This document shows positions 1-62,055 of a stretch of 62,055 nucleotides of DNA, in pieces. The position numbers and the translations under genes were made by a program. The stretch is taken from the IMG/VR virus record IMGVR_UViG_3300045996_000553, positions 1 to 62,055 of that record. The stretch is one strand, 5' to 3'. The notes under the pieces were generated by a model. That model searched no databases. It had not been told where the DNA came from and worked only from the letters and a program-made list of their open reading frames with translations. Position 1 is the stretch's first letter. Each line of letters begins with the position of its first letter. The stretch is from a virus (lineage: Duplodnaviria > Caudoviricetes).

Positions 1-370
1 CGGCAAAATCGAACCGGGACGTTCCGAAAGTTTGGAAGGAGCGCATTGCCTCGCTAAAGGCATGAATACCCGAACCCTCGGCGTGTGCTGTATCGGAAAT
101 CCCGGTTGGAAAGTGCAGGCCGCAAAAGCGGCTCCAAAGGAAATTACCGTTCGACCGTATTTGACGCAACGACAGTTGGACGCGCTTGTTCACTGGCTTG
201 CCGTCAACTGCAAACAATACGACATCAACCCTTTGGGAACGATGAAACGGCCTTCGGATAAGAAGACTATCCCAACCATTACGCAACATTCGGATCATGA
301 TTCCGGCAAACCCTTTTGCGCTTCCCTTCGATTAGAAGAGATTCGTAAAATGGTTGCCAAGAAATTATAG
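1..370 (+). CDS. Endolysin amidase, C-terminal part
   Basis: Frame open from position 2: GKIEPGR..EGAHC..N..TLGVCCIG..QHSDH..KPFC; in frame with 61865..62055. Confidence 0.9.
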   Translation, partial: GKIEPGRSESLEGAHCLAKGMNTRTLGVCCIGNPGWKVQAAKAAPKEITVRPYLTQRQLDALVHWLAVNCKQYDINPLGTMKRPSDKKTIPTITQHSDHDSGKPFCASLRLEEIRKMVAKKL

Positions 371-381
371 GAGATATTCAA

Positions 382-534
382 ATGGGATTGCTTGAACTTT
401 TGATCGTTATTCTTTTGATTTGCTGGCTAATGGGAGGAGTGTTCAGCATTGGCGGAAGTCTCCTGAACGTTCTCCTCGTTATCGCCATTGTGCTAGTCTT
501 GGTTCGGCTTATTCAGGGAAGAAACGTAATCTAA
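382..534 (+). CDS. Small two-helix membrane protein, lmo0937-like (50 aa)
   Basis: AGGAG RBS; MGLLELLIVILLICWLMGGVFSIGGSLLNVLLVIAIVLVLVRLIQGRNVI; below the ORF-track cutoff. Confidence 0.75.
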   Translation: MGLLELLIVILLICWLMGGVFSIGGSLLNVLLVIAIVLVLVRLIQGRNVI

Positions 535-2558
535 ACTCCGTTTCTCCTTGAACTTTTCCATCTGTGTTGCTCGATAGTCATTTCAACTTCTTCGAGCAAC
601 TTTTTTTCGTCTATTTTGCTAGGTCCGTCCTTGTCAGGATCGTAGAGTTCCACTTCGGGAACGCAAGCATAACCTTGAGCCGTCCAGATAATGCCGAACT
701 CTTCTAGATTTCTAGCTATCGTGGTTGTGCCTACTTTAAAATGCGCGGCATAGTCTTTATGCGTTCTTGGTTTTTCCAGTTCCGTAAAGTCTCGGTAAGC
801 CTCCCGTTGCGCGTCATACTTTCTAACCGGAGACATTGTTTCTTTTGCCTTTGTTCCCGGCCTCGGTTCATCGTCAGCCATTTCGGTAATTTTCGTATCG
901 AACGAATATTCGTCAATATAAAAATCCAGCTTGATGTTCTTATACTTGGAAGCAGATTTATTCCCCCGTTCAATCACGATCTGAGTAGGATTTTCACCAC
1001 TTCCGAATGCGATCATCGTTTCAGCGAAAGCATTGAGAAGCTGGCTGCCAAGCATAGTGTCTCGCAAACGTTGCGTATCCTTCAGTTCAGCCTTCGATGC
1101 ATGATGAATAATCATAATGGTTGTGTTGTATTTCACCTGCCATTTTTTTAGGATTTGCATATGGTAAGCGGCTTTTTGGAAATGATCGTCCGACAAAGCC
1201 ATTGTGTAAAAAGGGTCTAAGAAAATCGCCGTAGGACACTCGAAATGCCGTCCCTGCAACACGTCTCGCTCAAAATAGTGCAACGTATCGGGGTCGTGAA
1301 AAGAAAAGGTAGGCGCGTTATCGCGATCACTGAGCATAATATTTGGATGGTTCATAACCGGGAAGTGAAATTCTTCGTTCGCTTCATCCCACGTCGGAAC
1401 GCTTCCGCCGATTTGCCCCATACGCCGGAAGAAGATGCTCGGATGATCCTCCTGCTGAACGATATAAACCAAACCTTGTTTACGAATGGGGAATCTCTTT
1501 AAGAAAGGTTCACCTGTGGCGATACAGTGAGCCATGTGGTAGCTGAGATAAGACTTGTAACGCTGAGGGGCTGAACAGATAAATCCTCCGCTAGCGACAG
1601 GCAACCAGTCTTCGATGATCCATTCGATTTCCGCCGATCCATAACGATCCAGTCCTTCAGAAAACGTGATCGAAGGGAAACCGATCTTTGCCTTAGATGG
1701 TTTGTTCGTTGCATCTGCGCGTAAGTCATCCACAGTCTTAATCGGGATGCTTTGCTGATTCTTCCTCTCATGGGTTTTAAATACGCTAGATACGATTGTT
1801 TTAATATCCTTTGGCGCAAGCGGAGGGATGCAATATGCGTTATTCCATTCCATCGTATTGTTGTAGACTTGCTCAAAAGCAAGTCCTTTTCGTATGAGTT
1901 TGCCGACATAAGAGGCTGTGGAATCATTCCTTGACCCTTCTTCGATATAAAAAGATATTTCTTCTTCATCCGTATCCGTATCCTGATAGTAGACTTCCTT
2001 TGCAACCGTCTCAGGCTCCCGCAGACGCTCTTTAACGGCTTCGGGCAGTTCTATTACGGGAACGTCGCTCTCTACGCTGTAATCGCCTAATACGTGGTTA
2101 GAAGGGGGGATGACGATATACTGCCCGTCCGTCAGAAACTCGATGCCGGGAAGGAGTTTTACCTTCTTGCAATACAAGGCATCGTATAAAAAATAGAAGT
2201 GCCAACCGTTTCCGCCTGTCTTGACGGTATAGGTTTCCGGCAAACCATTAGGAAAAAGGATTTTTAAGGATTCGGTTCCTCCATTTCTCGGATCAACGTC
2301 CACACAGCAAAGTTTTCCCATTTTTCCAAGGGCAATACCCCAATTGGCGTTTGGAAATATAATGTTCCATCGGGCAATTTTATCCCTGCTTGTTGTAGCG
2401 GAATGGAATCCGTCTTGAACGCAAGGATGTTTCCCGTAAGGATGCTTCTCGCCTTTTTTTGTTCCACAGGAGCAGTCTCCGTTATCCGTAACGTGATGGA
2501 GGGGAAATACGGGGATTTCCTGTTCCATATACCATTTCAATTTCTCTTCTATTGTCAT
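531..2558 (-). CDS. Bifunctional primase-polymerase + PriCT-1 + RecA-like (AAA_25) helicase
   Basis: VFPL..CSC..GKHP, NWGIA, VDVDPRNGG, TGGNGWHFYF; EGSRND..N...C.PPL; WIIEDWLP, IFLDP, IIHHASK, GS. Confidence 0.9.
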   Translation of the reverse strand: MTIEEKLKWYMEQEIPVFPLHHVTDNGDCSCGTKKGEKHPYGKHPCVQDGFHSATTSRDKIARWNIIFPNANWGIALGKMGKLCCVDVDPRNGGTESLKILFPNGLPETYTVKTGGNGWHFYFLYDALYCKKVKLLPGIEFLTDGQYIVIPPSNHVLGDYSVESDVPVIELPEAVKERLREPETVAKEVYYQDTDTDEEEISFYIEEGSRNDSTASYVGKLIRKGLAFEQVYNNTMEWNNAYCIPPLAPKDIKTIVSSVFKTHERKNQQSIPIKTVDDLRADATNKPSKAKIGFPSITFSEGLDRYGSAEIEWIIEDWLPVASGGFICSAPQRYKSYLSYHMAHCIATGEPFLKRFPIRKQGLVYIVQQEDHPSIFFRRMGQIGGSVPTWDEANEEFHFPVMNHPNIMLSDRDNAPTFSFHDPDTLHYFERDVLQGRHFECPTAIFLDPFYTMALSDDHFQKAAYHMQILKKWQVKYNTTIMIIHHASKAELKDTQRLRDTMLGSQLLNAFAETMIAFGSGENPTQIVIERGNKSASKYKNIKLDFYIDEYSFDTKITEMADDEPRPGTKAKETMSPVRKYDAQREAYRDFTELEKPRTHKDYAAHFKVGTTTIARNLEEFGIIWTAQGYACVPEVELYDPDKDGPSKIDEKKLLEEVEMTIEQHRWKSSRRNGV

Positions 2559-2562
2559 AACG

Positions 2563-3171
2563 TTAAAAATCCCATTGAGATGCCATAGCGTTTGCTATGC
2601 CTTGAAAAGTTTGGCTTCTTATTTTCATACGCTGTTCTTTAGGCAACGCCGCAGCTTTCACATACCAAGTAGCCATTCTTTTGCCGCTTTTGAAAGTAGT
2701 GTATTCAGGTTCTACAATTTCAGTAGGCAATAGCGGCGGAAGATTCTTTAACCATAAACAGGTTTTCTTTGCTTCTTCATGTCCAAACTGCCAGGGTTGG
2801 ATGATTTGATTCGGTTTTCGCCACTTGGTAGACATTATTCCTACAGGATTTTCAATACATATTTTTTCTATATTCGATGTTGCAATCGCCATAAAGAGAT
2901 TTATCGCATTTTCTCTGTCTTGTTCTCTTGTAGGGAAGCGGTCCTTGTATTCAGGTTTAAACCATTTGTTTCCCGTTACAGTCAAATACGTGCAAGGCGG
3001 GTGAGCAATCATCAAATCCCATTCTTCATCCAGTATATCAAGCACGTCTCCTAAAATATGCGGTCCTTCCCGTTCCGTAGGCAATAAATCACAACTGAAG
3101 GCTTCATGTCCTTTTGCTATAAACGCATCCCGAACTATTCCGCTAAACTCACACGCGACTAAGACTTTCAT
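2563..3171 (-). CDS. Phage-type C5 cytosine DNA methyltransferase-like protein
   Basis: VLVACEFSG, AHPPCTYL (PC motif), IENPVG, FGH..KKTCLW, RSQTFQGIA. Confidence 0.8.
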   Translation of the reverse strand: MKVLVACEFSGIVRDAFIAKGHEAFSCDLLPTEREGPHILGDVLDILDEEWDLMIAHPPCTYLTVTGNKWFKPEYKDRFPTREQDRENAINLFMAIATSNIEKICIENPVGIMSTKWRKPNQIIQPWQFGHEEAKKTCLWLKNLPPLLPTEIVEPEYTTFKSGKRMATWYVKAAALPKEQRMKIRSQTFQGIANAMASQWDF

Positions 3172-3194
3172 TTGACCTGCTTTCAGAGACGAAA

Positions 3195-3218
3195 AAAGGC
3201 AGTCGTGAAACTGCCTTT
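3195..3218. terminator. Intrinsic terminator, probably bidirectional
   Basis: aaaggcagt-cgtgaa-actgccttt with A/T tracts on both sides. Confidence 0.65.
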
Positions 3219-3242
3219 ATTTGAGTTAGTCTGATAAAGGTT

Positions 3243-3500
3243 CTAAGATGCTTCGCTATCCGTGTCCGGTTCTCCTTTTTGAAATGTCAGAAGAATCTTC
3301 GGAAGCGTCTCGCCTTTCAAGTATACATATTCGTGAATGATTTTGGCGGTTGTATCGATTTTTCCTTCAGGAGTTCGGATGATGGTTTTAAGCGCATCCT
3401 GAACTCCCGCAGGAATCGCGAACCTGCCTTCCAAACGAATATGGTTTTCCCCCGCATGGCTAATGCGGTCAATTTTCTTAACGTCTGTGGTAGTTTCCAT
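3243..3500 (-). CDS. Hypothetical protein
   Basis: GGAG RBS and its own upstream promoter. Confidence 0.75.
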   Translation of the reverse strand: METTTDVKKIDRISHAGENHIRLEGRFAIPAGVQDALKTIIRTPEGKIDTTAKIIHEYVYLKGETLPKILLTFQKGEPDTDSEAS

Positions 3501-3539
3501 TATTATCTCCGGTTTAAGGGCAGACTGCCTGCCAAGGAT

Positions 3540-3568
3540 AGTTTATCATAAAGACGAAATATTGACAA
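3540..3568 (-). promoter_or_regulatory. sigma70-type promoter
   Basis: TTGTCA-17 nt-TAAACT with extended TG. Confidence 0.6.
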
Positions 3569-3570
3569 GG

Positions 3571-4242
3571 TTAGGATTTTTTCTTATAAGCGTAAGAAAT
3601 CGTCGGTTCCGCCGTATACCCCCATTGCCATAGAAACCATGAATAGTTGTGTCGCGGTCCTTTGTCTCCCGGTTTGTAAGGAATCCAACGGGGTCGCCAT
3701 GTCAAATCAATCTTCTTAGCGAACGGCGGTTTGCTGAATAGATCGTTTCTACCTGAAGCGGAATCATACTCTTTCCGAAGCAACATGGCTACGGTTCCGT
3801 TGTTCTCTTTCGTCAGTTCCAAGGCTTTGCGTATGAACTTTTCAGCGATTTTCTTGTCTTCCCCACCATACGGAGGGTTGGTTATAATGGCTTTTGCCCA
3901 AAGGTTTTCACGCATTTTTAAGAAATCTACTGTAGATTTCCCTTGTCCCTTTTCTTCGTCAATAAAATCCATGTCTTCGTAACCGTAATCAAACAAGTCA
4001 GTAGAATTTACGGCAGTAAAATATTTTTTCAATACTTCTGACATGGTTCCTGTTCCGCAAGCAGGTTCCCAAATATTCGATCTGTCTGTTAGACAAAAAG
4101 GCGGTTTGAAAAGAAACGGTATTAACGCTTCCGTCACTTCTGACGGAGTAGGGTAGAAATCCGCTTCTATCCGTTCAAAGTTAGAGTTTCCCATTGCTTT
4201 ATCGTTATTCATAAAACCATAACTCCCTTCGTAATTCTTCAT
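3571..4242 (-). CDS. N6-adenine (or N4-cytosine) DNA methyltransferase
   Basis: DFYPTP, WEPACGTG (SAM binding), IITNPPY (catalytic); start may be slightly downstream. Confidence 0.88.
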   Translation of the reverse strand: MKNYEGSYGFMNNDKAMGNSNFERIEADFYPTPSEVTEALIPFLFKPPFCLTDRSNIWEPACGTGTMSEVLKKYFTAVNSTDLFDYGYEDMDFIDEEKGQGKSTVDFLKMRENLWAKAIITNPPYGGEDKKIAEKFIRKALELTKENNGTVAMLLRKEYDSASGRNDLFSKPPFAKKIDLTWRPRWIPYKPGDKGPRHNYSWFLWQWGYTAEPTISYAYKKKS

Positions 4243-4834
4243 AAATTTGGTTTTTCAACTGCGTTCCTCTGGCTCCGTCGATACCCAACGCTTTAGCCAT
4301 TTCGTAAGGACCGTTGCCTTGCATAAGCAGATAGATAACCTTCGCTTTACGCTCCGGTTTCATGCGGCCTTGCCCCATAACCTTTTCTATAGCGGCTTCC
4401 ACGTCCATTTTCAGACGTTGATGAGGCGAGAAATCTTCCGATACGCCTTTCAACAAAACCCAAAATTCGCTTACGCCTTCGTTGTCATTGTTGTAAACGT
4501 AATCGGTAGATAAACATATCTTAGGATCGTTGTCTCTAGGCGTATGAATGACCGAGTTGTTCCACCTGAGATAGTCTTCCGCGTGACGGTATTTGAAAAC
4601 TGCGTTGTAGAAATAAGTTTTGAACTTTACGCCTTGTTTCGGGCGAAAGTTCAGTATGGCTCTCCAAAACGCTTCGTTCAAGTGAGACAGCAACTCTTCA
4701 CGGTTGAATACGGTTCCGAAACCAAGAAACTGTTGCGCCGAACAATAAATCAGTCCTCGGTATCTTCGGTAGAGCACTTCTCCCGCTTCCGCGTGTTTCT
4801 TGGCGAGTTTGCAGAGTTGTTCATCCGTAAGCAT
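4205..4834 (-). CDS. Phage RNA polymerase sigma-70-family factor
   Basis: Region 2 signature LYRRYRGLI..EELL..AFWRAILNFRPKQGVKFKTY; C-terminal HTH-like EMAKALGI. Confidence 0.8.
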   Translation of the reverse strand: MLTDEQLCKLAKKHAEAGEVLYRRYRGLIYCSAQQFLGFGTVFNREELLSHLNEAFWRAILNFRPKQGVKFKTYFYNAVFKYRHAEDYLRWNNSVIHTPRDNDPKICLSTDYVYNNDNEGVSEFWVLLKGVSEDFSPHQRLKMDVEAAIEKVMGQGRMKPERKAKVIYLLMQGNGPYEMAKALGIDGARGTQLKNQIYEELRRELWFYE

Positions 4835-5045
4835 TTATCCTACTCTCGTGTTTTTTCGTGTAGCAGACGTAATCGACGTGCGTTTGAAGCAATTTGCCTC
4901 TGGTTGAAACCAGAATAGCGGTATCGCCTCGAATTTCCTTCAACCGGAAGGTTGCTTTACGTCCAATCCAAGAAACGTGAACGCCGTAGTTCAGAATATT
5001 CGTCAGGTCTTTTTTAGGGACTTTAACCAGAGTATCACTATTCAT
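4821..5045 (-). CDS. Hypothetical protein
   Basis: ATG at 5045 overlaps upstream stop (ATGA). Confidence 0.6.
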   Translation of the reverse strand: MNSDTLVKVPKKDLTNILNYGVHVSWIGRKATFRLKEIRGDTAILVSTRGKLLQTHVDYVCYTKKHESRINAYG

Positions 5046-5221
5046 TGGACGGAAAACCAGTGATCGACATGAATAGTCATCATAACACAACCCTCTTCAT
5101 CATAACATTTCAGATTATTGTTATCGTCCGTATTATATCCTACACATTCGACTTCGATTTCTCTTGATTTGTCGATAAACTCTGATACCGTGATCCTGAT
5201 GATTTTTTCAGTTGTTTCCAT
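5042..5221 (-). CDS. Hypothetical protein (59 aa)
   Basis: METTEKIIRITV..HWFSVQ; AGGAG RBS; fills the gap; not in ORF track. Confidence 0.65.
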   Translation of the reverse strand: METTEKIIRITVSEFIDKSREIEVECVGYNTDDNNNLKCYDEEGCVMMTIHVDHWFSVQ

Positions 5222-5671
5222 TTAAATCTCCTTTCCGAAGTAGAGAAAATAGAGCCCGTGTCGAATACTGTCTCTTTCGTGTTTGTTCTTCACATACAAA
5301 CCCATTTCTTTCAAACGGTCGTTTGTGAAGAAACCTTTCGCCATACTCGCGCTTTGATAGACGATCTTATAACCTTTGAACCATTCCTCAAGTTTTCCGA
5401 TGATCTTTGGCGTAAGCATCGGATCGTTCGTAAGAGATTTCGCTTTATGCGCGTAAATGCGGAAGGATTCGATGATGATGTAGTCAAACTCAGCCCAAGG
5501 CGGATATTCGTCCTTTATACGGTGTATAGATAGCTCTTCATAACGAACGTGCCAAGAACGCCAGTAGTTTCCTTCCACGAAAAAAGCAAAAGCAGAGGTT
5601 TCTCCTGGGTCTATGCTCAAGATGTTCAATGGCTTGCGTTTTGAAATGTCAGGTATCACGATTTCCTCCAT
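5222..5671 (-). CDS. RuvC-like Holliday junction resolvase
   Basis: ILSIDPGETS, IIIESF, HERDSIRHG. Confidence 0.8.
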   Translation of the reverse strand: MEEIVIPDISKRKPLNILSIDPGETSAFAFFVEGNYWRSWHVRYEELSIHRIKDEYPPWAEFDYIIIESFRIYAHKAKSLTNDPMLTPKIIGKLEEWFKGYKIVYQSASMAKGFFTNDRLKEMGLYVKNKHERDSIRHGLYFLYFGKEI

Positions 5672-6284
5672 TAGCGCAGAAATCGCAGGGATAACTCATT
5701 TGTGAACAAGTGCAACTCCATTCCTTTTCCAATTCATCCCCAAAAGCATCCCAACCCGGCCTACGTCGTCTTGCGAAAATTTCAAGATACGGCCCATCCA
5801 ACAGTTGTTCTATCCGGTCCTGAACCGTTTCTGGTTTCCTTGAATGAACGTTGTCGGGACGGGGTTCAAACACCCAACTCTCCATACCCTCATCCTTGAT
5901 TGGCAACGGTCTTCCTCTGGCTTGCGGAGAGGCCCACAGAACGAGTTCTCCCGCGTGTTTGATAAGGCTTGGCCTACCTCCCTGTCCGTTGATCGGCTTG
6001 CCGTCTTGTGTAGTTTTGCACCAGTCAAACGCTATTCCTCGGTAGTAGAGGTTCCAACGCTTAATGGCTTCTATGGCTACGTCAAGTTTTGGCCCTGTCG
6101 CCCATACGAAAAGAATTGATTTCGGAAGAAGAACGTCTCGCACAGGAAGATTAAAGATTTCTTCATCTGTCATCGTTTTATAATGTTTTCCGCAGGCTTG
6201 ATCTTTCGTTTGAGAGCCGTAATAGGAAACCGGATAGTCGATAACGACAACAGGATATTTTTTATCTGAAAACGAAGTAATCAA
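5649..6284 (-). CDS. MT-A70 family adenine methyltransferase
   Basis: HYKTM, LFVWAT, W.K, HSRKPE, YLEIFARRRRPGWDAFGDE; DPPW position reads DYPV. Confidence 0.85.
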   Translation of the reverse strand: MITSFSDKKYPVVVIDYPVSYYGSQTKDQACGKHYKTMTDEEIFNLPVRDVLLPKSILFVWATGPKLDVAIEAIKRWNLYYRGIAFDWCKTTQDGKPINGQGGRPSLIKHAGELVLWASPQARGRPLPIKDEGMESWVFEPRPDNVHSRKPETVQDRIEQLLDGPYLEIFARRRRPGWDAFGDELEKEWSCTCSQMSYPCDFCANGGNRDT

Positions 6285-6511
6285 TAGCGTCCGAAATTCC
6301 TTTCCAGTTCAAACTCATCCATGATGTATTCTCCTGTTCGGTTTCTGCTTGCTAGTTCATCTTCGCAATACTCTACGATAAAATCCTCTTCGATGTTGTT
6401 GATACTCCACTCAAGATAAGTATTCGGAACGTCTTCGATACTTTCTCCTTCGTGTTTGCCGTAGGTGAAGACGTAACTTGTCTGTGTGAAAGATAGTTCT
6501 TGTTCAGCCAT
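6281..6511 (-). CDS. DUF3820-like small protein
   Basis: FTYGKHEGESIEDVPNTYLEW motif. Confidence 0.7.
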   Translation of the reverse strand: MAEQELSFTQTSYVFTYGKHEGESIEDVPNTYLEWSINNIEEDFIVEYCEDELASRNRTGEYIMDEFELERNFGRY

Positions 6512-7845
6512 TATGCTTCCCATCCTTTCAGTTCGTTCCAACGTTTCCCGTATTTCGCATCCGATTTTAAAGGAACAGCAAACCGAACAACCTTCTCCAA
6601 AGCCATATGAGATAAGATTTTCGGTATCCAGAAATCTAAAGCGTTATCATTTATTTCGAAAATTACGCTATCATGCACAGCAAGGTGCATAGTCGGTGCT
6701 TCCGGTCCATACGCCTGAAACTCCGCGTCCATATTCGTAATCGCTATACGAAGGACTTCATTCGCTCCTCCCTGGATTACAGGGTTCGGCGCAGCATACG
6801 CCTTGTTGTAAAGCCTCCCGTCTTTCAGAAGAATATCAGGAAAACGGCGAACCCTTCCCGTCCACATCTTCACGTAGCGATTTCGCTGTGCGAATGATAC
6901 GGTTTTGTCGATCCATGCTTTGATAGCGGGAAATCGCTTGTTGTAGTCGTCTAAGATATTTTTGGATGCTCCGAGTTCCGTCCAAAACAGTTTCCCTTCT
7001 TCGGTAGACCATTCAGGATAGGTTTCATCTTTCTTTCTTCGCATATTCTTTGCAAGGTAAAATCCTGTTTCTTCCGCATTTTCACACGTAAAAATATCCA
7101 TCGTTTGCAGTAAGTCTATTAGTTTCACGCCTTCCAGTCGCAGCGAGTTCACAAGTCCTTGAGGACCGGCTCCATAAATGGCTGTAAAGTTTACGCGCTT
7201 TGCAACTTGTCTCGGTATGTTAAGCAGTTCAGCCGTTTGCGTGTGAACGTCGATGCCATTGTTGTAAGCGTAAATCAGATTCGGGTCCTGCGACATATGA
7301 GCAAGAATACGAAGTTCGATCTGACTTTCATCACAGTCCACAAGCGTTTTACCGGGAGGAGATACAATGGCTCCCCGCACGTTGTAGATTTCGCTCTCCC
7401 TCGGCAGAGTTTGCAAGGCAGGACGCTTGATCGAAGCCCTACCTGCCGCCGTCAGCAAGGCGAAATCAGGATGAAGGCGATTGTTCTCATCCAAACATTC
7501 GAGGAACGGGATGAAATAAGTGTCTCTCGCTCTCCCCCATTTTCGGTAGTCGTTCAATAGCATGGCTATCGGGTGTTCGCTATCTTCCAAAGCCTGCCTT
7601 GCCGTCGATTTCATTCCTAGGACTTTACCGACCTGTGCAGGAGAGTTCAGATTGAACTCCGTTCCTGCTTGCCGATGGATTTCAAGTTCAAGTTCCGACT
7701 GTTTTTCATTGCAGTTGATAACGGCTTGGTTAACGAAATCCGTGTCGATAAGACAGCCGTTGTCCTCCATTCGACCTACTGCTTCACCATAACGACATAT
7801 ATCAATTGCTAAATCCCAAAGTCCCTGCTGTTCAAGTCCTTTCAC
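6511..7845 (-). CDS. polA: Family A DNA polymerase, polymerase domain (split gene)
   Basis: FNLNSPAQV, GR.S..PALQTLP, motif A CDESQIELRILAH, motif B AKRVNFTAIYG, motif C VHDS. Confidence 0.93.
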   Translation of the reverse strand: MKGLEQQGLWDLAIDICRYGEAVGRMEDNGCLIDTDFVNQAVINCNEKQSELELEIHRQAGTEFNLNSPAQVGKVLGMKSTARQALEDSEHPIAMLLNDYRKWGRARDTYFIPFLECLDENNRLHPDFALLTAAGRASIKRPALQTLPRESEIYNVRGAIVSPPGKTLVDCDESQIELRILAHMSQDPNLIYAYNNGIDVHTQTAELLNIPRQVAKRVNFTAIYGAGPQGLVNSLRLEGVKLIDLLQTMDIFTCENAEETGFYLAKNMRRKKDETYPEWSTEEGKLFWTELGASKNILDDYNKRFPAIKAWIDKTVSFAQRNRYVKMWTGRVRRFPDILLKDGRLYNKAYAAPNPVIQGGANEVLRIAITNMDAEFQAYGPEAPTMHLAVHDSVIFEINDNALDFWIPKILSHMALEKVVRFAVPLKSDAKYGKRWNELKGWEA

Positions 7846-8765
7846 TATTTACTCCCGTATCTGAGCAATTCATACAATTTATAAGTCAAAACAGCGTCTT
7901 GCTTTGCATACAAAGCAACGATTTCCAAGTCCAACTTCGCCAGTATCGACATAGGTTCAACTTTCTTTATGGCTGAAATCGCAATCATCGCCTTATTTCT
8001 CGCTTCGTAAAACGTGAGGAAATCGAGCAGCCCTGCCGAATGATCTTTCAGCTTTCGCTTGTTTATGTCAGCTATCTTCCCTCGCAACGTCGCTATGGTT
8101 TCTCCCATCTTTTCCAAATCAACAGATTCGTCCAGTTCTTCTCCTTTCTCTCGTTTCTTTTCCAGTCGATTGTATTGCAGCGTTAAAGGTTTCAGGGCTT
8201 CTTTGTAAACAGCTTTCTGTTCGGCTCTCCACGATTGTTCCATATGGCGAAGTTCGATTTCAGCAGCATCCCGTATCATTATTTGAGCGTTTAAACTCTC
8301 CGCAAGGTATTCGTTTGCAGCTTGTTTCAACGCCGTCTGTTCCGCCGTTTCGTCTATGCCGAAGTATTTTGCAGCCATAGGCTTCAGTCCGAAGGAAGGT
8401 TCGTTTTCTTCGTTCAGATGGGCCAGGAGCATACCGTCTACAATAAAAGCGTTTACCTCCACTCCTTCGTGCTTTAAAAACTTCGTATCGAACTTCCCGT
8501 TCCACGTAATGAGCCAGTTATCCTGATTTCCGAAGTATTCACGGACTTGATCGTGAAAGAGTTCAGGAGAGAGTTGGTAGTTGATTTCGTGACGTATCGG
8601 GATATAGTAGGACTGCTCGTTGCTTGGCAGAAAAAAGGAGTGTCCGATGATCTTATCCCCATTGAAAGGACGTAAACCCGTCGTTTCCAAATCAAAAGCG
8701 ACAGACTGATTGGAATACAGTTCTTCAATAAATGGTTTCAGTTGTTCTTCGTTTTGGATAATCAT
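7845..8765 (-). CDS. Family A DNA polymerase, 3'-5' exonuclease domain (split gene)
   Basis: ExoI FDLETTGL, ExoII WNGKFD, ExoIII YAKQDA. Confidence 0.9.
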   Translation of the reverse strand: MIIQNEEQLKPFIEELYSNQSVAFDLETTGLRPFNGDKIIGHSFFLPSNEQSYYIPIRHEINYQLSPELFHDQVREYFGNQDNWLITWNGKFDTKFLKHEGVEVNAFIVDGMLLAHLNEENEPSFGLKPMAAKYFGIDETAEQTALKQAANEYLAESLNAQIMIRDAAEIELRHMEQSWRAEQKAVYKEALKPLTLQYNRLEKKREKGEELDESVDLEKMGETIATLRGKIADINKRKLKDHSAGLLDFLTFYEARNKAMIAISAIKKVEPMSILAKLDLEIVALYAKQDAVLTYKLYELLRYGSK

Positions 8766-8796
8766 TCAAACGCTCACTCGCTTTCAAGATAAAATA

Positions 8797-8834
8797 AATG
8801 AGCCACAGTCGAATCCGTTCTTCTATGGCTCATT
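8797..8834 (-). terminator. Terminator-like hairpin upstream of polymerase genes
   Basis: AAUGAGCCA..UGGCUCAUU followed by UAUUUUAU. Confidence 0.5.
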
Positions 8835-8925
8835 GGGAGAGGCTAGGACAAAGGGAGGCTTATCCTAACCGTATCCTCATCCAATCACAATCGCATTTAG
8901 AAAGGTTCGATTGAATGAGAAATTG

Positions 8926-8985
8926 TTAAAATCCAAACCAAGAAGGCGGATAACCATACCAGATAGAAGTGAACCAACTCCACAT
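8926..8985 (-). CDS. Putative 19-aa aromatic-rich peptide
   Basis: AAGGAG-aaaatt-ATG; MWSWFTSIWYGYPPSWFGF*. Confidence 0.5.
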   Translation of the reverse strand: MWSWFTSIWYGYPPSWFGF

Positions 8986-9006
8986 AATTTTCTCCTTGTG
9001 AAAGTT

Positions 9007-9058
9007 TTTCAGGCGATAGTTCATCGCGCTCACGACAGTTGCCAACTATCGCCTGAAA
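9007..9058. repeat. Perfect 15-bp inverted repeat after the SSB stop
   Basis: tttcaggcgatagtt / aactatcgcctgaaa. Confidence 0.85.
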
Positions 9059-9063
9059 CCGTA

Positions 9064-9579
9064 TTAAATCACGAAGTTTTCAGCCAGTTCCTCGGCGCGT
9101 TCGTCAGGAGGAAGGACTTTCTTGATTTTAGCGGTCGTTCTTCCTTCCCAAGTATTGTGAATGACGTAAAGAATAACGGCCCGACCGAGAAGTTCAGATG
9201 GTTTGGCTTTCCATTGCATCCTGCCGGGGATGGTGGGATGAGGAATCTCCCTCGCCTTCAATGCGCGGAGAACATCGTCGTTGATCCATTGAACGTTTTT
9301 CACCTTGCCTTCTTTGATAAAGGTAAGGAACTGAGGAAGAGATTTGTTGCGCCATTCGCCTTCTTCCGTCACGACGAAATAGTAATTGCAATACCATTCC
9401 GTAGTTGTAGGACCTCCCGCCGATTGAATGTCCACGAGTTTTGCGGCGTAGAACCCTTCCGGCATAATCTCCGGTTGATCGAATACGAGTTCAGCGTCGG
9501 GATCGAACTGATCCCCCTGCATATACTCGTTTGATCCTGCTTCGGGAATTTCTTCATCTGCGAATTCAGTTTTTAGCAT
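9064..9579 (-). CDS. Putative ssDNA-binding protein (DUF669-like)
   Basis: PEGFYAAKLVD..LLGRAVILYV..KIKKV pattern; lies downstream of Sak4-like gene. Confidence 0.65.
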   Translation of the reverse strand: MLKTEFADEEIPEAGSNEYMQGDQFDPDAELVFDQPEIMPEGFYAAKLVDIQSAGGPTTTEWYCNYYFVVTEEGEWRNKSLPQFLTFIKEGKVKNVQWINDDVLRALKAREIPHPTIPGRMQWKAKPSELLGRAVILYVIHNTWEGRTTAKIKKVLPPDERAEELAENFVI

Positions 9580-9585
9580 TTGTTT

Positions 9586-9849
9586 TTAATCTCCTGTGTT
9601 TGATGTGTGAATTGTTTGTTGTTCCTTATTTAGTGTAGTTGATCGTCTTTCGTTTGTCAAGTCTTCGTCTTGAACTTCTTTTAAAATTCTGTGAACTTCT
9701 TCAACTTCAAGCAACGGTTCGCAAAATCCTTCGTTTTGATGTTCAAGCATTTCTCGGCATTTTTCCATGGTATGGCCTTCGTTCAAGAAGATAAACGCTT
9801 GACTTCTCAAGAAAATGTATCGCCTCCCTCCATACATTTCAATCTGCAT
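9586..9849 (-). CDS. Stand-alone PriCT-1-like protein
   Basis: GGRRY.FL..N..FCEPLLEVEEVHRILKEV resembles the primase PriCT-1 segment. Confidence 0.6.
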   Translation of the reverse strand: MQIEMYGGRRYIFLRSQAFIFLNEGHTMEKCREMLEHQNEGFCEPLLEVEEVHRILKEVQDEDLTNERRSTTLNKEQQTIHTSNTGD

Positions 9850-10645
9850 TTTCCCTTCCTAAAATCGCATCCATGATCTTCTGCATCGTCGGGTCCACCA
9901 TATCTCCGATGTTCGCAGCCGAACCCCTGGCTTTGGCATAGTAACTTTTATTCGGAATCGTGCAAAAACATCGCTTGTCCTCGTTAATGGCGACTCCTTT
10001 CTCATCTTCGCCTACCTTCACCTTGCGGAACCTCATAAATCCCGCAACGCTCGATAGTCGTTCCAATGGCTCTCTACTTCCTTCGGATACGGCAAATACT
10101 TCCCTCTGGCCTACAACCCGATCCCCTGCCGTAATGTCCTCCGTTTTGGTATGGCAGGTAACAATCACGTTGATGGGAAGAGAGAATAGGTTCTTCGTCA
10201 GCATCCTCATTTTCCGGTTCACGTTCACATATTCCGCCTGTGAAATCGTAAACTCCTTGTTGTCCCAAACATTCGTAATCCCGGCCCTCTTTCTTCCTTC
10301 CGCCAGTATTTGTTCAGCCGCAGCTTCGGAATAGGTGTCTAAGATTACGGTTTTGTATGGACATTCCCCTTTCTTTAAAGATTCCGCGAAATGCCAAAAG
10401 GCTTTGAAGAGTTGATCCCAACTTTCGCAGTCAGCATACCTTGGACGCGGTTCAGGAAGGCTGTCTATGCCGTCTACGCCACCTTCGCGAAAGAGGATAA
10501 AGGCAGGAGAGAGTTCGGGAACGTGTTCAGCCGTTGCAGCAAGCCAAGTCTTTCCGATGCCGGGAGGACCGCCGATCACTAACCGTAACGGCTTGGCTCC
10601 CGGTTGTATCTCTTTCGCTCCCAACAGTTCGTCTAAATCCGTCAC
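9839..10645 (-). CDS. Sak4-like AAA_24 ATPase/recombinase
   Basis: GPPGIGKT, YKTVILDT, VIVTCH, YYAKAR. Confidence 0.85.
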   Translation of the reverse strand: MTDLDELLGAKEIQPGAKPLRLVIGGPPGIGKTWLAATAEHVPELSPAFILFREGGVDGIDSLPEPRPRYADCESWDQLFKAFWHFAESLKKGECPYKTVILDTYSEAAAEQILAEGRKRAGITNVWDNKEFTISQAEYVNVNRKMRMLTKNLFSLPINVIVTCHTKTEDITAGDRVVGQREVFAVSEGSREPLERLSSVAGFMRFRKVKVGEDEKGVAINEDKRCFCTIPNKSYYAKARGSAANIGDMVDPTMQKIMDAILGRENAD

Positions 10646-11010
10646 TTTTCCTCCAATATGTGTTTTACAAGTTCAGCTAAACGAAGACTATCATCGCGTA
10701 TTTTATGCTCTCGTATTACTACAGTTGCGTAATACAGTAAATCTTCACGATACTTGTCCAGAACGTTTTCTTTCGGCAACTGCTCAAGAATTTGTATGGC
10801 TTTCTTCGTAGTGTCGTAAATAGCTGAAACACTAGAACTCAGTTGTGCGGAAGTTAATAAATCAATCGCAGCTTGCAGAGACGGTTCCGGTTCGTTGTAG
10901 TATGCGATGATTTTGTCTGCTGAATCTTCAAAACTTCTATCCATAAAACCCGTGCGTTGACAGTGTTTAAATAACGCTTTAGCCAGTTTCTCCCGATCAA
11001 TCTCGCTCAT
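10642..11010 (-). CDS. Hypothetical protein
   Basis: Overlapping operon gene with GGAGG RBS. Confidence 0.7.
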   Translation of the reverse strand: MSEIDREKLAKALFKHCQRTGFMDRSFEDSADKIIAYYNEPEPSLQAAIDLLTSAQLSSSVSAIYDTTKKAIQILEQLPKENVLDKYREDLLYYATVVIREHKIRDDSLRLAELVKHILEEK

Positions 11011-11485
11011 CTTTCCCTCCTATGTGTTTTTCAATGATTGCGATTGCTTGTTCAACATGAGCATTAGGCGCAATAAGTTGTTTCAGATGCGCTAAAGCAT
11101 CTTCAAGCGTTTTCTCTTCTTCCGGTTGCCAATCTTTTAGAAATGTTTCTATGGCTTCTTCTATAGAAGAGTGTCCGTTACCGCAAGCGTAATAAACGGA
11201 TTTCTCTAATTCAATAGCCCTCTCGTTTTTATTTACAACAGTCCAACCCGCTTCGACTAAAATCTTTATGGCTTCCGCAGGCGTGATTGCCACATCTTCT
11301 CCTTTATAAGTATCATATACACTTTGAAAAATTGCTCTTACATCTTCTTCTTGTAAAGATGGACTACATTCTGAGAAATTCTTACGGCGTAAACTCCATA
11401 ATGCCGTATCTCTATCAAGTTTATCGTTTTTCATTTTGTTAGCATACTCTACCAATGCGTTATATCTTTCCCCTGGTTTAATCAT
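10997..11485 (-). CDS. Protein with N-terminal PriCT-1-like domain
   Basis: GERYNALVEYA..N.SECSPSLQEEDVRAIFQSV. Confidence 0.6.
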   Translation of the reverse strand: MIKPGERYNALVEYANKMKNDKLDRDTALWSLRRKNFSECSPSLQEEDVRAIFQSVYDTYKGEDVAITPAEAIKILVEAGWTVVNKNERAIELEKSVYYACGNGHSSIEEAIETFLKDWQPEEEKTLEDALAHLKQLIAPNAHVEQAIAIIEKHIGGKDERD

Positions 11486-12492
11486 TTCTCCCTCCGATCA
11501 AAGTTCAACCCAATATACTCCGTCATATCCTCTCCCCGAAGTTCGCCTACGCAAACTTCCTTGAAGGAACAGTAACCGCATTTGAACTTATCCGGTTCGC
11601 GATAGGACAGGTCAGCGATCTTCTCCATACTCTCTAGTCTGTTCTGAAGATCGACGTAGAAGTTGTCGATTTCCTTTTCGCTTCGGTAAACCTCCTTCCG
11701 GTCAAAAAACGCTTTCTGGCTGAGTTTCGGATACATTTCCTCTTCATAAGCAGAGAGTAAGTGGCTTTCTCCCGCAGCGATGACTTGCATACGATACGTT
11801 TCCCACTCGGTAAAACACTCCGCTACCGAGACGTATCCGCCGATTTTATTCTTTGTCTTGTTTAGAGACGGGATAACGGGAAGTTTGGCGAGGATTTGAT
11901 TGTAGATGAAACCCAGGGTATCGTATCCGTATTCCCTTGCCGCCCACTGGTAAATCCCGATCTGAGCGTCAAGTTCAAGCCCTTCGTAATCCCGAAACGT
12001 TTTGCCGGGAAACTTATGATCGACAAGCCATAAACGACCGAGACTATCCTTTATAATCAAATCCCATACGCCTACCAGAACGTAATCCGTATTCGGAACA
12101 GGAATCTCGAAACGCTTCTCCACTTCCAAAACTTCCCACGTCCGATCCACGTCCTTCCATTTGAACATATACCGAGTGAATACTTCCCGAACCCTTTCCG
12201 TAATCTCGGATAAGTCGATCTGAGTAAAAACCAAGTATTCTTCATCGTTTTCATCTTCGATAGGCTCTACCGGATTCGTAATGGTTAGGTTAATGGCTTT
12301 GTCTCGCCAAGCATCCAGAGCAGCGTTCCAATCTTCTCCCTTATAGTAGGCTTCAAGGCAAGCGTGACCTGCTGAACCAAAAGAGAGGGCTTCGTTCAAG
12401 GACTTGGTTCGCAGTCCTCGCGTATAACCGTATTCAAACATTTTTTTACATTTGCTGAACGTGTCTAGTGCGCTATAAGAGATTGTTTTCAT
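11482..12492 (-). CDS. PD-(D/E)XK exonuclease (RecB/Cas4-like)
   Basis: SYSALDTFSKC, GSAGH, VEKRF, GVWDLI..VDHK, Q..IY, C-terminal CGYC..C. Confidence 0.88.
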   Translation of the reverse strand: MKTISYSALDTFSKCKKMFEYGYTRGLRTKSLNEALSFGSAGHACLEAYYKGEDWNAALDAWRDKAINLTITNPVEPIEDENDEEYLVFTQIDLSEITERVREVFTRYMFKWKDVDRTWEVLEVEKRFEIPVPNTDYVLVGVWDLIIKDSLGRLWLVDHKFPGKTFRDYEGLELDAQIGIYQWAAREYGYDTLGFIYNQILAKLPVIPSLNKTKNKIGGYVSVAECFTEWETYRMQVIAAGESHLLSAYEEEMYPKLSQKAFFDRKEVYRSEKEIDNFYVDLQNRLESMEKIADLSYREPDKFKCGYCSFKEVCVGELRGEDMTEYIGLNFDRREK

Positions 12493-12734
12493 TCTTTCAA
12501 CTCCAAAACTTGAAGTGTTTCAATCAGTTCCTCATCTTTCTTTAAAATATGCCAGTCGTTAGGATTTTTTAACGAAGTATATGTTTTATACTCGCCCGTT
12601 GTTCTTATTCGTTCGACTGTTATTACTCTGATAGTGTTTATTTCCTCATAGTTAGCCCATTCGTTATCCCAAAATACAACCTCCATATCGTCATCGTATG
12701 GCTCTAACGCTTTAATCAGTTCAGCTTTCGTCAT
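12489..12734 (-). CDS. Hypothetical protein (MTxxELIxxL family)
   Basis: MTKAELIKALEPYDDDMEV; AGGAG RBS. Confidence 0.7.
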   Translation of the reverse strand: MTKAELIKALEPYDDDMEVVFWDNEWANYEEINTIRVITVERIRTTGEYKTYTSLKNPNDWHILKKDEELIETLQVLELKE

Positions 12735-12960
12735 TCTGTAATCTCCTTCTCTCCGTTCGCAACCAGTCATCGTAAGCCATAGGGTTAGCTAGATAAAGAA
12801 CGTTTCTTTTGACGTAATACTGAGAGTTATCTTGATAAATCCCTTCAATAGCATCCTCTCCCATGCTTTCCTCGTGATTCATTTCCCAAATTATTCTTAC
12901 TTCCAAATCTTTATCGTGTTGCGATAGAATTTCTATGACTTCTTCAACCGTCATAATCAT
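12721..12960 (-). CDS. Hypothetical protein (MTxxELIxxL family)
   Basis: MTVEEVIEILSQHDKDLEV; GGAGG RBS. Confidence 0.75.
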   Translation of the reverse strand: MIMTVEEVIEILSQHDKDLEVRIIWEMNHEESMGEDAIEGIYQDNSQYYVKRNVLYLANPMAYDDWLRTERRRLQNDES

Positions 12961-12974
12961 TTACCTCCTCTGAT

Positions 12975-13003
12975 AGTCTAGCAGTTCGTCTTTACCTTGT
13001 CAA
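12975..13003 (-). promoter_or_regulatory. sigma70-type promoter
   Basis: TTGACA-17 nt-TAGACT with extended TG. Confidence 0.7.
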
Positions 13004-13007
13004 GTTT

Positions 13008-13205
13008 TCATCTTCGTAATATCTGCAATCCCCAAAAATAACAGATTGGCAAAGACAAGGGCCAGGTCGCTCCCATAATTGCGGCGGTTATTCCTGTCCA
13101 GAACTCTTCCCAAAAATCCTTATCGTCTTCCCGGCAAGCTGACACTACCCAAAGACAAACATAAATCGAAATGATTAAGTAGATTGCCGTTGCGAAATAG
13201 ATCAT
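13008..13205 (-). CDS. Small membrane protein
   Basis: Two hydrophobic helices, WP motif; paralog of the next gene. Confidence 0.7.
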   Translation of the reverse strand: MIYFATAIYLIISIYVCLWVVSACREDDKDFWEEFWTGITAAIMGATWPLSLPICYFWGLQILRR

Positions 13206-13402
13206 CGTTTTCTTCCCGCCATATCCGCTAGTGCAATCAAAATGGCAATAGGCCAAAACAAAGCCGCTAAGAATATCCCCGTATAAACCGCTTCGACGCT
13301 AAAAACAGTATGCGGGAACTTTCCGTCCTTTTCATTTTTCATTCCCCTAACCATCATCGCTATAGCGATTGTCAAATACAACAATATAAAGACGTATATC
13401 AT
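13202..13402 (-). CDS. Small membrane protein
   Basis: MIYVFILLYL..LFWPIAI; GGAGG RBS. Confidence 0.75.
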   Translation of the reverse strand: MIYVFILLYLTIAIAMMVRGMKNEKDGKFPHTVFSVEAVYTGIFLAALFWPIAILIALADMAGRKR

Positions 13403-13435
13403 CGTCGTTCCTCCTTCACGCGCTTGTCAGCCATT

Positions 13436-13639
13436 TTAAAATCCACTATATTCATCGTTAGACTGATAACGAAGCAAAACGTAATCTAAATCTTCGTCGC
13501 ACAGTTCGATAAAGAGAGGTTTCCTCTCTCGGCTTTGCCAACTTCCACTAGGCGCAAAATATCTCGCCATGTATGTCAGTTCCAATCGCGTTTCATCAGA
13601 TAAGTTTTCCGTTGCTTTTCTGAATTCTCCTAACGTCAT
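13436..13639 (-). CDS. Hypothetical protein
   Basis: AGGAG RBS; flanked by a 17-bp direct repeat. Confidence 0.7.
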   Translation of the reverse strand: MTLGEFRKATENLSDETRLELTYMARYFAPSGSWQSRERKPLFIELCDEDLDYVLLRYQSNDEYSGF

Positions 13640-13641
13640 AT

Positions 13642-15066
13642 CTATCTCCTTTCTTCTCTAACTCGCTTGTCAGCCATTTTGATAATCTCCTCCGTCAGTT
13701 CCCGTTTGTTGTTCAGAAGCGGTTCTATACGCAGCGTTTCTATACTATTCTCCACAAGCAGTTCATAAATGGTTACGGCTTTCTTTTGCCCCGGCCTGTG
13801 TATCCGGTTCGCAGCCTGTTCGTTCGCAGCGTCACTCCACACTTTATCTAGGAAAACACAGATACTCGCTTCCGTAAGGTTTAAGCCTACGCCTCCGCTT
13901 TGCGTCGTCAGCCATACCACCTGAACGTCATTCTCCTTCCTGAAAGCGGATAGGGCTTCGTCTCGCAGTCGCGTATTCTCTTTCCCTGTGTGTCTCACAG
14001 CCTTAATGCCGTTCTCCTCACACATCGCCATTCCGAGCGTTACAGCCCGTTCAAACTGCGTGAATACGACGATCTTTTGATCTGTGGATTGGATGAGTTC
14101 AAGCAGGACTTCAAACTTCGAGGTTTTCCAACCATGGCCGAACTTTTCACCATTCAGAAGCGGCATAACGGCAAGGTCAGGACTGATGCAAAACTGCTTG
14201 AGTCTCGTTATCTGGCTGATAATAACCGGAGCCGCTACCTCCCGGTTCTCTTTCAATTGCGCTATCCACTCGGCAAGCATTTCATCGTAAACCTTCTGCT
14301 CATCCGGTTTCAGCTTCACATAGATTTTTTGGTAAGTTTTTTCCGGCAGGTCAGGAAGGACTTCCTCTTTCAGTTTACGGCGAAAGATCGGAGCTATTTC
14401 CTGTTTCAAAGCGTCAGGGTTTTTCGAGCGTATTCCCACCGTTACCCCGCCGAAAGCGTTCTTCTCCTTTCCGCAGCCATAGACAGGATGATCGACAAAA
14501 CGCCAGTAACTCGAATATCTCTGACGATCTATCATATGAAGCAGCGTCCATAAATCGGGAACCTTGTTGTAAATAGGAGTTCCCGTTAGCAAAAACAGAG
14601 TAGGTATGTGTTGCGCTAGATGGTTGATGCCAAGATAGGAGAGCGTTTTCCGGTTCCGAAGCACATGGGCTTCATCCACGCTCAAACTCTCGAAACCCAT
14701 CTTCGCTATGGCTGACAGTTCAAAAGGAATCGTTCGATCCTTTTTGATCTTCAACTGTTCATAGTTGCAACAAAGGACCCCTTGCCTCCCCATGTATTCT
14801 GAAAGAATTTGTTCCCGTTTTTTCGCCGTTCCTTCAAGGATCGTGAACGGGGCTTCGGGATACCATAAAGAAAACTCAGCCTGCCAGTTCCTTTTTAGAC
14901 TGGCGGGACAGACGACAAGCATTTTGGAGTGTTTCAGGGCTTTGAGCGTCATAATCACGGAATTGGTTTTGCCCAATCCCATATCATCGCCTAAAATGCA
15001 TCGCTTCTGCTGAACCATCCAGTTACGGTTTTCTACCTGGTGCGGGAAAGGTTTCAGTTCAGTCAT
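13642..15066 (-). CDS. SNF2-family helicase
   Basis: DDMGLGKT, VVCPASL, DEAH, LTGTPI.N, GGVGLNL, EQAANRIHRPGQ. Confidence 0.93.
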   Translation of the reverse strand: MTELKPFPHQVENRNWMVQQKRCILGDDMGLGKTNSVIMTLKALKHSKMLVVCPASLKRNWQAEFSLWYPEAPFTILEGTAKKREQILSEYMGRQGVLCCNYEQLKIKKDRTIPFELSAIAKMGFESLSVDEAHVLRNRKTLSYLGINHLAQHIPTLFLLTGTPIYNKVPDLWTLLHMIDRQRYSSYWRFVDHPVYGCGKEKNAFGGVTVGIRSKNPDALKQEIAPIFRRKLKEEVLPDLPEKTYQKIYVKLKPDEQKVYDEMLAEWIAQLKENREVAAPVIISQITRLKQFCISPDLAVMPLLNGEKFGHGWKTSKFEVLLELIQSTDQKIVVFTQFERAVTLGMAMCEENGIKAVRHTGKENTRLRDEALSAFRKENDVQVVWLTTQSGGVGLNLTEASICVFLDKVWSDAANEQAANRIHRPGQKKAVTIYELLVENSIETLRIEPLLNNKRELTEEIIKMADKRVREERR

Positions 15067-15491
15067 TTTTGTTCCATACCGCAAGCACGACAAGTCCCGT
15101 CCGTTACCGTGTCACAGTTCCAACAAAGATTCGGTTCCTTCGGTTCTCTGATTTCCGTAACTTTTACTTTTATCCAATGGTTTTCTTTCTTTATAGTTTC
15201 GGAAAATGCTAATAACGTAACGGGAGAAAACCAACCTTCCCATTCAAACAAAGGAGGTTCTTCCGTTTCTTCTTCGATTAGCGGGAGAAGTTCGGCAAAA
15301 TCACAAACGATTTCACCTATACCATTTATTTGAACATCAGCCATACTGCCTTCACATACTTCTTTTATTACTCCCATTTCTCCGATATGTTCTCCTATCG
15401 CATATTCATACGAAGCAATATATTTTTGCAATCCTGGTATGCCTAAATCAGCAACCACGCGCACTCTATCTCCTACCTTGAAGTTATGCAT
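15063..15491 (-). CDS. Hypothetical protein (KOW/SH3-like N-terminus, C-terminal Zn ribbon)
   Basis: FKVGDRVRV; CWNC..CRAC. Confidence 0.7.
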   Translation of the reverse strand: MHNFKVGDRVRVVADLGIPGLQKYIASYEYAIGEHIGEMGVIKEVCEGSMADVQINGIGEIVCDFAELLPLIEEETEEPPLFEWEGWFSPVTLLAFSETIKKENHWIKVKVTEIREPKEPNLCWNCDTVTDGTCRACGMEQK

Positions 15492-15493
15492 AA

Positions 15494-15766
15494 TCAGTTT
15501 CTCCCTGGACGGTAATCCATCGCTTCAGCCATTGCTCTATCGGTATCTACGTTCTTCGCATCCGCTTCCAGTTCCACAACGTTTTCTAAAATATCGCTCA
15601 ACGCTTCGGCGCATTTTGAACACGCATGACCGTCGTTTTTCCTATAGGTGTGCCCACCGATCTTTACGCCTGGAATCGTAATATGAACCGTATCCCGTTC
15701 CGTAAGGTAGGGCAACGTGTCGGATTTTTGGCAAAAGTCGCACTGGAAAACTTTTATTTCAGCCAT
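15494..15766 (-). CDS. Zn-binding hypothetical protein
   Basis: CDFC...CSKC. Confidence 0.7.
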   Translation of the reverse strand: MAEIKVFQCDFCQKSDTLPYLTERDTVHITIPGVKIGGHTYRKNDGHACSKCAEALSDILENVVELEADAKNVDTDRAMAEAMDYRPGRN

Positions 15767-15778
15767 AACAAGTATCTC

Positions 15779-16225
15779 CTATCGTAAAATAGTTTCGTTT
15801 AAAACTTTTTCAAGCGAATTCAAGTTTCCAGGCGTTTGATCTTTCACGTATTTTAACGCTGCCATGTAAACGTTCTCCAAACAGCGCGTTCGATCTTTCA
15901 CACGTTCAAGCAACGCGCACGTATGATCTTCTTCGATGTATTTCACCATATCCGAAGAACGCCTTGCTCTCATTTCCTGTTTGATAACGATCATATTTTT
16001 ATCTATGGCGGTTTTGGCAAAAACGGCTTTACTTCTCCATTTCTGAAAGTCGATATTGCTTATTCGCATCCCAAAATTATCTGTTTTGTTCCGGTTGGCT
16101 AGTTGTTGTTCAATGTGCATTTTTTCCGTTTTCAATCTATCGAATTCTTCTTCCAGTTCCTCCATTTCCCATGTAGAAACGTTTGTCGTATCTTTTAACG
16201 GTTTATCCTCATAAATTTCAGCCAT
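15779..16225 (-). CDS. Hypothetical protein
   Basis: Operon ORF with RBS. Confidence 0.75.
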   Translation of the reverse strand: MAEIYEDKPLKDTTNVSTWEMEELEEEFDRLKTEKMHIEQQLANRNKTDNFGMRISNIDFQKWRSKAVFAKTAIDKNMIVIKQEMRARRSSDMVKYIEEDHTCALLERVKDRTRCLENVYMAALKYVKDQTPGNLNSLEKVLNETILR

Positions 16226-16226
16226 G

Positions 16227-16451
16227 TTAGATCAATCCTTTCGGCTCATAGGGTTTCACTTGAGTGAAACATCCTTGTTTTATGGCTTGTTCGATATGGT
16301 GCAGAACCAATCCGAGTTCCAATACGCCTTGTTCCAACACGCTTGCTTTTATTTCCCCGATGATTTCTCCAATTAAATCAAGACTCAAACTTTCGGCAAT
16401 CTCTTTTGAAGAGTTATCCAAGCAGTTATGTTCAGCCATTATCAACCACAA
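16227..16451 (-). CDS. Hypothetical protein
   Basis: Operon ORF; start may be ATG at 16439. Confidence 0.6.
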   Translation of the reverse strand: MWLIMAEHNCLDNSSKEIAESLSLDLIGEIIGEIKASVLEQGVLELGLVLHHIEQAIKQGCFTQVKPYEPKGLI

Positions 16452-16545
16452 CCTTTCTCACTCAAAAATGTGAACAACTGGTAACAAAAGAACGTCCATG
16501 CCGCCGCTACGAACAACCAGGACAGTTTATCTCCTAACGTTGAAT

Positions 16546-16770
16546 TCATCTGCTCATACCTCCAATAAAAGCCAACAAGTGAAAGATCAACCAGACAGGG
16601 AGAATAATGATAAGGAAACCTGTCAGAAACCCTCCTGTGAACGTTTTAGGCGGATTGCGAGTAGGAAGAGGTTCTTCCCGTTGCCTTCGCTGTCCCGCTG
16701 TCCTGGCGCGTTTGGGCCGCGCTTCTCTTTCCCAATCCTCTTCGGGCAGTTTCTCGCCTGCTTCCAACAT
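16546..16770 (-). CDS. Small membrane-anchored protein
   Basis: GAGGAG RBS, C-terminal TM helix. Confidence 0.7.
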   Translation of the reverse strand: MLEAGEKLPEEDWEREARPKRARTAGQRRQREEPLPTRNPPKTFTGGFLTGFLIIILPVWLIFHLLAFIGGMSR

Positions 16771-16848
16771 AAAATCTCCTCTCGTAAATAGGACGGGAAA
16801 ATGATTTTAAATGAGTTTATCAGCTTAAGTCAGTTTCTAAGTGTCTTT

Positions 16849-16878
16849 ATTCTATCTGGTTTCCGTCTTGTTTGTCAA
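16849..16878 (-). promoter_or_regulatory. sigma70-type promoter
   Basis: TTGACA-18 nt-TAGAAT. Confidence 0.65.
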
Positions 16879-17088
16879 CTAAGACTTACTTCCTCCTCTC
16901 GCTGACGTGGAATCGAACAACAATTTGCAAATGAACGCCAATCGAAACATTTCCCAAAAAGACAGTTTCGGAAGTCCGAAAATCGGCATAGTAGTATTCC
17001 AAAGATACTGACAAAACCACGTTCCGACAAAGAAAAACGCTGCTGCCATTCCGATTATGGAAAGACAAGAAATTGCTTTTTCACTCAT
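16879..17088 (-). CDS. Small membrane protein
   Basis: LWN..MP.IFGLP.LSFW motif seen in phage membrane proteins. Confidence 0.75.
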   Translation of the reverse strand: MSEKAISCLSIIGMAAAFFFVGTWFCQYLWNTTMPIFGLPKLSFWEMFRLAFICKLLFDSTSARGGSKS

Positions 17089-17288
17089 ACCTCTTCCCCT
17101 TTCTTAATCCGAACAGGTTTTCCGTTCGGTTGGATGAAATAGCAATCGACGGAAAATCCTTGGTTTTCAAAGAAGTTGTTCAGTTCCTCCTCCCACGTTT
17201 CAGGATCGGTTCTGATCGGAATATCCGCTTGATGCCAGTCTTTGTAATCCGTTGTAATCAGGTCGCCTGTTCTTGGTTTACGTTTCAT
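17085..17288 (-). CDS. Hypothetical protein
   Basis: ATGA-coupled ORF. Confidence 0.7.
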   Translation of the reverse strand: MKRKPRTGDLITTDYKDWHQADIPIRTDPETWEEELNNFFENQGFSVDCYFIQPNGKPVRIKKGEEV

Positions 17289-17581
17289 ATTCTTACCCCT
17301 TCCCGATAGCCATGCTCAACCATTTCCAAATCTTCGCCATAAGCGGATTCAATCCGTATGCCGCAATTCCCGCATTCTAAGGAATCATCTTCATAGTTGA
17401 CCTCAACGTGTGTAGGGGTGTTCTCCGGCCCGTATTCTCCTCTGACTTCCCTAGAGGCGCAATCAGGGCAAGAGACTTCGCCTGTGTTTTCGTTGAAGTA
17501 GTAAAGCGGATAACCACCGGGCCAAGCCCAGGCCATAAGCGTAGATTCGGATACGAAACTGTCTGACGTGATTTCAGGCAT
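17285..17581 (-). CDS. Conserved phage hypothetical protein, Zn-binding
   Basis: AWPGGYPLYY, CPDC, CGNCG..IESAYG. Confidence 0.8.
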   Translation of the reverse strand: MPEITSDSFVSESTLMAWAWPGGYPLYYFNENTGEVSCPDCASREVRGEYGPENTPTHVEVNYEDDSLECGNCGIRIESAYGEDLEMVEHGYREGVRI

Positions 17582-17599
17582 TTTGAAGTTTCCTTTCTT

Positions 17600-17737
17600 C
17601 TACAATTTGTTCAACAAATTTTTTATATGCATTGCAACATGATAATTCGCTTCTCTAACCACATATTTTTTATTTAAAAGATCATATACGTGATAGTAAT
17701 TGCAATAATCACTTTCCTCTACAATAAATCTTTTCAT
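17600..17737 (-). CDS. AT-rich 45-aa hypothetical protein
   Basis: AGGAGG RBS; MKRFIVEESDYCNYYHVYD.. Confidence 0.6.
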   Translation of the reverse strand: MKRFIVEESDYCNYYHVYDLLNKKYVVREANYHVAMHIKNLLNKL

Positions 17738-17786
17738 TTCTTTACCTCCTAAAATGACCTGTGACAATCCTTATTCGATGTTGCAT

Positions 17787-17850
17787 AAGATACCCTGCTG
17801 ATGAGGCTTGCCCCTCTCTCCGTTGAACCTGGAAGGAGTGCGGGTATCTT
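17787..17850 (-). ncRNA. Putative three-way-junction RNA element
   Basis: 9-bp closing stem AAGAUACCC/GGGUAUCUU enclosing two short hairpins; strand uncertain. Confidence 0.45.
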
Positions 17851-17861
17851 GTGGTTTCGGT

Positions 17862-18095
17862 TTACTTGGAGAAGTTTTTAATCAGGTTTTTATATTCCGC
17901 AGGGCTTGTGTCAAAGGTAGCGGGGAAAATGTTTTTGAATTCAGGATAGACAGAAGTTAAAGCGGCAATTCCGCTATACTCCTCATCTATCGCTTGCACA
18001 ATATCGCCTGTCTTGGAATTCATAACGACATAAACTCTTCGGGGATTGCCGTTTCGATCATTCCCCGCGTTTAATCTGATAGCTGTGTGAGTCAT
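17862..18095 (-). CDS. Conserved phage hypothetical protein
   Basis: NDRNGNPRRVYVV motif. Confidence 0.75.
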   Translation of the reverse strand: MTHTAIRLNAGNDRNGNPRRVYVVMNSKTGDIVQAIDEEYSGIAALTSVYPEFKNIFPATFDTSPAEYKNLIKNFSK

Positions 18096-18097
18096 TT

Positions 18098-18337
18098 TTA
18101 GAGTTCCTTTCCTTTTCCGATTCCCCATGAAAAACCGATAACGAAGTTATAGAGGCTTTCCGTATTGTTAAATGTAAACTTCTTGAAACAACCTTCCACC
18201 GTAAAGCAAAGTTCTTTCCGAGACTCTCCTTCCACGTCTAAAATATCGATAGCAATACCGTAAAGTTTGGAAACGTCTGCCGCTATCTGTTTAGCGGCTT
18301 CCAGGTTAAAATCGAAGTCTGTTTTCGCTTGTTGCAT
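18098..18337 (-). CDS. Hypothetical protein
   Basis: GAAAGG SD inside RNA motif copy 1. Confidence 0.7.
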   Translation of the reverse strand: MQQAKTDFDFNLEAAKQIAADVSKLYGIAIDILDVEGESRKELCFTVEGCFKKFTFNNTESLYNFVIGFSWGIGKGKEL

Positions 18338-18345
18338 AATATCCC

Positions 18346-18412
18346 AACCTTTCCCTGTAGTTCACAGGCAAGCCCTTTGCAGGGCTTCCGCACTCGTTAA
18401 GCCGAAAGGTTA
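18346..18412 (-). ncRNA. Four-way-junction cis-RNA motif, copy 1
   Basis: Same architecture and conserved core as 20644..20712, with compensatory changes. Confidence 0.75.
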
Positions 18413-18955
18413 TGCAGTTTGAATAATCTCTCCAATCATCGTTTTGGGGATGCGATAGCGGCAATTCATATATACGCCGATGATTTTCGGGTCGGATTGT
18501 ATAACTGTAACTTGTGGAATGCTGCTATTGATAAGGGACAAGGTATCCCCTGGTTTGATATTTTCCAAAACGTTCTTTAACCTTGCCTTCTCATCTTTCT
18601 TGTAGGCTTGTTGTTCGGCGCATTTTATCCGGTAGTTTGCGGCGGATTCGTTTGGGCAGGGAACTTCTTCAAACCATTTGAGAGGGCAATCGTAGTAAAA
18701 AGGATGCATACTCTCATCGAGTCCCTTGTATCCCCAACCATAACCACGAGAGGAAACGAGAAGATCAATCCGAATATATTTGAGAAGGGATATGCCTTCG
18801 GGAGACTTTTTCTCCCACAAGGAATAAACCGTGTTCCCTACGGTTTTCTTCTCCTTGCAGGTATGAACGATGCCTGTGTGTCCATCTCCCCAATTCTTTG
18901 TTATGTCTGCAATAATGCTTGCCTTGGTTGCGCCGTAAGTGTAAGAAGTTCCCAT
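18410..18955 (-). CDS. Hypothetical protein (DUF6927-like)
   Basis: WGYKGLDESMHPFYYDCP motif. Confidence 0.75.
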   Translation of the reverse strand: MGTSYTYGATKASIIADITKNWGDGHTGIVHTCKEKKTVGNTVYSLWEKKSPEGISLLKYIRIDLLVSSRGYGWGYKGLDESMHPFYYDCPLKWFEEVPCPNESAANYRIKCAEQQAYKKDEKARLKNVLENIKPGDTLSLINSSIPQVTVIQSDPKIIGVYMNCRYRIPKTMIGEIIQTA

Positions 18956-18989
18956 TTGTTTTATTCTCCTTTGTGAGTGTGTAAGTATG

Positions 18990-19028
18990 TCTCTCCTCTG
19001 TCTTTATCTTATCTTAACAGAGGAGAGA
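18990..19028 (-). promoter_or_regulatory. Extended -10 element embedded in a 12-bp inverted repeat
   Basis: tctctcctctgt / acagaggagaga; minus strand TGtTAAGAT. Confidence 0.5.
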
Positions 19029-19054
19029 AAGGAACTGGTATTTTTAATAGGGTT

Positions 19055-19420
19055 TCAGGAAAGATAGATCAGTTCATCGTCTCCTGTATAAGCGTCTGTC
19101 TCTCCGTAACTGTGAGAAATTTGCGTCAGTTCTTCCCCGTTCTGTAAATCCCCGTCCCAAAACCCAGCGCCGTGTCTGTTGCGTGTCAACCAGAAGTCCA
19201 TTCCGGCTTTTTTATCGGAATAATCTCCTGCTTGAAATTCCTCTTCCCATAACGGCGAACAGATTTTGTAAAACGCGCTACATTCTAATTCGATTCTTTC
19301 CTGCGCCTCTTCGGAAAAATCGAATTGGTCTTTATCATCGGGGATAAGATCGTCCGTATCCCCTTGTGACGTAAAGAAAATCGCTTCAATGTATCCCTGC
19401 TTAAATTCTGTGTATCCCAT
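19055..19420 (-). CDS. Conserved phage hypothetical protein
   Basis: YIEAIFF..AGMDFWLTRNRHGAGFWD. Confidence 0.8.
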   Translation of the reverse strand: MGYTEFKQGYIEAIFFTSQGDTDDLIPDDKDQFDFSEEAQERIELECSAFYKICSPLWEEEFQAGDYSDKKAGMDFWLTRNRHGAGFWDGDLQNGEELTQISHSYGETDAYTGDDELIYLS

Positions 19421-19454
19421 GATTTAACCCTCCAAAATAACCTGCATAGTGACG

Positions 19455-19658
19455 CTAACGAACAAAACTGTGATGATGAGCCATTATCGCATCCTCTAAA
19501 ATCTGAATTCCACGCGGAGATTGCAATTCTACGCAAAGATTACAACCTTTCTCCCTACACGGACGGCAACCTTCTTGATACGGGATTGTGCAGTCACAAA
19601 GATGCGTAAAACCCTCTTGTTTTAGTTGAATCAGCATTGCTTTTGCTTTCTTTGTCAT
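19455..19658 (-). CDS. Cys-rich hypothetical protein
   Basis: GAAAGGA RBS; six Cys. Confidence 0.65.
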   Translation of the reverse strand: MTKKAKAMLIQLKQEGFTHLCDCTIPYQEGCRPCREKGCNLCVELQSPRGIQILEDAIMAHHHSFVR

Positions 19659-19708
19659 TGCTGTATCCTTTCATATTCCAATGTTGCGTTTGTTTACTGT
19701 GTAGCAAT

Positions 19709-19752
19709 CAGGCGCAATGGTTTGAACCTATCCCTTGGAAGCGATGCGCCTG
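19709..19752 (-). ncRNA. Putative structured RNA with T-loop-like hairpin
   Basis: CAGGCGCA/UGCGCCUG stem enclosing GGUUCAAACC. Confidence 0.45.
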
Positions 19753-19763
19753 TGATTTTTACG

Positions 19764-20222
19764 TTAGATCAAAACTTCTTCATATTCCCGATTCTCTATC
19801 TCGGTTTCAATGTAACCTTCCGCTAGTTCCGTATAATTTACGCCTCTCTTTCCGATCCAATTTCTCATTCGACTAGCTAAAACTTTGACAGCTTTCTCTT
19901 TGCTTTCCGATAACGTGTAAATCTGTTTGGCTTGTTTTGTCCAATAGTTGTAAGAATCCTGGTCATTGTCCATTTCTAAACCAACCTGCCACGTTTTGTA
20001 ATTTGTGTATCCCTGGTAGCTTTCTTCCGCTTTCTCCTCTTCATAACCGTCAAACCATTGTCCGTAACGTTTCGTTCGGTTTGTTTCCGTTTTGCCTGTT
20101 GCAGTTGTGGAACTCGTTTCGGGATTCTGGCAATGGGCTTGCGCTTCCTCTAGTGTTAAGCCTTTCTTGATTGTTCGGTTTGCGGAATTTTGGAAATGTC
20201 GAATGATTCGATAGGTCGCCAT
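19764..20222 (-). CDS. Two-domain conserved phage hypothetical protein
   Basis: GLTLEEAQAHC.NPETSS..WFDGY fused to YQGYTNYKTWQV. Confidence 0.8.
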   Translation of the reverse strand: MATYRIIRHFQNSANRTIKKGLTLEEAQAHCQNPETSSTTATGKTETNRTKRYGQWFDGYEEEKAEESYQGYTNYKTWQVGLEMDNDQDSYNYWTKQAKQIYTLSESKEKAVKVLASRMRNWIGKRGVNYTELAEGYIETEIENREYEEVLI

Positions 20223-20227
20223 TTTGA

Positions 20228-20434
20228 TTACTCCTTCTCATCTATCGGGGAATGATAAATTCCGCTTCGTGTTTTAGGTTCCAGTTTTAAAACATCTTCC
20301 GCAAACAGGAAAGAAGATGTTAAATACTTCTTCCCTAATCGCTTTTCTTTACTCCAGACCGCTTTATCGTTTTTCCATCCGACAAAATATGCTTCTGTGG
20401 ACATTTTGCGAATGTGTCCGACTTCGTAAGACAT
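20228..20434 (-). CDS. Hypothetical protein
   Basis: GGAG RBS; resembles 23027..23230 (Y..G..W). Confidence 0.7.
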   Translation of the reverse strand: MSYEVGHIRKMSTEAYFVGWKNDKAVWSKEKRLGKKYLTSSFLFAEDVLKLEPKTRSGIYHSPIDEKE

Positions 20435-20438
20435 TTTG

Positions 20439-20633
20439 TTACTCTCCCTTTCTCATAATTGCCGCCATTCGATTAAACTTCTCGGTATTGTTTTCTTTCC
20501 AGACGCTAGCGGCTTGTCTCGCTTCGTTCCTGCTAGATGACAATGGCTTTTCGTTTCGTCTTGTTTCTTCCGTGTCAATAGTTTGTAAAGCCATAAAGGG
20601 AATTCTTGTTTTCTCGTTTAACATACTTTTCAT
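20439..20633 (-). CDS. Hypothetical protein
   Basis: ATG at 20633, 10 nt after the GAAAGG of RNA motif copy 2. Confidence 0.7.
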   Translation of the reverse strand: MKSMLNEKTRIPFMALQTIDTEETRRNEKPLSSSRNEARQAASVWKENNTEKFNRMAAIMRKGE

Positions 20634-20643
20634 CGGTTTGTTT

Positions 20644-20712
20644 CCTTTCCCCTTATCAGAAGGGTAGGAAGCCATTAAAGACTTCCCCCGCACGATTTAC
20701 GCCGAAAGGTTA
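20644..20712 (-). ncRNA. Four-way-junction cis-RNA motif, copy 2
   Basis: CCUUUC/GAAAGG closing stem plus three hairpins; covaries with copy 1. Confidence 0.75.
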
Positions 20713-21123
20713 AAGCAGGTTTCCTTCGGAATCCGTCAGACACTCGTCTAATGGTTGCACCGGATACATAATCGAGCCGATATTCCTGTATTGCGTCTGA
20801 TAATGTTTGTTGCGAAATTCTTCTTCATTCTGGTAGGTTGTGTATGCCGTTTTCACAATGGCGTTTGGGTTTAACTGGTAGAGATTGGAAAAGAATTTTG
20901 CGAATCCATACCAGTTAATCGCGTTCTTTTTCCTGCCGCTCATTCCCGATTGTGAAAGCCATTTCTTTTCTTGCGGATTCGGGGAAAGTTTCACGTTAAA
21001 TCTGTCGCCTTTGGCATTTAACGGCTTGAAATTGTCCAACCGAATTCCGCCTGTGAGGATAGCTGCTTGCTCTATCTGTTCCTTTGTGACGTTTGCAATA
21101 ACCATTGGAATAGTTCCTTTCAC
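20710..21123 (-). CDS. Hypothetical protein
   Basis: Operon ORF directly downstream of the hammerhead; start may be the internal ATG (MVIAN). Confidence 0.75.
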   Translation of the reverse strand: MKGTIPMVIANVTKEQIEQAAILTGGIRLDNFKPLNAKGDRFNVKLSPNPQEKKWLSQSGMSGRKKNAINWYGFAKFFSNLYQLNPNAIVKTAYTTYQNEEEFRNKHYQTQYRNIGSIMYPVQPLDECLTDSEGNLL

Positions 21124-21125
21124 GT

Positions 21126-21194
21126 TCGGATTAGACTCATTCAGCTAGGGATTCATCCGATTTACCCTAAGACCCCTAGAAAGGGGTTTCGTCT
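21126..21194 (-). ncRNA. Type II hammerhead ribozyme with pseudoknot
   Basis: AGAC-GAAA-CCCC(UUUCUA)GGGG-UC-UUAGGG(loop)CCCUAG-CUGAAUGA-GUCU; loop I UCGGAU pairs with 3' AUCCGA. Confidence 0.88.
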
Positions 21195-21452
21195 TTAATC
21201 TTCGTAAAGTAGGCAATCTTCTTCCTGGCAAGGGCAAGTTTCAACGGTTCGCATTGCATAGCTATCACGCGCTACTGCTTCATAGTCGCCATTAGAGCCG
21301 GATACTTTGAAACCCTGTTCCTTGTAATCCTCTTTCGCGCTGATTGCATAACTTACAGCGTCTTTTCGGTTTGTGAATACTTGGTTATCATCCGGCATAC
21401 AACCGGGAATTCCTACCAGAACGTGATAATGTTGAAACTGCTTGGTTGCCAT
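21195..21452 (-). CDS. Hypothetical protein
   Basis: GAAAGG RBS; PGCMPD motif. Confidence 0.75.
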   Translation of the reverse strand: MATKQFQHYHVLVGIPGCMPDDNQVFTNRKDAVSYAISAKEDYKEQGFKVSGSNGDYEAVARDSYAMRTVETCPCQEEDCLLYED

Positions 21453-21474
21453 AATGGTTGCCTTTCGTGGAATG

Positions 21475-21519
21475 TAGCAAGCAAGACTGTTTTTGAGAAT
21501 TGTCGGGTCTTGCTTGCTA
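21475..21519. repeat. Perfect 13-bp intergenic inverted repeat
   Basis: tagcaagcaagac / gtcttgcttgcta. Confidence 0.85.
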
Positions 21520-21532
21520 GGGTTGGTTGTTG

Positions 21533-21829
21533 TTAGATCATTCTTCCGTATTCATCCCGAAGGATGTTAGCGTTGTGTGAACCATAACGCGCCGCTTTTG
21601 ACTTCGTGATATTCCAATATTTGATAAGATTGGTTCCGTCTTGAAGAACAATACCGGGAATATCTTCCTCTAGCGTATTCGGGTAATCTTCGGGAAAGTC
21701 TCTAACTTCCTGCCATTCTTTTACCGCTTCTTTGTAATACTGTAGGGCTTTCTTTTCCTCTCCAAATTTCACGATAGAGGATTGGTAATACTTTCCGTTT
21801 TCTCTGTCGATAAACCTAACGTAATACAT
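21533..21829 (-). CDS. Hypothetical protein
   Basis: GAAAGGA RBS, upstream promoter. Confidence 0.75.
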   Translation of the reverse strand: MYYVRFIDRENGKYYQSSIVKFGEEKKALQYYKEAVKEWQEVRDFPEDYPNTLEEDIPGIVLQDGTNLIKYWNITKSKAARYGSHNANILRDEYGRMI

Positions 21830-21868
21830 TTCATCTTCCTTTCGTCTGTCGTTCGCCTTAACAACACC

Positions 21869-21897
21869 ATTTTAGCAGGATGAAATAAAGATGGGAA
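21869..21897 (-). promoter_or_regulatory. sigma70-type promoter
   Basis: TTCCCA-17 nt-TAAAAT with extended TG. Confidence 0.55.
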
Positions 21898-22364
21898 CTA
21901 TCATTTCTGATAGTGTTTTCTCGTCTTTAAATCGTCTGTCTTGACGCTTGCTCATAAGCAATCTTGTTTATTGTCTGTCCTTGCCTATGGAACGTCCTGT
22001 AGTAAAGGTGTGAACAGACGTTCATACTCGTTAAAGCCATTAGACGGTGTTAGGCGTGGATTTATACCTATACGCTTGTATCTTGGTAAACGTCCTATGC
22101 TTTCCTCCTTCGTAAACAATAGGTTATAAGCGAAAAACGGGTCTAAATCAGTATGCTAGGTTAGTAAAACCATTTGATAAGCAATAAAGCGTTGCATAAT
22201 AAAGAATGAGTATCGTTAAGCGTATCGTTAGAGGAAAAATGAGGGTATCGTTAGGCGTGGATTAGGCGTGAGCGGTCGCTTCTTGGCAATAGACCCAACC
22301 ATTGGGAAGAGTAAGGGACCGTCTCGCTTGGTAGTAGCATAGGAGTTCAACCCTAACCCAGATC

Positions 22365-22421
22365 GGGGATAGATATATATTATTCTATCCCCGTAGGGGA
22401 TATAATATATATCTATTCCCC
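22365..22421. repeat. AT-rich nested imperfect palindrome
   Basis: ggggatagatatatattattctatcccc-gta-ggggatataatatatatctattcccc. Confidence 0.8.
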
Positions 22422-22442
22422 TGGGAAGGGTCCGGGAATTTT

Positions 22443-22643
22443 TTATGCTCGGTTGCTTTCCCGAATTTCGTATCTCGAAAAAGTTTTGAGAATTCGCGAT
22501 TGGTTTTCGAGGTGATCTTGGAGTTTTTCCACCGAGGAAAAAGTTTGGGTTCGGGTTCCGAATTCCCCGATTGCATAAAAGCCGGAAAAAACCCGATAGA
22601 CGGTAAAAGATTCGTTTTGAGTTCGGATTACTGCTATTGGCAT
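22443..22643 (-). CDS. Hypothetical protein
   Basis: AAGGAG RBS. Confidence 0.65.
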   Translation of the reverse strand: MPIAVIRTQNESFTVYRVFSGFYAIGEFGTRTQTFSSVEKLQDHLENQSRILKTFSRYEIRESNRA

Positions 22644-23026
22644 CTCATTCTCCTTTTTGGAATAGGGCTATTTGACCTGAGAATCGTTTCTGTGACGTTT
22701 TAATGGTTTGGGCGGGTGATTTACCGTAGGCCGGAAAAATTTTGTCTCTCCGCCCATTCTTGCGGGAATTCAGGGGAGTTTCGGTTGGAACGAATCGAGT
22801 TCCCCTGCAAAATCTCTTAAGCGAGCAAATAACTCTAAGTCTCTTGCGCTCATTCCGGCCCATAATTTTGTTGCGAGAGGAAACATTTCATAAATCTTTT
22901 CTTGCAAGGGAGTGAACTTCATTTTAGGAATAGCCTTTCTTGCCCCTACGTTGACCGTAGGGGCGATAGAATATGGTTTGGGTGTGATTTGACGTGGAAG
23001 GTTGAAATTTTGCGTGTGTGGCGATT

Positions 23027-23230
23027 TTAGAAGCGTTCCACTTCTAACGATTCTGCCCCGTAACGTTCGGCTAGCAGGTTAAACGTTTTCTCCACTTGTT
23101 TCGCTTCGATATGCGCGGCGGAAGTAATTTCCTCTTCCCATCTCACCCAGGAAGAGTAATTTCCGAATCCTGCGTAATACTTGCCCGTCAGTTTGCGCTT
23201 GATAGCATAAATTCCCGTTGCGTATTGCAT
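23027..23230 (-). CDS. Hypothetical protein
   Basis: GAAAGG RBS. Confidence 0.7.
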   Translation of the reverse strand: MQYATGIYAIKRKLTGKYYAGFGNYSSWVRWEEEITSAAHIEAKQVEKTFNLLAERYGAESLEVERF

Positions 23231-23274
23231 TGCATTGCCCTTTCTAAGCGTGAATCAGTGTCATTTGTTGCAAT

Positions 23275-23315
23275 TTCCCGCCCCGGAATCGAACCGGGGA
23301 GAAACCATTCAGGAA
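23275..23315 (-). ncRNA. tRNA-like minihelix (acceptor-like stem + T-arm)
   Basis: UUCCUG/CGGGAA stacked on CCCCGG-UUCGAUU-CCGGGG; no D or anticodon arm. Confidence 0.6.
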
Positions 23316-23440
23316 GTTTTGATTTTTTTCTTATCGGCCTTGATTTTTTCGATTCGACAGGTTGTGCAAAGGGTTTCACCCACATAACCCACAAACCAAT
23401 TGCATACTTCACATTTCACGATTTTAGGCTCTCTTTCCAT
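23309..23440 (-). CDS. 43-aa Zn-finger protein
   Basis: MEREPKIVKCEVC..LCTTC; GGAG RBS; not in ORF track. Confidence 0.65.
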   Translation of the reverse strand: MEREPKIVKCEVCNWFVGYVGETLCTTCRIEKIKADKKKIKTS

Positions 23441-23527
23441 AATGGTTGCTCCCTTTCATTGCCTCGCTAGCTTAAAGCGAGGTTACAGGTTTCTTTTACT
23501 AGAGGACGGTAGCGGGTAGCTAGCGTG

Positions 23528-23749
23528 CTACATACGCTTTGCAGGGATTCGATAAATCTCAGTTCCCATTGCCATTTCTCCGGCAAGCATATCGTGAAAG
23601 TCTGCGATATGCTTGTATGCAGCCGATACTCCCTTGGTTTGCTCCTCCCATACGCGCTTTGCTTTGTTCCACGTCACTACTGCCGATGTCTCGTATTGTG
23701 CCTTGACGGGTCTGTAGTTGCTTGCCGCCACATATAGCAGTTTATTCAT
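23528..23749 (-). CDS. Hypothetical protein
   Basis: AAGGAG RBS. Confidence 0.7.
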   Translation of the reverse strand: MNKLLYVAASNYRPVKAQYETSAVVTWNKAKRVWEEQTKGVSAAYKHIADFHDMLAGEMAMGTEIYRIPAKRM

Positions 23750-23758
23750 GGTTGCTCC

Positions 23759-23932
23759 TTAGAATGAATTGGTGAACCGAGCGAAGTCTGACACCGTTTT
23801 GAACGTGATGCTCTTCCCTGTAGCGCGGAAGGTATAGACTACTTCCCATGTTTTCTCCCCTGCCTCTACCTTGGCGGTAGCTTGATACCAGATTGCGCTT
23901 TCTTTGACCCGGTTGGCTTCGTATGTATTCAT
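23759..23932 (-). CDS. 57-aa hypothetical protein, first gene of leftward operon
   Basis: MNTYEANRVKESAIWYQ..; AAGGA RBS. Confidence 0.65.
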   Translation of the reverse strand: MNTYEANRVKESAIWYQATAKVEAGEKTWEVVYTFRATGKSITFKTVSDFARFTNSF

Positions 23933-23984
23933 TGGGGTGTCCTTCCTTTATCCTTGGATCGTCTACACTTCGTCTTACACACTT

Positions 23985-24012
23985 ATTATAGCAGGTATTA
24001 TTTTATATGCAA
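23985..24012 (-). promoter_or_regulatory. Strong leftward promoter
   Basis: TTGCAT-16 nt-TATAAT with extended TG. Confidence 0.75.
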
Positions 24013-24194
24013 GCCTTTTTGACTATTACTTTTGATAGGGGGGACCCATTTTTTTGTGGGACCATTCTCACAGGTAGTCCGACGCGATTCACCGTTACGA
24101 ATTTTTAAAATTTCCCACCCCTCTTTTACGTCCCTATTTCGTCTTTCCCTAACTTTCCAAAAAAATTTACTACAAAAATAATCAAAATAAAGTC

Positions 24195-24223
24195 TTGACA
24201 TCATCCTAAGAGTGTCCTATACT
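24195..24223 (+). promoter_or_regulatory. Rightward sigma70-type promoter
   Basis: TTGACA-17 nt-TATACT. Confidence 0.8.
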
Positions 24224-24240
24224 ATTAATGGTAGTGATTA

Positions 24241-24816
24241 ATGCCCGATCCACTAACAACTCCCATTCACGAAAGGGCAACTCTAATGGCGTTCGAGAGA
24301 TACAATCCGCAAACAAGAGCGACAAGAAAGTATGTCAAAGTCGAAGACGTTCCTCCGTTCCTGTCCATCGCAAAATCGTTGGGGATGTATGTCAATCCTT
24401 CAGCGATCCATCGTTTCGATCTGCACGCCTCCCGTTATGTCGATCTGTTTTACGACCGCTCCACTCAGAAAATCGCCCTTCGGTTTCTCGGGGAACCCAC
24501 CGATACGTCCTCCCGAAAGTTGACCCCGACGGAATCCGCAGTCGGGAACGTCGGGTTTCAGTTCTCCGCTTCAGGATTTCTGAACTTCTATGGCATCCCT
24601 GTGGTGGAAACCAGGAAATACAACCTCACCCTCTCTAATGGTTTGGTTGTGGCGGATTTGAAATCCCCGTTCGTTTCGACGGTTCAAAAACCGGAACCCC
24701 AAACATTGAAGGAAGTTTTTGAGGAAGAGGAATACGTCGCTCCCAAACCTCAGAAGAAAGTCGTCGCTCCGCTACCCTTCCCCTCCGTGTGGGAGCAAAC
24801 CAAAGGAGATTTTTAA
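24241..24816 (+). CDS. Hypothetical protein, possible AbrB/MraZ-like fold; paralog of 28079..28495
   Basis: P..SI..G.Y.N..A..YVDLFYD..KIALRF; start may be 24286 (MAFERY). Confidence 0.7.
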   Translation: MPDPLTTPIHERATLMAFERYNPQTRATRKYVKVEDVPPFLSIAKSLGMYVNPSAIHRFDLHASRYVDLFYDRSTQKIALRFLGEPTDTSSRKLTPTESAVGNVGFQFSASGFLNFYGIPVVETRKYNLTLSNGLVVADLKSPFVSTVQKPEPQTLKEVFEEEEYVAPKPQKKVVAPLPFPSVWEQTKGDF

Positions 24817-24818
24817 CA

Positions 24819-25142
24819 ATGGCTGAGATTATCCTAGCGGGAGAAAAACAAACAGAAAAACCTTCGGTGGATGTGGAACTGAACGTGCTGTCGGTAAAAC
24901 TGGAAAACATCGACAACGAACTTTCGGCTTTAACAGGAGAACTGAATAACGTGCTTCAACCGGAGTTTACTGCAACAACGCTGAGTTCGGGAACTCTTTC
25001 GACAACAGGAGTTATACGTCTGAACGAAACGCCGGTGGTTTCTCAGGACAGCGTTCTGGTATCGAAGGTGAAATCCCTCTCGAAACAAGCGCAGGAGATG
25101 CATGATCGGCTGCATCGGCTGACGGAAAGGCTTCAGGTATGA
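24819..25142 (+). CDS. Coiled-coil hypothetical protein
   Basis: AGGAG RBS. Confidence 0.7.
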   Translation: MAEIILAGEKQTEKPSVDVELNVLSVKLENIDNELSALTGELNNVLQPEFTATTLSSGTLSTTGVIRLNETPVVSQDSVLVSKVKSLSKQAQEMHDRLHRLTERLQV

Positions 25143-25465
25143 GCGAAAAAACCTGGTTGGAAAAACAAACCAAGAAACCTACGTTGCGAGAGGCGTTGAT
25201 GCAAAACGTCAAGGAGTTGGAGGAAGAACTCGCACAGCAGAAACAGCAGAACGATTTCCTTATGGCTCTCCTGGTTGAGATTTATGAGAACGTAAATATC
25301 ATGGACCTCTACACCAATATATTCACAATGGTTGAAGCCGTGATTTATGAAGGACGACCGGAATGTTTCGGAGGCGGGGAAATCTCTTACAACTTCGCCA
25401 AAGCAAGGTGGCATGAGTTCAAACAAATGGTTCTTGAAGGCAAGAAACCGACAAGAGGAGTCTAA
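25139..25465 (+). CDS. Hypothetical protein
   Basis: ATGA-coupled. Confidence 0.7.
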   Translation: MSEKTWLEKQTKKPTLREALMQNVKELEEELAQQKQQNDFLMALLVEIYENVNIMDLYTNIFTMVEAVIYEGRPECFGGGEISYNFAKARWHEFKQMVLEGKKPTRGV

Positions 25466-25512
25466 CTAGCGTGATTTACGATTTCGAGGAAGCGAAGGAG
25501 GAAGGAGGAAGG

Positions 25513-25698
25513 ATGAAACAATGTGACTTGTGCAAAGAGAGCGAAAAACTGATTGAGAGATTTAAGGTTACGCTAGAAATGAAAGATGAAGCGAAAGGAG
25601 TTGTTTATAAATCTTTTGAAGATCGTGTTTTTGAAGTTTGTTGGGAATGTAGGGGAAAGATCAAAACGGTGTTTTTACAGAAGGATATGAATAAATGA
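25513..25698 (+). CDS. Zn-binding hypothetical protein
   Basis: CDLC..CWEC; GGAGG RBS. Confidence 0.7.
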   Translation: MKQCDLCKESEKLIERFKVTLEMKDEAKGVVYKSFEDRVFEVCWECRGKIKTVFLQKDMNK

Positions 25699-25901
25699 GC
25701 GTCAGACCGGAAGAACAAGCCCTGAAAGAACCGATAGATCAAATCCTTGAAGGGATCGACGCTTTCTCAAAAGCGGTGGATGAACGGATAAAAACAGACC
25801 GTGACTGGAAACCTGCTCACTTGTATGAAATCATGCGGATTCGCAACAAACTTTATGAACTTCAACTACCGCTAAGGAAAGTGAAACGGGAGACGTGGTG
25901 A
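25695..25901 (+). CDS. Hypothetical protein
   Basis: Operon ORF. Confidence 0.7.
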   Translation: MSVRPEEQALKEPIDQILEGIDAFSKAVDERIKTDRDWKPAHLYEIMRIRNKLYELQLPLRKVKRETW

Positions 25902-25905
25902 CGAT

Positions 25906-26103
25906 ATGGCTGAAACTTACGCATATAACGAGGAAGGCTTTATGGTGGGCAAGATTTCACAACAGAGCGACGGAACCTATCGAGTGACGGTTATGCCTTT
26001 GGCGGGAGTTTCGACTACGCCTATGCACTCGCGGAAAGTGTATGACACGATAGCGAGTGCGAAGAAAGTTCTGCGGGACCTGGGCGCGAAGGAGTGGGAT
26101 TGA
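25906..26103 (+). CDS. Hypothetical protein
   Basis: Operon ORF. Confidence 0.7.
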   Translation: MAETYAYNEEGFMVGKISQQSDGTYRVTVMPLAGVSTTPMHSRKVYDTIASAKKVLRDLGAKEWD

Positions 26104-26315
26104 TAATGGCTGACCGAAACAACATCGCAAAACTTATCGAAGCGTTGCGGGAGAAAGGAGCGAAGGTGGCAATCAACGATTACGATATAACGGTTTATTA
26201 CGAAACGCGATCCATGCAAATAGACGACGGCGTTTCCGCCAATACGGAAGATACGGAAAATTTTGCCGATTTTATAATATTGCGATTATCGAAAGGCAGG
26301 AAATACATTGGCTGA
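26094..26315 (+). CDS. Hypothetical protein
   Basis: Operon ORF; likely start ATG at 26106. Confidence 0.65.
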   Translation: MGLIMADRNNIAKLIEALREKGAKVAINDYDITVYYETRSMQIDDGVSANTEDTENFADFIILRLSKGRKYIG

Positions 26316-26508
26316 ACCGAAGTTCACGCGGGAAGAAATCGAAGAGGAGATAAAACTTCTCGAACAAGAGGATTATGTTAAGGCTCCTGAAATCATCGAA
26401 CAACTCCTGAAAGAAAATGACGAACTGAAAGCGATGTTGAAAGAAGCGAAAGAAGTTATACGGGAAGTGGAAGAGAAACATAACAAGATATATTTAATAT
26501 CGTCTTGA
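26308..26508 (+). CDS. Coiled-coil hypothetical protein
   Basis: Operon ORF. Confidence 0.65.
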   Translation: MAEPKFTREEIEEEIKLLEQEDYVKAPEIIEQLLKENDELKAMLKEAKEVIREVEEKHNKIYLISS

Positions 26509-26533
26509 TTTTATCTATCAAACGTCTTATACT
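26505..26533 (+). promoter_or_regulatory. sigma70-type promoter
   Basis: TTGATT-17 nt-TATACT. Confidence 0.65.
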
Positions 26534-26553
26534 GGTAGTGAAAGGAGATTTAA

Positions 26554-26781
26554 ATGGTTGAACCACAGGAGGAACAACAACCGGCTTATAAGTTTCCGGT
26601 TAGGGTGAAGATGGTTGTAAGTATCGGGTATCCAACTGCGGAACACGTAGATGTTATTACGATTACCGAAGAAGAGTTAGGTTCCTCAACGCTTGAAGAA
26701 TACTGCGACGATTACGTTGAGCAAATGGCGAGGAATTACGCGGATAACTATTGGCAGGTTTTAGAAGGGGATGAGGAATGA
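26554..26781 (+). CDS. Hypothetical protein
   Basis: AAGGAG RBS. Confidence 0.75.
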   Translation: MVEPQEEQQPAYKFPVRVKMVVSIGYPTAEHVDVITITEEELGSSTLEEYCDDYVEQMARNYADNYWQVLEGDEE

Positions 26782-27062
26782 TTGAACTGACTGAAATTAA
26801 AACCAAGGTAAAACCGGATTTGTATTTGGGCGAGTTGAAGCCGGGGGATATTTTCAAGTTTCACGAAGCAAGTATCTCCGAACCTTTTCATATTTTCTGT
26901 TCTAAAGATGTTGCAACCATAGGCAGAGGAGTTTTTTGGGTGATTTGTTTACAAACAGATCAAGAATCCTACAGTTATTATCTGGCTGTGCCGCCCAATG
27001 AACACAGGAAAGTAACGCGCTATCTCCCTGCAAACGAGTGGCAGGTAAGGGAAGAGGAATAA
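26778..27062 (+). CDS. Hypothetical protein
   Basis: LKPGDIF; ATGA-coupled. Confidence 0.7.
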   Translation: MIELTEIKTKVKPDLYLGELKPGDIFKFHEASISEPFHIFCSKDVATIGRGVFWVICLQTDQESYSYYLAVPPNEHRKVTRYLPANEWQVREEE

Positions 27063-27063
27063 A

Positions 27064-27351
27064 ATGCCTCTACCTGTTATCAAAGCGAAAGAACCGTTAA
27101 CGCCTGACCTGAAGAAACGGTTGCGAACGTGGATTAGCCGGTGTGAATACGAAGTGCATATTTATGGTAGGTTGACGAAATCCAAACCTTATTTCGATTA
27201 CATAGAATATGTAGGTCCGGCTGCTTTAGTATCCGCCAAGGCTCCTACGGAAGAAATCGCAAAGTTTAGAAGGAGGCAGTTTGAACTTCAACTGTCTTAC
27301 ATTATGCAGGACGCTTCTCGGTTGAAAAGATGGAAAGCGGTGGAGTTGTGA
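27064..27351 (+). CDS. Hypothetical protein
   Basis: GAGG RBS. Confidence 0.7.
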   Translation: MPLPVIKAKEPLTPDLKKRLRTWISRCEYEVHIYGRLTKSKPYFDYIEYVGPAALVSAKAPTEEIAKFRRRQFELQLSYIMQDASRLKRWKAVEL

Positions 27352-27481
27352 AGAAACTGAAGCCAAGGCCCGATAACCTGGAAAAAGCGGTAGAAGCCGT
27401 GTGCGCCGATCCTAGACCGCCTACGGAGGCTTTGAAGACGGCTCTATCGGAAGCGAGGAAATCTAGGAAAGGAAAAGAAGG

Positions 27482-27772
27482 ATGAAAAACATTTACTTAT
27501 TAGAAGGACAGGAAGACGATTGGCGAGGCTTAGCTATCGTTGAAGCAAAAAATGAAATAGAAGCTAGCGCGATTGCCGAACAACGGTTGCCCTTGTCGTC
27601 TTTATCTATGTCTTGGACGATACCGTTCAAGATTACGAAACTGATTCCTGAAGACGGTTTTATTTTCAGTTTCGAGAAGTGGAGCGACGAAATAGCGAAG
27701 CTGAACGAGTATGAGGAACGGATTAAATATTTGGAGGAACTGCTTAGTCAATATGAGGCTAACTACCAATGA
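27482..27772 (+). CDS. Hypothetical protein
   Basis: IVEAKNEIEA motif. Confidence 0.7.
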   Translation: MKNIYLLEGQEDDWRGLAIVEAKNEIEASAIAEQRLPLSSLSMSWTIPFKITKLIPEDGFIFSFEKWSDEIAKLNEYEERIKYLEELLSQYEANYQ

Positions 27773-28005
27773 CGTTCAAAGAAGCGGTTATTGAAGTGTT
27801 GAAAGAACTTCCCGGCGATGAAGCCTATGGGTTCAACGTAGTAGAAAGGGTAGCGCAGTTGACTGGGAATCGGCTGAGCATCTATTGGTTTTACATTCAA
27901 ATGGACAATTTGGAGGAGGAAGGTTTGGTAGGACATTACGATATGCCGGGAGGACCGGAACGAAATAGTATGCCGAAACGCTGTTGGTATTTGAGAAACC
28001 AATAA
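27769..28005 (+). CDS. PadR-like winged-helix transcription regulator
   Basis: EAYGFNVVERV..Y..MDNLEEEGLV..PKRCWYL. Confidence 0.7.
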   Translation: MTFKEAVIEVLKELPGDEAYGFNVVERVAQLTGNRLSIYWFYIQMDNLEEEGLVGHYDMPGGPERNSMPKRCWYLRNQ

Positions 28006-28035
28006 TGGCTGTTCCAAGTTTCCCTGCGTAACGTC

Positions 28036-28064
28036 TTGACATTATCTGAAGTTTGTCTTATACT
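28036..28064 (+). promoter_or_regulatory. sigma70-type promoter
   Basis: TTGACA-17 nt-TATACT. Confidence 0.8.
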
Positions 28065-28078
28065 GAATGAGGAGGTAA

Positions 28079-28495
28079 ATGAATATGGCTTTTAAAAAAT
28101 TTGATCGAGATTACCGAGTATGTAAAGCGAATTACTTGAAAACGCCTGTGGCAAGTCTTAACAAAGACGGGTTGATTACTTTATACAATGCGGCTTTGGA
28201 GTTGAAAGACGTTTCACGACTACCTTTTGTCAACTTTTATTTCGATGAATCGGAAAAGAAGTTAGGCATACAACCTATCAAAGTAAAAGAAGAGAATTCA
28301 AACGCTTTGTTTTATAACGGGCGAATGAACAATGCTTATGTAAGCGCAATGGCGATTCTGAATTATTATGAGATTGCGTTTAAAGATATAAAAAACAGAA
28401 AAGTCAGATTGTATTCGGTGGAATACGATGCGGAAAACAAAATGTTTGTTGTGGATTTGAATAAGGAGTTCGTAGATGAAAAAGAAGAATCGTGA
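28079..28495 (+). CDS. Hypothetical protein, paralog of 24241..24816
   Basis: MAFKKF..P..SL..G.I..AA..FVNFYFD..KLGIQP..SA..LNYY.I. Confidence 0.75.
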   Translation: MNMAFKKFDRDYRVCKANYLKTPVASLNKDGLITLYNAALELKDVSRLPFVNFYFDESEKKLGIQPIKVKEENSNALFYNGRMNNAYVSAMAILNYYEIAFKDIKNRKVRLYSVEYDAENKMFVVDLNKEFVDEKEES

Positions 28496-28763
28496 GCTGT
28501 TCGCGCAACTGCAAGATGAGAATGAGAAGCTGTTTTTTCAAATCGACGGGTTGAAGTCTGCTGTCAAGAACTCGGATCGTTTGTTGAACGACAAGCAAAC
28601 TCAACTTGAAAGAGCGTGGGAAATCATCAATGGCTATGCGCTTACTCATCATGAGTTTATCAAGCTGAAAGGTGAAGTCACAGCTTTAAAGATACAGCTT
28701 GAAGGCAAGTCGATGGACGATCTTCCTGAATTTGAGTTTGATGAAACGCCGAGCAAGCCGTAA
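28476..28763 (+). CDS. Coiled-coil hypothetical protein
   Basis: AAGGAG RBS. Confidence 0.7.
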   Translation: MKKKNRELFAQLQDENEKLFFQIDGLKSAVKNSDRLLNDKQTQLERAWEIINGYALTHHEFIKLKGEVTALKIQLEGKSMDDLPEFEFDETPSKP

Positions 28764-28773
28764 GGAGGTAGGG

Positions 28774-29031
28774 ATGGGCCATAAGACGTGCGAGGAGAAG
28801 CAGGTTTATCCTGATTTGCTTACGGCTCAGATTTCAGCCGCGCAAATCAACTTCGATCAAGACGACAGGAAACGTTTAAACGGGAGGAGGGTGAAGATAA
28901 AAACACGCGGAGAGCCGTTCCGGTCGATGGAATACGCGCCTTATCAGTGCGTGACGTGCGGTTTGTATCATCTGACGACGCAGAAGAAAACGGTGGAGTG
29001 GTTTAAACGGAAAGGAGAGTGCGTTGAATGA
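28774..29031 (+). CDS. Zn-finger-like phage protein
   Basis: C..K..Y..A ... YQCVTCGLYHLT; AGGAGG RBS. Confidence 0.75.
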   Translation: MGHKTCEEKQVYPDLLTAQISAAQINFDQDDRKRLNGRRVKIKTRGEPFRSMEYAPYQCVTCGLYHLTTQKKTVEWFKRKGECVE

Positions 29032-29341
29032 TTTCGACAGGTTATGGCGGCTTATTACTTTCGGAGGGACAGGCACTTTAACGGGTGTTGGGATTAGGAT
29101 AGAGAAAGGACAGGTGATCTTGAGCAATCCGGCAGATAAGTTTGTTGAAGAGATAAAGAAGTTTCAGGAATCGGCAGGCAACGCTAAATCTTGGGAAGAG
29201 ATTGTGCAAGAGCATAAGACAACGAAAGAGAAGTTGGCGGTTGCATTGGAAGCGTTGGAGTTTATTTTTGAAAATGAATATAGTTCGGTTGCTGAAGCTG
29301 CTTTAATGGAAATCGAGAAGATGGGAGGAACAGGTGATTAA
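29024..29341 (+). CDS. Hypothetical protein
   Basis: Operon ORF with RBS. Confidence 0.7.
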   Translation: MNDFDRLWRLITFGGTGTLTGVGIRIEKGQVILSNPADKFVEEIKKFQESAGNAKSWEEIVQEHKTTKEKLAVALEALEFIFENEYSSVAEAALMEIEKMGGTGD

Positions 29342-29521
29342 CAAAGGCGAAGATTCCCGTTCCGAACAGTTCAAGGAGCAATTAATCTTGGAATACTTGG
29401 ATCGGGACGATGAAGCGAAAATCTTGCGGGAAATGCAGGAAGACAAAATCCTGCAAAAACGCAGGAAATCTTCTGAAAAAGTCGGCAAAAAGGCTTAGAT
29501 TGTTCGGGAAAGGAGTTAGGA

Positions 29522-29728
29522 ATGATTAGCGATGAAATCAAGGAAAAGATTGCCGAACTTTACAAAATGGTGAAATCGGAAAACTTGTCTTTTTCTTTTA
29601 TGGTGGCGGATCAAGAGCAAGTTCATCGGTGTAGCGGCGGGAGAATGGAAGTCATAATGTCACAAAATACGTATTTAAACTACCTGTTGTGCAAAGAATA
29701 CGATGCACAAGTGATGGAAAATGGATGA
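29522..29728 (+). CDS. Hypothetical protein
   Basis: AGGAG RBS. Confidence 0.7.
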   Translation: MISDEIKEKIAELYKMVKSENLSFSFMVADQEQVHRCSGGRMEVIMSQNTYLNYLLCKEYDAQVMENG

Positions 29729-29955
29729 AAGACTACCGCATTGTCTTTTTCTATGAAAACATCTGGTTCGCGTATTCCGTTCGGATAGAGGCTCATCTGG
29801 ATTACGACAACACGGATATACTTCTCTTCGGGTGGAAGAACCATATCGAGTGTCTGTCGGTCCCCGGTTGTCCGTTGCCGGAAGGGAAATACACGGATAT
29901 GTTTGCGGTCAGTCGGGTTGAAATCGTTGAAGTCGGGAGGAGGGTATATGCCTAA
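29725..29955 (+). CDS. Hypothetical protein
   Basis: ATGA-coupled. Confidence 0.65.
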   Translation: MKDYRIVFFYENIWFAYSVRIEAHLDYDNTDILLFGWKNHIECLSVPGCPLPEGKYTDMFAVSRVEIVEVGRRVYA

Positions 29956-30199
29956 AGAAGTTTTATCGCAAGACGTTATGGAAGTAGTAATAGATGATTT
30001 GCGAATTACTGTGGAAGGGTTGCGAGAACAGGTAAACTTTCTGGAAAGGAGGGAAGAGATTTTACTTCGGTGTGTGAATATTTACAGTAATGAAGAAAAG
30101 TGGTCTTGGGATGAAGAAGGCAAGTTTTGGGGTGGCGTAGGTCCGATGAACGCGAAACAAGCATTGGAAGAGTTGAAAAACTTGAAGGAGGAGAATTAG
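29948..30199 (+). CDS. Hypothetical protein
   Basis: GGAGG RBS. Confidence 0.7.
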   Translation: MPKEVLSQDVMEVVIDDLRITVEGLREQVNFLERREEILLRCVNIYSNEEKWSWDEEGKFWGGVGPMNAKQALEELKNLKEEN

Positions 30200-30202
30200 C
30201 TT

Positions 30203-31177
30203 ATGGCAACATTGCCTAAAACAACAACAATCACTTTAGATTTGAATGTAAATGGCTGGATTTGTTCGATCCACAACGTTTCGTTAAATCCAAGAGCAAA
30301 GATATGCAAGTTGTGCGAACGGGAGCATGAGAAAGGGAAGTTGCAAGCCAACGATCCTCAGTGGGAAGAACATCTTAAAAAACTGAGGGAAGGCGATTGG
30401 TATGTGTCTCCTTCAGGAAAGTTGCCGGATTCTGTGATAGGAACGCCTGTAACAACCTCTGGCAATATTCAAATCGTATCTACGCCTAAAGAAGAAAGCA
30501 GTTGGTTAGGCGCAACGTTGAAAGACGGTCAAATCGTTGTTCCGATATGCGATCCTTCAATGAAACCGACGTTTAGCGAGTATTTGTTGAAAGAAGTTCG
30601 ACAGGAGCTTTTACAGCAGGAATCCACTTTTCAAGTAGCGTGGATGGAAAATACGATAAATCTTTACTTCTCAGGTGAAGCCGAAGGCAACGGAACAATA
30701 GGCACGTTGAAAAAAACGTATCAACAGTTCCTCAACTCCAAAGATCAAGAAAACATCGACACGTTTTCCGATTACCTGCTTTACCAAGCGTTGCCTGTGC
30801 TGGAAACGTTTCCAAACAAAATGAGAGGAGCGTTAGCGGCTTACTTCGGAGACGACAGCACAGTTTACAACATTCTCTTGGACGGAATGAAAACCTCTTA
30901 CAATGCCATGTTGCAGGAAAAAGAGACTACTCCTGAAATCGAATACGGTCAAATGGTGAAACTGCTTCCTCCTCACGAATATGCAGGCGTAACAGGAATA
31001 TACGTGAGAGATGAACTACAGCCTGAAGGACAGGTGAAGATGTTTGAGATTAACGTTAGTCCCTATCCCAATATGCAGTTTGATTCCAAAGCAAGTATGC
31101 AAGTCCCTGCGCTTGAAGGAGAATACGAACTTGTCAGGGAAACGGAAGCGGATGGTTTTTCCGTAACGGGCGCATAA
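30203..31177 (+). CDS. Hypothetical protein (324 aa)
   Basis: N-terminal CxxH..CxxC; internal repeat TFSEYLL/TFSDYLL. Confidence 0.8.
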   Translation: MATLPKTTTITLDLNVNGWICSIHNVSLNPRAKICKLCEREHEKGKLQANDPQWEEHLKKLREGDWYVSPSGKLPDSVIGTPVTTSGNIQIVSTPKEESSWLGATLKDGQIVVPICDPSMKPTFSEYLLKEVRQELLQQESTFQVAWMENTINLYFSGEAEGNGTIGTLKKTYQQFLNSKDQENIDTFSDYLLYQALPVLETFPNKMRGALAAYFGDDSTVYNILLDGMKTSYNAMLQEKETTPEIEYGQMVKLLPPHEYAGVTGIYVRDELQPEGQVKMFEINVSPYPNMQFDSKASMQVPALEGEYELVRETEADGFSVTGA

Positions 31178-31293
31178 ACTGTCATATATGATAATCGCCT
31201 ATAGGGGCAAGTCTGAGCAAGGTTCGTCCCGCGCAAGACCGGAAACGTTCTCAAATCATCGGGAATGAAAAGATTATCGCCGTCAGATATGAT

Positions 31294-31320
31294 AAAGCCC
31301 TCCTTAATCGGAGGGCTTTT
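31294..31320. terminator. Bidirectional terminator between convergent operons
   Basis: aaagccctcc-ttaatc-ggagggctttt. Confidence 0.85.
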
Positions 31321-31327
31321 CTTATGT

Positions 31328-33340
31328 TTAATCGTTATCGAGCAGGATCAAATCCTCAAGATTGAGGGGACCGTCGCCTTCCGGTGGAGCCTGAACGCTG
31401 AACTCCTGCGTCCCAACCTTGATCTTATACCGCTTTCTGCCTGAAGTCATGGCTTCGTAAGTAATCAGTTGAAGTTCGGCGTAACCGTCTGCGTCCGTCG
31501 TATCGCTCAATACGGCGAGAGAAAGCAGCGCGTCGTCTATGGTGGCAAGGTCGTTGGGAGCGAGTTGGGCGGAGAAGAGAACGTTTTGTTCAGGCGTTCC
31601 GTCGATTTTATACCGATAGATGACGACGGTTCGCAGGTTCGCGGTCGGCGGGACCGTAGGCGAAATCGGAACCATATTGAACGTCGCGGCTTCGGGATTT
31701 TCGTCCACAACAAGAATCTGCGTAACGAGGCTGCTGTAACCGGGGATCGGATTGACGTTGACTTTGTAATCCCCGTCATCCAGGGAGAATTGAGCGATCC
31801 CCGTCAGCCCTGTTCGCTTTTGATCGATCAACGTCGTTTCGTTGTTGGCGAACACCGTAACCAACGCTCCTGTTATGGGAGTGGTTGTTACGGAGTTCCG
31901 AATGGTGATGTTGACGGTGTTCGCTCCCGAACCGTCTCCCGGTCCGTAAGGACCGGGGCCATGTTCGGCGGTGATTCCGTCAAGGATTTCTTGCAGCGTA
32001 GGGCCGGTTGCTCCGGTTGCGGCATTTTCAAGCGCGTTGACCGTGTAGCGGTAAACCGATCCGTCCAGTTCAAGCGCGGTGTCCAGTTTATTCGCAATCG
32101 TCAAAATGCTTGCGATGGAAGCGTTGGACGGCGCGGTGTAGGAACTCGCAAGCATAACCGCGCCTGTAATGCGAGTGAGAAGCGTATCCACATCGGCTGT
32201 AATCGCGTCCATGTCAACGTTTGCCGTTTCGCCTTCAAGTTCGATGTTCCCCAACAAGTCGGCTTGGGGAGGCAGGGAATCGACGGCAGGATTGTATTGT
32301 ATTCCCATAAACGTAGGCACTAACGGCATTTCAGGATTGACGAGCGATTCCAAGCCTTTTTGAATGGTTTCCAGGTCCGTTCCCGTAATGCCGGAACCGA
32401 TTTTAGCGGAAAGGTTGGGAATGTTGTCTCCAACGATCTTTCCGGCTTGTCCTGCGGTATAGGCCCCCGGCAGGGCAGTTGTCCAGGGGTCGCCTGCCGA
32501 ACCCAACGCTGCGCCCGTTGTGCCTGCGGTGACGTGTCCCGAAGCGACTTCATCCCATACTTGATCGGCAATTGCGCCCACAGTAGGAGGAGTTGTATAG
32601 GTAAACGTCGCCATTCGACTTGAAATCGTTGCGTTCAGGTTGTCTACGATAAGTTTTCCGATGCTGCCAACCGAAGTTAAAGCGGAAGTCAGCGCGTCCC
32701 AAATGGCTTGTATGCCTGCGGAGGACAGCGTGAAATTCGCTTTATCGGTGAGAGCGCGGGTTGTGACAGCCCACACATCGGCTGCGGCGTGTGTTGAAAG
32801 CCCGGTTTGGATTTTCGTTACGGCTGCTGCGGAGATTTCATCCGAACCAATGGCATCCGTCGCTATCGCTCCCGCGTCTATCGCTCCTGCTGCGAACACT
32901 CCTGATGTAATGGCTCCATCTGCCAGAGCATCGGCATCTATGGCATCGGTAGCTATAACGGCTGCGGTTATGGCGTTGTTGGCGAGTCCGAACCCTGTCT
33001 TATCGCTGACGACGTTCGCGTCCACTTCCGCTTCGATTTGGAACGTCCTGGGGGCGGTTCCGGTAACGCCTCCTACAGTCGCGGAAATATAGATATTGTA
33101 ACATTTTCCTTTTTCAAACCCGTTGGCTGCGGATAGCGTGATTTGTTCGGAATAGAACCCGGTCGTGTTCGTATCGTCCAGTTTAGCCATAGTTCCGCTC
33201 AAAATGGCGGTTCCGGTTTCATCTTCGTAGATTCTATAGGCAGGCGGCGAATCGGCATCCGTCGCCGCGCCTGTGGAAGCCGTATGCGTGTTGACGGAAA
33301 ACGTAAGCAGATTGTCTATGGCCCAGGACCCTAAATACAT
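31328..33340 (-). CDS. Putative virion fibre/adhesin-like protein
   Basis: Ala/Thr/Gly-rich; AIDAD and xxVW/IW repeats; C-terminal carboxypeptidase-regulatory-like beta sandwich (GALVTV..TG..G.A.F.L..G.Y.V). Confidence 0.7.
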   Translation of the reverse strand: MYLGSWAIDNLLTFSVNTHTASTGAATDADSPPAYRIYEDETGTAILSGTMAKLDDTNTTGFYSEQITLSAANGFEKGKCYNIYISATVGGVTGTAPRTFQIEAEVDANVVSDKTGFGLANNAITAAVIATDAIDADALADGAITSGVFAAGAIDAGAIATDAIGSDEISAAAVTKIQTGLSTHAAADVWAVTTRALTDKANFTLSSAGIQAIWDALTSALTSVGSIGKLIVDNLNATISSRMATFTYTTPPTVGAIADQVWDEVASGHVTAGTTGAALGSAGDPWTTALPGAYTAGQAGKIVGDNIPNLSAKIGSGITGTDLETIQKGLESLVNPEMPLVPTFMGIQYNPAVDSLPPQADLLGNIELEGETANVDMDAITADVDTLLTRITGAVMLASSYTAPSNASIASILTIANKLDTALELDGSVYRYTVNALENAATGATGPTLQEILDGITAEHGPGPYGPGDGSGANTVNITIRNSVTTTPITGALVTVFANNETTLIDQKRTGLTGIAQFSLDDGDYKVNVNPIPGYSSLVTQILVVDENPEAATFNMVPISPTVPPTANLRTVVIYRYKIDGTPEQNVLFSAQLAPNDLATIDDALLSLAVLSDTTDADGYAELQLITYEAMTSGRKRYKIKVGTQEFSVQAPPEGDGPLNLEDLILLDND

Positions 33341-33342
33341 GA

Positions 33343-34431
33343 TTACCTCACTACGCTTCCGAAGACCGATCCGCTCCCGCCCCCGCCCGATTCTTGTCTT
33401 TGAACCGCGCCTCTATCAAGGTAACTTGTGTAGCTTTCGTTTTCAAACAATCCCGGTTCTCCGCTTCCTTTCGACAATGCGCCTGAAATCAGAGATAAAT
33501 CGGTGGAGGATACATGAGGGTCGCCGCTTTCAGTGATTTCCGATAGTGAGGGACTGTCGCCAAACGCGAATTCGGTTCCGCTTGTGTTGTTGTAAAAGGC
33601 ATTGCCTAATCGCATAACGACGTTGGAATTGGCTCCGGTATTATTGTTGATGCCGTAGCCTCCATTGGAAATGAACAAGCAATTAGCTACAAGATTATAA
33701 GTAGCGGGAAGAACGTCAAATCGTATTCCGTCTCCTCCGTTTCCTCTGAACGTGCAGGAAACAATGGTTACGAGAGTGCCCGTCGTAATGGCTTGGATGC
33801 CATGACTGCCGCAAGCGCGAAAGACGCACCCGATAACGCGGATTTGACCGGACGACTCCAATCCTACCCCGCCGCCGATGAAAACGCATCCCAACATATC
33901 CGCGCCGCTTCCGTTTAAAAATATCCTTGTAGCGGAGGAAGTTGCTTTGAACGAACAGCGCGAAAAAACATGAGAACTGCTGGTTTGGTTGCTTACGGCG
34001 TGTGAGCCGGACGCCGCGTTCGTATTCTCCATACGGCATCTGTCAAACCTCAAAGACGATCCGGTGACGTTCACAAGCCTTGCTGTGGGTGTGCCTGTTA
34101 TGTCCAAGTTAGTAATATACTGGTGCGCTCCTCCGGTGGTTAAACTTCCGGTCGTGAAGCTGATTACGGGTTTTGTCAAGGCCGGATTGCTGTCAATATC
34201 GCCAATCGTCGTGTTGTAACCTCTCCACCATACGGGCGCGGTTGTGGTCCCGGTCAAGGACAAGGCGCGGTTTGTTGTCGTGTTGGCGTAGGTTCCTGCT
34301 TTGATATTGATTCGCGTCCCGGCTCCCGGCGCGGCGGCAATGGCCTCCGCTAATGTCCAGGCGTTCGCCTCCGAAGTTCCGTCGTGCGCTCCGTCTCCCG
34401 CTACGGTCACATATCGTTCGGTCCAAGCCAA
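33343..34431 (-). CDS. Right-handed beta-helix (pectin-lyase-like) protein
   Basis: YVTVAGDG..DGTSE..AW.L..A, KAGTY, GC.F..NGG.GI repeats, DRGAVQ. Confidence 0.8.
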   Translation of the reverse strand: MAWTERYVTVAGDGAHDGTSEANAWTLAEAIAAAPGAGTRINIKAGTYANTTTNRALSLTGTTTAPVWWRGYNTTIGDIDSNPALTKPVISFTTGSLTTGGAHQYITNLDITGTPTARLVNVTGSSLRFDRCRMENTNAASGSHAVSNQTSSSHVFSRCSFKATSSATRIFLNGSGADMLGCVFIGGGVGLESSGQIRVIGCVFRACGSHGIQAITTGTLVTIVSCTFRGNGGDGIRFDVLPATYNLVANCLFISNGGYGINNNTGANSNVVMRLGNAFYNNTSGTEFAFGDSPSLSEITESGDPHVSSTDLSLISGALSKGSGEPGLFENESYTSYLDRGAVQRQESGGGGSGSVFGSVVR

Positions 34432-34435
34432 TTGC

Positions 34436-34735
34436 TTATCCGCCTACAGGTCGAACGCAAGCCTTTAGCACAACCGGATACTGCCCATGCGCTTCCATTG
34501 CATCTCGAATAGCGACGTTGAACGAATGGATGCCCAACACATCCGATCCGATCAGCAGGTGAGGGGGTCCGTCCGTGCGGGTATCCTCCCAATCGTGCGC
34601 TCCGTTGAGTTCGGCGTAAACATCATCAATGGCTGCAATATCGTCGTTTAAAGAATTAACAAGAGCGCGGATTTGTTCAGCGCGAACTCTTGTTCGTTCA
34701 TTTACATACTGCTGGATTTGAGCGTTTGTAGCCAT
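34436..34735 (-). CDS. Hypothetical protein
   Basis: AGGAGG RBS. Confidence 0.75.
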   Translation of the reverse strand: MATNAQIQQYVNERTRVRAEQIRALVNSLNDDIAAIDDVYAELNGAHDWEDTRTDGPPHLLIGSDVLGIHSFNVAIRDAMEAHGQYPVVLKACVRPVGG

Positions 34736-34747
34736 TTAAACCTCCTG

Positions 34748-35194
34748 TTAAGCAAGAAGCGCAAGTAGATCGGTTTTAAGAGTGTCCCACGCGCCTTGCG
34801 TAAGGTCAGCGACTTTTCTTACGTCTACGCTAGGAGCGATTCTAACGGAACTGGCGTTGACGTTGTTGATGGTGGTAAGGATATTGTTGTTCTGCATATC
34901 CAAAGTCCCGCCTGCGGGAGTCAAGGCTACAATGGCAAGTCGTTCGTTTTCCAGTTCGGAACCTTCGATGGAATACAAACGGCTTGTATATCTTTGACGG
35001 GAAATCACTCCTCCTGAAGTCGTCAACTTGAGATTAGCGCGAATTTGAACCATTCGCACCGTCTTTTCGGGAACGTCTACAAAAAAGTCGTTCGGGTCGA
35101 AATCAAGTAGAGTGAAGTCTGCCATATTAAATCCACGAATTCCATACGCCTGCGCCTCGGTAAATGAAGGTTCGCGAACCGTAGTTCGTGGCAA
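34748..35194 (-). CDS. Hypothetical protein
   Basis: Operon ORF; likely start MADF at 35125. Confidence 0.7.
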   Translation of the reverse strand: MPRTTVREPSFTEAQAYGIRGFNMADFTLLDFDPNDFFVDVPEKTVRMVQIRANLKLTTSGGVISRQRYTSRLYSIEGSELENERLAIVALTPAGGTLDMQNNNILTTINNVNASSVRIAPSVDVRKVADLTQGAWDTLKTDLLALLA

Positions 35195-37319
35195 TCGTTA
35201 AATCAGCTTCCGCTACGGCTTGCGTGTCGCCATTTAGAACGTCTCCCACAAAAGGATGAATGACGATAGGGTTTGTTCCAGCGTTCCCGCCGCCGTCTAC
35301 TACCGTAATCATCCAACCCGGGGGGAGAGTTCCGAGAGAGCCGTTAGTATTTGGTAAACTGAGCGTTGTTCCCGCCGTTCCCGTATATACGACGTGTCGG
35401 CCTGTGTAAACGAACACGTTTAAAGTTGTGCTGGAAAGAAGTTGAACTTCCGGTCGGTTTCTCATTGCCGGATTGTGCAGGGTGCGGGTTTGTCCGGTGC
35501 TGGAATAAAACGTCGGATTGAGAAGCGTAGGATCGTAATAGTTTCCGCTTTCCCTGACTGTAACGGCTCCCGCAAGTCGAACCAATCCTGTTTCCGCACC
35601 TACTTTTTGGAACGTGTTATTGAAGAGAAGCAAAACAGGTGCGGAAGAGTTGTCTACGCCTACGTTCAATCTCGCCCCAATAAACTGATTGTTTTCCACA
35701 TTCAGCAGGTCGCAATACATCAAATAATCGCCCCACTCGCAATGGTTTCCGATAAATTCAAGAGACGCGCCCCTGAAAAATCGAACGGCGAGATTTGTAA
35801 ATTCTTTTAGTTTAAATCGGTTTCCTTCGACTAAATAGCGTCCGGTAACGGTTTGTGTGCTGGACGCTCCTCCGTGCTGAATTGCAACAGGATGAACGCC
35901 TCCTGATGCTCCGGTATTGTCGGCAGTTGCCGCTAGTCGAATAAAGTTATTGTTTCTGATGACGATATTATCCAATACGCCTACGCCTAAAAGAATAGAA
36001 GTTTGAATACAGCCTGTGTTGCCTGTTTGTGTTTTTCCCCAATCTTGGAAAGTGTTGTTTTGGATTTCAACGTCTCGGATGATTGCGGAAGCCGATAGGC
36101 TTGATTCCAACAAAATCGCGTTGGAACCTAGATCGGAGAAAATGTTTCCGTCAATCTTAATTCCCTGCGCCGTTGTCGCCGCGTTCATACTGATTCTGAT
36201 ACAGGTGGGATCGGGAGTCCCCGAACCGGAAACGAACTTGTTGAAAATGTTGTTGACGATAATAACGTTCGTCGTCGGGTAAGGAGTCTGCCCCGGCAAA
36301 ATGGCAATGCCGTATCCGCCTTCTATGTTTTCAAAGACGTTATTGGAAATAATAATGCCGTCTGCGTATTCCTGGGCTTCGATGATCCCGGCTGTAAACG
36401 CGGCATGAGAGCCGCAATCCCGGAACGTGTTTCCGTCTATTACACATTTGCCGGACGCGGTTTCAAACTGCTCAAGCAGAGGGGTTCCGGCGATTGCGTT
36501 TTCGATTTGACCGTCTAATTTAACCGAGCAGAAAACGTCCTCATGGTGATTGTGGGAATAAACGATTCCGCTAGATCGACCGAGAGTGTTTAGACAGGTT
36601 TTTCCTGCGAGGAAACGGCAGTTATGCACCGTTAACCGAGAGTTTTTAACGTCTGTTGCGCCGGAATCGTAGGACGTGCCATTCAAGCCGTCTAAGGACT
36701 TGGTTACGTCTGTTTTATCGACAAGGGCGGTATTGGCGAAACGGGTGAATACAACGCGCTCGAAAGTAAAGTCGCTTGATTCGTCTTCCATCAAAACCAA
36801 ATCGCGGTAATCGGATACGCCTTCGGAAATATCAGAATCGTCGGTGAGCGTGTCTTCCGATCCGTCCAGCTTCATATCCCTGAAAACAATATTGTGGCAA
36901 TCCAAAAACCGAAGCATTTTATTGTTGTTTTCGGAGAATTGCTTAAATCCCGTATGCGGTCCTAACCCTTGAAACGTAATGTTGTTGCGATCGTCAAGAC
37001 GAATAGATGCTTCGGAGAAATCCAGACGACCTCCAATGCCTCGATCCGTGCTGGCGAGTTCAAACATATCGTCAACAAGAATGGTGGCCCCGTCCGGCGC
37101 GGCGGCAATCAGGGCTTGAATGGCAATGGCTCTTTCATCTGCCGCCGCTTCGGTCGTCAGCGTGTTCTCAATGGTTTTAGATAAAGGAATAACGGGACCG
37201 TCTTTATAGAGAACGGTTTCTTCAAGCAAATCGCGTAAAGCGGTTGCGTCAATCAGAGGAGAAAGGGCGCGGTTGAACCTGTCGTCAAAATCGTCTCTAT
37301 CTGCGTTATTCCAAGCCAT
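35127..37319 (-). CDS. Tailspike-like beta-helix depolymerase
   Basis: AIQALIAA, repeated I.I.NN.F coils, C-terminal LP..G....VVDGGGNAGTNPI.I module. Confidence 0.8.
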   Translation of the reverse strand: MAWNNADRDDFDDRFNRALSPLIDATALRDLLEETVLYKDGPVIPLSKTIENTLTTEAAADERAIAIQALIAAAPDGATILVDDMFELASTDRGIGGRLDFSEASIRLDDRNNITFQGLGPHTGFKQFSENNNKMLRFLDCHNIVFRDMKLDGSEDTLTDDSDISEGVSDYRDLVLMEDESSDFTFERVVFTRFANTALVDKTDVTKSLDGLNGTSYDSGATDVKNSRLTVHNCRFLAGKTCLNTLGRSSGIVYSHNHHEDVFCSVKLDGQIENAIAGTPLLEQFETASGKCVIDGNTFRDCGSHAAFTAGIIEAQEYADGIIISNNVFENIEGGYGIAILPGQTPYPTTNVIIVNNIFNKFVSGSGTPDPTCIRISMNAATTAQGIKIDGNIFSDLGSNAILLESSLSASAIIRDVEIQNNTFQDWGKTQTGNTGCIQTSILLGVGVLDNIVIRNNNFIRLAATADNTGASGGVHPVAIQHGGASSTQTVTGRYLVEGNRFKLKEFTNLAVRFFRGASLEFIGNHCEWGDYLMYCDLLNVENNQFIGARLNVGVDNSSAPVLLLFNNTFQKVGAETGLVRLAGAVTVRESGNYYDPTLLNPTFYSSTGQTRTLHNPAMRNRPEVQLLSSTTLNVFVYTGRHVVYTGTAGTTLSLPNTNGSLGTLPPGWMITVVDGGGNAGTNPIVIHPFVGDVLNGDTQAVAEADLTIATNYGSRTFIYRGAGVWNSWI

Positions 37320-37356
37320 ATTAGCCTCATCCTAAAAAAACTGCTATGATTGTCTT

Positions 37357-38019
37357 ATGAAAGTTTTGGCCCAACACGCGGAAGAACCTTTAATTGCTTA
37401 CAACGCCTTCTGTCTTGCGCTTGAAGTCGGCGTAGATGACAACGGCTCTATAGACTATCATACTATAGCACAGCGATTAAGGACAATCTATAAGCAGATT
37501 TACACGGCGGAAGAGGTTAGAGAGTGGGCGAAGCGGTATCAGTGGGAGTTTCGGTTGAAACTCGCCATAACTGCGCTTCACGATAAATACGCCGATAAGT
37601 ATATGGAAAATCACGGAGATATTAAACTCCGTCGAATGTCGTTCATTAATAAGCGCATCGGAACCGTCGATAAGCTGTGCGCCGAACTGGAAACGAAGAT
37701 TGTCGGCAGGATGGACGAACTTCCGCTTCGGGATCAAATCGCAACGTATGAGAAGATGATTTATTTACGGAACAAACTCTCCGAAATGCAGCGTATTGAA
37801 TCGGGAGAGGAAGCGTATCAGTCCACTACGATCAACTTTAATACCGTCTTTGCAGCCATTGAGAAGGAAGGCAAGTTCAAGCCCGATCAACTGGAACAGA
37901 TACGGGCAGGCGTGATTGCGAGGACGCAGGAAGATCGGGAGAAACTTCAGGCGGGGATGCCAAGCAGGATGCTCCCGCAACAGGAGTTAGTCAACGCTCT
38001 GGATCGGGAGGTAGACTGA
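37357..38019 (+). CDS. Probable terminase small subunit
   Basis: Position before TerL; HTH-like ..VREWAKRYQW..R. Confidence 0.65.
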   Translation: MKVLAQHAEEPLIAYNAFCLALEVGVDDNGSIDYHTIAQRLRTIYKQIYTAEEVREWAKRYQWEFRLKLAITALHDKYADKYMENHGDIKLRRMSFINKRIGTVDKLCAELETKIVGRMDELPLRDQIATYEKMIYLRNKLSEMQRIESGEEAYQSTTINFNTVFAAIEKEGKFKPDQLEQIRAGVIARTQEDREKLQAGMPSRMLPQQELVNALDREVD

Positions 38020-38228
38020 TGGACTTTTTTCTTGGTTTTTTTGCAGGGGAATTAACTGCTGTAATTATTTTTTACTTTATATTTAGACGACAGGAAAGTA
38101 AAGAAATTCCTACTTATTTTGAAGGAACGCGGCCTTCAACTCCTCCTCCATTTGGACACGCTAGACCTTTAATCCCGCCCGATCCTGAAGACGCGCCGCC
38201 TCCTCCTCCTCGGAAAAATCATGGATAA
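38019..38228 (+). CDS. Small membrane protein with Pro-rich tail
   Basis: N-terminal TM helix, PPPPP. Confidence 0.65.
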   Translation: MDFFLGFFAGELTAVIIFYFIFRRQESKEIPTYFEGTRPSTPPPFGHARPLIPPDPEDAPPPPPRKNHG

Positions 38229-39276
38229 CTTCGATCCCGAACTTTACGCCGAAGCCATTTATCAGGAACTCAAGGCGAAAAATCCTTCGGAACTGGCGGC
38301 AATCCTTCCGCTTTCTTATGGCGATCTGTATATCTCAACCAAGGAAGCGGGATTAAAGCGGTTTTATCCGAACAGCATCCAGGCTGCTTTCAATGACAAT
38401 GTATTCGGAGATATTGATTGGCGAACGTGTGCCGTAGGACTTTCCGGCGTTCGGCGGATTATTCTTAAAAGTCGTCAGTTGGGGTTTTCCACGAATACGG
38501 TTGGCTTGTATTTTATGGATACGCTTCATACCGGATACAAGAAGACGATCATTATGGCTCACGATCTGCCTTCAACCGTCGAACTCTTTAAAAAAGTCCG
38601 GTTGATGTATGAAATGCTGCCTGTCGAAGTGAAGAAACGGTTCGGCAAGCCGGGAACTGCTTCAAAGTATGAACTCTTCTGGCCTGAGATACAGGCTTCC
38701 ATTCTGGTAGGGACGGCAGGATCGGCGGATTTCGGCGCGTCACAGACGGTCAACAACGTGCTTCTAACGGAAATCCCGCGTTGGCCTGATGGAGCCATGC
38801 AAGCGGTCGCTGACGGGTTGATGAACGCGGTTCCGATGGGCGGGAACATCATCATCGAATCGACGGCAAGAGGCGTGGGCAACGACTTTCACAGGCGTTG
38901 GCTCGAAGCCATGTCAGGGCGAAGCGTATTCAGGCCGTTGTTTTACAGTTGGAAAGACTTTCCTGAGTATCAGCTTACGCCGAATCAATGGCACATGCTT
39001 CCTACGGAGTTCATTCCCGAAGACATATCGGACGAAGAACTAGGCCTGATGCGAGACTGGAAGCTGACGATCAATCAAATCGCATGGCGACGGTGGAAGA
39101 TTGCCGAACTTGAATCCGAAGATTTGTTCGCGCAAAACTTTCCTCTTTACTGGCAGGAAGCGTTTCGGACTTCCGGTATGTCCTACTTCAACAACAAGAA
39201 GCTAGGGGAAGAGTTGGCGAGAATAGAGCAGGTTTCTTACGGAAACGGAGTGGATTATGTTTCCGCATTTGCTTAA
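38221..39276 (+). CDS. terL: Terminase large subunit, ATPase half
   Basis: ILKSRQLGFST, VLLTE, IESTARG.GN.FH, WRRWKI, F.Q.FP..EAF..SG. Confidence 0.9.
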   Translation: MDNFDPELYAEAIYQELKAKNPSELAAILPLSYGDLYISTKEAGLKRFYPNSIQAAFNDNVFGDIDWRTCAVGLSGVRRIILKSRQLGFSTNTVGLYFMDTLHTGYKKTIIMAHDLPSTVELFKKVRLMYEMLPVEVKKRFGKPGTASKYELFWPEIQASILVGTAGSADFGASQTVNNVLLTEIPRWPDGAMQAVADGLMNAVPMGGNIIIESTARGVGNDFHRRWLEAMSGRSVFRPLFYSWKDFPEYQLTPNQWHMLPTEFIPEDISDEELGLMRDWKLTINQIAWRRWKIAELESEDLFAQNFPLYWQEAFRTSGMSYFNNKKLGEELARIEQVSYGNGVDYVSAFA

Positions 39277-39979
39277 ATGTATGGAAAACTTCACGACGGA
39301 TGAAGAACTGCGAAACAACTATTTCCACATCTATCATGAGCCGCATCCAAGCCGGGAAGTGTTTATAACGGCTGACGTTGCCGAAGGGTTGAACTCGTTA
39401 GGGAAACACGATTTCTCCGTTGCAAGCGTATGGGATATAAACAGTTGGGAGCAACTCGCACAGATACACGGACACTGGCCTACGAGCGTGTTTGCCGATA
39501 TGCTGATGGAACTCGGATACCTTTACGATCCGAGAGGTTGTCTGCTTATCCCCGAACGCAACCAATACGGACTTGCCATTATCGAGCGCATAGTCGCTTC
39601 CGATTATCCTTTAGGTGAATACGGGCTTTTCATCGCGGAAGATGAAAAGTATGGTTGGCCTACGAACGTGAAAACGCGGGTGTTGATGCTTGAAGCAGGG
39701 AAAGAACTCTTTGAAGACGGTTCGATGAAGGTTAACAGTATGCGAACCATTGAAGAAATGTTCGCGTTTATCAAGAAGGAGAACCGGAAGGTTGAAGCTG
39801 TTGGGGGAAGTTTTGACGATTGCGTCATTGATTTCTGTATTGCTGCGGCTTATCTATCTGCTTCGTCGCCTAAATACGTGCAACCCGTATCCGGTGGGCA
39901 GGAAAAATGGTATCCGGTGCATACGGGAGAAGAAAAAACGTTTCAGCCTGTAGGATATATGGGCGAGTTCGGTGTATAA
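39257..39979 (+). CDS. terL: Terminase large subunit, nuclease half
   Basis: TADVAEG..DFS, ERNQYG, GW.T, FDDCV. Confidence 0.9.
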   Translation: MFPHLLKCMENFTTDEELRNNYFHIYHEPHPSREVFITADVAEGLNSLGKHDFSVASVWDINSWEQLAQIHGHWPTSVFADMLMELGYLYDPRGCLLIPERNQYGLAIIERIVASDYPLGEYGLFIAEDEKYGWPTNVKTRVLMLEAGKELFEDGSMKVNSMRTIEEMFAFIKKENRKVEAVGGSFDDCVIDFCIAAAYLSASSPKYVQPVSGGQEKWYPVHTGEEKTFQPVGYMGEFGV

Positions 39980-40018
39980 TAAGTTGGGTCTAGTCAGCCC
40001 TTGTCCTTTCCAAAAAAT

Positions 40019-40057
40019 AATACCTCTTCTGCGTAGCGGGGGGAGGTATTTTTTTTT
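40019..40057 (+). terminator. Intrinsic terminator after terminase
   Basis: aatacctcttctgc-gta-gcggggggaggtatt followed by a T-tract. Confidence 0.8.
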
Positions 40058-40149
40058 GTATCTCCGCTTGCCTATTGTTTGAATATAAACTAACATAAAG
40101 GCAACATACAGAAGAGTCCCGATATTTCTCCTTGTGACGATGGAACGGC

Positions 40150-40184
40150 AAGCGGGGAGCCTCACTTCCCTCCCCGCTTTATTT
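40150..40184 (+). terminator. Terminator-like hairpin before portal
   Basis: aagcggggag / ctccccgctt + tattt. Confidence 0.55.
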
Positions 40185-40191
40185 AAACCTT

Positions 40192-41628
40192 ATGCCCGAA
40201 CTCTTATTCGATGCGGTCAACCCTCTCTCCGAAGCGGCGACGAAAGAATACGTCGCTTCGTGGAGTTACGGCAGTTGGTATGACGCACGGCCTGAAATCG
40301 CGCTTCCCCGTTCCATAGACGACAATACGACTTATCTACAGGTAGACCTTTACGACAAAATGCTTCTCGACGCTCAAGTCAGAGCGTCCGTGAACCTCCT
40401 CATTTATGGCATCGTCGGGGGAGGGCTTGAAGTCTACCCGGCAAGCGAGAGTGCTTCAGATAGAGATGTTGCGAAGTTCATCAAAGACGCGCTCCTTGAA
40501 GAAATCGAAGAAACTCCTCTCCTTACCGAAGTATTGCCGGATATGCTTTCCGCTATGGCGGTCGGCAACAAGATTTGTGAAATCGTTTGGAACACTCCCG
40601 GCGAATCGAGCCTTCGCGTAAAAGAAAATAAAGCCTGGACGATCAAGCGGCTTAAAGTAAAATCGCGTGAAGAAGTCGGTTTTTACGTGGACGCGCATAA
40701 GAACGTTATCGGGATCGTGGGCAAACTGCCGATTTGGGCCGAACTTCCTCCGCATACGTTTAGATCGTTATATGGTTATTCCGGCAATGAAGTCGTGTTC
40801 CCGATTGAATGGTATCGGGACAGTTTCGCATGGCTATCGTGGAAGCCAAAAGACAGCAATCCGTTAGGAACCTCGGAACTTCGGTCGGCCTACGATGCAT
40901 GGTGGTTCAAACAACAGGTAAAGCCGGAATACCTGAAGTATTTGGCTACCAGTTCAACGGGTTCGATATGGGCTGAAATGGCTCCGAACGCGGAACGCCG
41001 CAATCGCGTGAATACGCAGGGAGATATTGAAACAACGGCGGTAACTAACCCCGCCGATTTAATGGTTGCCGAAATCAAGAAGTTTCAGAACTCTTCCGCT
41101 ATGGCTGTAGCGAACGGAACGAAGTTGAATACGATCCAACCGACTTCAAACGACGGGATGCCGTTTAAAATCGCTCTCGATATTTTTAACGAGGAGATTA
41201 TCAAAGCCATTACGGGGCAGGTTGCCGCTACCGAGAAGGGCGCAGGCGCAGGACGCGCTCCGGTGATCGGGCAGGAAATTATGAATATGCCCGTTACCTA
41301 TGGTCGAATGGTTGCGGAACAGTGGATTCGCAGGTTCCTTGCAAAACCATTGGTTTACAAGAACTATTCCCGCTTGGTTAAAGTCCCGAAGATTGTTCTT
41401 CCCGGGCTGAATAAAGACGATTTCCTGACCTCCGCAAGCGGGGTTTCCAAGTTGCTTGAAACGGGCGCGATCCCGCCTGAGAAGTGGAACGAACTTTTCA
41501 CCCAAACCAATCTAGGAATGTTGTCTAGCGAGACTTATACGAAGATGACGGAACTTTATTGGAAGCAGAAGGAAAACGAAGCCAATCCGCCTGAACCGAA
41601 GGTTTCCCCGCCTTCAGGGAGCCGTTAG
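40192..41628 (+). CDS. Portal protein (Mu gp29/DUF935-like)
   Basis: YDKMLLDAQV, EIVW, NPLGTSELRSAY..WWFK, EI.KAI.GQ. Confidence 0.88.
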   Translation: MPELLFDAVNPLSEAATKEYVASWSYGSWYDARPEIALPRSIDDNTTYLQVDLYDKMLLDAQVRASVNLLIYGIVGGGLEVYPASESASDRDVAKFIKDALLEEIEETPLLTEVLPDMLSAMAVGNKICEIVWNTPGESSLRVKENKAWTIKRLKVKSREEVGFYVDAHKNVIGIVGKLPIWAELPPHTFRSLYGYSGNEVVFPIEWYRDSFAWLSWKPKDSNPLGTSELRSAYDAWWFKQQVKPEYLKYLATSSTGSIWAEMAPNAERRNRVNTQGDIETTAVTNPADLMVAEIKKFQNSSAMAVANGTKLNTIQPTSNDGMPFKIALDIFNEEIIKAITGQVAATEKGAGAGRAPVIGQEIMNMPVTYGRMVAEQWIRRFLAKPLVYKNYSRLVKVPKIVLPGLNKDDFLTSASGVSKLLETGAIPPEKWNELFTQTNLGMLSSETYTKMTELYWKQKENEANPPEPKVSPPSGSR

Positions 41629-41657
41629 TTGCATAAATATTTCCAACCTGCTATATG
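41629..41657 (+). promoter_or_regulatory. Promoter for head operon
   Basis: TTGCAT-17 nt-TATATG with extended TG. Confidence 0.5.
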
Positions 41658-41693
41658 TAAAGCAGACGGTTTGTTTGTTTGTAAAGGCGTGAT

Positions 41694-42659
41694 ATGTCTG
41701 ATTTAATGCTCAAGTTCAGCGTCGGGAACGCGAAACGACGCGGCATGATTTTTAAAGCCGATCTTTACCCTGACAAGGGGATTGATTTTACGCCTGAAAA
41801 GATCAAACAAGCCATAGAAGCGACTACGTTTCCCGTTCCAATCACGCACGATCATCTTGACGCTAAAGGCGTTTCCTCTATATTTGACGGCAGGCTAGGC
41901 AATCTGACACGCGCTTACGGCAATGACGACTATACGTTAATGTTCGGGGAATCCGAATGGCCCGATTGGGTTGAAGAAGCGATTCCCGAAAAAGATGTGT
42001 CGCTTTATTTTGACCCTGTAACGCTTGCCATTAAGAGTTGTTCCCTTGTTCCAAATCCCCGCGTAGAAGGCGCAGCCCTTTCCGAACGGCTGGCCTTCTC
42101 CTATGAACAACACCACAAAAAGGATGAAGATATGTCTTTCACCCTAGACGAACTCAAGAAGGTGTTTACAGACGCGATTTCGCCTCTGGTTCCTCAAAAG
42201 GTGGAAGACCCGCCAAAGGATGAGCCGAAGCCTGCGGAACTCGCGTTCCAAAAAGAGGCGGAAACGCTGAAAGCGCAACTTGAGGAACTGAAGAAAGAAA
42301 AAGCCCTCACGTTCGCTAAAACTCAGCTTGAAGCCGGAAAGATCGTCGGAACGGAAACGCTTTCCGTCGATCAACAGGTCAATCAACTCGCTACTCGTAT
42401 GCTTCGGGCGCAAGCCGATGATGCCAGGGACCTGCAAGACGGTCTGACGTTCTCTGCCGAAACGCCTTCTCGCGTAGCGGAACTTGAAGAGTTTTACAAA
42501 AACATGGTTCCTCTCGGCAAAGACGGTGAAGTGCTGAAAGGCGAAGTGCTTTTCTCCGATCAACGAAAACCGACTGAAGATCAAGACGAAGAAGATTTCA
42601 AGCGCATCATGGGCAAAGGCTCTCTTGGCAGGGCCGTTCTCAAGAAAGAGGATAACTAA
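41694..42659 (+). CDS. Prohead protease/scaffold (Mu I-like)
   Basis: P...DH, VS..F, SLV.NPRV, coiled-coil C-terminus. Confidence 0.8.
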   Translation: MSDLMLKFSVGNAKRRGMIFKADLYPDKGIDFTPEKIKQAIEATTFPVPITHDHLDAKGVSSIFDGRLGNLTRAYGNDDYTLMFGESEWPDWVEEAIPEKDVSLYFDPVTLAIKSCSLVPNPRVEGAALSERLAFSYEQHHKKDEDMSFTLDELKKVFTDAISPLVPQKVEDPPKDEPKPAELAFQKEAETLKAQLEELKKEKALTFAKTQLEAGKIVGTETLSVDQQVNQLATRMLRAQADDARDLQDGLTFSAETPSRVAELEEFYKNMVPLGKDGEVLKGEVLFSDQRKPTEDQDEEDFKRIMGKGSLGRAVLKKEDN

Positions 42660-43207
42660 TGCCTCTCCTCACGGCTCCTACCTCCACATGGGTAGCGGGA
42701 AAACTTGAACCGTTCATGCACCCTGAGATTGTAAAAACTCAGGTGGTTCAGTTCGCGCCTGTGGCTTCCATCACTTTTTTCAAAAAAGGCACAGTTTTTT
42801 CTCAAGCCAATGTCACTCACGCGACGGTAGCTAGTCGCAACAAGTTCGTTCCGTATTCCAACGCCGCAGTAACAACAGGCTTGGAAACGGCGCGATGCAT
42901 CCTGCCTTATGATGTAGTTGTCGGAACGGACGGCACTTACTGGTATGGCAACTCTACCGTAGGTTCTTCTCCCGGCGTTTATGGCGAAACGCGCAAAGAC
43001 GTTGATATGTATTTCGGAGGTTGCTTCCTGACTTCTGATCTGTATGTCGGCGCAGGCCATGCGACGGATGGAACCGGGACGCGGCTCGATTCTACGAATT
43101 CTAATGATATGGTGGACACTTTGGCGGCGATTGCCGATCTGAACGGAACCATTATCATGCTGACTAGTCACGCTACTACCCCTGTAGTCTACGCCTTCCG
43201 CTTCTAA
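42659..43207 (+). CDS. Head decoration protein
   Basis: Between scaffold and MCP; KGTV..Y..G.E.A.CIL. Confidence 0.7.
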   Translation: MPLLTAPTSTWVAGKLEPFMHPEIVKTQVVQFAPVASITFFKKGTVFSQANVTHATVASRNKFVPYSNAAVTTGLETARCILPYDVVVGTDGTYWYGNSTVGSSPGVYGETRKDVDMYFGGCFLTSDLYVGAGHATDGTGTRLDSTNSNDMVDTLAAIADLNGTIIMLTSHATTPVVYAFRF

Positions 43208-43219
43208 GGAGAACCTACA

Positions 43220-44236
43220 ATGGCTTATTCTTGGCCTACAACGGCGGCTCTCCGAAAGATCACTTCGGTTAAAATCGAAGCGTTGATGGCGGATGATCCG
43301 ATTTCTTCCATTCTCCCTATTCAAAATGAGGATTCCCATTATCTCGAATGGGAAGTGGAAGACAACAATTACGGTTTGCAACAGGCGAGAGGGCTTAACG
43401 GCCCTCCGGCGCGTGTGAACAAACTCGGCGCAAAGCGTTACCTGTTTGAGCCGGGAGTTTACGGCGAGTTCATGGTTCTGAACGAAACCGAAATGACGAT
43501 GCTGGCGCGTGAAGTCGGCACGGTTAACGAGCGAATGACTGCGGATAAGTTGATCGACAAATACACGACTCAGCTTGCCCAACGCGAAGTTCGCCGCATT
43601 AAATACATCGGCTGGACTTTGCTCACAACCAAGTCTTTCTCGGTGACGGGTCCGAATGGGCAGGTATTGCATACCGATACCTTCTCCATTACGGACTACA
43701 ACGCGACGACCTGGGCGACGATTGCAAGCGCGACCCCGCTTGCCGATCTTGCGGCCCTTATCGCTCTCGGCCCTACTTACGGAACGAACTTCGGCGCAGG
43801 CGCGACGGTCTACATGAACGACGCGACGTTCCGCAATATGATGAAGAATACGAACGCTGCCGATCTTGGCGGAAGGCGCGTTACCGGGCTTCAGCCTGTG
43901 AACAACCGCCCCGGTCTTCAGGAAATCCTCACTGGCGACGGACTTGCCAACATTCAGGTTTACGATGGTTGGTATAACAATGACAGCGATACCATTACCC
44001 GTTTTATTCCTGACGGCAAGGCTGTCGCAGTCGGTCAGCGACCGAACGGGGAAGCCCTGGGCGAGTATGCGATGACGTTCAACGCAAACAACCCTGGCGG
44101 CGCATCCGGTCCTTACGCCTTCGTGAACGATACGAGAGGCAAAGCCGTTCCTCCGACGATTGAAATCCATCGTGGGCACAATGGCGGTCCTATCCTCTGG
44201 TATCCCGGTTCCATCGTTTTGATGGACGTTTCCTAA
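43220..44236 (+). CDS. Major capsid protein (lambda E family)
   Basis: W...ATPLADL, VYMN..TF, IQVYD..Y..RFIPDG; size and position. Confidence 0.88.
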   Translation: MAYSWPTTAALRKITSVKIEALMADDPISSILPIQNEDSHYLEWEVEDNNYGLQQARGLNGPPARVNKLGAKRYLFEPGVYGEFMVLNETEMTMLAREVGTVNERMTADKLIDKYTTQLAQREVRRIKYIGWTLLTTKSFSVTGPNGQVLHTDTFSITDYNATTWATIASATPLADLAALIALGPTYGTNFGAGATVYMNDATFRNMMKNTNAADLGGRRVTGLQPVNNRPGLQEILTGDGLANIQVYDGWYNNDSDTITRFIPDGKAVAVGQRPNGEALGEYAMTFNANNPGGASGPYAFVNDTRGKAVPPTIEIHRGHNGGPILWYPGSIVLMDVS

Positions 44237-44249
44237 AAGGAGGTTTAAT

Positions 44250-44543
44250 ATGGCAGCTTCCAAGGGAGCGGCGAACCGAGAAAAAACCTATTACATCGCG
44301 CAAGCAGGCGTGGGCAACAACGTGGTAGGCGATCCGATTGACGTTTCGGCTTATGGCGACAAAAAACTCAAACGGTTGATCGAAGACGGGTATCTGACAA
44401 CCGAGGCTCCCGAAGACGATGAAGTTGAACCGACTGACGAAGCAGACGCGACGCTAGAACCTGCAAGACGTTCCGGCGAAGCGACAGGTCAACCCAATCC
44501 TGACGAAGAGAAAAAAGGGTCGGGACGACCGAAAACAAGTTAA
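44250..44543 (+). CDS. Small head-associated protein
   Basis: GD.I..KRLIEDGYL; acidic tail; AGGAGG RBS. Confidence 0.7.
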   Translation: MAASKGAANREKTYYIAQAGVGNNVVGDPIDVSAYGDKKLKRLIEDGYLTTEAPEDDEVEPTDEADATLEPARRSGEATGQPNPDEEKKGSGRPKTS

Positions 44544-44566
44544 ACAATCTCTGTGGGAGAGAGTGA

Positions 44567-44599
44567 GGGAAGGGGATTAAACGTTCCCTTCCCTTTTTT
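44567..44599 (+). terminator. Terminator after capsid operon
   Basis: gggaagggg..ttcccttccc + T6. Confidence 0.75.
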
Positions 44600-44613
44600 G
44601 GTATTATAGACTT

Positions 44614-45843
44614 ATGAACTATAAAGCGAACGTTCTTAAATATGACGGCAATATCCGAGGGATTTATCTTATTCTCGGTCCTTCGGCTGTCGAACACGCT
44701 CCGATCATGGGGCAAATCGAAATATTAAAGAACTTTGACCGAATTATTTTAAATTATGACGATGACGCAGATGAGCGCGATGCTATCTATCAAGTGATTT
44801 CGGAAGTAAAAATGGTTGATTCAACCATTAAGTTTTACGGGTTTACCGAACGGCTTGAAGGAGAGATTTTCGCGGCTTGGCTGGCAAAAGCCGATGCTTG
44901 GGAAGCGGCTTACGGCAATATTCTTGATGGGCTTTACGTTGCAGATTTCGATGCGAATGATATATGGCCTGAAGATTATTCAAACGTTACTTATCCGATT
45001 GGCGGCGAGTTTACTCGCGCCGAACAAAATCTTGCCATTCTCGCTTGCCACAATCACGGATATGAATTATTTGCGGAATCCGGTTATCCCGAACTGACGC
45101 TTGGACCCGCAACCATAGGAGAAACTGCTTCTCTTATGGGAATAAATCAGGATTATCAAGACGGTATTCTTGTCAAAAACTGGTTCTCGGATCGAATCAA
45201 TACTCCGCAACGGGCAAAGCGAACGCGGCTTGGAACGCTTGCTTATTTGAAAGGTTATAAAGATTCGCTTGCCGGAAATCTTTTTACTGTGATTAGTTAC
45301 GATTCCGGTTCGGAATATACCGATCCCGAAGGGTTGACGGATCACGTTCCGATAGATCATTGGGACGTGCTTCACCGTGAAAAAGAGCAATACGGCATCG
45401 ACGGTTTTGCCGTGTTGACGGAAGAAGGCAATCCTTCCGCAAGATGGTTTTATACGAATAAATTGCGGGAGATATATCGCTACGATCCTCGAAAATCCGT
45501 TGTCGTTGACGGGATTACAACCAACATTCTTTTCGATTTTTTTAACGAAGTTTCTTACGATTATTCCGTTCTTTACGGCAACGTGTTGCCTACTGTTCAA
45601 GGTGAAACCGTTTCTCCGATTACCGTGAAATACAGGCGTTCAACCGATCTGGTTGACGGCGTTCCGTATTTTGATAAATCAGGGGAAATCGAAGTTACGC
45701 CTTACGATAACGGGTATTGGGAAGTGCTTCTAGGCGCGGCTCTTACTCCCGGTTCGTCTTATTCGATTACGGTTTCGGAAGAAGGTTGCAGAGGCGTAAA
45801 GAAGACAAAGACCTTGATCGGAGGAACCTCCGTTGAGTTTTGA
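44614..45843 (+). CDS. Putative glycoside-hydrolase-like TIM-barrel virion protein
   Basis: IKFYGF..ADAW..LDGLYVAD..TRAEQN..H pattern. Confidence 0.5.
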   Translation: MNYKANVLKYDGNIRGIYLILGPSAVEHAPIMGQIEILKNFDRIILNYDDDADERDAIYQVISEVKMVDSTIKFYGFTERLEGEIFAAWLAKADAWEAAYGNILDGLYVADFDANDIWPEDYSNVTYPIGGEFTRAEQNLAILACHNHGYELFAESGYPELTLGPATIGETASLMGINQDYQDGILVKNWFSDRINTPQRAKRTRLGTLAYLKGYKDSLAGNLFTVISYDSGSEYTDPEGLTDHVPIDHWDVLHREKEQYGIDGFAVLTEEGNPSARWFYTNKLREIYRYDPRKSVVVDGITTNILFDFFNEVSYDYSVLYGNVLPTVQGETVSPITVKYRRSTDLVDGVPYFDKSGEIEVTPYDNGYWEVLLGAALTPGSSYSITVSEEGCRGVKKTKTLIGGTSVEF

Positions 45844-46276
45844 AGTTAAAGCAATGCGAAGTATGATGGTGCGGGAACTCGGCAAAAAAGGGGATCAAGA
45901 GTTCACTGATGATGTAGAAATGTTGTGGGATTATTACGAAACGATCCTTGATAACCCTACGTTTTCGCTCCTTTATGCTTCGGTAAAATATCACGCGCTG
46001 AACTTCATTCTTGCTGAAGCGGCGAACAGATACGACACTTCCGCTATGGATATTTCGGAGAAGGAAGGACAAGTTTTCGATCACTGGTGGAAAATGTATG
46101 ACCGCGTTGCGGCTCAACTTCAAACCGAACTTCAATTGGACACGGCGGGATTTGGTATTGCCATTGATGTGATGACGAAAACCTCTCCGCTTCCTTATAC
46201 CGATCTTTCAGGCATCAATCCTAACAATCCTTGGATTTCCGGTCTGCCGCTTCCTTACGGGATTGATCCGCAATGA
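45833..46276 (+). CDS. Head-tail adaptor (probable)
   Basis: Position; VRELG..FTDD.E. Confidence 0.6.
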   Translation: MSFEVKAMRSMMVRELGKKGDQEFTDDVEMLWDYYETILDNPTFSLLYASVKYHALNFILAEAANRYDTSAMDISEKEGQVFDHWWKMYDRVAAQLQTELQLDTAGFGIAIDVMTKTSPLPYTDLSGINPNNPWISGLPLPYGIDPQ

Positions 46277-46644
46277 TAGGCGAAGGGCATACGTGCGATA
46301 TATGGAAGCCTACGCAAACCATCGGGGATCAAAATAAGGTGTTGACCGCTTCTTACGAAATAAACGCATCTGATGTGGAGTGTCGCTTTCACGAAATCGG
46401 CTCCCGCGTTCGTATGCAGCTTGGCATTGCGGTAGACCCTACAGCAGACATTCAGGAACTTGAGGCAAAAGGAGCAGCCATAGAAGAACTGGATCAATAT
46501 TGGATTGTCAAATGGTTGGAAGAAGAGACGTATTGGCTCGTAACGCTTCCCGTTATGCACACGACAAAGCCGAAGGCGTATTGGAGAGCGACCTTGGAAA
46601 AGCTGCGAGGCGTTCCGGCAAGCGTAGAGGCGGGATATGATTAG
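46273..46644 (+). CDS. Head closure protein (probable)
   Basis: HTCDIW..DVECR; position. Confidence 0.6.
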   Translation: MIGEGHTCDIWKPTQTIGDQNKVLTASYEINASDVECRFHEIGSRVRMQLGIAVDPTADIQELEAKGAAIEELDQYWIVKWLEEETYWLVTLPVMHTTKPKAYWRATLEKLRGVPASVEAGYD

Positions 46645-47110
46645 AGCCGATTTCGAGTGTTTCTTTTCCGCCCTCCGCGATTTGATATACGACGTGTGGG
46701 AAATCCCTGATGGTTCGCCTATCCTTGAAGCGGGGGATGAACTGACGGAAGTTGACCCTGCCGATTTCGCGTTTCCCTGGGCCATAATAGAAGTAGGCGA
46801 CGAAGTAAGCGGGAACATCGGGCCTGCCGCTATGGATGTAACGTGGAATATCCCGGTTTATTTATGGCTTGTCACTGAAAAAACGGAAGACGAACACGCG
46901 GTTGAGGAAATGCGGGAAAAGTTGTCCGATCTTTCAACGAAGATATGGCGCGATCCGCATTTGAGAAACAACGCGAACAACGTTCAGCCAGGGAGCATTA
47001 GTTGGAATCCTTCCTCTCGCGCATGGCCTGTGGTTCCTGTGCAGGGAGTTACGGCGATGGGCGGATACGTTTTTAATACCTTTCAACTTATTGAATCGAG
47101 AGTGATGTGA
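46637..47110 (+). CDS. Tail terminator (probable)
   Basis: Acidic, FPWAII, DPHL; position. Confidence 0.6.
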   Translation: MIRADFECFFSALRDLIYDVWEIPDGSPILEAGDELTEVDPADFAFPWAIIEVGDEVSGNIGPAAMDVTWNIPVYLWLVTEKTEDEHAVEEMREKLSDLSTKIWRDPHLRNNANNVQPGSISWNPSSRAWPVVPVQGVTAMGGYVFNTFQLIESRVM

Positions 47111-47598
47111 GACTGCACATAACGACGGATGGGACTTACTTGGCAAGGTGGCGGAACCGACAGATGAAGTTGGCTCCCGCCCTTCGACGTGCCGAAATCC
47201 GAGTTATGGAATACGCCAAAGAAAAAGCCATAGAATACTCCTCCAATCGCGCTTACTCAACGGCAGATGGTCGCAGGAAACGCAGGTATCCTTACGCGAA
47301 ACGGCATGTCAACGCCGCAACGGGAGCAAGAAATCCCGGTGCGCCTGGGTTGCCGCTTCCTGCCTTTAAGATCAATATTCAATCCGGCGATTTCGTGAAG
47401 AGTTGGGCGGTGAATACGCAGGAAACTCCTCAAGGATTCACGTCTTCTTTGTGGAATTACTCGGAACACGCAAAGTATATGCGGGGAACGAACCGGATGA
47501 TAGCGCGTCCGATCTTGCAGCGCGTCGGGCAGGATGTGAGAGCCTATCGTTTGAAAGTGGAGCCTGCGACGATACGAAAGGTGATGAAAGATGGGTGA
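47107..47598 (+). CDS. HK97 gp10-like neck/tail component
   Basis: SG....SW, N..HAKYM.GT.RM.ARP. Confidence 0.7.
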   Translation: MRLHITTDGTYLARWRNRQMKLAPALRRAEIRVMEYAKEKAIEYSSNRAYSTADGRRKRRYPYAKRHVNAATGARNPGAPGLPLPAFKINIQSGDFVKSWAVNTQETPQGFTSSLWNYSEHAKYMRGTNRMIARPILQRVGQDVRAYRLKVEPATIRKVMKDG

Positions 47599-48091
47599 CA
47601 GCAATCCCGCCAATCGCCTATTCGCGTCGGACGTTTATACGCTTGTTTTGTATCATGGCGATCTTGAGTTTAGCGAACTGGATTACGACAATCCTAGCCA
47701 TAAAGTGTATAATATGCTTGCATTGTTTCGCTCGTTCCGACTGTCTTGCGCGGTGACGGAAGATGACGGTTCCGCTACCTGGGATACCGGGCATTACCCG
47801 CTTCCTTATCGCCAACGATGGACGTGCGAAGTCGAAATGGCGCAGGATATGTTTGTCACAGGCAACCAATACGATAGTATTTACCATCTTTTTAGAAGTT
47901 TGGGAGTGGGACCGTATTGGTTGGTTTTCAAAAAAGCTATATCAGCCGTCAATCCTACTCTTATCGCTACTCCTTACGGTCAACGGGGAAGCATTAACAA
48001 CTTTGCGGATATAGTTGCAATGGACGGCCCACAACTGCAAACGGCGACGTTCAGTATGTGGGGAGTTCCCGTAGCGATTCCCGTAGAATAG
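47591..48091 (+). CDS. Tail-tube-like protein 1
   Basis: RQRWTCEVE..T.TF...G.P. Confidence 0.55.
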   Translation: MGDSNPANRLFASDVYTLVLYHGDLEFSELDYDNPSHKVYNMLALFRSFRLSCAVTEDDGSATWDTGHYPLPYRQRWTCEVEMAQDMFVTGNQYDSIYHLFRSLGVGPYWLVFKKAISAVNPTLIATPYGQRGSINNFADIVAMDGPQLQTATFSMWGVPVAIPVE

Positions 48092-48100
48092 GAGTTTAAT

Positions 48101-48607
48101 ATGGCACTCGCAAATCGCGCTTATGTTTGGGAAAGTCAAGTAGTATCGCTGACGGATACCAACGGCGCATCTACCGATCAAGTAGCCAACTTGATTAAAA
48201 TTTTTCGCAACCTTGAAATACGAATTACGACCGATACGATGGAAGCCGATGTAGCGCATGATCCGGCTGACGATGAAAATATCTGGCGGCATCCGCGTCC
48301 GAGAAGTCGGGAATGGAATGTTAGCATTACAGCCGTTGTTACTGATAATGCGTCCAGTTCCGGCGCGACGGAACAACTTTTTGAGTTTGCCGGAATTGGT
48401 TTGGGATCATCTAGCAATGACGGTCAGATGGATTTTGCGTATCTTGGTCCAGTGCCAGTATCGCCGGGAACAGGTGCAGGCATATTTTCCGTATCAGGTT
48501 TGATGACAGTTGAATCCGTCGAACTCAACTACCCTGGGGAAGAAGCGGAACAAGTTATTAACCTCGTAGGTTACGGAACGCCTACCGTTGAACTTAGAAC
48601 TTCTTAG
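48101..48607 (+). CDS. Tail-tube-like protein 2
   Basis: REWNVSITA..SG...V.S....I.L.GYG.P; AGGAG RBS. Confidence 0.65.
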   Translation: MALANRAYVWESQVVSLTDTNGASTDQVANLIKIFRNLEIRITTDTMEADVAHDPADDENIWRHPRPRSREWNVSITAVVTDNASSSGATEQLFEFAGIGLGSSSNDGQMDFAYLGPVPVSPGTGAGIFSVSGLMTVESVELNYPGEEAEQVINLVGYGTPTVELRTS

Positions 48608-48615
48608 GAGACAAT

Positions 48616-49074
48616 ATGGCTGCTAACGTTACGGTTGCTGCTGAAGATCGTATCTATACCTGCGATGTGGCTCTTCTAGAGATAGGCGGAACCGATATTT
48701 TAGGTTTGTTTACGAACTGCTCTCTTCGTGTGAATTTTGATATGGTGAACGCTTTCTTGCCTCACGATATTAACGATTCCACAAGCAAGGGATTTATCCA
48801 AAATCGAACGAAACGCAAGCAATGGAGCGTTGAACTCGGAACGGTTGTGGAAAAAGTCCTCAATTCTTTCATTTTGCTTGAACTAGCTATCGCTCCTCCT
48901 GTGGGAGACATAGAACGAGATAGAGGGCAAATTTCCGTAGAAATCTGGCGACCGGGAGGAACAGCTTATACCGGGCTTGCTGTGATTACGGAAGCGGCTT
49001 TTACTATCAATATGGATAGCGTTATGATGCAATCCGGCACGTTGATGGGATACGGTCCACTTGTCGCAACATAA
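48616..49074 (+). CDS. Tail-tube-like protein 3
   Basis: KQWSVEL..YTGLAVITE..S.TL.GYGPL. Confidence 0.7.
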   Translation: MAANVTVAAEDRIYTCDVALLEIGGTDILGLFTNCSLRVNFDMVNAFLPHDINDSTSKGFIQNRTKRKQWSVELGTVVEKVLNSFILLELAIAPPVGDIERDRGQISVEIWRPGGTAYTGLAVITEAAFTINMDSVMMQSGTLMGYGPLVAT

Positions 49075-49083
49075 GGAGAATCA

Positions 49084-49587
49084 ATGAGCGATATTTATGA
49101 ACTTCCGAAAATGCGAAAGAAACTTACCAAGGAAGAACTTCTGAAGAAAGCGGATCGAATCTACCAAGAAGACTTCCCGATCAATAAGCCCGAATACGAC
49201 GGGGATGTGACCATTCGCGCCGTAGCGGATACGTCTGAGTTCAATCTTATTCAGGAAGAGATTGAAAAGCTTACGAAGATCAATGAGCATATCGGACTTC
49301 AGGGCAAGCGACGTTCGGAGCGTGAAATCTATGCGGCAGCGTATTGTTGCCAATGTATGATCGAACCGGATGTGACGATTGACGAAGCGTTTCAAATGCT
49401 GGATAACCTTGGGCCTGTCGCAACCATTATCGCCAATCGCATTATGTTGATTTCCGGTTTGACTTCGGGCAGCGTTGAAGCTGCGGAGGAAAAGCTGCGG
49501 AAAGATACATTTCCGTCTCATGCAAATGGCTCTAAGTTTCAAATATCTGAAGAGACACCCATCGGAGTTGGACCTGACGCTAACTGA
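49084..49587 (+). CDS. Tail assembly chaperone (G)
   Basis: V.IRA, C.IEP, I..ISGL..VEAAEEK; upstream of TMP. Confidence 0.75.
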   Translation: MSDIYELPKMRKKLTKEELLKKADRIYQEDFPINKPEYDGDVTIRAVADTSEFNLIQEEIEKLTKINEHIGLQGKRRSEREIYAAAYCCQCMIEPDVTIDEAFQMLDNLGPVATIIANRIMLISGLTSGSVEAAEEKLRKDTFPSHANGSKFQISEETPIGVGPDAN

Positions 49588-49657
49588 ATGGGTGGAGATG
49601 CAAGCGTTCGCGAACATCGAGCAAAAAGAAAACGAAAAGGCGATGAAGAGGAAGTAA
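49511..49657 (+). CDS. Chaperone extension (T) reached by predicted +1 frameshift
   Basis: +1 frame FRLMQMALSFKYLKRHPSEL.LT..EW.EM.AF ending 3 nt before the TMP start. Confidence 0.6.
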   Translation, partial: FRLMQMALSFKYLKRHPSELDLTLTEWVEMQAFANIEQKENEKAMKRK

Positions 49658-49660
49658 TCA

Positions 49661-51175
49661 ATGGCGGATATTATCGACAGGCTGATAAGCAGGGTGGAGT
49701 TTGTCGGTATTGCCGTTGCCATATCGTCTATTAAAAACGTCACGACAGCACAGGAACGTCTTGAGAAACAGCAAGGGCGATTGGCTTCCGCAAGTGCAAA
49801 AGCGGCGGCAGCGCAAGATAAACTCAATCGGGCGCATGAACGGATGATGCGAAGCATCAACAGTCCGAACGGCACGTATCAAGGATTCCAACGGGCGCAG
49901 GCTGCGTATTTAGGACGATCCCAACAAGCATCGAACGCCTACAACATAATGAACACCCAACAACGGAAAGTAAATGCCGCCGATACGATGAAACAAAACG
50001 CTAGAGGCGATATGATGGCTACTATCGGCGGGGTAGTTGGCGTATATGCCGCGCAAAAAATAACGGAACTTGGCGCGGCTGCTATGGAAACGTCGATCAA
50101 GTTTGAAAACCTTCGCACGTCTCTTACCGTTCTTTATCGTGACGCGGCAGTTGGCGAACAAGCGTTTGAATGGGTAAAGAACTTTGCCAAGCAAACGCCG
50201 TTCTCTGTCGAAAGCGCGACACAGGCGTTTATTCGATTAACGACGCTCGGTATTCAGCCTACGGTTCGCAACCTTAAAATCCTCGGTGGACTTGGCAATA
50301 TGTTCGGACGCGATTTTTCCGATGTTGCTATGGCTGCAGGTATCGGCGCGGCAGGCAACTTTTCGCGTTTGATTAGAGGTTTTGGCATCCGACGCGAAGA
50401 CGTTGCCGCTAACGCGCCTAAAGGAACAGTTCCTTTGCAGGGAGCGATTGCCGCTAAAGATCGTCCTGTTGTATTTGAAGCCATTTTGAAAACGATTGAA
50501 CAAAAATTTCCCGGCGCGTTCGATAGATTTGCTGCAACGACGGAAACTGCTAGAAGTAACTTTTACGATAGCGTTCAACAGGTGTTGGCTTCAATGGCTA
50601 AACTTGCGTTTGGTTCTGATAGTTTGAAAAAAACCTTCGATGGTTTAAGACAAATAGCAGGTTTCGTCAACAATGTTATTAAAGCATTGGATATTTTCAA
50701 AGGCGCGTTGATCTTAGGCGCGACTGCATTTACTATCGGTGTTATCGAGATATTAGATAAAGTAACCTTTGGTTTGTTGAATAAACTGATAGGAGGGAAA
50801 CTTTCAACTGCATCGGATTATTTAGCGGCGGCAGGCCAAGAACAGTGGCGACAAATGGGTTTGACGCTGCAAAGTATGTCTAAATATGCGATAGCTTCAG
50901 AACCTCCCCAGGCCCCTTTAGGGAAGCCGCTAGGGGGCGAAGAAGCTAATACTATGGCGAACGCGATTCGGCAAATCGTCGGACAATCAGGTATCGCTCA
51001 AATCGGCGTGAACGCTTCCGAGTTGCCGGGGCTTGGCAATCCGATGAAGAAGCCTCCGGTAACGGTGAAGGTGGAAGGATCAAACGGCTCCAACTTCAAC
51101 CAACTAGTTGAGGAGATTTTGAACAAGTTTCTCTACGACGCGAACCGACATGGCTACTCCTTTGATACGAATTAA
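49661..51175 (+). CDS. Tape measure protein (short, 504 aa)
   Basis: FAKQTPFSV, SNF.D, helical Ala-rich composition. Confidence 0.88.
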   Translation: MADIIDRLISRVEFVGIAVAISSIKNVTTAQERLEKQQGRLASASAKAAAAQDKLNRAHERMMRSINSPNGTYQGFQRAQAAYLGRSQQASNAYNIMNTQQRKVNAADTMKQNARGDMMATIGGVVGVYAAQKITELGAAAMETSIKFENLRTSLTVLYRDAAVGEQAFEWVKNFAKQTPFSVESATQAFIRLTTLGIQPTVRNLKILGGLGNMFGRDFSDVAMAAGIGAAGNFSRLIRGFGIRREDVAANAPKGTVPLQGAIAAKDRPVVFEAILKTIEQKFPGAFDRFAATTETARSNFYDSVQQVLASMAKLAFGSDSLKKTFDGLRQIAGFVNNVIKALDIFKGALILGATAFTIGVIEILDKVTFGLLNKLIGGKLSTASDYLAAAGQEQWRQMGLTLQSMSKYAIASEPPQAPLGKPLGGEEANTMANAIRQIVGQSGIAQIGVNASELPGLGNPMKKPPVTVKVEGSNGSNFNQLVEEILNKFLYDANRHGYSFDTN

Positions 51176-51178
51176 ACT

Positions 51179-53557
51179 ATGCCTATTTGCGATAAATTTA
51201 CGGAAAGCGCAGGGATACGCTATATCTCGGTTAAAGAATCGGGATATGCTTTCGATGCGCGTCCCGGCGCGTCCGTAGATGCTTGGAAGTTTACAAACAC
51301 TTACGCTTGGCCTCCTCCTCAAAAGTTTTATGGCGCGGGGCCTGTAAAAGTCATTACGGCTGCAGAAATCAACTCGCCCATAACCCTTATGCCTGCGTAT
51401 CTTGATCCGACGTGGGAAACGAACACGTCCACCAAGAAAGAGTTTGCTAGAGAAAAACTGGATTACTACTCCATTGTATCTGGACAGTGGACGGAATACC
51501 CTCGACTTCACGAAAAAGATTGGGTTCATATCAACAAATCGGATACGGGAACGCTCAGAAGCAAGAAGCCTCTTGCCGCCAATCGCGGCCTTGCCATACA
51601 TTTCAGGGCTTACGGGCCTACGCTCGGTCAGCGAACGATTCTTTCCGTTCAGTTCGGATCGAACGACGTGAACAAAATGTTTACGCTGAACATCAATGCA
51701 GACGGCAAAGGCTACCTGTCTAAAGGCGTAGGCTCCTCGCTTCAAAAACTGGCTGAAGGCGACTTGGTTCCGAACCGTTGGGGAAGCCTTACCGAACAAT
51801 GGCATAAGGTTTTCATCCTCCCGCATGGACGGAACCGCATCCTGGTTACGTCCTCTTCGGGCGGTTCGTTTATGTGGCAAGACCCGAACATTCCGCGAAG
51901 CGAAGGCAACGATCTTATCTCCAAGCTGACCGAACTCGCTTATTATACGATTGTCGCCAATCAGAAAGTGGCGCATCAAATCCGTCCGATTGCTTATACG
52001 GGCGCAAGCGAAGGTTCTTCTACGGCAAAAAAAGCAACGGGAACCATTGAGCCGATTCATCCTGATTTGTTTTCGACGGAGCGCGAACCTGTTCTCGCTG
52101 AAACTATTCAAAGTATCGAATACGACCGGATGAACTCTGTTATCCTGCCGTCCCACGTTACGGTCACTTACCATAAGAATACGCTGTCTACGATGAAACG
52201 CTACAGCGTGAAGCCTGTCATCAAACTGGCGCGTCCGAATGTTTCCGAAGAACATATTTATCATTCGCCGTTCTTTTACCGAGGAGAAATTCGGCAAGAA
52301 GCGTTGCGGCAACAAACGCACGATGAATCGCTAGACTTTCTTTCAGATGTAGTGGAGTTCAATCACAACCAGGATGAAAAGTTAATGTCCGGTTCCATTC
52401 GTCTAAAGAACGGGCATAATCACGGTCAACTCAAGAATCTGTTCAATATCCCGTTTGAATGGAACGAAGACGGGAACGTTTGGATCAAAGGCATCCTGAC
52501 AAAACCAACCGTAACGGTGAAGGGCAATCAGCAGTTCCTTGAAATGGACTTGCAGGATATGCAGCGTTGGTTGGACAACACTTTCGTTGCCGATCTGAAC
52601 CGTTTGGACGGCATGGGAGTGGATGACGCGGTAAAAGCGTTGCTTGTCGCCGTAGGGTTCCCTAAAAACGGCGCATGGTGGGATATAGACGAAACGCCGT
52701 CTTATGTGGATCGTAAAACCGGAGAACGAAAGAAGGTTACAAAACTTTCCAAAGGGGAAGCTGACGATGATCCTACCAATCTAACGGATGTAATGCGAAG
52801 CGTTACCGATTGGCTGGATTATATCGTCAATACCTATACGTCTTCCTCCGAATACCCGTTCCGATGGGTTTATGGTTATCGTCCGTATTTGAATGTCGCA
52901 ACCGGGTTTTACGAATATCGCTTCTTCTTTAAAAATCCCTCGCAGTTTTCAACGACTCCGGTTAAGGTGTTCTGGCCTACAACCGATCTGGCGTTGTTGC
53001 CCGTAGACGACGGAGGAGGAGGAGCGACGGTTGAAACCGCTTACCGGAGCGTTCATCAAAATCTAACGAGTTATTTGATTGAGCCGCAATTCAACGCGCT
53101 TCATTGCGTCGGAATGGATGAAACTCAAAAACCGATCATCAAATACAAAGAAGATAAGAACAGCATCGACGCTACGCTTATGTATAACGCGACGGAAACC
53201 AAGCCTGCACAGCCTGCTAACTGGTTGGCGGAAAAACGCTACGTCGCTTATCTCGATAGCGCGTTGAACACGCCCGAACTCGTTACGGCGGCGATGGGCA
53301 AACTCTTTGCAAGAGGAAGCAAGACGCGACAGCATATCGAGTTCCAAGCGCAATGGGAGCCTACCATAAGGCTGTGGGATTTGATTAGAATAAAGAACTA
53401 TATGTCGAACGGCACGTCGCTTTCTACGCACGATTACCGTATCATCGGATTTAAAGTCGATCACAAGAACGACTGCAACGAAGCGTTTGCGGGGCAATAC
53501 ATTAACCGCCCTACCACCTACGTTGCGGAAAGATGGTATAACGAACGTGAGATTTAA
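51179..53557 (+). CDS. Tail tip/hub protein
   Basis: Large gene directly after TMP. Confidence 0.65.
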   Translation: MPICDKFTESAGIRYISVKESGYAFDARPGASVDAWKFTNTYAWPPPQKFYGAGPVKVITAAEINSPITLMPAYLDPTWETNTSTKKEFAREKLDYYSIVSGQWTEYPRLHEKDWVHINKSDTGTLRSKKPLAANRGLAIHFRAYGPTLGQRTILSVQFGSNDVNKMFTLNINADGKGYLSKGVGSSLQKLAEGDLVPNRWGSLTEQWHKVFILPHGRNRILVTSSSGGSFMWQDPNIPRSEGNDLISKLTELAYYTIVANQKVAHQIRPIAYTGASEGSSTAKKATGTIEPIHPDLFSTEREPVLAETIQSIEYDRMNSVILPSHVTVTYHKNTLSTMKRYSVKPVIKLARPNVSEEHIYHSPFFYRGEIRQEALRQQTHDESLDFLSDVVEFNHNQDEKLMSGSIRLKNGHNHGQLKNLFNIPFEWNEDGNVWIKGILTKPTVTVKGNQQFLEMDLQDMQRWLDNTFVADLNRLDGMGVDDAVKALLVAVGFPKNGAWWDIDETPSYVDRKTGERKKVTKLSKGEADDDPTNLTDVMRSVTDWLDYIVNTYTSSSEYPFRWVYGYRPYLNVATGFYEYRFFFKNPSQFSTTPVKVFWPTTDLALLPVDDGGGGATVETAYRSVHQNLTSYLIEPQFNALHCVGMDETQKPIIKYKEDKNSIDATLMYNATETKPAQPANWLAEKRYVAYLDSALNTPELVTAAMGKLFARGSKTRQHIEFQAQWEPTIRLWDLIRIKNYMSNGTSLSTHDYRIIGFKVDHKNDCNEAFAGQYINRPTTYVAERWYNEREI

Positions 53558-53768
53558 TCAGAACTTGGGCAAGCAGGCCAAAGGCGTAACGCATATATCT
53601 CCTATGGTAACGACGCGGCAGGCGTTCGGAAACGCCGTATTGAAAGACGCGCTTGCGTTGCCGGAAGGTCAGGCTTCGACTTCGCTGACCGACAGCGACG
53701 GAAAACAGCAATTCATCTTTGGCGTAACGCCGCTAACGAGTGATGTAAGAATGGGAAATGCTGAATAA
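53547..53768 (+). CDS. Small tail protein
   Basis: GTG start overlapping upstream stop; TAATG coupling downstream. Confidence 0.55.
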   Translation: MRFNQNLGKQAKGVTHISPMVTTRQAFGNAVLKDALALPEGQASTSLTDSDGKQQFIFGVTPLTSDVRMGNAE

Positions 53769-56700
53769 TGCCGTTTGGAGGAACGACCGGAGCCGATTAC
53801 AGGCGAAAATACAAGCGCACGTTTGAAAGAACGTATGTCGTATCGGGTCGGCTTACTCTTGATTATTGCGGAGGCACTTCGGATGGTTCGGGATGGGAAG
53901 GCAGCAACTACTACCATACTTACGTGCCGGGGCAGTTCCCGGGCCATAGAGTAACGGGATACGCAGGATTTGGGCCGCGATTTGAAGTGCGAACCGGACT
54001 TCAAAACAGTAATCCCTTGCGAGAAGGTTCCGTCGATCCGGCTTGGGTGACGCAAGTTTTAATGAATAATCAGCCGATTGTGATATGGGCAAACGACGCT
54101 GAAGCAAGTTGGGATGAAGACAACCCTGATTTAACTCCTCCTGGCGAAACCGTAACGATGGATTTTACTTCTACGGTTGCCTGCGAGGAATGGGCTTTCG
54201 AGAGTTGGTCTTATGGGTTGGTTCGTCCCGGTCGGCAAAACGACATGGTTCAAGCGTTGTATATGAAACCTGTCGGAACGGTTCATTCCTCATGGCTCAT
54301 TACAACAAGCGGCGGAAGTGAAATTGATCCTGCCCCTTCTAACGACACTCCTCCCAATCTTTCCAACCATTACAATAAGTTCGATACAATGGCGGAATGG
54401 GCGAACGGCTTTTCGGAAGGCGATCTTTCCGATTACGGCGGATTGGTTGACAATGGTTTCGGCTTGTATTTCAATGCAGGCTACTACGCGCCAACCGAAG
54501 GCGACTTGCCATTTCCCGCCATATTCGGAGAAGCGGCAGTTCAAACTTTTCACGGTCCTACCGAGTGGGGCGGAATCGCTTACCATTTTAACAATCCGGT
54601 TGCTCCCGCTAAAGCGCAAGGAACACCGATCACTAAGAGCGATTTCCAGTTTCAAGCAATTTCACGTCCCGGCACAGTCAGCTTTTTAGGCGTAGATACG
54701 GGTAGCGTGTATATCGTTCCCGATTACACCGTTCGTCTAAAAGGCGACGTGATTGATTGGGAAGAACGCTCTCTTCCCGTTCACATTGTCAACCATGAAA
54801 GCGTGTATGAAACGCCGATAACTTCTCCCATATCGACAGGCAGCAAGCAGGAAAATCCAGGGGATTACGATATTGTTCCTGACGATCTTGAGGAGTTGGG
54901 ACACGATCCCGCCGATTACGACTGCATTACGCTGAAAACAGGGCAGTCTTGGTCGTCCATGACGCTCGATCACGCTTCCTCGCTAGTGGTTGAAACGTTT
55001 GTCAGAAGTTATCCGGTCGGTTTTGCCTGGACCGCCACCGGATGCACAACTTCGACGGTTGCAGACGGATTAAGATGTGTCGCCACAGGCGCAAGTCCTA
55101 AAATTGAGCGCAACTATCGGAACGACTTCAACGACATTGCGCCGGATACGGGCGCGGGTCCTGCCGATTGGTTTAGCGACTACGGCGCGGAAATACCGGA
55201 CGAAGTATTGTTGTGGTTCACTACAGGCGAAACGAGTCCCGAATACTTTCAGAACTCCAAAGCCGAATGGCCCAAGGTAAGAAAGAAACTTCGTCCTGAC
55301 AGCGATATATTCAACTGGTCCACCTATCGCTATCTTTATGTAAAAGCGAAAGCGGATTCCGCCTGCAATCTCACCCTCTTGGTTGAATACGACAATCTTC
55401 GCATCAAGCCGAACGAAGCTAAAAACTTCGCTTACAATCCCGTTCGACAAGATTTTACCGTAACCATTGTAGTTCCATTAACAACCGCAATGGCGGAACA
55501 TGAAATCGACTTGCCGGGACTTTTAAAAGACACGAATGAAATCATCGGGCAAGACGGAATCCAGTCCATCAAAAAAGTCACGTATTCTTTTCCTGCCGGA
55601 AGAATCGTCACGCTCAATCAACTGACGCTGAAAGAGAAAAACAAAACCATTGTAGAGGTTCATCATCCGAACCCGCTTTCCGATCACTTTTCCATCGAAA
55701 ACTTTGAACTTGGCGGGATTACAGGGATAACGGACGGATACCGTTCCTTATGGCTTGACGGGTATTCCAAGTGGGGATTTCCGATCTATGAAGCCGATGA
55801 AACGTCGAACTTCCAAAGTTGCCTTCTGATGGGAAACCTCGCAACGGAAATCGGTTTGCAGGAAGGATGGTCGGCAACGCTTGGCGACGATCCTGATGAT
55901 AACGGCCCTGATACGTATTCTCCCAACTTTGCTATCTGGCTTGAAGAAACGTTTGGAAATACGTGTCCGGCGATCCTCGCGTCAAAGAGAGGGTATGGAG
56001 CCGTCAAGGTCTATCCCGAAAGCAATATGGAGTTTGAAATCAAAGCGACGGTGGGATTTGGCGCAATCGGACTTATTTACGATCCTGACACGCACTTGCC
56101 CGTTTCAACCAGAGTGCTTGCCGTAGACCCGTCCGACGATAGTTTCCCTTCGCTTCCCGCCTATATTGCGAGTGACGATTACGAGATTAAGGACGATTCG
56201 ACTTCAGATAGTCTGGGGCGGTTTGAGCATCAACTGAAGGACCCGATACCGCTTGAATGGCGTAGCGGTCCCAATACGCCGGATGAACAGGTCTATCCCA
56301 TTCCGCTTCCGATTTCAGGTCCGGGAGGAACCGATTTCTCCGCGATGCCTCTGCCTACGTTTTCACGCGGAATTATATGGCTTGCGTTCGGAGGCAAAGG
56401 CGTATTCGGGTCGGCGGAAGGCTATCCCGTCATCGTCACGTCTTCGGACCTTGATAGTTTCGTTGTCTTGGTTGAAGATGATACACTAAAACTGGCAAGA
56501 AGGATGGGCGCGGAAACCGCTTACACGCGGTTTGAAATCGGAACGGGCTTGAACGGCCCTTGGGTTGTAAAAAATGAAGCCAATAGAAGTTATCCGCTTT
56601 ATGTTGTCGGTCATTTGGATAGCGGTAATTTATTATTGCTTAAAAATACTCGGCTAGGCGCGGATACGGATTGGAAGATTAAAGTGGTTTGTCCCGGCAA

Positions 56701-56983
56701 ATGGGGTGTCGTGAAATACGAGGAGCATTTAAATCTGCTCTATCTCTCGTATTGGCACAATAATAACTTCTATTTAAGAATGAGCCGGGACGAAGGCGCG
56801 ACTTGGCTTACATGGTCGGGGCTTGCCAGTAAGGACGCGCTGATTAAAGAAAGCGTTCCCGAACAGCATTTTAGTTTCGATTTTTTAAACACAACGCGAC
56901 GAACGTTTGTCGGCGTTTACTTCAACGCGGCGAATGAACTGGTCACTTTGCAGTCTACGAACTTAGGGGAAACCTGGACATGA
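53768..56983 (+). CDS. Large minor tail protein (1071 aa)
   Basis: C-terminal Asp-box/BNR-like motifs SRDEGATW, STNLGETW. Confidence 0.7.
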   Translation: MPFGGTTGADYRRKYKRTFERTYVVSGRLTLDYCGGTSDGSGWEGSNYYHTYVPGQFPGHRVTGYAGFGPRFEVRTGLQNSNPLREGSVDPAWVTQVLMNNQPIVIWANDAEASWDEDNPDLTPPGETVTMDFTSTVACEEWAFESWSYGLVRPGRQNDMVQALYMKPVGTVHSSWLITTSGGSEIDPAPSNDTPPNLSNHYNKFDTMAEWANGFSEGDLSDYGGLVDNGFGLYFNAGYYAPTEGDLPFPAIFGEAAVQTFHGPTEWGGIAYHFNNPVAPAKAQGTPITKSDFQFQAISRPGTVSFLGVDTGSVYIVPDYTVRLKGDVIDWEERSLPVHIVNHESVYETPITSPISTGSKQENPGDYDIVPDDLEELGHDPADYDCITLKTGQSWSSMTLDHASSLVVETFVRSYPVGFAWTATGCTTSTVADGLRCVATGASPKIERNYRNDFNDIAPDTGAGPADWFSDYGAEIPDEVLLWFTTGETSPEYFQNSKAEWPKVRKKLRPDSDIFNWSTYRYLYVKAKADSACNLTLLVEYDNLRIKPNEAKNFAYNPVRQDFTVTIVVPLTTAMAEHEIDLPGLLKDTNEIIGQDGIQSIKKVTYSFPAGRIVTLNQLTLKEKNKTIVEVHHPNPLSDHFSIENFELGGITGITDGYRSLWLDGYSKWGFPIYEADETSNFQSCLLMGNLATEIGLQEGWSATLGDDPDDNGPDTYSPNFAIWLEETFGNTCPAILASKRGYGAVKVYPESNMEFEIKATVGFGAIGLIYDPDTHLPVSTRVLAVDPSDDSFPSLPAYIASDDYEIKDDSTSDSLGRFEHQLKDPIPLEWRSGPNTPDEQVYPIPLPISGPGGTDFSAMPLPTFSRGIIWLAFGGKGVFGSAEGYPVIVTSSDLDSFVVLVEDDTLKLARRMGAETAYTRFEIGTGLNGPWVVKNEANRSYPLYVVGHLDSGNLLLLKNTRLGADTDWKIKVVCPGKWGVVKYEEHLNLLYLSYWHNNNFYLRMSRDEGATWLTWSGLASKDALIKESVPEQHFSFDFLNTTRRTFVGVYFNAANELVTLQSTNLGETWT

Positions 56984-59900
56984 TACTTGAAATCACTACT
57001 GACCCCGTAGAAGGCGAAGACGGCGATATTTTTATGTCGCATTATCTGGATACTAAAAACAGCCTTGAGTTTAATATCCAGTTAGTAGAAAATCATCTGG
57101 AAAGTTTCCTCTACACGACGTTTGGCAGAGGCGTTTACGACGGCAGTTTTACAGGCGATCTGGTTTCAGACGGCGGGGGATTACTCGCTGAAATCGCGGC
57201 TCATACCTCGTTAGTCGATAACGTATTGGTTTTGGCAGACGTTGCCACATGGCCCATTCCCGATGACGATGAATCGTGGTTGTGGGAACTTCAAACCAAT
57301 ACGGACGATACGCCGCAATACGCCGTAACGGACAGTCTTACCGATCCTTCGACGGAAGAAATTCCGGCGCAACTCCTCGCTAAGATCACAACGGCGGCAG
57401 GAGCCATAACGCTGATTGATCCTCTGCACACTCTGGTTCCTATGCCGGGAACCGCAGGAGGGGGTTCGGGAACGGTTACATCGGTCGCTTTAGACGTATC
57501 GGCGCATCCTTGGTTGACGCTGACAGGCTCTCCCGTCACAACGACCGGAACGTTCACCATAGGGCTTGCAACGGGTCTGACCGCCAATCAATTCCTCGGA
57601 ACGCCGGATGCAACTACAGGCAGCGTTGGACTTCGCTCCTTGGTTTCCGGCGATTTGCCTCTCGTTCCGGTTTCCAAAGGCGGAACCGGGCTTTCAGCGC
57701 ATACGGTCGCCTCCCTCGTAGGAACTCATGCAACCGAAACAAGCGGCAGTCTCAGGTCTATCACCATTGGTTCGGGGCTTGATCTGACGGGGAACGTTCT
57801 TTCGGTTTCCGCCATAGCGGTTGAAGTGGATACGCTTGATGACGTAGTAGGGCGAGACAATGAAACTGCATTAACCATTGTTGCAGGCGGATTGGGCATC
57901 GCTCAAAGCACTCCTGAAACTTTGGTCCACATTACCGGAACAGGGACCGAAATTACTACAGGTTTGCTCGATACGAACCTGCGACTTCAAACCAATAGCG
58001 GAACCGCGAACGCCGGAAACGAAGTTAGTTTCCGAGGACATTCTTCTGCTGCTGAAAACGTCGGCGTTTACGCGGCGATTTCGGCTCCCGTTACCGCAAA
58101 TGACGGCACAGGCGCGACCGGATACGTCCTGATTTCAACGAAAGCCAGTCAAGCCGCTACGGGACTTGTGGAAAGAGCGAAGTTCGATTCCGCAGGCGTG
58201 ACGATTTCAACCGGAAAAATTATTGCTCCGAACGGGCAACTCACAGGATTGCTGTCCAAAGCGGTCCTTGGCACAGACGCTTCGGGAAACATCATCGAAT
58301 CGACTTCAGCCGGAACGGGAACCGTAACGAGCATCGCGCTTGCCGTTCCTTCCTATTTCTCCGTATCCGGCTCTCCCGTTACAGGTTCGGGAACCATTAC
58401 GATTGCCGCCGCTACCGGACAAACGGCGAACCGATTTCTCGCCACTCCTGACGGCACAACAGGCGCGTTGGGTTTAAGAGCCTTGGTTGTGGGCGACCTC
58501 CCCACCATTCCTGTTTCTATCGGAGGGACCGGACGGACAACGTTGACCGCAGGGACGATTTTAGGCGGCAACGGCACAAGCAACGTCGATCTGGTTGCGA
58601 TTGGAACGGGGCTTCTGCTATCGGGAGGAACGCTTTCCTCAACCGTAACCGGAAGCGTTCAAGACCTGCAAGACGTGACGGATGAAGGCGCAACGACAAC
58701 GGACGTAATCAATGTCGGCGGTTTGGTTTCTACAGGCAACGTTACCACAGACGGGCAGTTTACGATCACGTCTCCCGATCTGGACGTTCTTATAGATGAA
58801 GTCGTAGGACGTTTCGCGGTCACAACCGACGATTCCTCCACCATTACCAATCGAACGGTAATGGCTCTTGACGCTATTTCGGAAGGAACGTTCGCGGGAA
58901 CCGATCAAGCCGGAACGTCTTTTTCCGTTAAGTTGCATCAAAATCCAGGTATTATGGCGGAAGTTTTCAGGATTTACGCAAGCGGATTGGTTCAACTTCC
59001 CGGCGAAACGTCTAAAATCATTCAACTGGCGAGACGAACGGCGGCAGATACAGCCGGAAACACGCTTTCTATTCTGGCGGGAAGCGCGACGACGCTTGCC
59101 ACAAACAAAGCAGGCGGCGATCTTCGGCTATTTTCCGGCATTTCGACAGGCAACGCAGGGGCTTCCGTCACCATCTGGACCCCAACGCCTGGGTCAAGCG
59201 GAACCGGGGATCGGGCTTACGCGGTCAGAGGCACATTTAATAACACAGGTCTAACGGTTGTAGGAACTACGATTACGCCTTCCCTTCGGCTGACAGGACT
59301 TCTTTCCGCAGGCGTATTGGCGACGGATGGGAGTGGAAACGTTATTCTTTCCTCTCTCCCTGCTACAACCCCTTCCTGGGACGCTACGCTTGTTATATCA
59401 AATACAACGGATGAAAAAGCTGTAATGACGCGGAATCTTGCAAACGCCGCAAGCGATTATACATTCGCTATTACAGGCACTCCCGATCTTGGTTCGTCGC
59501 AAAGCAATTCTCAATCATCGGCTCTCCTGCGTTTGGGGAACGCGCTTTCCGGCGCAAGCAATCGAGGAACTTACTTCGGAATCAATATGCCTTCCGGCAC
59601 AAGTTCCGATTTTTTCAATATTCAACAAAACGGCGCGACAAAGCTGACATTCACCAATGGGGCGGGGTTGGTTCTTCCTGTCGATAGCGGGATTTTGGCG
59701 ATTGGGGCCGGATCGGGAGGAGCAGGCCCCGTAGGGACGAACGTCAACGGCAATATGTTCATTTTGGATACGCCGTCCGGCCTCACTCGAAACTGGATTG
59801 ATTTACAAAAAAATCACGTTTCGGCAGGCTATTGGGCTGACGACGGAACGGCTTGGATCAAGTCGCTTATTTTTGGAACTGCCGCTAATCACACGCTCAA

Positions 59901-60429
59901 TAATTCTGGACTTAACCTAGCGGCGGGAACGATGATTGCGCCTGCCGCTAGGCTCACAGGACTGGTTAGCAAAGCCGTCCTTGGAACAGACGGTTCCGGC
60001 AATATTATTGAAAGTTCGGTTTCAGGAGAGTCTTGGATTGGCGAGATTAAAATGTGGTCGCCTCAACCGGGGCAATCGGTAGACGCTACAAGCGGCAGCC
60101 CTTCGGCGGATTGGGCGGTTTGCGACGGTCGAACCGTGAACAGCATCACCACTCCCGATCTTGAAAATCTGTTTATCTTGGGCGCAACCGTAGCGGGGGC
60201 CAACCTTACCGGAGGTTCAAGCACTCACGTTCATTCGATTGACCCGCCGAATACGTCCTCTGCGGTATCGGGCGCAACGACCGCAATCGACATTGGAGGC
60301 GGCGGTCCAGTCGTCACCCGCCAAATCTCAGAACACGATCACGATGTGGACATTGCCGCGTTCGACTCTGCCTCTGCGGGTCACACCCCGCCTTACTACT
60401 CGCTCGTTTATGTCATGAAAGTCGCCTAG
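56980..60429 (+). CDS. Tail fibre with internal repeats and C-terminal collar domain
   Basis: GTVTS repeats; GEIKMW..WAVCDG..TPDL..FILG..H.H..PPYYSL.Y.MK. Confidence 0.88.
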   Translation: MILEITTDPVEGEDGDIFMSHYLDTKNSLEFNIQLVENHLESFLYTTFGRGVYDGSFTGDLVSDGGGLLAEIAAHTSLVDNVLVLADVATWPIPDDDESWLWELQTNTDDTPQYAVTDSLTDPSTEEIPAQLLAKITTAAGAITLIDPLHTLVPMPGTAGGGSGTVTSVALDVSAHPWLTLTGSPVTTTGTFTIGLATGLTANQFLGTPDATTGSVGLRSLVSGDLPLVPVSKGGTGLSAHTVASLVGTHATETSGSLRSITIGSGLDLTGNVLSVSAIAVEVDTLDDVVGRDNETALTIVAGGLGIAQSTPETLVHITGTGTEITTGLLDTNLRLQTNSGTANAGNEVSFRGHSSAAENVGVYAAISAPVTANDGTGATGYVLISTKASQAATGLVERAKFDSAGVTISTGKIIAPNGQLTGLLSKAVLGTDASGNIIESTSAGTGTVTSIALAVPSYFSVSGSPVTGSGTITIAAATGQTANRFLATPDGTTGALGLRALVVGDLPTIPVSIGGTGRTTLTAGTILGGNGTSNVDLVAIGTGLLLSGGTLSSTVTGSVQDLQDVTDEGATTTDVINVGGLVSTGNVTTDGQFTITSPDLDVLIDEVVGRFAVTTDDSSTITNRTVMALDAISEGTFAGTDQAGTSFSVKLHQNPGIMAEVFRIYASGLVQLPGETSKIIQLARRTAADTAGNTLSILAGSATTLATNKAGGDLRLFSGISTGNAGASVTIWTPTPGSSGTGDRAYAVRGTFNNTGLTVVGTTITPSLRLTGLLSAGVLATDGSGNVILSSLPATTPSWDATLVISNTTDEKAVMTRNLANAASDYTFAITGTPDLGSSQSNSQSSALLRLGNALSGASNRGTYFGINMPSGTSSDFFNIQQNGATKLTFTNGAGLVLPVDSGILAIGAGSGGAGPVGTNVNGNMFILDTPSGLTRNWIDLQKNHVSAGYWADDGTAWIKSLIFGTAANHTLNNSGLNLAAGTMIAPAARLTGLVSKAVLGTDGSGNIIESSVSGESWIGEIKMWSPQPGQSVDATSGSPSADWAVCDGRTVNSITTPDLENLFILGATVAGANLTGGSSTHVHSIDPPNTSSAVSGATTAIDIGGGGPVVTRQISEHDHDVDIAAFDSASAGHTPPYYSLVYVMKVA

Positions 60430-60731
60430 TGAAAGGGTTATCTATGTCTGCTAAAACAAATGTAGTCGAAGCGTTTCCCGAAGAGAAAAAAGAAGGAAAG
60501 ACTCCTACCGATCCCGAAACGACCGTTGTATTCGAGAATGGCGAGGAACTGACGGTAAAAGCCATTTGGGATGCTATCGTTCAGAGGGAAAGCGTTCGAC
60601 AGCAGCAAATCGCATTTATCAACGAACTTCAGGAAGAAATCAAGGAACATAAAGTCGAACGCCGCGTTTGGCTGAAGCAAATCCAGTTGCTACAACAAAC
60701 GCTAGAGAACGCTCCTAAGACGGAATCGTAA
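60429..60731 (+). CDS. Coiled-coil protein, possible fibre chaperone
   Basis: Follows the fibre gene. Confidence 0.6.
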   Translation: MKGLSMSAKTNVVEAFPEEKKEGKTPTDPETTVVFENGEELTVKAIWDAIVQRESVRQQQIAFINELQEEIKEHKVERRVWLKQIQLLQQTLENAPKTES

Positions 60732-60782
60732 CCGTAGTGTCGGATAAGCGCGACAGGGGTATGCTATAATAAGGACAACACC

Positions 60783-61310
60783 ATGCTTGTTACGATTAAA
60801 CACAATAGGTTTCCTTCTATGGCATCCCCTCCTAACGCCGAATCCAACTTTGCAATCATACAATGGCTAATCGGAGGAGGGCTTGTTGCGTTAATCGCCG
60901 CTTGGAACGACCGAAGGAAAACTCTCTTCCAACACAAGAATGAACTCGCGGAAATCGCTTTAAAAGAAAAAGCCGATGCGCTTGCCGATATTAAAAGCCG
61001 CGTAGACAGCATAGAAGTTGCGCGACGGGAAGCGCGTGAAGAATACATGGCTGAAAAAGCCATGTTTGAAATGCGAATAGGCGAACTCAACAACAAACTG
61101 GATCACGCGCAACATGAAGCGTTCAAGCGAGAAATTGCCCACAAGGAAGAAATTCAGACGTGGATGATTAAACTCATGGATCAGGAGCGAAATCATCAAG
61201 CGGAAAAGCAAGAATGGGTTCGCATCGTCACTGAACTTAAACTTGAGAATAAGGAAATGCAAGTTAAACTTGAACGACTTGAAGCGCATAATATCGCAAG
61301 GAGCAGCTAA
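60783..61310 (+). CDS. Membrane-anchored coiled-coil lysis-cassette protein
   Basis: TM IIQWLIGGGLVALIAAW + coiled coil; preceded by TGcTATAAT at 60762-60770. Confidence 0.65.
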   Translation: MLVTIKHNRFPSMASPPNAESNFAIIQWLIGGGLVALIAAWNDRRKTLFQHKNELAEIALKEKADALADIKSRVDSIEVARREAREEYMAEKAMFEMRIGELNNKLDHAQHEAFKREIAHKEEIQTWMIKLMDQERNHQAEKQEWVRIVTELKLENKEMQVKLERLEAHNIARSS

Positions 61311-61729
61311 TGTGGGACTGGAATCAATTTTGGAGAGATACGCAAGGACCGATTACGCAGTCCATTCTCATCATCTTTTCGGCTCTCGTTACGGTTCTGG
61401 TCGCCATTCTTACCTACGTTGCAGCGAAGATAGGCGCGTCTAAAATCCGGTTTCATGAAGCCGTTACGGAAGATGCCAAGATCGACACCGTAATGAAGAA
61501 AGCGGATATTATCGTTCCCGCCGTTGAACAAATGGCTCTCGCGACCGGAGCCAAAGGTCCTGCGAAGAAAGCCTTGGCGAGAGACGTAATGAACCGTATT
61601 ACGGCTAATGATATTTCTGACGAACTGGTTGAACACGTTATCGAGCGCAAGATTGCCGAAGGAAACGCCGAAGCGTTGAATCCAACCGATAAGTTGGATA
61701 TTACCGCGAAGTTGGACACGTCGAAATGA
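61310..61729 (+). CDS. Holin (LL-H-like)
   Basis: N-terminal TM, IV.AVEQ..G..KK..A..IE. Confidence 0.75.
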   Translation: MWDWNQFWRDTQGPITQSILIIFSALVTVLVAILTYVAAKIGASKIRFHEAVTEDAKIDTVMKKADIIVPAVEQMALATGAKGPAKKALARDVMNRITANDISDELVEHVIERKIAEGNAEALNPTDKLDITAKLDTSK

Positions 61730-61884
61730 AGATCAACTTGGGAAAAGTCGTTCGCTATTTGACCTCGCCTAAAGAAGCAAAACGGAGATTAGCGAAAGAG
61801 TTTGCCGAAGAAGAGTTGAAGCGCGTTGCGGCAAGAAAAGCCAAACGCAAACGAGAGGAAGCCGATGCCGCCTACCCTGAATAA
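61726..61884 (+). CDS. 52-aa basic hypothetical protein
   Basis: ATGA-coupled; MKINLGKVVRYL.. Confidence 0.55.
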   Translation: MKINLGKVVRYLTSPKEAKRRLAKEFAEEELKRVAARKAKRKREEADAAYPE

Positions 61885-62055
61885 AAACGAAATAAAAGGG
61901 ATCGTTATTCACGTTTCCGCTTCGACGTGGGGAGACGCTTCCGCTATCGACTCCTGGCACAAGCAGCGAGGGTGGAGTCAAATAGGCTATCATGGAGTTA
62001 TCCTGAACGGCAGGCGAAACTACGCTTCCGAATACTCCGAAACTTTGGACGGCAA
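61865..62055 (+). CDS. N-acetylmuramoyl-L-alanine amidase endolysin (Amidase_2/T7-lysozyme-like), N-terminal part; continues across the window junction
   Basis: ATG at 61865, MPPTLNKNEIKGIVIHVSAS..IDSWHKQRGWSQIGYHGVI..LDG, open to the window end; IVIH and GW..IGYH motifs. Confidence 0.9.
   Translation, partial: MPPTLNKNEIKGIVIHVSASTWGDASAIDSWHKQRGWSQIGYHGVILNGRRNYASEYSETLDG

Follow-up and report, generated by a model that had tools for sequence, protein, structure and literature searches.

Results

Two copies of one element run from a stop codon to a Shine-Dalgarno sequence

What might an RNA fold do that stands twice in one phage genome, each time between the stop codon of one gene and the start of the next? 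We addressed this question in DNA of an uncultivated soil phage (IMG/VR record IMGVR_UViG_3300045996_000553, positions 1-62,055), the whole 62,055 nt of which are referred to herein as the window. The features of the locus are listed in Table 1. For the two copies described by the original prediction, the sequences and the coordinates of copy 2 were correct, while copy 1 had been given two extra bases, ending at 18346 instead of 18348. Our alignment confirmed that the blocks TAACCTTTCGGC, TAA, GTGCGG, and GAAAGG are identical between the copies and that the three internal hairpins differ in sequence while their pairing and loop sizes (5, 6, and 5 nt) are kept. The P3 stem has 6 bp in the first copy and 8 bp in the second, and hardly any sequence of P3 or P4 is common to the two, whereas the connectors of 1, 4, 1, and 0 nt are kept exactly. 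P4 adjoins the 3′ strand of P1 without a spacer, giving an 11-bp stack.

As had been claimed, both copies fit the ORF boundaries. The first triplet of each is the in-frame TAA of the upstream ORF (P0003 for copy 1 and P0004 for copy 2), the six bases directly after it are CCUUUC, and the GAAAGG that closes the element ends 10 nt before the ATG of the downstream ORF (P0001 and P0002, respectively). Homologues of P0003 have a similar C-terminal end position, and P0004 has an alternative start at ATG 21105 that would yield 131 aa and is preceded by a GAAAGGA Shine-Dalgarno sequence. Motifs containing GAAAGG are the commonest Shine-Dalgarno type in the phage, found 6-12 nt before the start of 23 of the 106 ORFs, and GAAAGG occurs 49 times on the sense strand. 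The GAAAGG in both elements is a genuine Shine-Dalgarno core, and its identity in the two copies follows from its being the standard core of this phage. In the predicted four-way fold, the closing helix thus pairs a genuine Shine-Dalgarno sequence with bases that start right after the upstream stop, as originally proposed.

Both downstream genes are ORFans. P0001 had no PHROG or Pfam match and found only itself among 5.8 billion proteins; P0002, searched in a 78-aa form, found only itself among 1.84 billion representatives. In the public gene call, P0002 starts 14 codons earlier, at an AUG (20675-20673) inside the P3 loop.

Table 1. Coordinates of the two elements, their helices and alternative hairpins, and the flanking ORFs
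Feature	Position	Strand	Description
Copy 1	18412-18348	minus	65 nt; UAA CCUUUC G GCU-UAACG-AGU GCGG AAGCCC-UGCAAA-GGGCUU G CCUGU-GAACU-ACAGG GAAAGG
Copy 1 stop	18412-18410	minus	UAA
Copy 1 P1	18409-18404 with 18353-18348		CCUUUC (5′ strand) with GAAAGG (3′ strand)
Copy 1 connector	18403		G
Copy 1 P2	18402-18400 with 18394-18392		GCU/AGU, loop UAACG
Copy 1 connector	18391-18388		GCGG
Copy 1 P3	18387-18382 with 18375-18370		AAGCCC/GGGCUU, loop UGCAAA
Copy 1 connector	18369		G
Copy 1 P4	18368-18364 with 18358-18354		CCUGU/ACAGG, loop GAACU
Copy 1 core-pattern match	18388-18409
Copy 1 alternative hairpin	18385-18408	minus	CUUUCGGCU-UAACG-AGU(G)CGGAAG, 9 bp, one bulged G
Copy 2	20712-20644	minus	69 nt
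Copy 2 stop	20712-20710	minus	UAA
Copy 2 P1	20709-20704 with 20649-20644		CCUUUC (5′ strand) with GAAAGG (3′ strand)
Copy 2 connector	20703		G
Copy 2 P2	20702-20700 with 20694-20692		GCG/CGU, loop UAAAU
Copy 2 connector	20691-20688		GCGG
Copy 2 P3	20687-20680 with 20673-20666		GGGAAGUC/GGCUUCCU, loop UUUAAU
Copy 2 connector	20665		A
Copy 2 P4	20664-20660 with 20654-20650		CCCUU/AAGGG, loop CUGAU
Copy 2 core-pattern match	20688-20709
Copy 2 alternative hairpin	20685-20708	minus	CUUUCGGCG-UAAAU-CGU(G)CGGGGG
P0003 (upstream of copy 1)	18410-18955	minus	181 aa, function unknown, phrog_21047
P0001 (downstream of copy 1)	18098-18337	minus	79 aa, ORFan
P0004 (upstream of copy 2)	20710-21123	minus	137 aa from GTG, function unknown
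P0002 (downstream of copy 2)	20439-20633	minus	64 aa, ORFan

The repeat is more than chance and private to one phage

The core pattern CCTTTCGGCN{5,12}GTGCGG matched the window twice against 0.01 matches expected, and at least two matches were reached in 0 of 100 shuffles. With covariance model R1, copy 2 scored 88.5 bits and copy 1 82.7 bits over the whole window; the next-best matches were the antisense strands of both copies (17.8 and 14.8 bits), and all others scored at most 11.9 bits. The repeat of the element in the window is more than chance. The flanking proteins of the two copies are not paralogues (BLASTP E = 2.2 and 0.28), the sequence 5′ of the TAA has no real similarity between copies, and no flanking repeats were found. 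Since the flanking genes are mutually unrelated and upstream similarity is lacking, the repeated unit is the element itself and not a duplicated gene cassette.

The claim that the element belongs to no recognised family was borne out by Rfam 15, which gave no match at gathering score over the whole window. At E<=10, a search of 18200-20850 returned only snoU13 and U6 look-alikes located outside the elements, and when each element was searched alone at this threshold with lax filters, all matches fell far below cut-off (best scores against cut-off, in bits: Spy1786666, 17/64; CRISPR-DR23, 14.1/45; COG2908, 10.9/58.7; isrH, 7.5/45). The CRISPR-DR23 match (E = 2) concerned copy 1 only, and in GTDB the core pattern occurred at 9 loci with one match each and without arrays; a CRISPR repeat mimic was rejected. 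The known small self-cleaving ribozymes (hammerhead, twister, twister-sister, hatchet, pistol, hairpin, and HDV-like) were set aside for want of any Rfam ribozyme match at E<=10. A riboswitch or aptamer class, which is recognised by recurrence across taxa and by functionally linked genes, did not fit an element with no homologue and ORFan downstream genes.

Further copies, which the original prediction had looked to a covariance-model search to supply, did not appear: the window holds only the two, and no homologue of the element was found in IMG/VR, JGI metagenomes, GTDB genomes, or GenBank phages. Neither the elements nor their flanking genes are present in the closest relative, whose portal is 79% identical. 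The copies sit in gene blocks (18098-19658 and 20228-21829) that this syntenic relative lacks, and neither copy lies at a variable-block border. Our best reading is that the element is a lineage-private, local curiosity and not an established new RNA class.

The two copies are predicted to fold alike and in a strand-specific manner

When each copy was folded alone, the four-way fold was the minimum free energy structure (copy 1, -28.3 kcal/mol, z = -3.14; copy 2, -26.1 kcal/mol, z = -1.86). Helix probabilities for P1 to P4 were 0.96, 0.35, 0.97, and 0.97 in copy 1 and 0.99, 0.21, 0.98, and 0.91 in copy 2, making the 3-bp P2 thermodynamically marginal. P1 kept a probability of 0.95-0.99 when the element was folded alone or with its 3′ flank, but this fell to 0.01-0.42 once 30-150 nt of upstream coding sequence was added. 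P3 was robust in every folding context (0.93-0.99), and P4 was likewise a robust hairpin.

In both copies, each of the 17 pairs of the model is a standard pair, and 4 of them have changed on both sides. With P3 counted in the junction register, the 20 pairs include 7 double changes and none is broken; the change in P2 is compensatory. The copies had been called covarying; their pairing is indeed kept, though this rests on two paralogous copies of one genome and, as no homologue was found, does not amount to covariation as R-scape defines it. In a shuffle control, which with two sequences has no statistical power, 31 of 500 shuffles reached the observed values, a non-significant result. The fold is strand specific because its G.U pairs become A.C mismatches on the opposite strand.

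These features bear on the possibility that we are dealing with a DNA-level repeat without specific RNA function, such as the remnant of a regulatory cassette or a recombination linker that moved with accessory genes. Its hairpins would then be generic intergenic hairpins and its GAAAGG a plain Shine-Dalgarno sequence, both of which are common here, and the absence from the syntenic relative of both gene blocks that contain the copies would fit. We consider this distinctly unlikely, since junction spacing and loop sizes are kept exactly while the P3 and P4 sequences diverge, the P2 change is compensatory, and G.U pairs make the fold strand specific. Flanking repeats, upstream homology, and a position at variable-block borders are also lacking, as is a promoter-like site: a scan of 15000-25000 found no sigma-70-like site in or beside either element, which also led us to reject a PeSL-like (promoter-early stem-loop) promoter/stem-loop cassette.

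The robust P3 and P4 hairpins, the intercistronic position in a long early operon, and the many intergenic hairpins in the corresponding region of a related phage are what one might expect of an RNA processing or stability element, cleaved by RNase III, RNase E/Y, or, through a tRNA-like stack of P1 on P4, RNase P, and/or protecting the upstream message by its hairpins, as happens in early operons of phages. The 11-bp P4/P1 stack does recall the acceptor/T stack of tRNA. However, RNase III substrates typically comprise roughly two helical turns, and the helices here are only 3-8 bp. In tRNA, the connectors are 2, 1, 4-5, and 0 nt and the loops 7 nt, compared with 1, 4, 1, and 0 nt and 5, 6, and 5 nt in the element; ARAGORN found no tRNA or tRNA-like gene in the window, and a tRNA-like identity was rejected. 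Processing would account neither for the exact span from stop codon to Shine-Dalgarno sequence nor for the mimic of the anti-Shine-Dalgarno tail, and we regard it as unlikely.

A predicted local hairpin competes with the closing helix

The RNAalifold consensus gave a local 9-bp hairpin (Table 1) that excludes P1 and the base of P3. Neither copy has a non-standard pair among these 9, and between the copies A-U has changed to G.U and U-A to G-C. The hairpin block alone is worth -6.6 kcal/mol in copy 1 and -7.0 kcal/mol in copy 2. Conformers that contain it reach -19.9 kcal/mol in copy 1 and -19.4 kcal/mol in copy 2, compared with -28.5 and -26.1 kcal/mol for the respective four-way folds, and in 5′-to-3′ prefix folds it is the first structure to form in both copies. 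The element is possibly bistable. While the junction bases are identical as first described, they need not constitute a tertiary core; their pairing with CUUUC in this predicted hairpin is a simpler account.

Three readings would give the invariant bases a role of their own. In a protein- or ligand-gated operator, the connector G, GCGG, and the UAA of the P2 loop would form a binding pocket that stabilises or releases the Shine-Dalgarno-locking helix. Identity of the junction and P2-loop bases amid varying stems, a Shine-Dalgarno sequence inside the closing helix, and an element common to two unrelated downstream genes, as in a regulon, would agree with such a pocket. Nonetheless, the alternative hairpin fully explains the conserved bases, no collection searched holds a homologue whereas known riboswitch classes are widespread, Rfam offers no similarity, and the downstream ORFans have no metabolic link, so we find an operator of this kind rather unlikely. 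A new self-cleaving ribozyme, in which the conserved junction would be the catalytic core, is suggested by no more than a general small-ribozyme look, variable stems around an invariant junction. Given that the conserved bases pair in the alternative hairpin, that the elements alone show no Rfam ribozyme similarity even at E<=10 with lax filters, and that two copies in one genome contrast with the wide spread of known classes, a ribozyme is extremely improbable. Finally, a new class of small four-way-junction RNA, whose invariant core would be a ligand or protein pocket or a self-processing site with its cut between stop codon and P1, and with which a soil phage lineage would gate or punctuate its accessory early genes, seems to us very unlikely. 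In a milder form of this reading, the element would be a ribosome-operated bistable switch in which each termination event replaces the four-way fold by the local hairpin.

A putative mechanism of translational coupling

We tentatively favor, at somewhat less than even confidence, a cis-acting intercistronic mRNA structure in the leftward early operon that would occlude the downstream Shine-Dalgarno sequence and couple translation of the downstream ORF to that of the preceding ORF. Of the three functions originally inferred, translational coupling fits best, and nothing supports a ligand-gated or self-cleaving RNA. CCUUUC, as the exact complement of GAAAGG, mimics the anti-Shine-Dalgarno tail, and the stable P3 and P4 together with the weak P2 fill the interval and so bring the P1 strands together. 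The mRNA channel of the ribosome, with its helicase, extends ~11-13 nt beyond the P site. A ribosome halted at the UAA would cover and unzip exactly the six P1 bases, and the freed CCUUUC would be captured by the conserved local hairpin CUUUCGGCN-loop-NGU(G)CGGRRG; such capture would account for the conservation of the G, the GCGG, and the first P3 bases. For a limited time, GAAAGG would then be exposed, and a 30S subunit could start translation at the downstream AUG. If the upstream ORF is not translated, the four-way fold, being the more stable, would re-form and lock the site.

In favor of coupling, both copies span exactly the distance from stop codon to Shine-Dalgarno sequence, with the 10-nt spacer to the ATG, and the partner strand can be reached by a ribosome translating the upstream ORF or terminating there. 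In duplex energy between stop-proximal and Shine-Dalgarno-proximal sequence across 42 intergenic spacers (25-250 nt), copy 1 ranked first (-11.5) and copy 2 seventh (-8.2). A second Shine-Dalgarno-occluding structure in the operon is a hairpin upstream of P0003 (z = -4.67) that pairs UUCCUU with AAGGAG at its base. The four-way minimum free energy fold of the isolated elements, the unbroken pairing, the strand specificity, the alternative hairpin, and the unrelated flanking genes also speak for coupling. Against coupling, the element is found just twice, in a single genome, with no homologue to attest its conservation under selection. The predicted P1 is weakened by upstream sequence, and in a -100/+20 window the copy-2 Shine-Dalgarno sequence ranked 99 of 106 in pairedness. 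P2 is marginal, the shuffle control is not significant, and the closest relative manages without the element. A plain hairpin would suffice, leaving the three internal hairpins and the conserved UAA loop unaccounted for.

Discussion

Taken together, these results present a well-defined candidate element, private to a single phage, with a function that we infer from sequence logic alone. If the proposed mechanism holds, it would be a compact, portable module of 65-69 nt that ties the translation of any downstream gene to termination at the preceding stop, and its built-in competing hairpin might determine the time for which the ribosome-binding site is accessible. It would then be a clean example from nature of RNA switching driven by ribosomes, and a candidate part for stoichiometric operon design.

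Several known systems share parts of this design. Riboswitch and attenuator expression platforms employ anti-Shine-Dalgarno and anti-anti-Shine-Dalgarno strands, and the phage element similarly has an anti-Shine-Dalgarno strand with mutually exclusive pairings, in P1 or with the GCGGRRG side of the alternative hairpin. Unlike riboswitch platforms, it has no recognisable aptamer, Rfam match, or phylogenetic spread, and the proposed trigger is a terminating ribosome rather than a ligand. The RNase III sites of phage early mRNAs (T7 R sites and SP82 sites in Bacillus) are long, near-continuous duplexes with an internal loop. They too are repeated, structured, and partly conserved between early genes of a phage operon, whereas the present element consists of short helices around a junction and ends at a stop codon and a Shine-Dalgarno sequence. 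T4-type PeSLs are mobile regulatory cassettes and, like our element, are repeated intergenic modules in a hyperplastic early region, the content of which differs from one related phage to the next; the element differs from them in having no promoter-like site, only two copies, and a location away from variable-block borders. In the ribosome shunting of plant pararetroviruses, a eukaryotic scanning mechanism, a short ORF ends just ahead of a large structure, beyond which the ribosome lands. The geometry is alike, since here too a stop codon stands where a compact structure begins and a start codon follows soon after its 3′ foot, but the mechanism is eukaryotic and there is no evidence of shunting in bacteria or in the phage element.

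The long-range coat-replicase pairing of MS2 and Qbeta and the E. coli rpmI-rplT operon achieve coupling by Shine-Dalgarno-occluding helices that are opened by upstream ribosomes. Qbeta is the subject of PMC2978339 and initiation versus reinitiation that of PMC3592434. As in the coupled systems, the downstream Shine-Dalgarno sequence of the phage element is predicted, for the element folded alone, to be paired with a partner strand placed where the upstream ribosome passes or stops, and the putative function is to tie downstream to upstream gene expression. In contrast to them, the phage element has a partner strand that begins immediately downstream of the stop codon, and its helix is the closing stem of a compact four-helix junction that holds three internal hairpins. 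In addition, a conserved local hairpin is predicted to compete for the anti-Shine-Dalgarno strand, and two unrelated genes are each preceded by a copy of the module.

A two-copy structured element between stop codon and start codon

Both copies of the element share the minus-strand layout UAA-CCUUUC-G-[P2]-GCGG-[P3]-G/A-[P4]-GAAAGG, in which CCUUUC and GAAAGG form the closing helix P1. In both copies, P2 is a 3-bp stem with a 5-nt loop starting UAA and P4 a 5-bp stem with a 5-nt loop; the P3 stem is of 6 or 8 bp and its loop of 6 nt. As had been predicted, each copy begins at the UAA that is the in-frame stop codon of the upstream ORF, and the ATG of the downstream ORF starts 10 nt after the end of GAAAGG. 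The original prediction also placed the start of copy 1 correctly, but set its end at 18346, 2 nt too far.

Positions of the element copies and of other features of the window
Feature	Position	Strand	Length
Element copy 1	18412-18348	minus	65 nt
Element copy 2	20712-20644	minus	69 nt
ORF ending at the UAA of copy 1 (P0003)	18410-18955	minus	181 aa
ORF ending at the UAA of copy 2	20710-21123		
ORF downstream of copy 1	18098-18337		
ORF downstream of copy 2	20439-20633		
Spacer upstream of P0003	18953-19057	minus	
Repeat, first copy	24188-24223	plus	36 nt
Repeat, second copy	26498-26533	plus	36 nt
Repeat, third copy	28029-28064	plus	36 nt
3'-5' exonuclease part of DNA polymerase	7845-8765	minus	
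Polymerase part of DNA polymerase	6511-7845	minus	

The core pattern occurs twice in the window against 0.01 expected, and none of 100 shuffles held two or more matches. When R1, a covariance model built from both copies, was applied to the entire window without filters, it found the two copies alone (88.5 and 82.7 bits); their antisense strands scored 17.8 and 14.8 bits, and all remaining window matches scored 11.9 bits or less. The G.U pairs make the four-way fold strand-specific. Similarity between the copies has its 5' limit at TAA and its 3' limit after GGGAAAGG, and no kinship was found between the proteins flanking the two copies. Taken together, the minus-strand sequence, the rarity of the core pattern and the R1 scores bear out the common layout first noticed, and the two-copy, strand-specific, structured intercistronic element is confirmed as real.

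Protein-coding conservation of the block was rejected, as the changes between copies are non-synonymous when the frame is continued past the stop. Nor does conservation reach upstream into the ORFs, where ungapped identity is ~31%. Kissing of the P2 loop with the P3 or P4 loops was discarded too, with no complementarity common to both copies.

Comparison with known classes of RNA and DNA element

Searching the whole window against Rfam 15 gave no match at gathering score, in agreement with the original prediction, which could not place the element in a known RNA family. At E<=10, the region or each element alone returned unrelated sub-threshold look-alikes only. The element is outside every curated RNA family. 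In general appearance it resembles a ribozyme, an identity that we regard as very improbable, and it likewise resembles a protein- or ligand-gated operator, which we consider improbable.

ARAGORN found no tRNA or tmRNA in the window, and a tRNA-like gene was rejected on this ground. An RNA processing or stability element, again favored by a general resemblance, is unlikely given that there is no tRNA-like call and that the helices fall short of the length of classic RNase III sites. A CRISPR-repeat mimic was dismissed for want of a CRISPR-array match, and a promoter scan found no promoter inside the element. The lack of a promoter also counts against a repeat at the DNA level that has no RNA function, a reading to which the general resemblance extends and which we judge improbable.

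Searches for homologues

In IMG/VR, the pattern CCTTTCGGCN{5,12}GTGCGG matched at least 118 stretches. Among the 122 matches listed, in 120 loci and with the window's two copies included, GAAAGG lay within 70 nt in 4, which comprise the two element copies of the window and 2 unrelated matches. The pattern CCTTTCGGCNTAANNNGTGCGG gave no match in IMG/VR, and TAANNNNNCGGCNTAANNNGTGCGG gave two, both unrelated. The more relaxed CGGCNTAANNNGTGCGGN{28,50}GRRRRR was found in 94 IMG/VR loci, with a top R1 score of 18.2 bits. A 6/6 complementary closing strand was present in 3/94, and the element's hairpins were in none of the best 25 of 94. Lastly, CCTTTCGGCNNNNNNNGTGCGG matched 56 IMG/VR stretches, and across all loci examined none of the 60 distinct CCTTTCGGCNNNNNNNGTGCGG segments had the closing strand at the right distance.

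Other collections gave a similar result. The 49 stretches from JGI metagenomes scored at most 16.7 bits with R1 and all resemble chance or coding sequence, and the best of nine loci in GTDB genomes (L173, 27.1 bits) falls within a 269-aa ORF on the opposite strand. Against GenBank phages, blastn gave no match for the 5-kb region and only fragments of 19-35 nt (E>=0.2) for the element. R1 had no match at E<=5 in 43 IMG/VR loci with distant P0003 homologues (577,059 bases). No relatives turned up when the SNF2 protein alone was used to seek them. Portal alignment led to 9 loci; the whole records of 5 of these were scanned with R1, and at E<=10 all 5 were without a match. Within the collections searched, the element seems private to this phage. 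The copies had been described as covarying: both do keep their pairing, but the basis for covariation is two paralogous copies, with no further homologue in these collections.

The phage, its operon and its closest relative

The IMG/VR phage record is linear, with 62,055 bases and an estimated completeness of 64%. It encodes a PrimPol-helicase, an SNF2 helicase, a PD-(D/E)XK nuclease, a Mu-type portal and a family A DNA polymerase split in two abutting ORFs. None of the 2904 matching records reaches 60% identity to the polymerase, and the matches listed lie at 27-30%; no close cultured phage is apparent from these comparisons. The only sequencing run with the stretch is one DNA run of a soil metagenome, probably its source, and no RNA sequencing run with it is listed. 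Going by Shine-Dalgarno usage and rRNA sequence, the host may have a Firmicutes-like 16S tail ending in ...CCUCCUUUCU.

The elements belong to a leftward operon, made up of small ORFs without function assigned by annotation, and both ORFs downstream of the copies are ORFans. The closest relative, the IMG/VR contig G001 (L319; 44,232 bases, 79% portal identity), is syntenic with 13.6-60.7 kb of the window and matches 46/106 window ORFs. The two copies sit in the blocks 20228-21829 and 18098-19658, no gene of which is present in G001, and an R1 scan of G001 found no element.

The early region of G001 (about 36.6-44.2 kb) is a mosaic of conserved small genes alternating with unrelated blocks. Most of its long spacers contain strong hairpins; in one of these hairpins, GGGAAAGGAUU is paired to a strand that lies close to the preceding stop. 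In the window itself, a 36-nt repeat in three copies bears a sigma-70-type promoter close to consensus, which in the first copy reads TTGACA-17-TATACT; these repeats are probably promoters of a rightward early operon.

Folding and possible Shine-Dalgarno occlusion

Of the Shine-Dalgarno types of this phage, GAAAGG-containing motifs are the most frequent, standing 6-12 nt before 23/106 ORFs on a crude ORF map. At its normal spacing, the 3' strand of P1 is thus predicted to be a genuine ribosome-binding site, which alone would suffice to explain why the two copies share GAAAGG unchanged. CCUUUC, the 5' strand of P1, is exactly complementary to GAAAGG and begins with the base directly after the stop. 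In isolated elements, the four-way fold is the minimum-free-energy structure in both copies, with helix probabilities of 0.91-0.99 for P1, P3 and P4 and 0.21-0.35 for P2. Folding thus shows a predicted compact structure that reaches exactly from the stop codon to the ribosome-binding site, its closing helix formed by the Shine-Dalgarno site with an anti-Shine-Dalgarno mimic. This pairing speaks for translational coupling, one of the readings originally proposed. Against it, the P1 probability falls to 0.01-0.42 with upstream coding sequence added, and the fold prediction is therefore context-sensitive; in the cell, that coding sequence would be ribosome-covered.

When stop-proximal pairing with Shine-Dalgarno-proximal sequence was compared over 42 intergenic spacers, copy 1 ranked strongest and copy 2 seventh. 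A phage-wide habit of such pairing was rejected, as among the 42 it is conspicuous for these elements only.

Each copy has further pairing of its own. In copy 1 only (18330-18417, minus strand), UGCAU just 5' of the stop is complementary to AUGCA at the start codon that follows the element; pairing of the two would lengthen the closing helix and sequester the AUG too. In copy 2 only (20720-20735 with 20702-20709, minus strand), CCGAAGG in the final codons of the preceding ORF can pair with CCUUUCGG, possibly a second competitor for the anti-Shine-Dalgarno strand. For the ORF downstream of copy 2, the public gene call gives 78 aa and a start at an AUG within the P3 loop (20673-20675, minus strand); a better start seems to be the ATG at 20633, which has GAAAGGA 9-10 nt before it.

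A predicted competing local hairpin

RNAalifold, run on the two copies, folds the conserved 5' block onto itself (CUUUCGGCN-loop-NGU(G)CGGRRG). The resulting local hairpin has 9 pairs and one bulged G, and all pairs are standard in both copies, which differ by one two-sided change and two A-U to G.U changes. It has an energy of -6.6 and -7.0 kcal/mol, appears first when growing 5' prefixes are folded, and cannot coexist with P1 or with the base of P3. The four-way fold has the greater stability, by 6.7-8.6 kcal/mol. The junction bases are invariant in both copies, as first noted. The invariant G, GCGG and first P3 purines can be modeled as the partner strand of the competing hairpin, so no tertiary core is needed to explain them.

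Possible mechanism and relation to known systems

We tentatively favor, as the most likely mechanism, translational coupling through ribosome-opened Shine-Dalgarno occlusion with local hairpin capture. A ribosome halted at UAA would open the six P1 pairs, the local hairpin would next capture the freed CCUUUC, and GAAAGG would be left open for a time sufficient for initiation at the AUG, 10 nt downstream. Without upstream translation, the four-way fold would lock the Shine-Dalgarno site. We infer this function from the sequence of two copies in one phage.

The spacer upstream of P0003 holds a strong hairpin (-23.7 kcal/mol, z = -4.67, equalled in 0/200 shuffles). Its 5' arm consists of UUCCUUUCUCUCCUCUG, a lengthy anti-Shine-Dalgarno-like stretch, and at the foot of the hairpin UUCCUU pairs with AAGGAG, the P0003 Shine-Dalgarno site. 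Since this spacer also pairs its own site, predicted ribosome-binding-site occlusion appears to be a habit of the leftward operon.

Among the paper abstracts examined on four-way junctions, Shine-Dalgarno sites and intercistronic phage RNAs, none describes such an element. The helix exactly at the stop codon, its closing of a four-helix junction and the reuse of the module before two unrelated ORFan genes are new in form. In its proposed working, the element is most similar to classical coupling by Shine-Dalgarno-occluding helices, and its anti-Shine-Dalgarno/anti-anti-Shine-Dalgarno logic is like that of riboswitch expression platforms.

Follow-up and report, generated by a model that had tools for sequence, protein, structure and literature searches.

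Genomic setting of the candidate ribozyme

The sequence analysed here, hereafter the window, spans an entire IMG/VR virus record (62,055 bp, linear; CheckV completeness 64%), which derives from a tailed dsDNA phage represented only by uncultivated sequence. Its genes are arranged in a leftward block, encoding a primase/helicase, a DNA polymerase in two ORFs, an exonuclease and a helicase, and a rightward block, encoding portal, tape-measure and tail proteins. The two polymerase ORFs are adjacent (6511-8765, minus strand), the stop of the first overlapping the start of the second at position 7845; relative to phrog_17, the 306-aa product corresponds to the exonuclease/N-terminal part and the 444-aa product to the polymerase part.

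The site of interest lies within the leftward block, amid tightly packed small ORFs without assigned function. The upstream cistron is an 85-aa ORF (21195-21452, minus strand) with no Pfam match and, in the PHROG search, only a weak match to phrog_18564 (function unassigned). The downstream cistron (20710-21123, minus strand) can be read as 137 aa from a GTG at 21123 or as 131 aa from an ATG at 21105. Searches of Pfam and PHROGs assigned no function to the small proteins flanking the site, and matched a 152-aa neighbouring ORF to DUF7249 and phrog_871. The spacer between the 85-aa and 137-aa cistrons measures 69 nt and harbours, on the minus (coding) strand, a hammerhead motif whose 5' end abuts the TAA stop codon (21197-21195) of the 85-aa ORF. 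A Shine-Dalgarno-like AAAGGA (21115-21120) begins 13 nt after stem II of the motif. As it sits 9 nt before the ATG at 21105, we regard this codon as the more likely start of the downstream gene, in preference to the GTG at 21123.

Anatomy of the hammerhead

A sequence-only reading of the window had described a pseudoknotted type II hammerhead ribozyme with a variant core in this spacer. Direct reading of the minus strand from 21194 to 21126 recovered all of the elements then listed, with the same stems I, II and III, GAAA, cleavage triplet, order and coordinates. The 5' strand of stem II is followed by GAAA, the stem III hairpin, the cleavage site, the stem I hairpin, the core strand and the 3' strand of stem II, so that stem II is the open stem. 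The 5' strand of stem II, AGAC (positions 11.x; 21191-21194), pairs with GUCU (positions 10.x; 21133-21136) according to both the reading and a type II descriptor (described below); GAC occupies model positions 1-3 in two covariance models, R1 and R2 (also described below), and the alignments to both models contain the GUCU strand as well. Next comes the core GAA, namely G12, A13 and A14 (21188-21190), found by reading and in both model alignments. The stem III hairpin (21172-21187) comprises 6 bp, A-CCCC-U/A-GGGG-U, formed between 21187-21182 and 21177-21172 around a UUCU loop, and includes the A15.1-U16.1 pair. It was recovered by reading, by the descriptor and in the minimum free energy (MFE) fold, as was the stem I hairpin (21145-21170), which pairs UUAGGG (21170-21165) with CCCUAG (21150-21145) in 6 bp, one of them U-G, and encloses a 14-nt loop I. 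Between the two hairpins, C17 falls at 21171. The scissile phosphate is thereby predicted, from hammerhead numbering on both model alignments, to lie between 21171 and 21170, in agreement with the position proposed earlier, and the positions of the ORFs confirm that a cut at this point would part the two cistrons.

Loop I contains the hexamer UCGGAU (21155-21160), whose exact complement AUCCGA (21126-21131) follows stem II after a single spacer A. The resulting six Watson-Crick pairs exceed the minimum of 4 bp by which the type II pseudoknot, formed by loop I and the bases immediately 3' of stem II, is recognized. Both strands were identified by reading and are supported by covariation and by a shuffle test, so that the pseudoknot between loop I and the 3' flank claimed in the sequence-only reading holds.

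Other features of the type II core are likewise in place: the GAA, the A15.1-U16.1 pair (A21187-U21172), the G10.1-C11.1 pair (C21191-G21136) and a C at position 17 (H17, not G). The departure from the consensus is in the core strand, CUGAAUGA (21137-21144), which is 8 nt long and reads C3 U4 G5 A6, an extra A, U7 G8 A9. All seven letters of the strict core C3 U4 G5 A6 N7 G8 A9 are thus present, with one A in excess, and in the alignments to both covariance models the one inserted base falls after A6. The core is therefore one nucleotide longer than canonical CUGANGA, as had been noted from the sequence; the extra A is either 21140 or 21141, two positions that are indistinguishable.

A terminator on the plus strand (21170-21199) was considered as a separate candidate feature and rejected: it consists of the mirror image of stem III plus the complement of the GAAAC/AAAGAC stretch, and it lies opposite to all nearby genes.

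Chance resemblance and folding

The type II descriptor requires all three stems to be at least 4 bp long, together with GAAA, UH and CUGA-N(1-2)-GA. Across both strands of the 62-kb genome it has one match, which is this site, and it has none in 300 dinucleotide-preserving shuffles, with either a 7-nt or an 8-nt core. When loop and flank are shuffled, 179 of 20000 trials bring loop I and the 13-nt tail into a 6-bp Watson-Crick match. The MFE fold of 81 nt is a three-way junction identical to that of the hammerhead, and its stability is unexceptional (z = -0.36; 65 of 200 shuffles of the 81 nt fold at least as well). Folding energy by itself is thus uninformative about the hammerhead.

The reading on which the locus merely juxtaposes ordinary hairpins (those of a terminator or of an RNase III site, for example) whose letters coincide with hammerhead motifs is extremely unlikely in our view. 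Its support consists of the unexceptional z-score, the silence of Rfam reported below and a terminator-like hairpin that a pattern scan flagged at 21170-21189 of the plus strand and that mirrors stem III. However, this hairpin is on the non-coding strand of a block in which all genes run the other way, and its coding-strand counterpart is not followed by a U run. Both the descriptor and pseudoknot controls argue against coincidence, as does the fact that each of two covariance models returns this site as its single match (E = 1.9e-6 and 4.4e-8). The hammerhead at 21194-21126 is more than a chance resemblance.

Covariance models and the silence of Rfam

Searching with the Rfam hammerhead models, a check that had been proposed for this element, gave a negative result: there is no match at the gathering score in the whole window, and none at E <= 10 when the search is confined to 321 nt or even to 91 nt. 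In particular, a search of the record with RF02276 (Hammerhead_II) returned no match, and the element stays short of the gathering threshold of this model (37 bits). As a control, we ran the Rfam models on 11 loci with 8 canonical and 5 extra-A hammerheads: only 3 of the 8 canonical ones pass, with scores of 37.5-39 bits against the cut-off of 37, and none of the 5 extra-A ones does. Because five of the eight canonical controls are missed too, we read the Rfam result as reflecting low model sensitivity, not as a refutation, and hence as weak evidence; for phage hammerheads of this population the Rfam model works at the limit of what it can detect.

Models were built from type II hammerheads selected in IMG/VR with a canonical seed pattern (7-nt core plus GAC/GUC stem II), which matches at least 120 stretches; the 150 matches listed include 118 distinct sequences whose stems all reach 4 bp or more on folding. 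Model R1 is based on eight canonical type II hammerheads of equal length from unrelated IMG/VR contigs. Over both strands of the 62 kb, its sole match, at 30.5 bits and E = 1.9e-6, is 21193-21134 on the minus strand; the alignment is full length and contains one inserted base, located after A6. Applied to 100 canonical loci, R1 detects 184 hammerheads, the best 150 of which were used to build model R2. The sole match of R2 in the record is the same site (37.0 bits, E = 4.4e-8), again with the insertion after A6; both models derive from pattern-selected IMG/VR sequences, and these E-values are rough. Under R1, canonical members whose loop I is of comparable length reach 31-44 bits, and the score of the window is low yet within the range of the family. 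That two models built from canonical sequences alone converge on this site and on no other in the record supports the type II assignment.

The descriptor, R1 and R2 agree that the phage carries one hammerhead only. Some other phage contigs hold arrays of type II hammerheads within approximately 10 kb, for example L125 and L127 (about 10 R1 hits each), L070, L096 and L103.

The extra core adenosine and its recurrence

Hammerheads of type II abound in bacteria and prophages, and hammerheads flanking prophage genes have been described (Perreault et al. 2011, PMC3088659). According to that paper, an insertion after A6, termed A6a, is among the rare natural core variants and has low but detectable activity, which is explained by a disturbed contact of the A6-N7 phosphate with U4. 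In the window, both covariance-model alignments show one base directly after A6 and the remaining core at consensus. The variant core that the sequence-only reading had singled out is thus genuinely present; its novelty does not stand, as CUGAAUGA is an already known core rather than a new one, the identity of the published A6a base as A following from its name in the same source. Since the strict 7-nt core and the Rfam threshold are both missed, the element is best filed, judging from its sequence, as a documented A6a insertion variant of the type II class rather than as a consensus member. A literature search on hammerhead and A6a found Perreault et al. (2011) as the sole relevant paper, and one on the 8-letter core word gave no hammerhead paper among the matches listed.

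How often this insertion occurs was assessed with pattern scans that fix the letters of stem II, so that all extra-A counts below concern members with a GAC/GUC stem II. An IMG/VR pattern with two free core positions (NN) matches 34 stretches, seven of which have AU there. Six of these seven (5 distinct sequences) adopt the type II hammerhead fold, with R1 scores of 29-44 bits, while none of the other 27 folds, the best of them scoring 17.2 bits. With AU fixed, the pattern matches 11 stretches in genome contigs and 38 in metagenome contigs, which provide 11 more distinct examples at R1 E < 0.01. Under this threshold, the total is 16 further distinct extra-A sequences besides the window. When the descriptor is applied to all 57 extra-A matches, 24 fold, corresponding to 18 distinct sequences including the window; three of the positives (L155, L190 and L191) are weak or absent under one or both covariance models.

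The extra A is rare relative to the canonical core. Within the same IMG/VR pattern class there are 5 distinct extra-A sequences against at least 118 distinct canonical ones, and none of the 150 best covariance-model hits from canonical loci carries it. The cores of these 150 hits are CUGAUGA (93), CUGACGA (34), CUGAGGA (9), CUGAAGA (9) and of CCGA type (4, that is, with C at core position 4), while in one further row the core is gapped; PMC3088659 mentions a viroid variant with U4C. Only one of the 150 rows has letters in both insert columns, a hammerhead at L095:3930-3984 (plus strand), which combines an extra A on either side of stem II (before GAAA and after the core) with the U4C core CCGAUGA.

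Rare as it is, the insertion is found in at least four structural subclasses that also include canonical members. These are a GGCU-pseudoknot type (L004, beside canonical L094), a UUGGCA type (L005, beside canonical L043), a short-loop type (L018, L183 and others) and the type of the window itself, which comprises the window and L180 along with canonical L089 and L108.

The pseudoknot and its covariation in architecture-matched relatives

The type II consensus includes a pseudoknot that joins loop I to the tail following stem II; most members have it, and its disruption lowers activity by orders of magnitude (Perreault et al., PMC3088659). Among the hammerheads parsed here that have a loop I of at least 8 nt, 64% have a pseudoknot of at least 5 bp, compared with 23% when tails are swapped between sequences.

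Three hammerheads, the nearest structural relatives identified, match the architecture of the window, namely L180, which is located in a metagenome contig and has the extra A like the window, and L089 and L108, which are located in IMG/VR contigs and, unlike the window, have a canonical 7-nt core. All of them share a 6-bp stem I, a loop I laid out as UAAN-pseudoknot-NAUN and a pseudoknot of 5-6 bp placed 0-2 nt after stem II, then an AAAGGA-like sequence; the succession of pseudoknot and AAAGGA is seen in L180 and L089 as in the window. By contrast, the letters of the stems and pseudoknots differ and the flanking genes are unrelated. The loop strand of the pseudoknot reads UCGGAU, CCCGCC or GCGCC among these relatives, each with its own complement in the tail.

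We quantified this pattern in an alignment of five sequences (A4). In this small set, from which the structure itself was derived, pairing is seen in 93.8% of cells, a share that falls to 29-41% once the partners are shifted by 1-3 columns; both sides change in 12 of the 20 pairs, among them 5 of the 6 pseudoknot pairs and 4 of the 6 stem I pairs, and none of 500 shuffles reaches this level of pairing and covariation. Most of the unpaired cells come from one sequence (L175), whose pseudoknot is in a shifted register.

The contig carrying L180 encodes a 213-aa protein (L180:8231-8872, minus strand) with 44% identity to a 202-aa protein of the window (2563-3171, minus strand), and this is the only protein shared by the two at E < 1e-3. 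Since the genes flanking the two ribozymes are unrelated, the sites are not orthologous as judged from these sequences. Nor was an orthologous locus found elsewhere: the 137-aa and 85-aa proteins (P0001 and P0002) have no relatives in IMG/VR, and the three IMG/VR loci related to the 152-aa neighbour share only its N-terminal ~60 residues, with neither synteny nor a hammerhead. In addition, blastn of 19500-23000 against the phage collection gave no match.

In canonical type II hammerheads with a short loop I, the six bases that follow stem II are often CAUCAG, as at many loci including L044, L046, L048, L056, L095, L107 and L129; this is the exact complement of core CUGAUG. These bases could form an alternative, inactive hairpin or make a 3-bp contact with an AUG in loop I.

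Gene context of the family

The position of the window element between a stop codon and a ribosome-binding site fits the context of the family. An ORF stop on the same strand lies no more than 30 nt upstream of 139 of the 198 type II hammerheads parsed from the fetched loci. For 136 of the 198, a Shine-Dalgarno-like motif lies no more than 30 nt downstream, compared with 36 of 198 positions picked at random. The layout of L180 is particularly compact: its stop codon overlaps stem II and is followed by the pseudoknot, AAAGGAG and ATG. At locus L154, a 140-aa homologue of the downstream protein (30% identity) lies directly before a canonical hammerhead (4490-4560), and the next small gene is bounded at its far end by a second hammerhead (4970-5019) and is thus flanked by two (L154:4064-5019). 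For the window itself, a look-up of RNA sequencing runs covering 20700-21500 listed none.

Proposed mechanism and alternative readings

The analysis demonstrates the anatomy of the sequence, its statistical support, its covariance-model membership and the covariation of the pseudoknot, while cleavage, its rate and its consequences for the mRNA are inferred. The most probable reading, in which we place good though not full confidence, is that the spacer encodes a type II hammerhead with an A6a core that self-cleaves and thereby separates two messages. The hammerhead would be transcribed within a long leftward operon of small genes and would then fold, its 6-bp pseudoknot between loop I and the 3' tail holding stems I and II parallel. 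Internal transesterification would then cut the backbone 3' of C21171. The predicted 5' product is the 85-aa cistron, terminated by the stem III hairpin and a 2',3'-cyclic phosphate. Its counterpart, the 3' product, would have U21170 as its first nucleotide, with a 5'-OH enclosed by the stem I/pseudoknot fold, and would bear the AAAGGA ribosome-binding site and the 131/137-aa cistron. In bacterial mRNA decay, ends of both kinds are expected to slow exonucleolytic and 5'-end-dependent degradation. Should cleavage occur as predicted, the stability and translation of the two neighbouring messages would likely become uncoupled.

It has been suggested that hammerheads cut long phage transcripts into single-gene messages (Perreault et al., PMC3088659), and the context of the window fits this suggestion. 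The extra A, however, probably slows cleavage relative to a consensus hammerhead. As A6a is reported to have low activity and is expected to disturb a backbone contact of the core (PMC3088659), cleavage in vivo may be slow or negligible.

Such considerations lead to the main competing explanation, which we consider unlikely: the element would be a crippled relic, derived from a canonical hammerhead and inactivated by the extra A, and would serve at most as a passive hairpin structure between cistrons. This is consistent with the low activity reported for A6a and the predicted disturbance of the contact between the A6-N7 phosphate and U4 (PMC3088659), with the rarity of the insertion (0/150 best hits from canonical loci; 5 distinct sequences against at least 118) and with the presence of a single hammerhead in this phage. 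On the other hand, the other core positions, G10.1-C11.1, A15.1-U16.1, C17, the three stems and the 6-bp pseudoknot are all intact in the window. Furthermore, one-base-longer cores fold only when they contain AU (all six folding examples, against 0/27 for the others), which is unlike random decay. The extra A also recurs in at least four subclasses with canonical members, and both the window and L180 retain it in spite of compensated differences in their stems and pseudoknots.

The specificity and recurrence of AU insertions might instead point to selection. According to a third reading, which appears quite unlikely, the extra A was selected to make cleavage dependent on conditions, such as a divalent ion or a change during infection, and hence to time the separation of the messages. 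Two published observations favour it: an A6C substitution in phage Bcep176 shifts the preference from Mg2+ to Mn2+ (Naghdi et al. 2020, PMC7151607), and Perreault et al. propose that slower phage variants might gain activity under suitable conditions (PMC3088659). Nevertheless, the extra-A variants showed neither a sensor domain nor an additional conserved element next to them, and the rarity of the insertion is also compatible with mere tolerance. It is similarly doubtful, as a broader proposition, that the extra A, instead of being a tolerated defect, has been selected again and again as the mark of a class of phage hammerheads that are slow or depend on conditions, for instance with an altered divalent-ion preference like that of the A6C change. 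Such a class would time message separation and be systematically missed by Rfam. We retain the self-cleaving A6a hammerhead as our working interpretation.

Significance and comparison with known systems

The self-cleaving reading opens no new mechanism. The window provides a further natural hammerhead with an extra core adenosine, in a clear setting of stop codon, ribozyme, ribosome-binding site and start codon. Together with the 16 other examples, it indicates that the A6a oddity of 2011 recurs across several subclasses of phage hammerheads and that, among one-base-longer cores in the class sampled, only the extra-A form occurs in folding examples. The Rfam type II model misses extra-A elements as well as many canonical phage hammerheads, and phage annotations therefore undercount ribozyme-processed operons. 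The value of the element thus lies in annotation and in its use as a test case for core insertions that tune the rate of hammerheads.

Several groups of known hammerheads are pertinent for comparison. Like type II hammerheads in general (PMC3088659; RF02276), the window element has an open stem II and closed stems I and III, the GAAA and CUGA..GA strands, A15.1-U16.1 and C17, along with a loop I/tail pseudoknot of 4 bp or more and an intergenic location between co-oriented phage genes (PMC3088659). Unlike them, it has an extra A in CUGANGA and no RF02276 score, its 14-nt loop I is at the long end of the fetched set, and it is the sole hammerhead of its record, whereas many phage contigs carry several. 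The HHphage and HHmeta hammerheads, from a halovirus and a saltern, respectively (PMC3088659), resemble it in being virus-borne, in having inserted core nucleotides and in being located just upstream of a gene start. Their insertions (2a/2b) are near C3 and stem I, that is, on the other side of the strand, and they differ further in needing very high Mg2+ and in their archaeal halophile context (PMC3088659).

The Bcep176 hammerhead with A6C (PMC3088659; PMC7151607) is similarly located between phage genes, departs from the consensus at or near core position 6 and is weak in Mg2+. However, its change is a substitution instead of an insertion, and a preference for Mn2+ was demonstrated for Bcep176 (PMC7151607). 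Finally, the A6a variant tested by Perreault et al. (PMC3088659) has its insertion directly after A6, as in the window, with a name that implies an inserted A.
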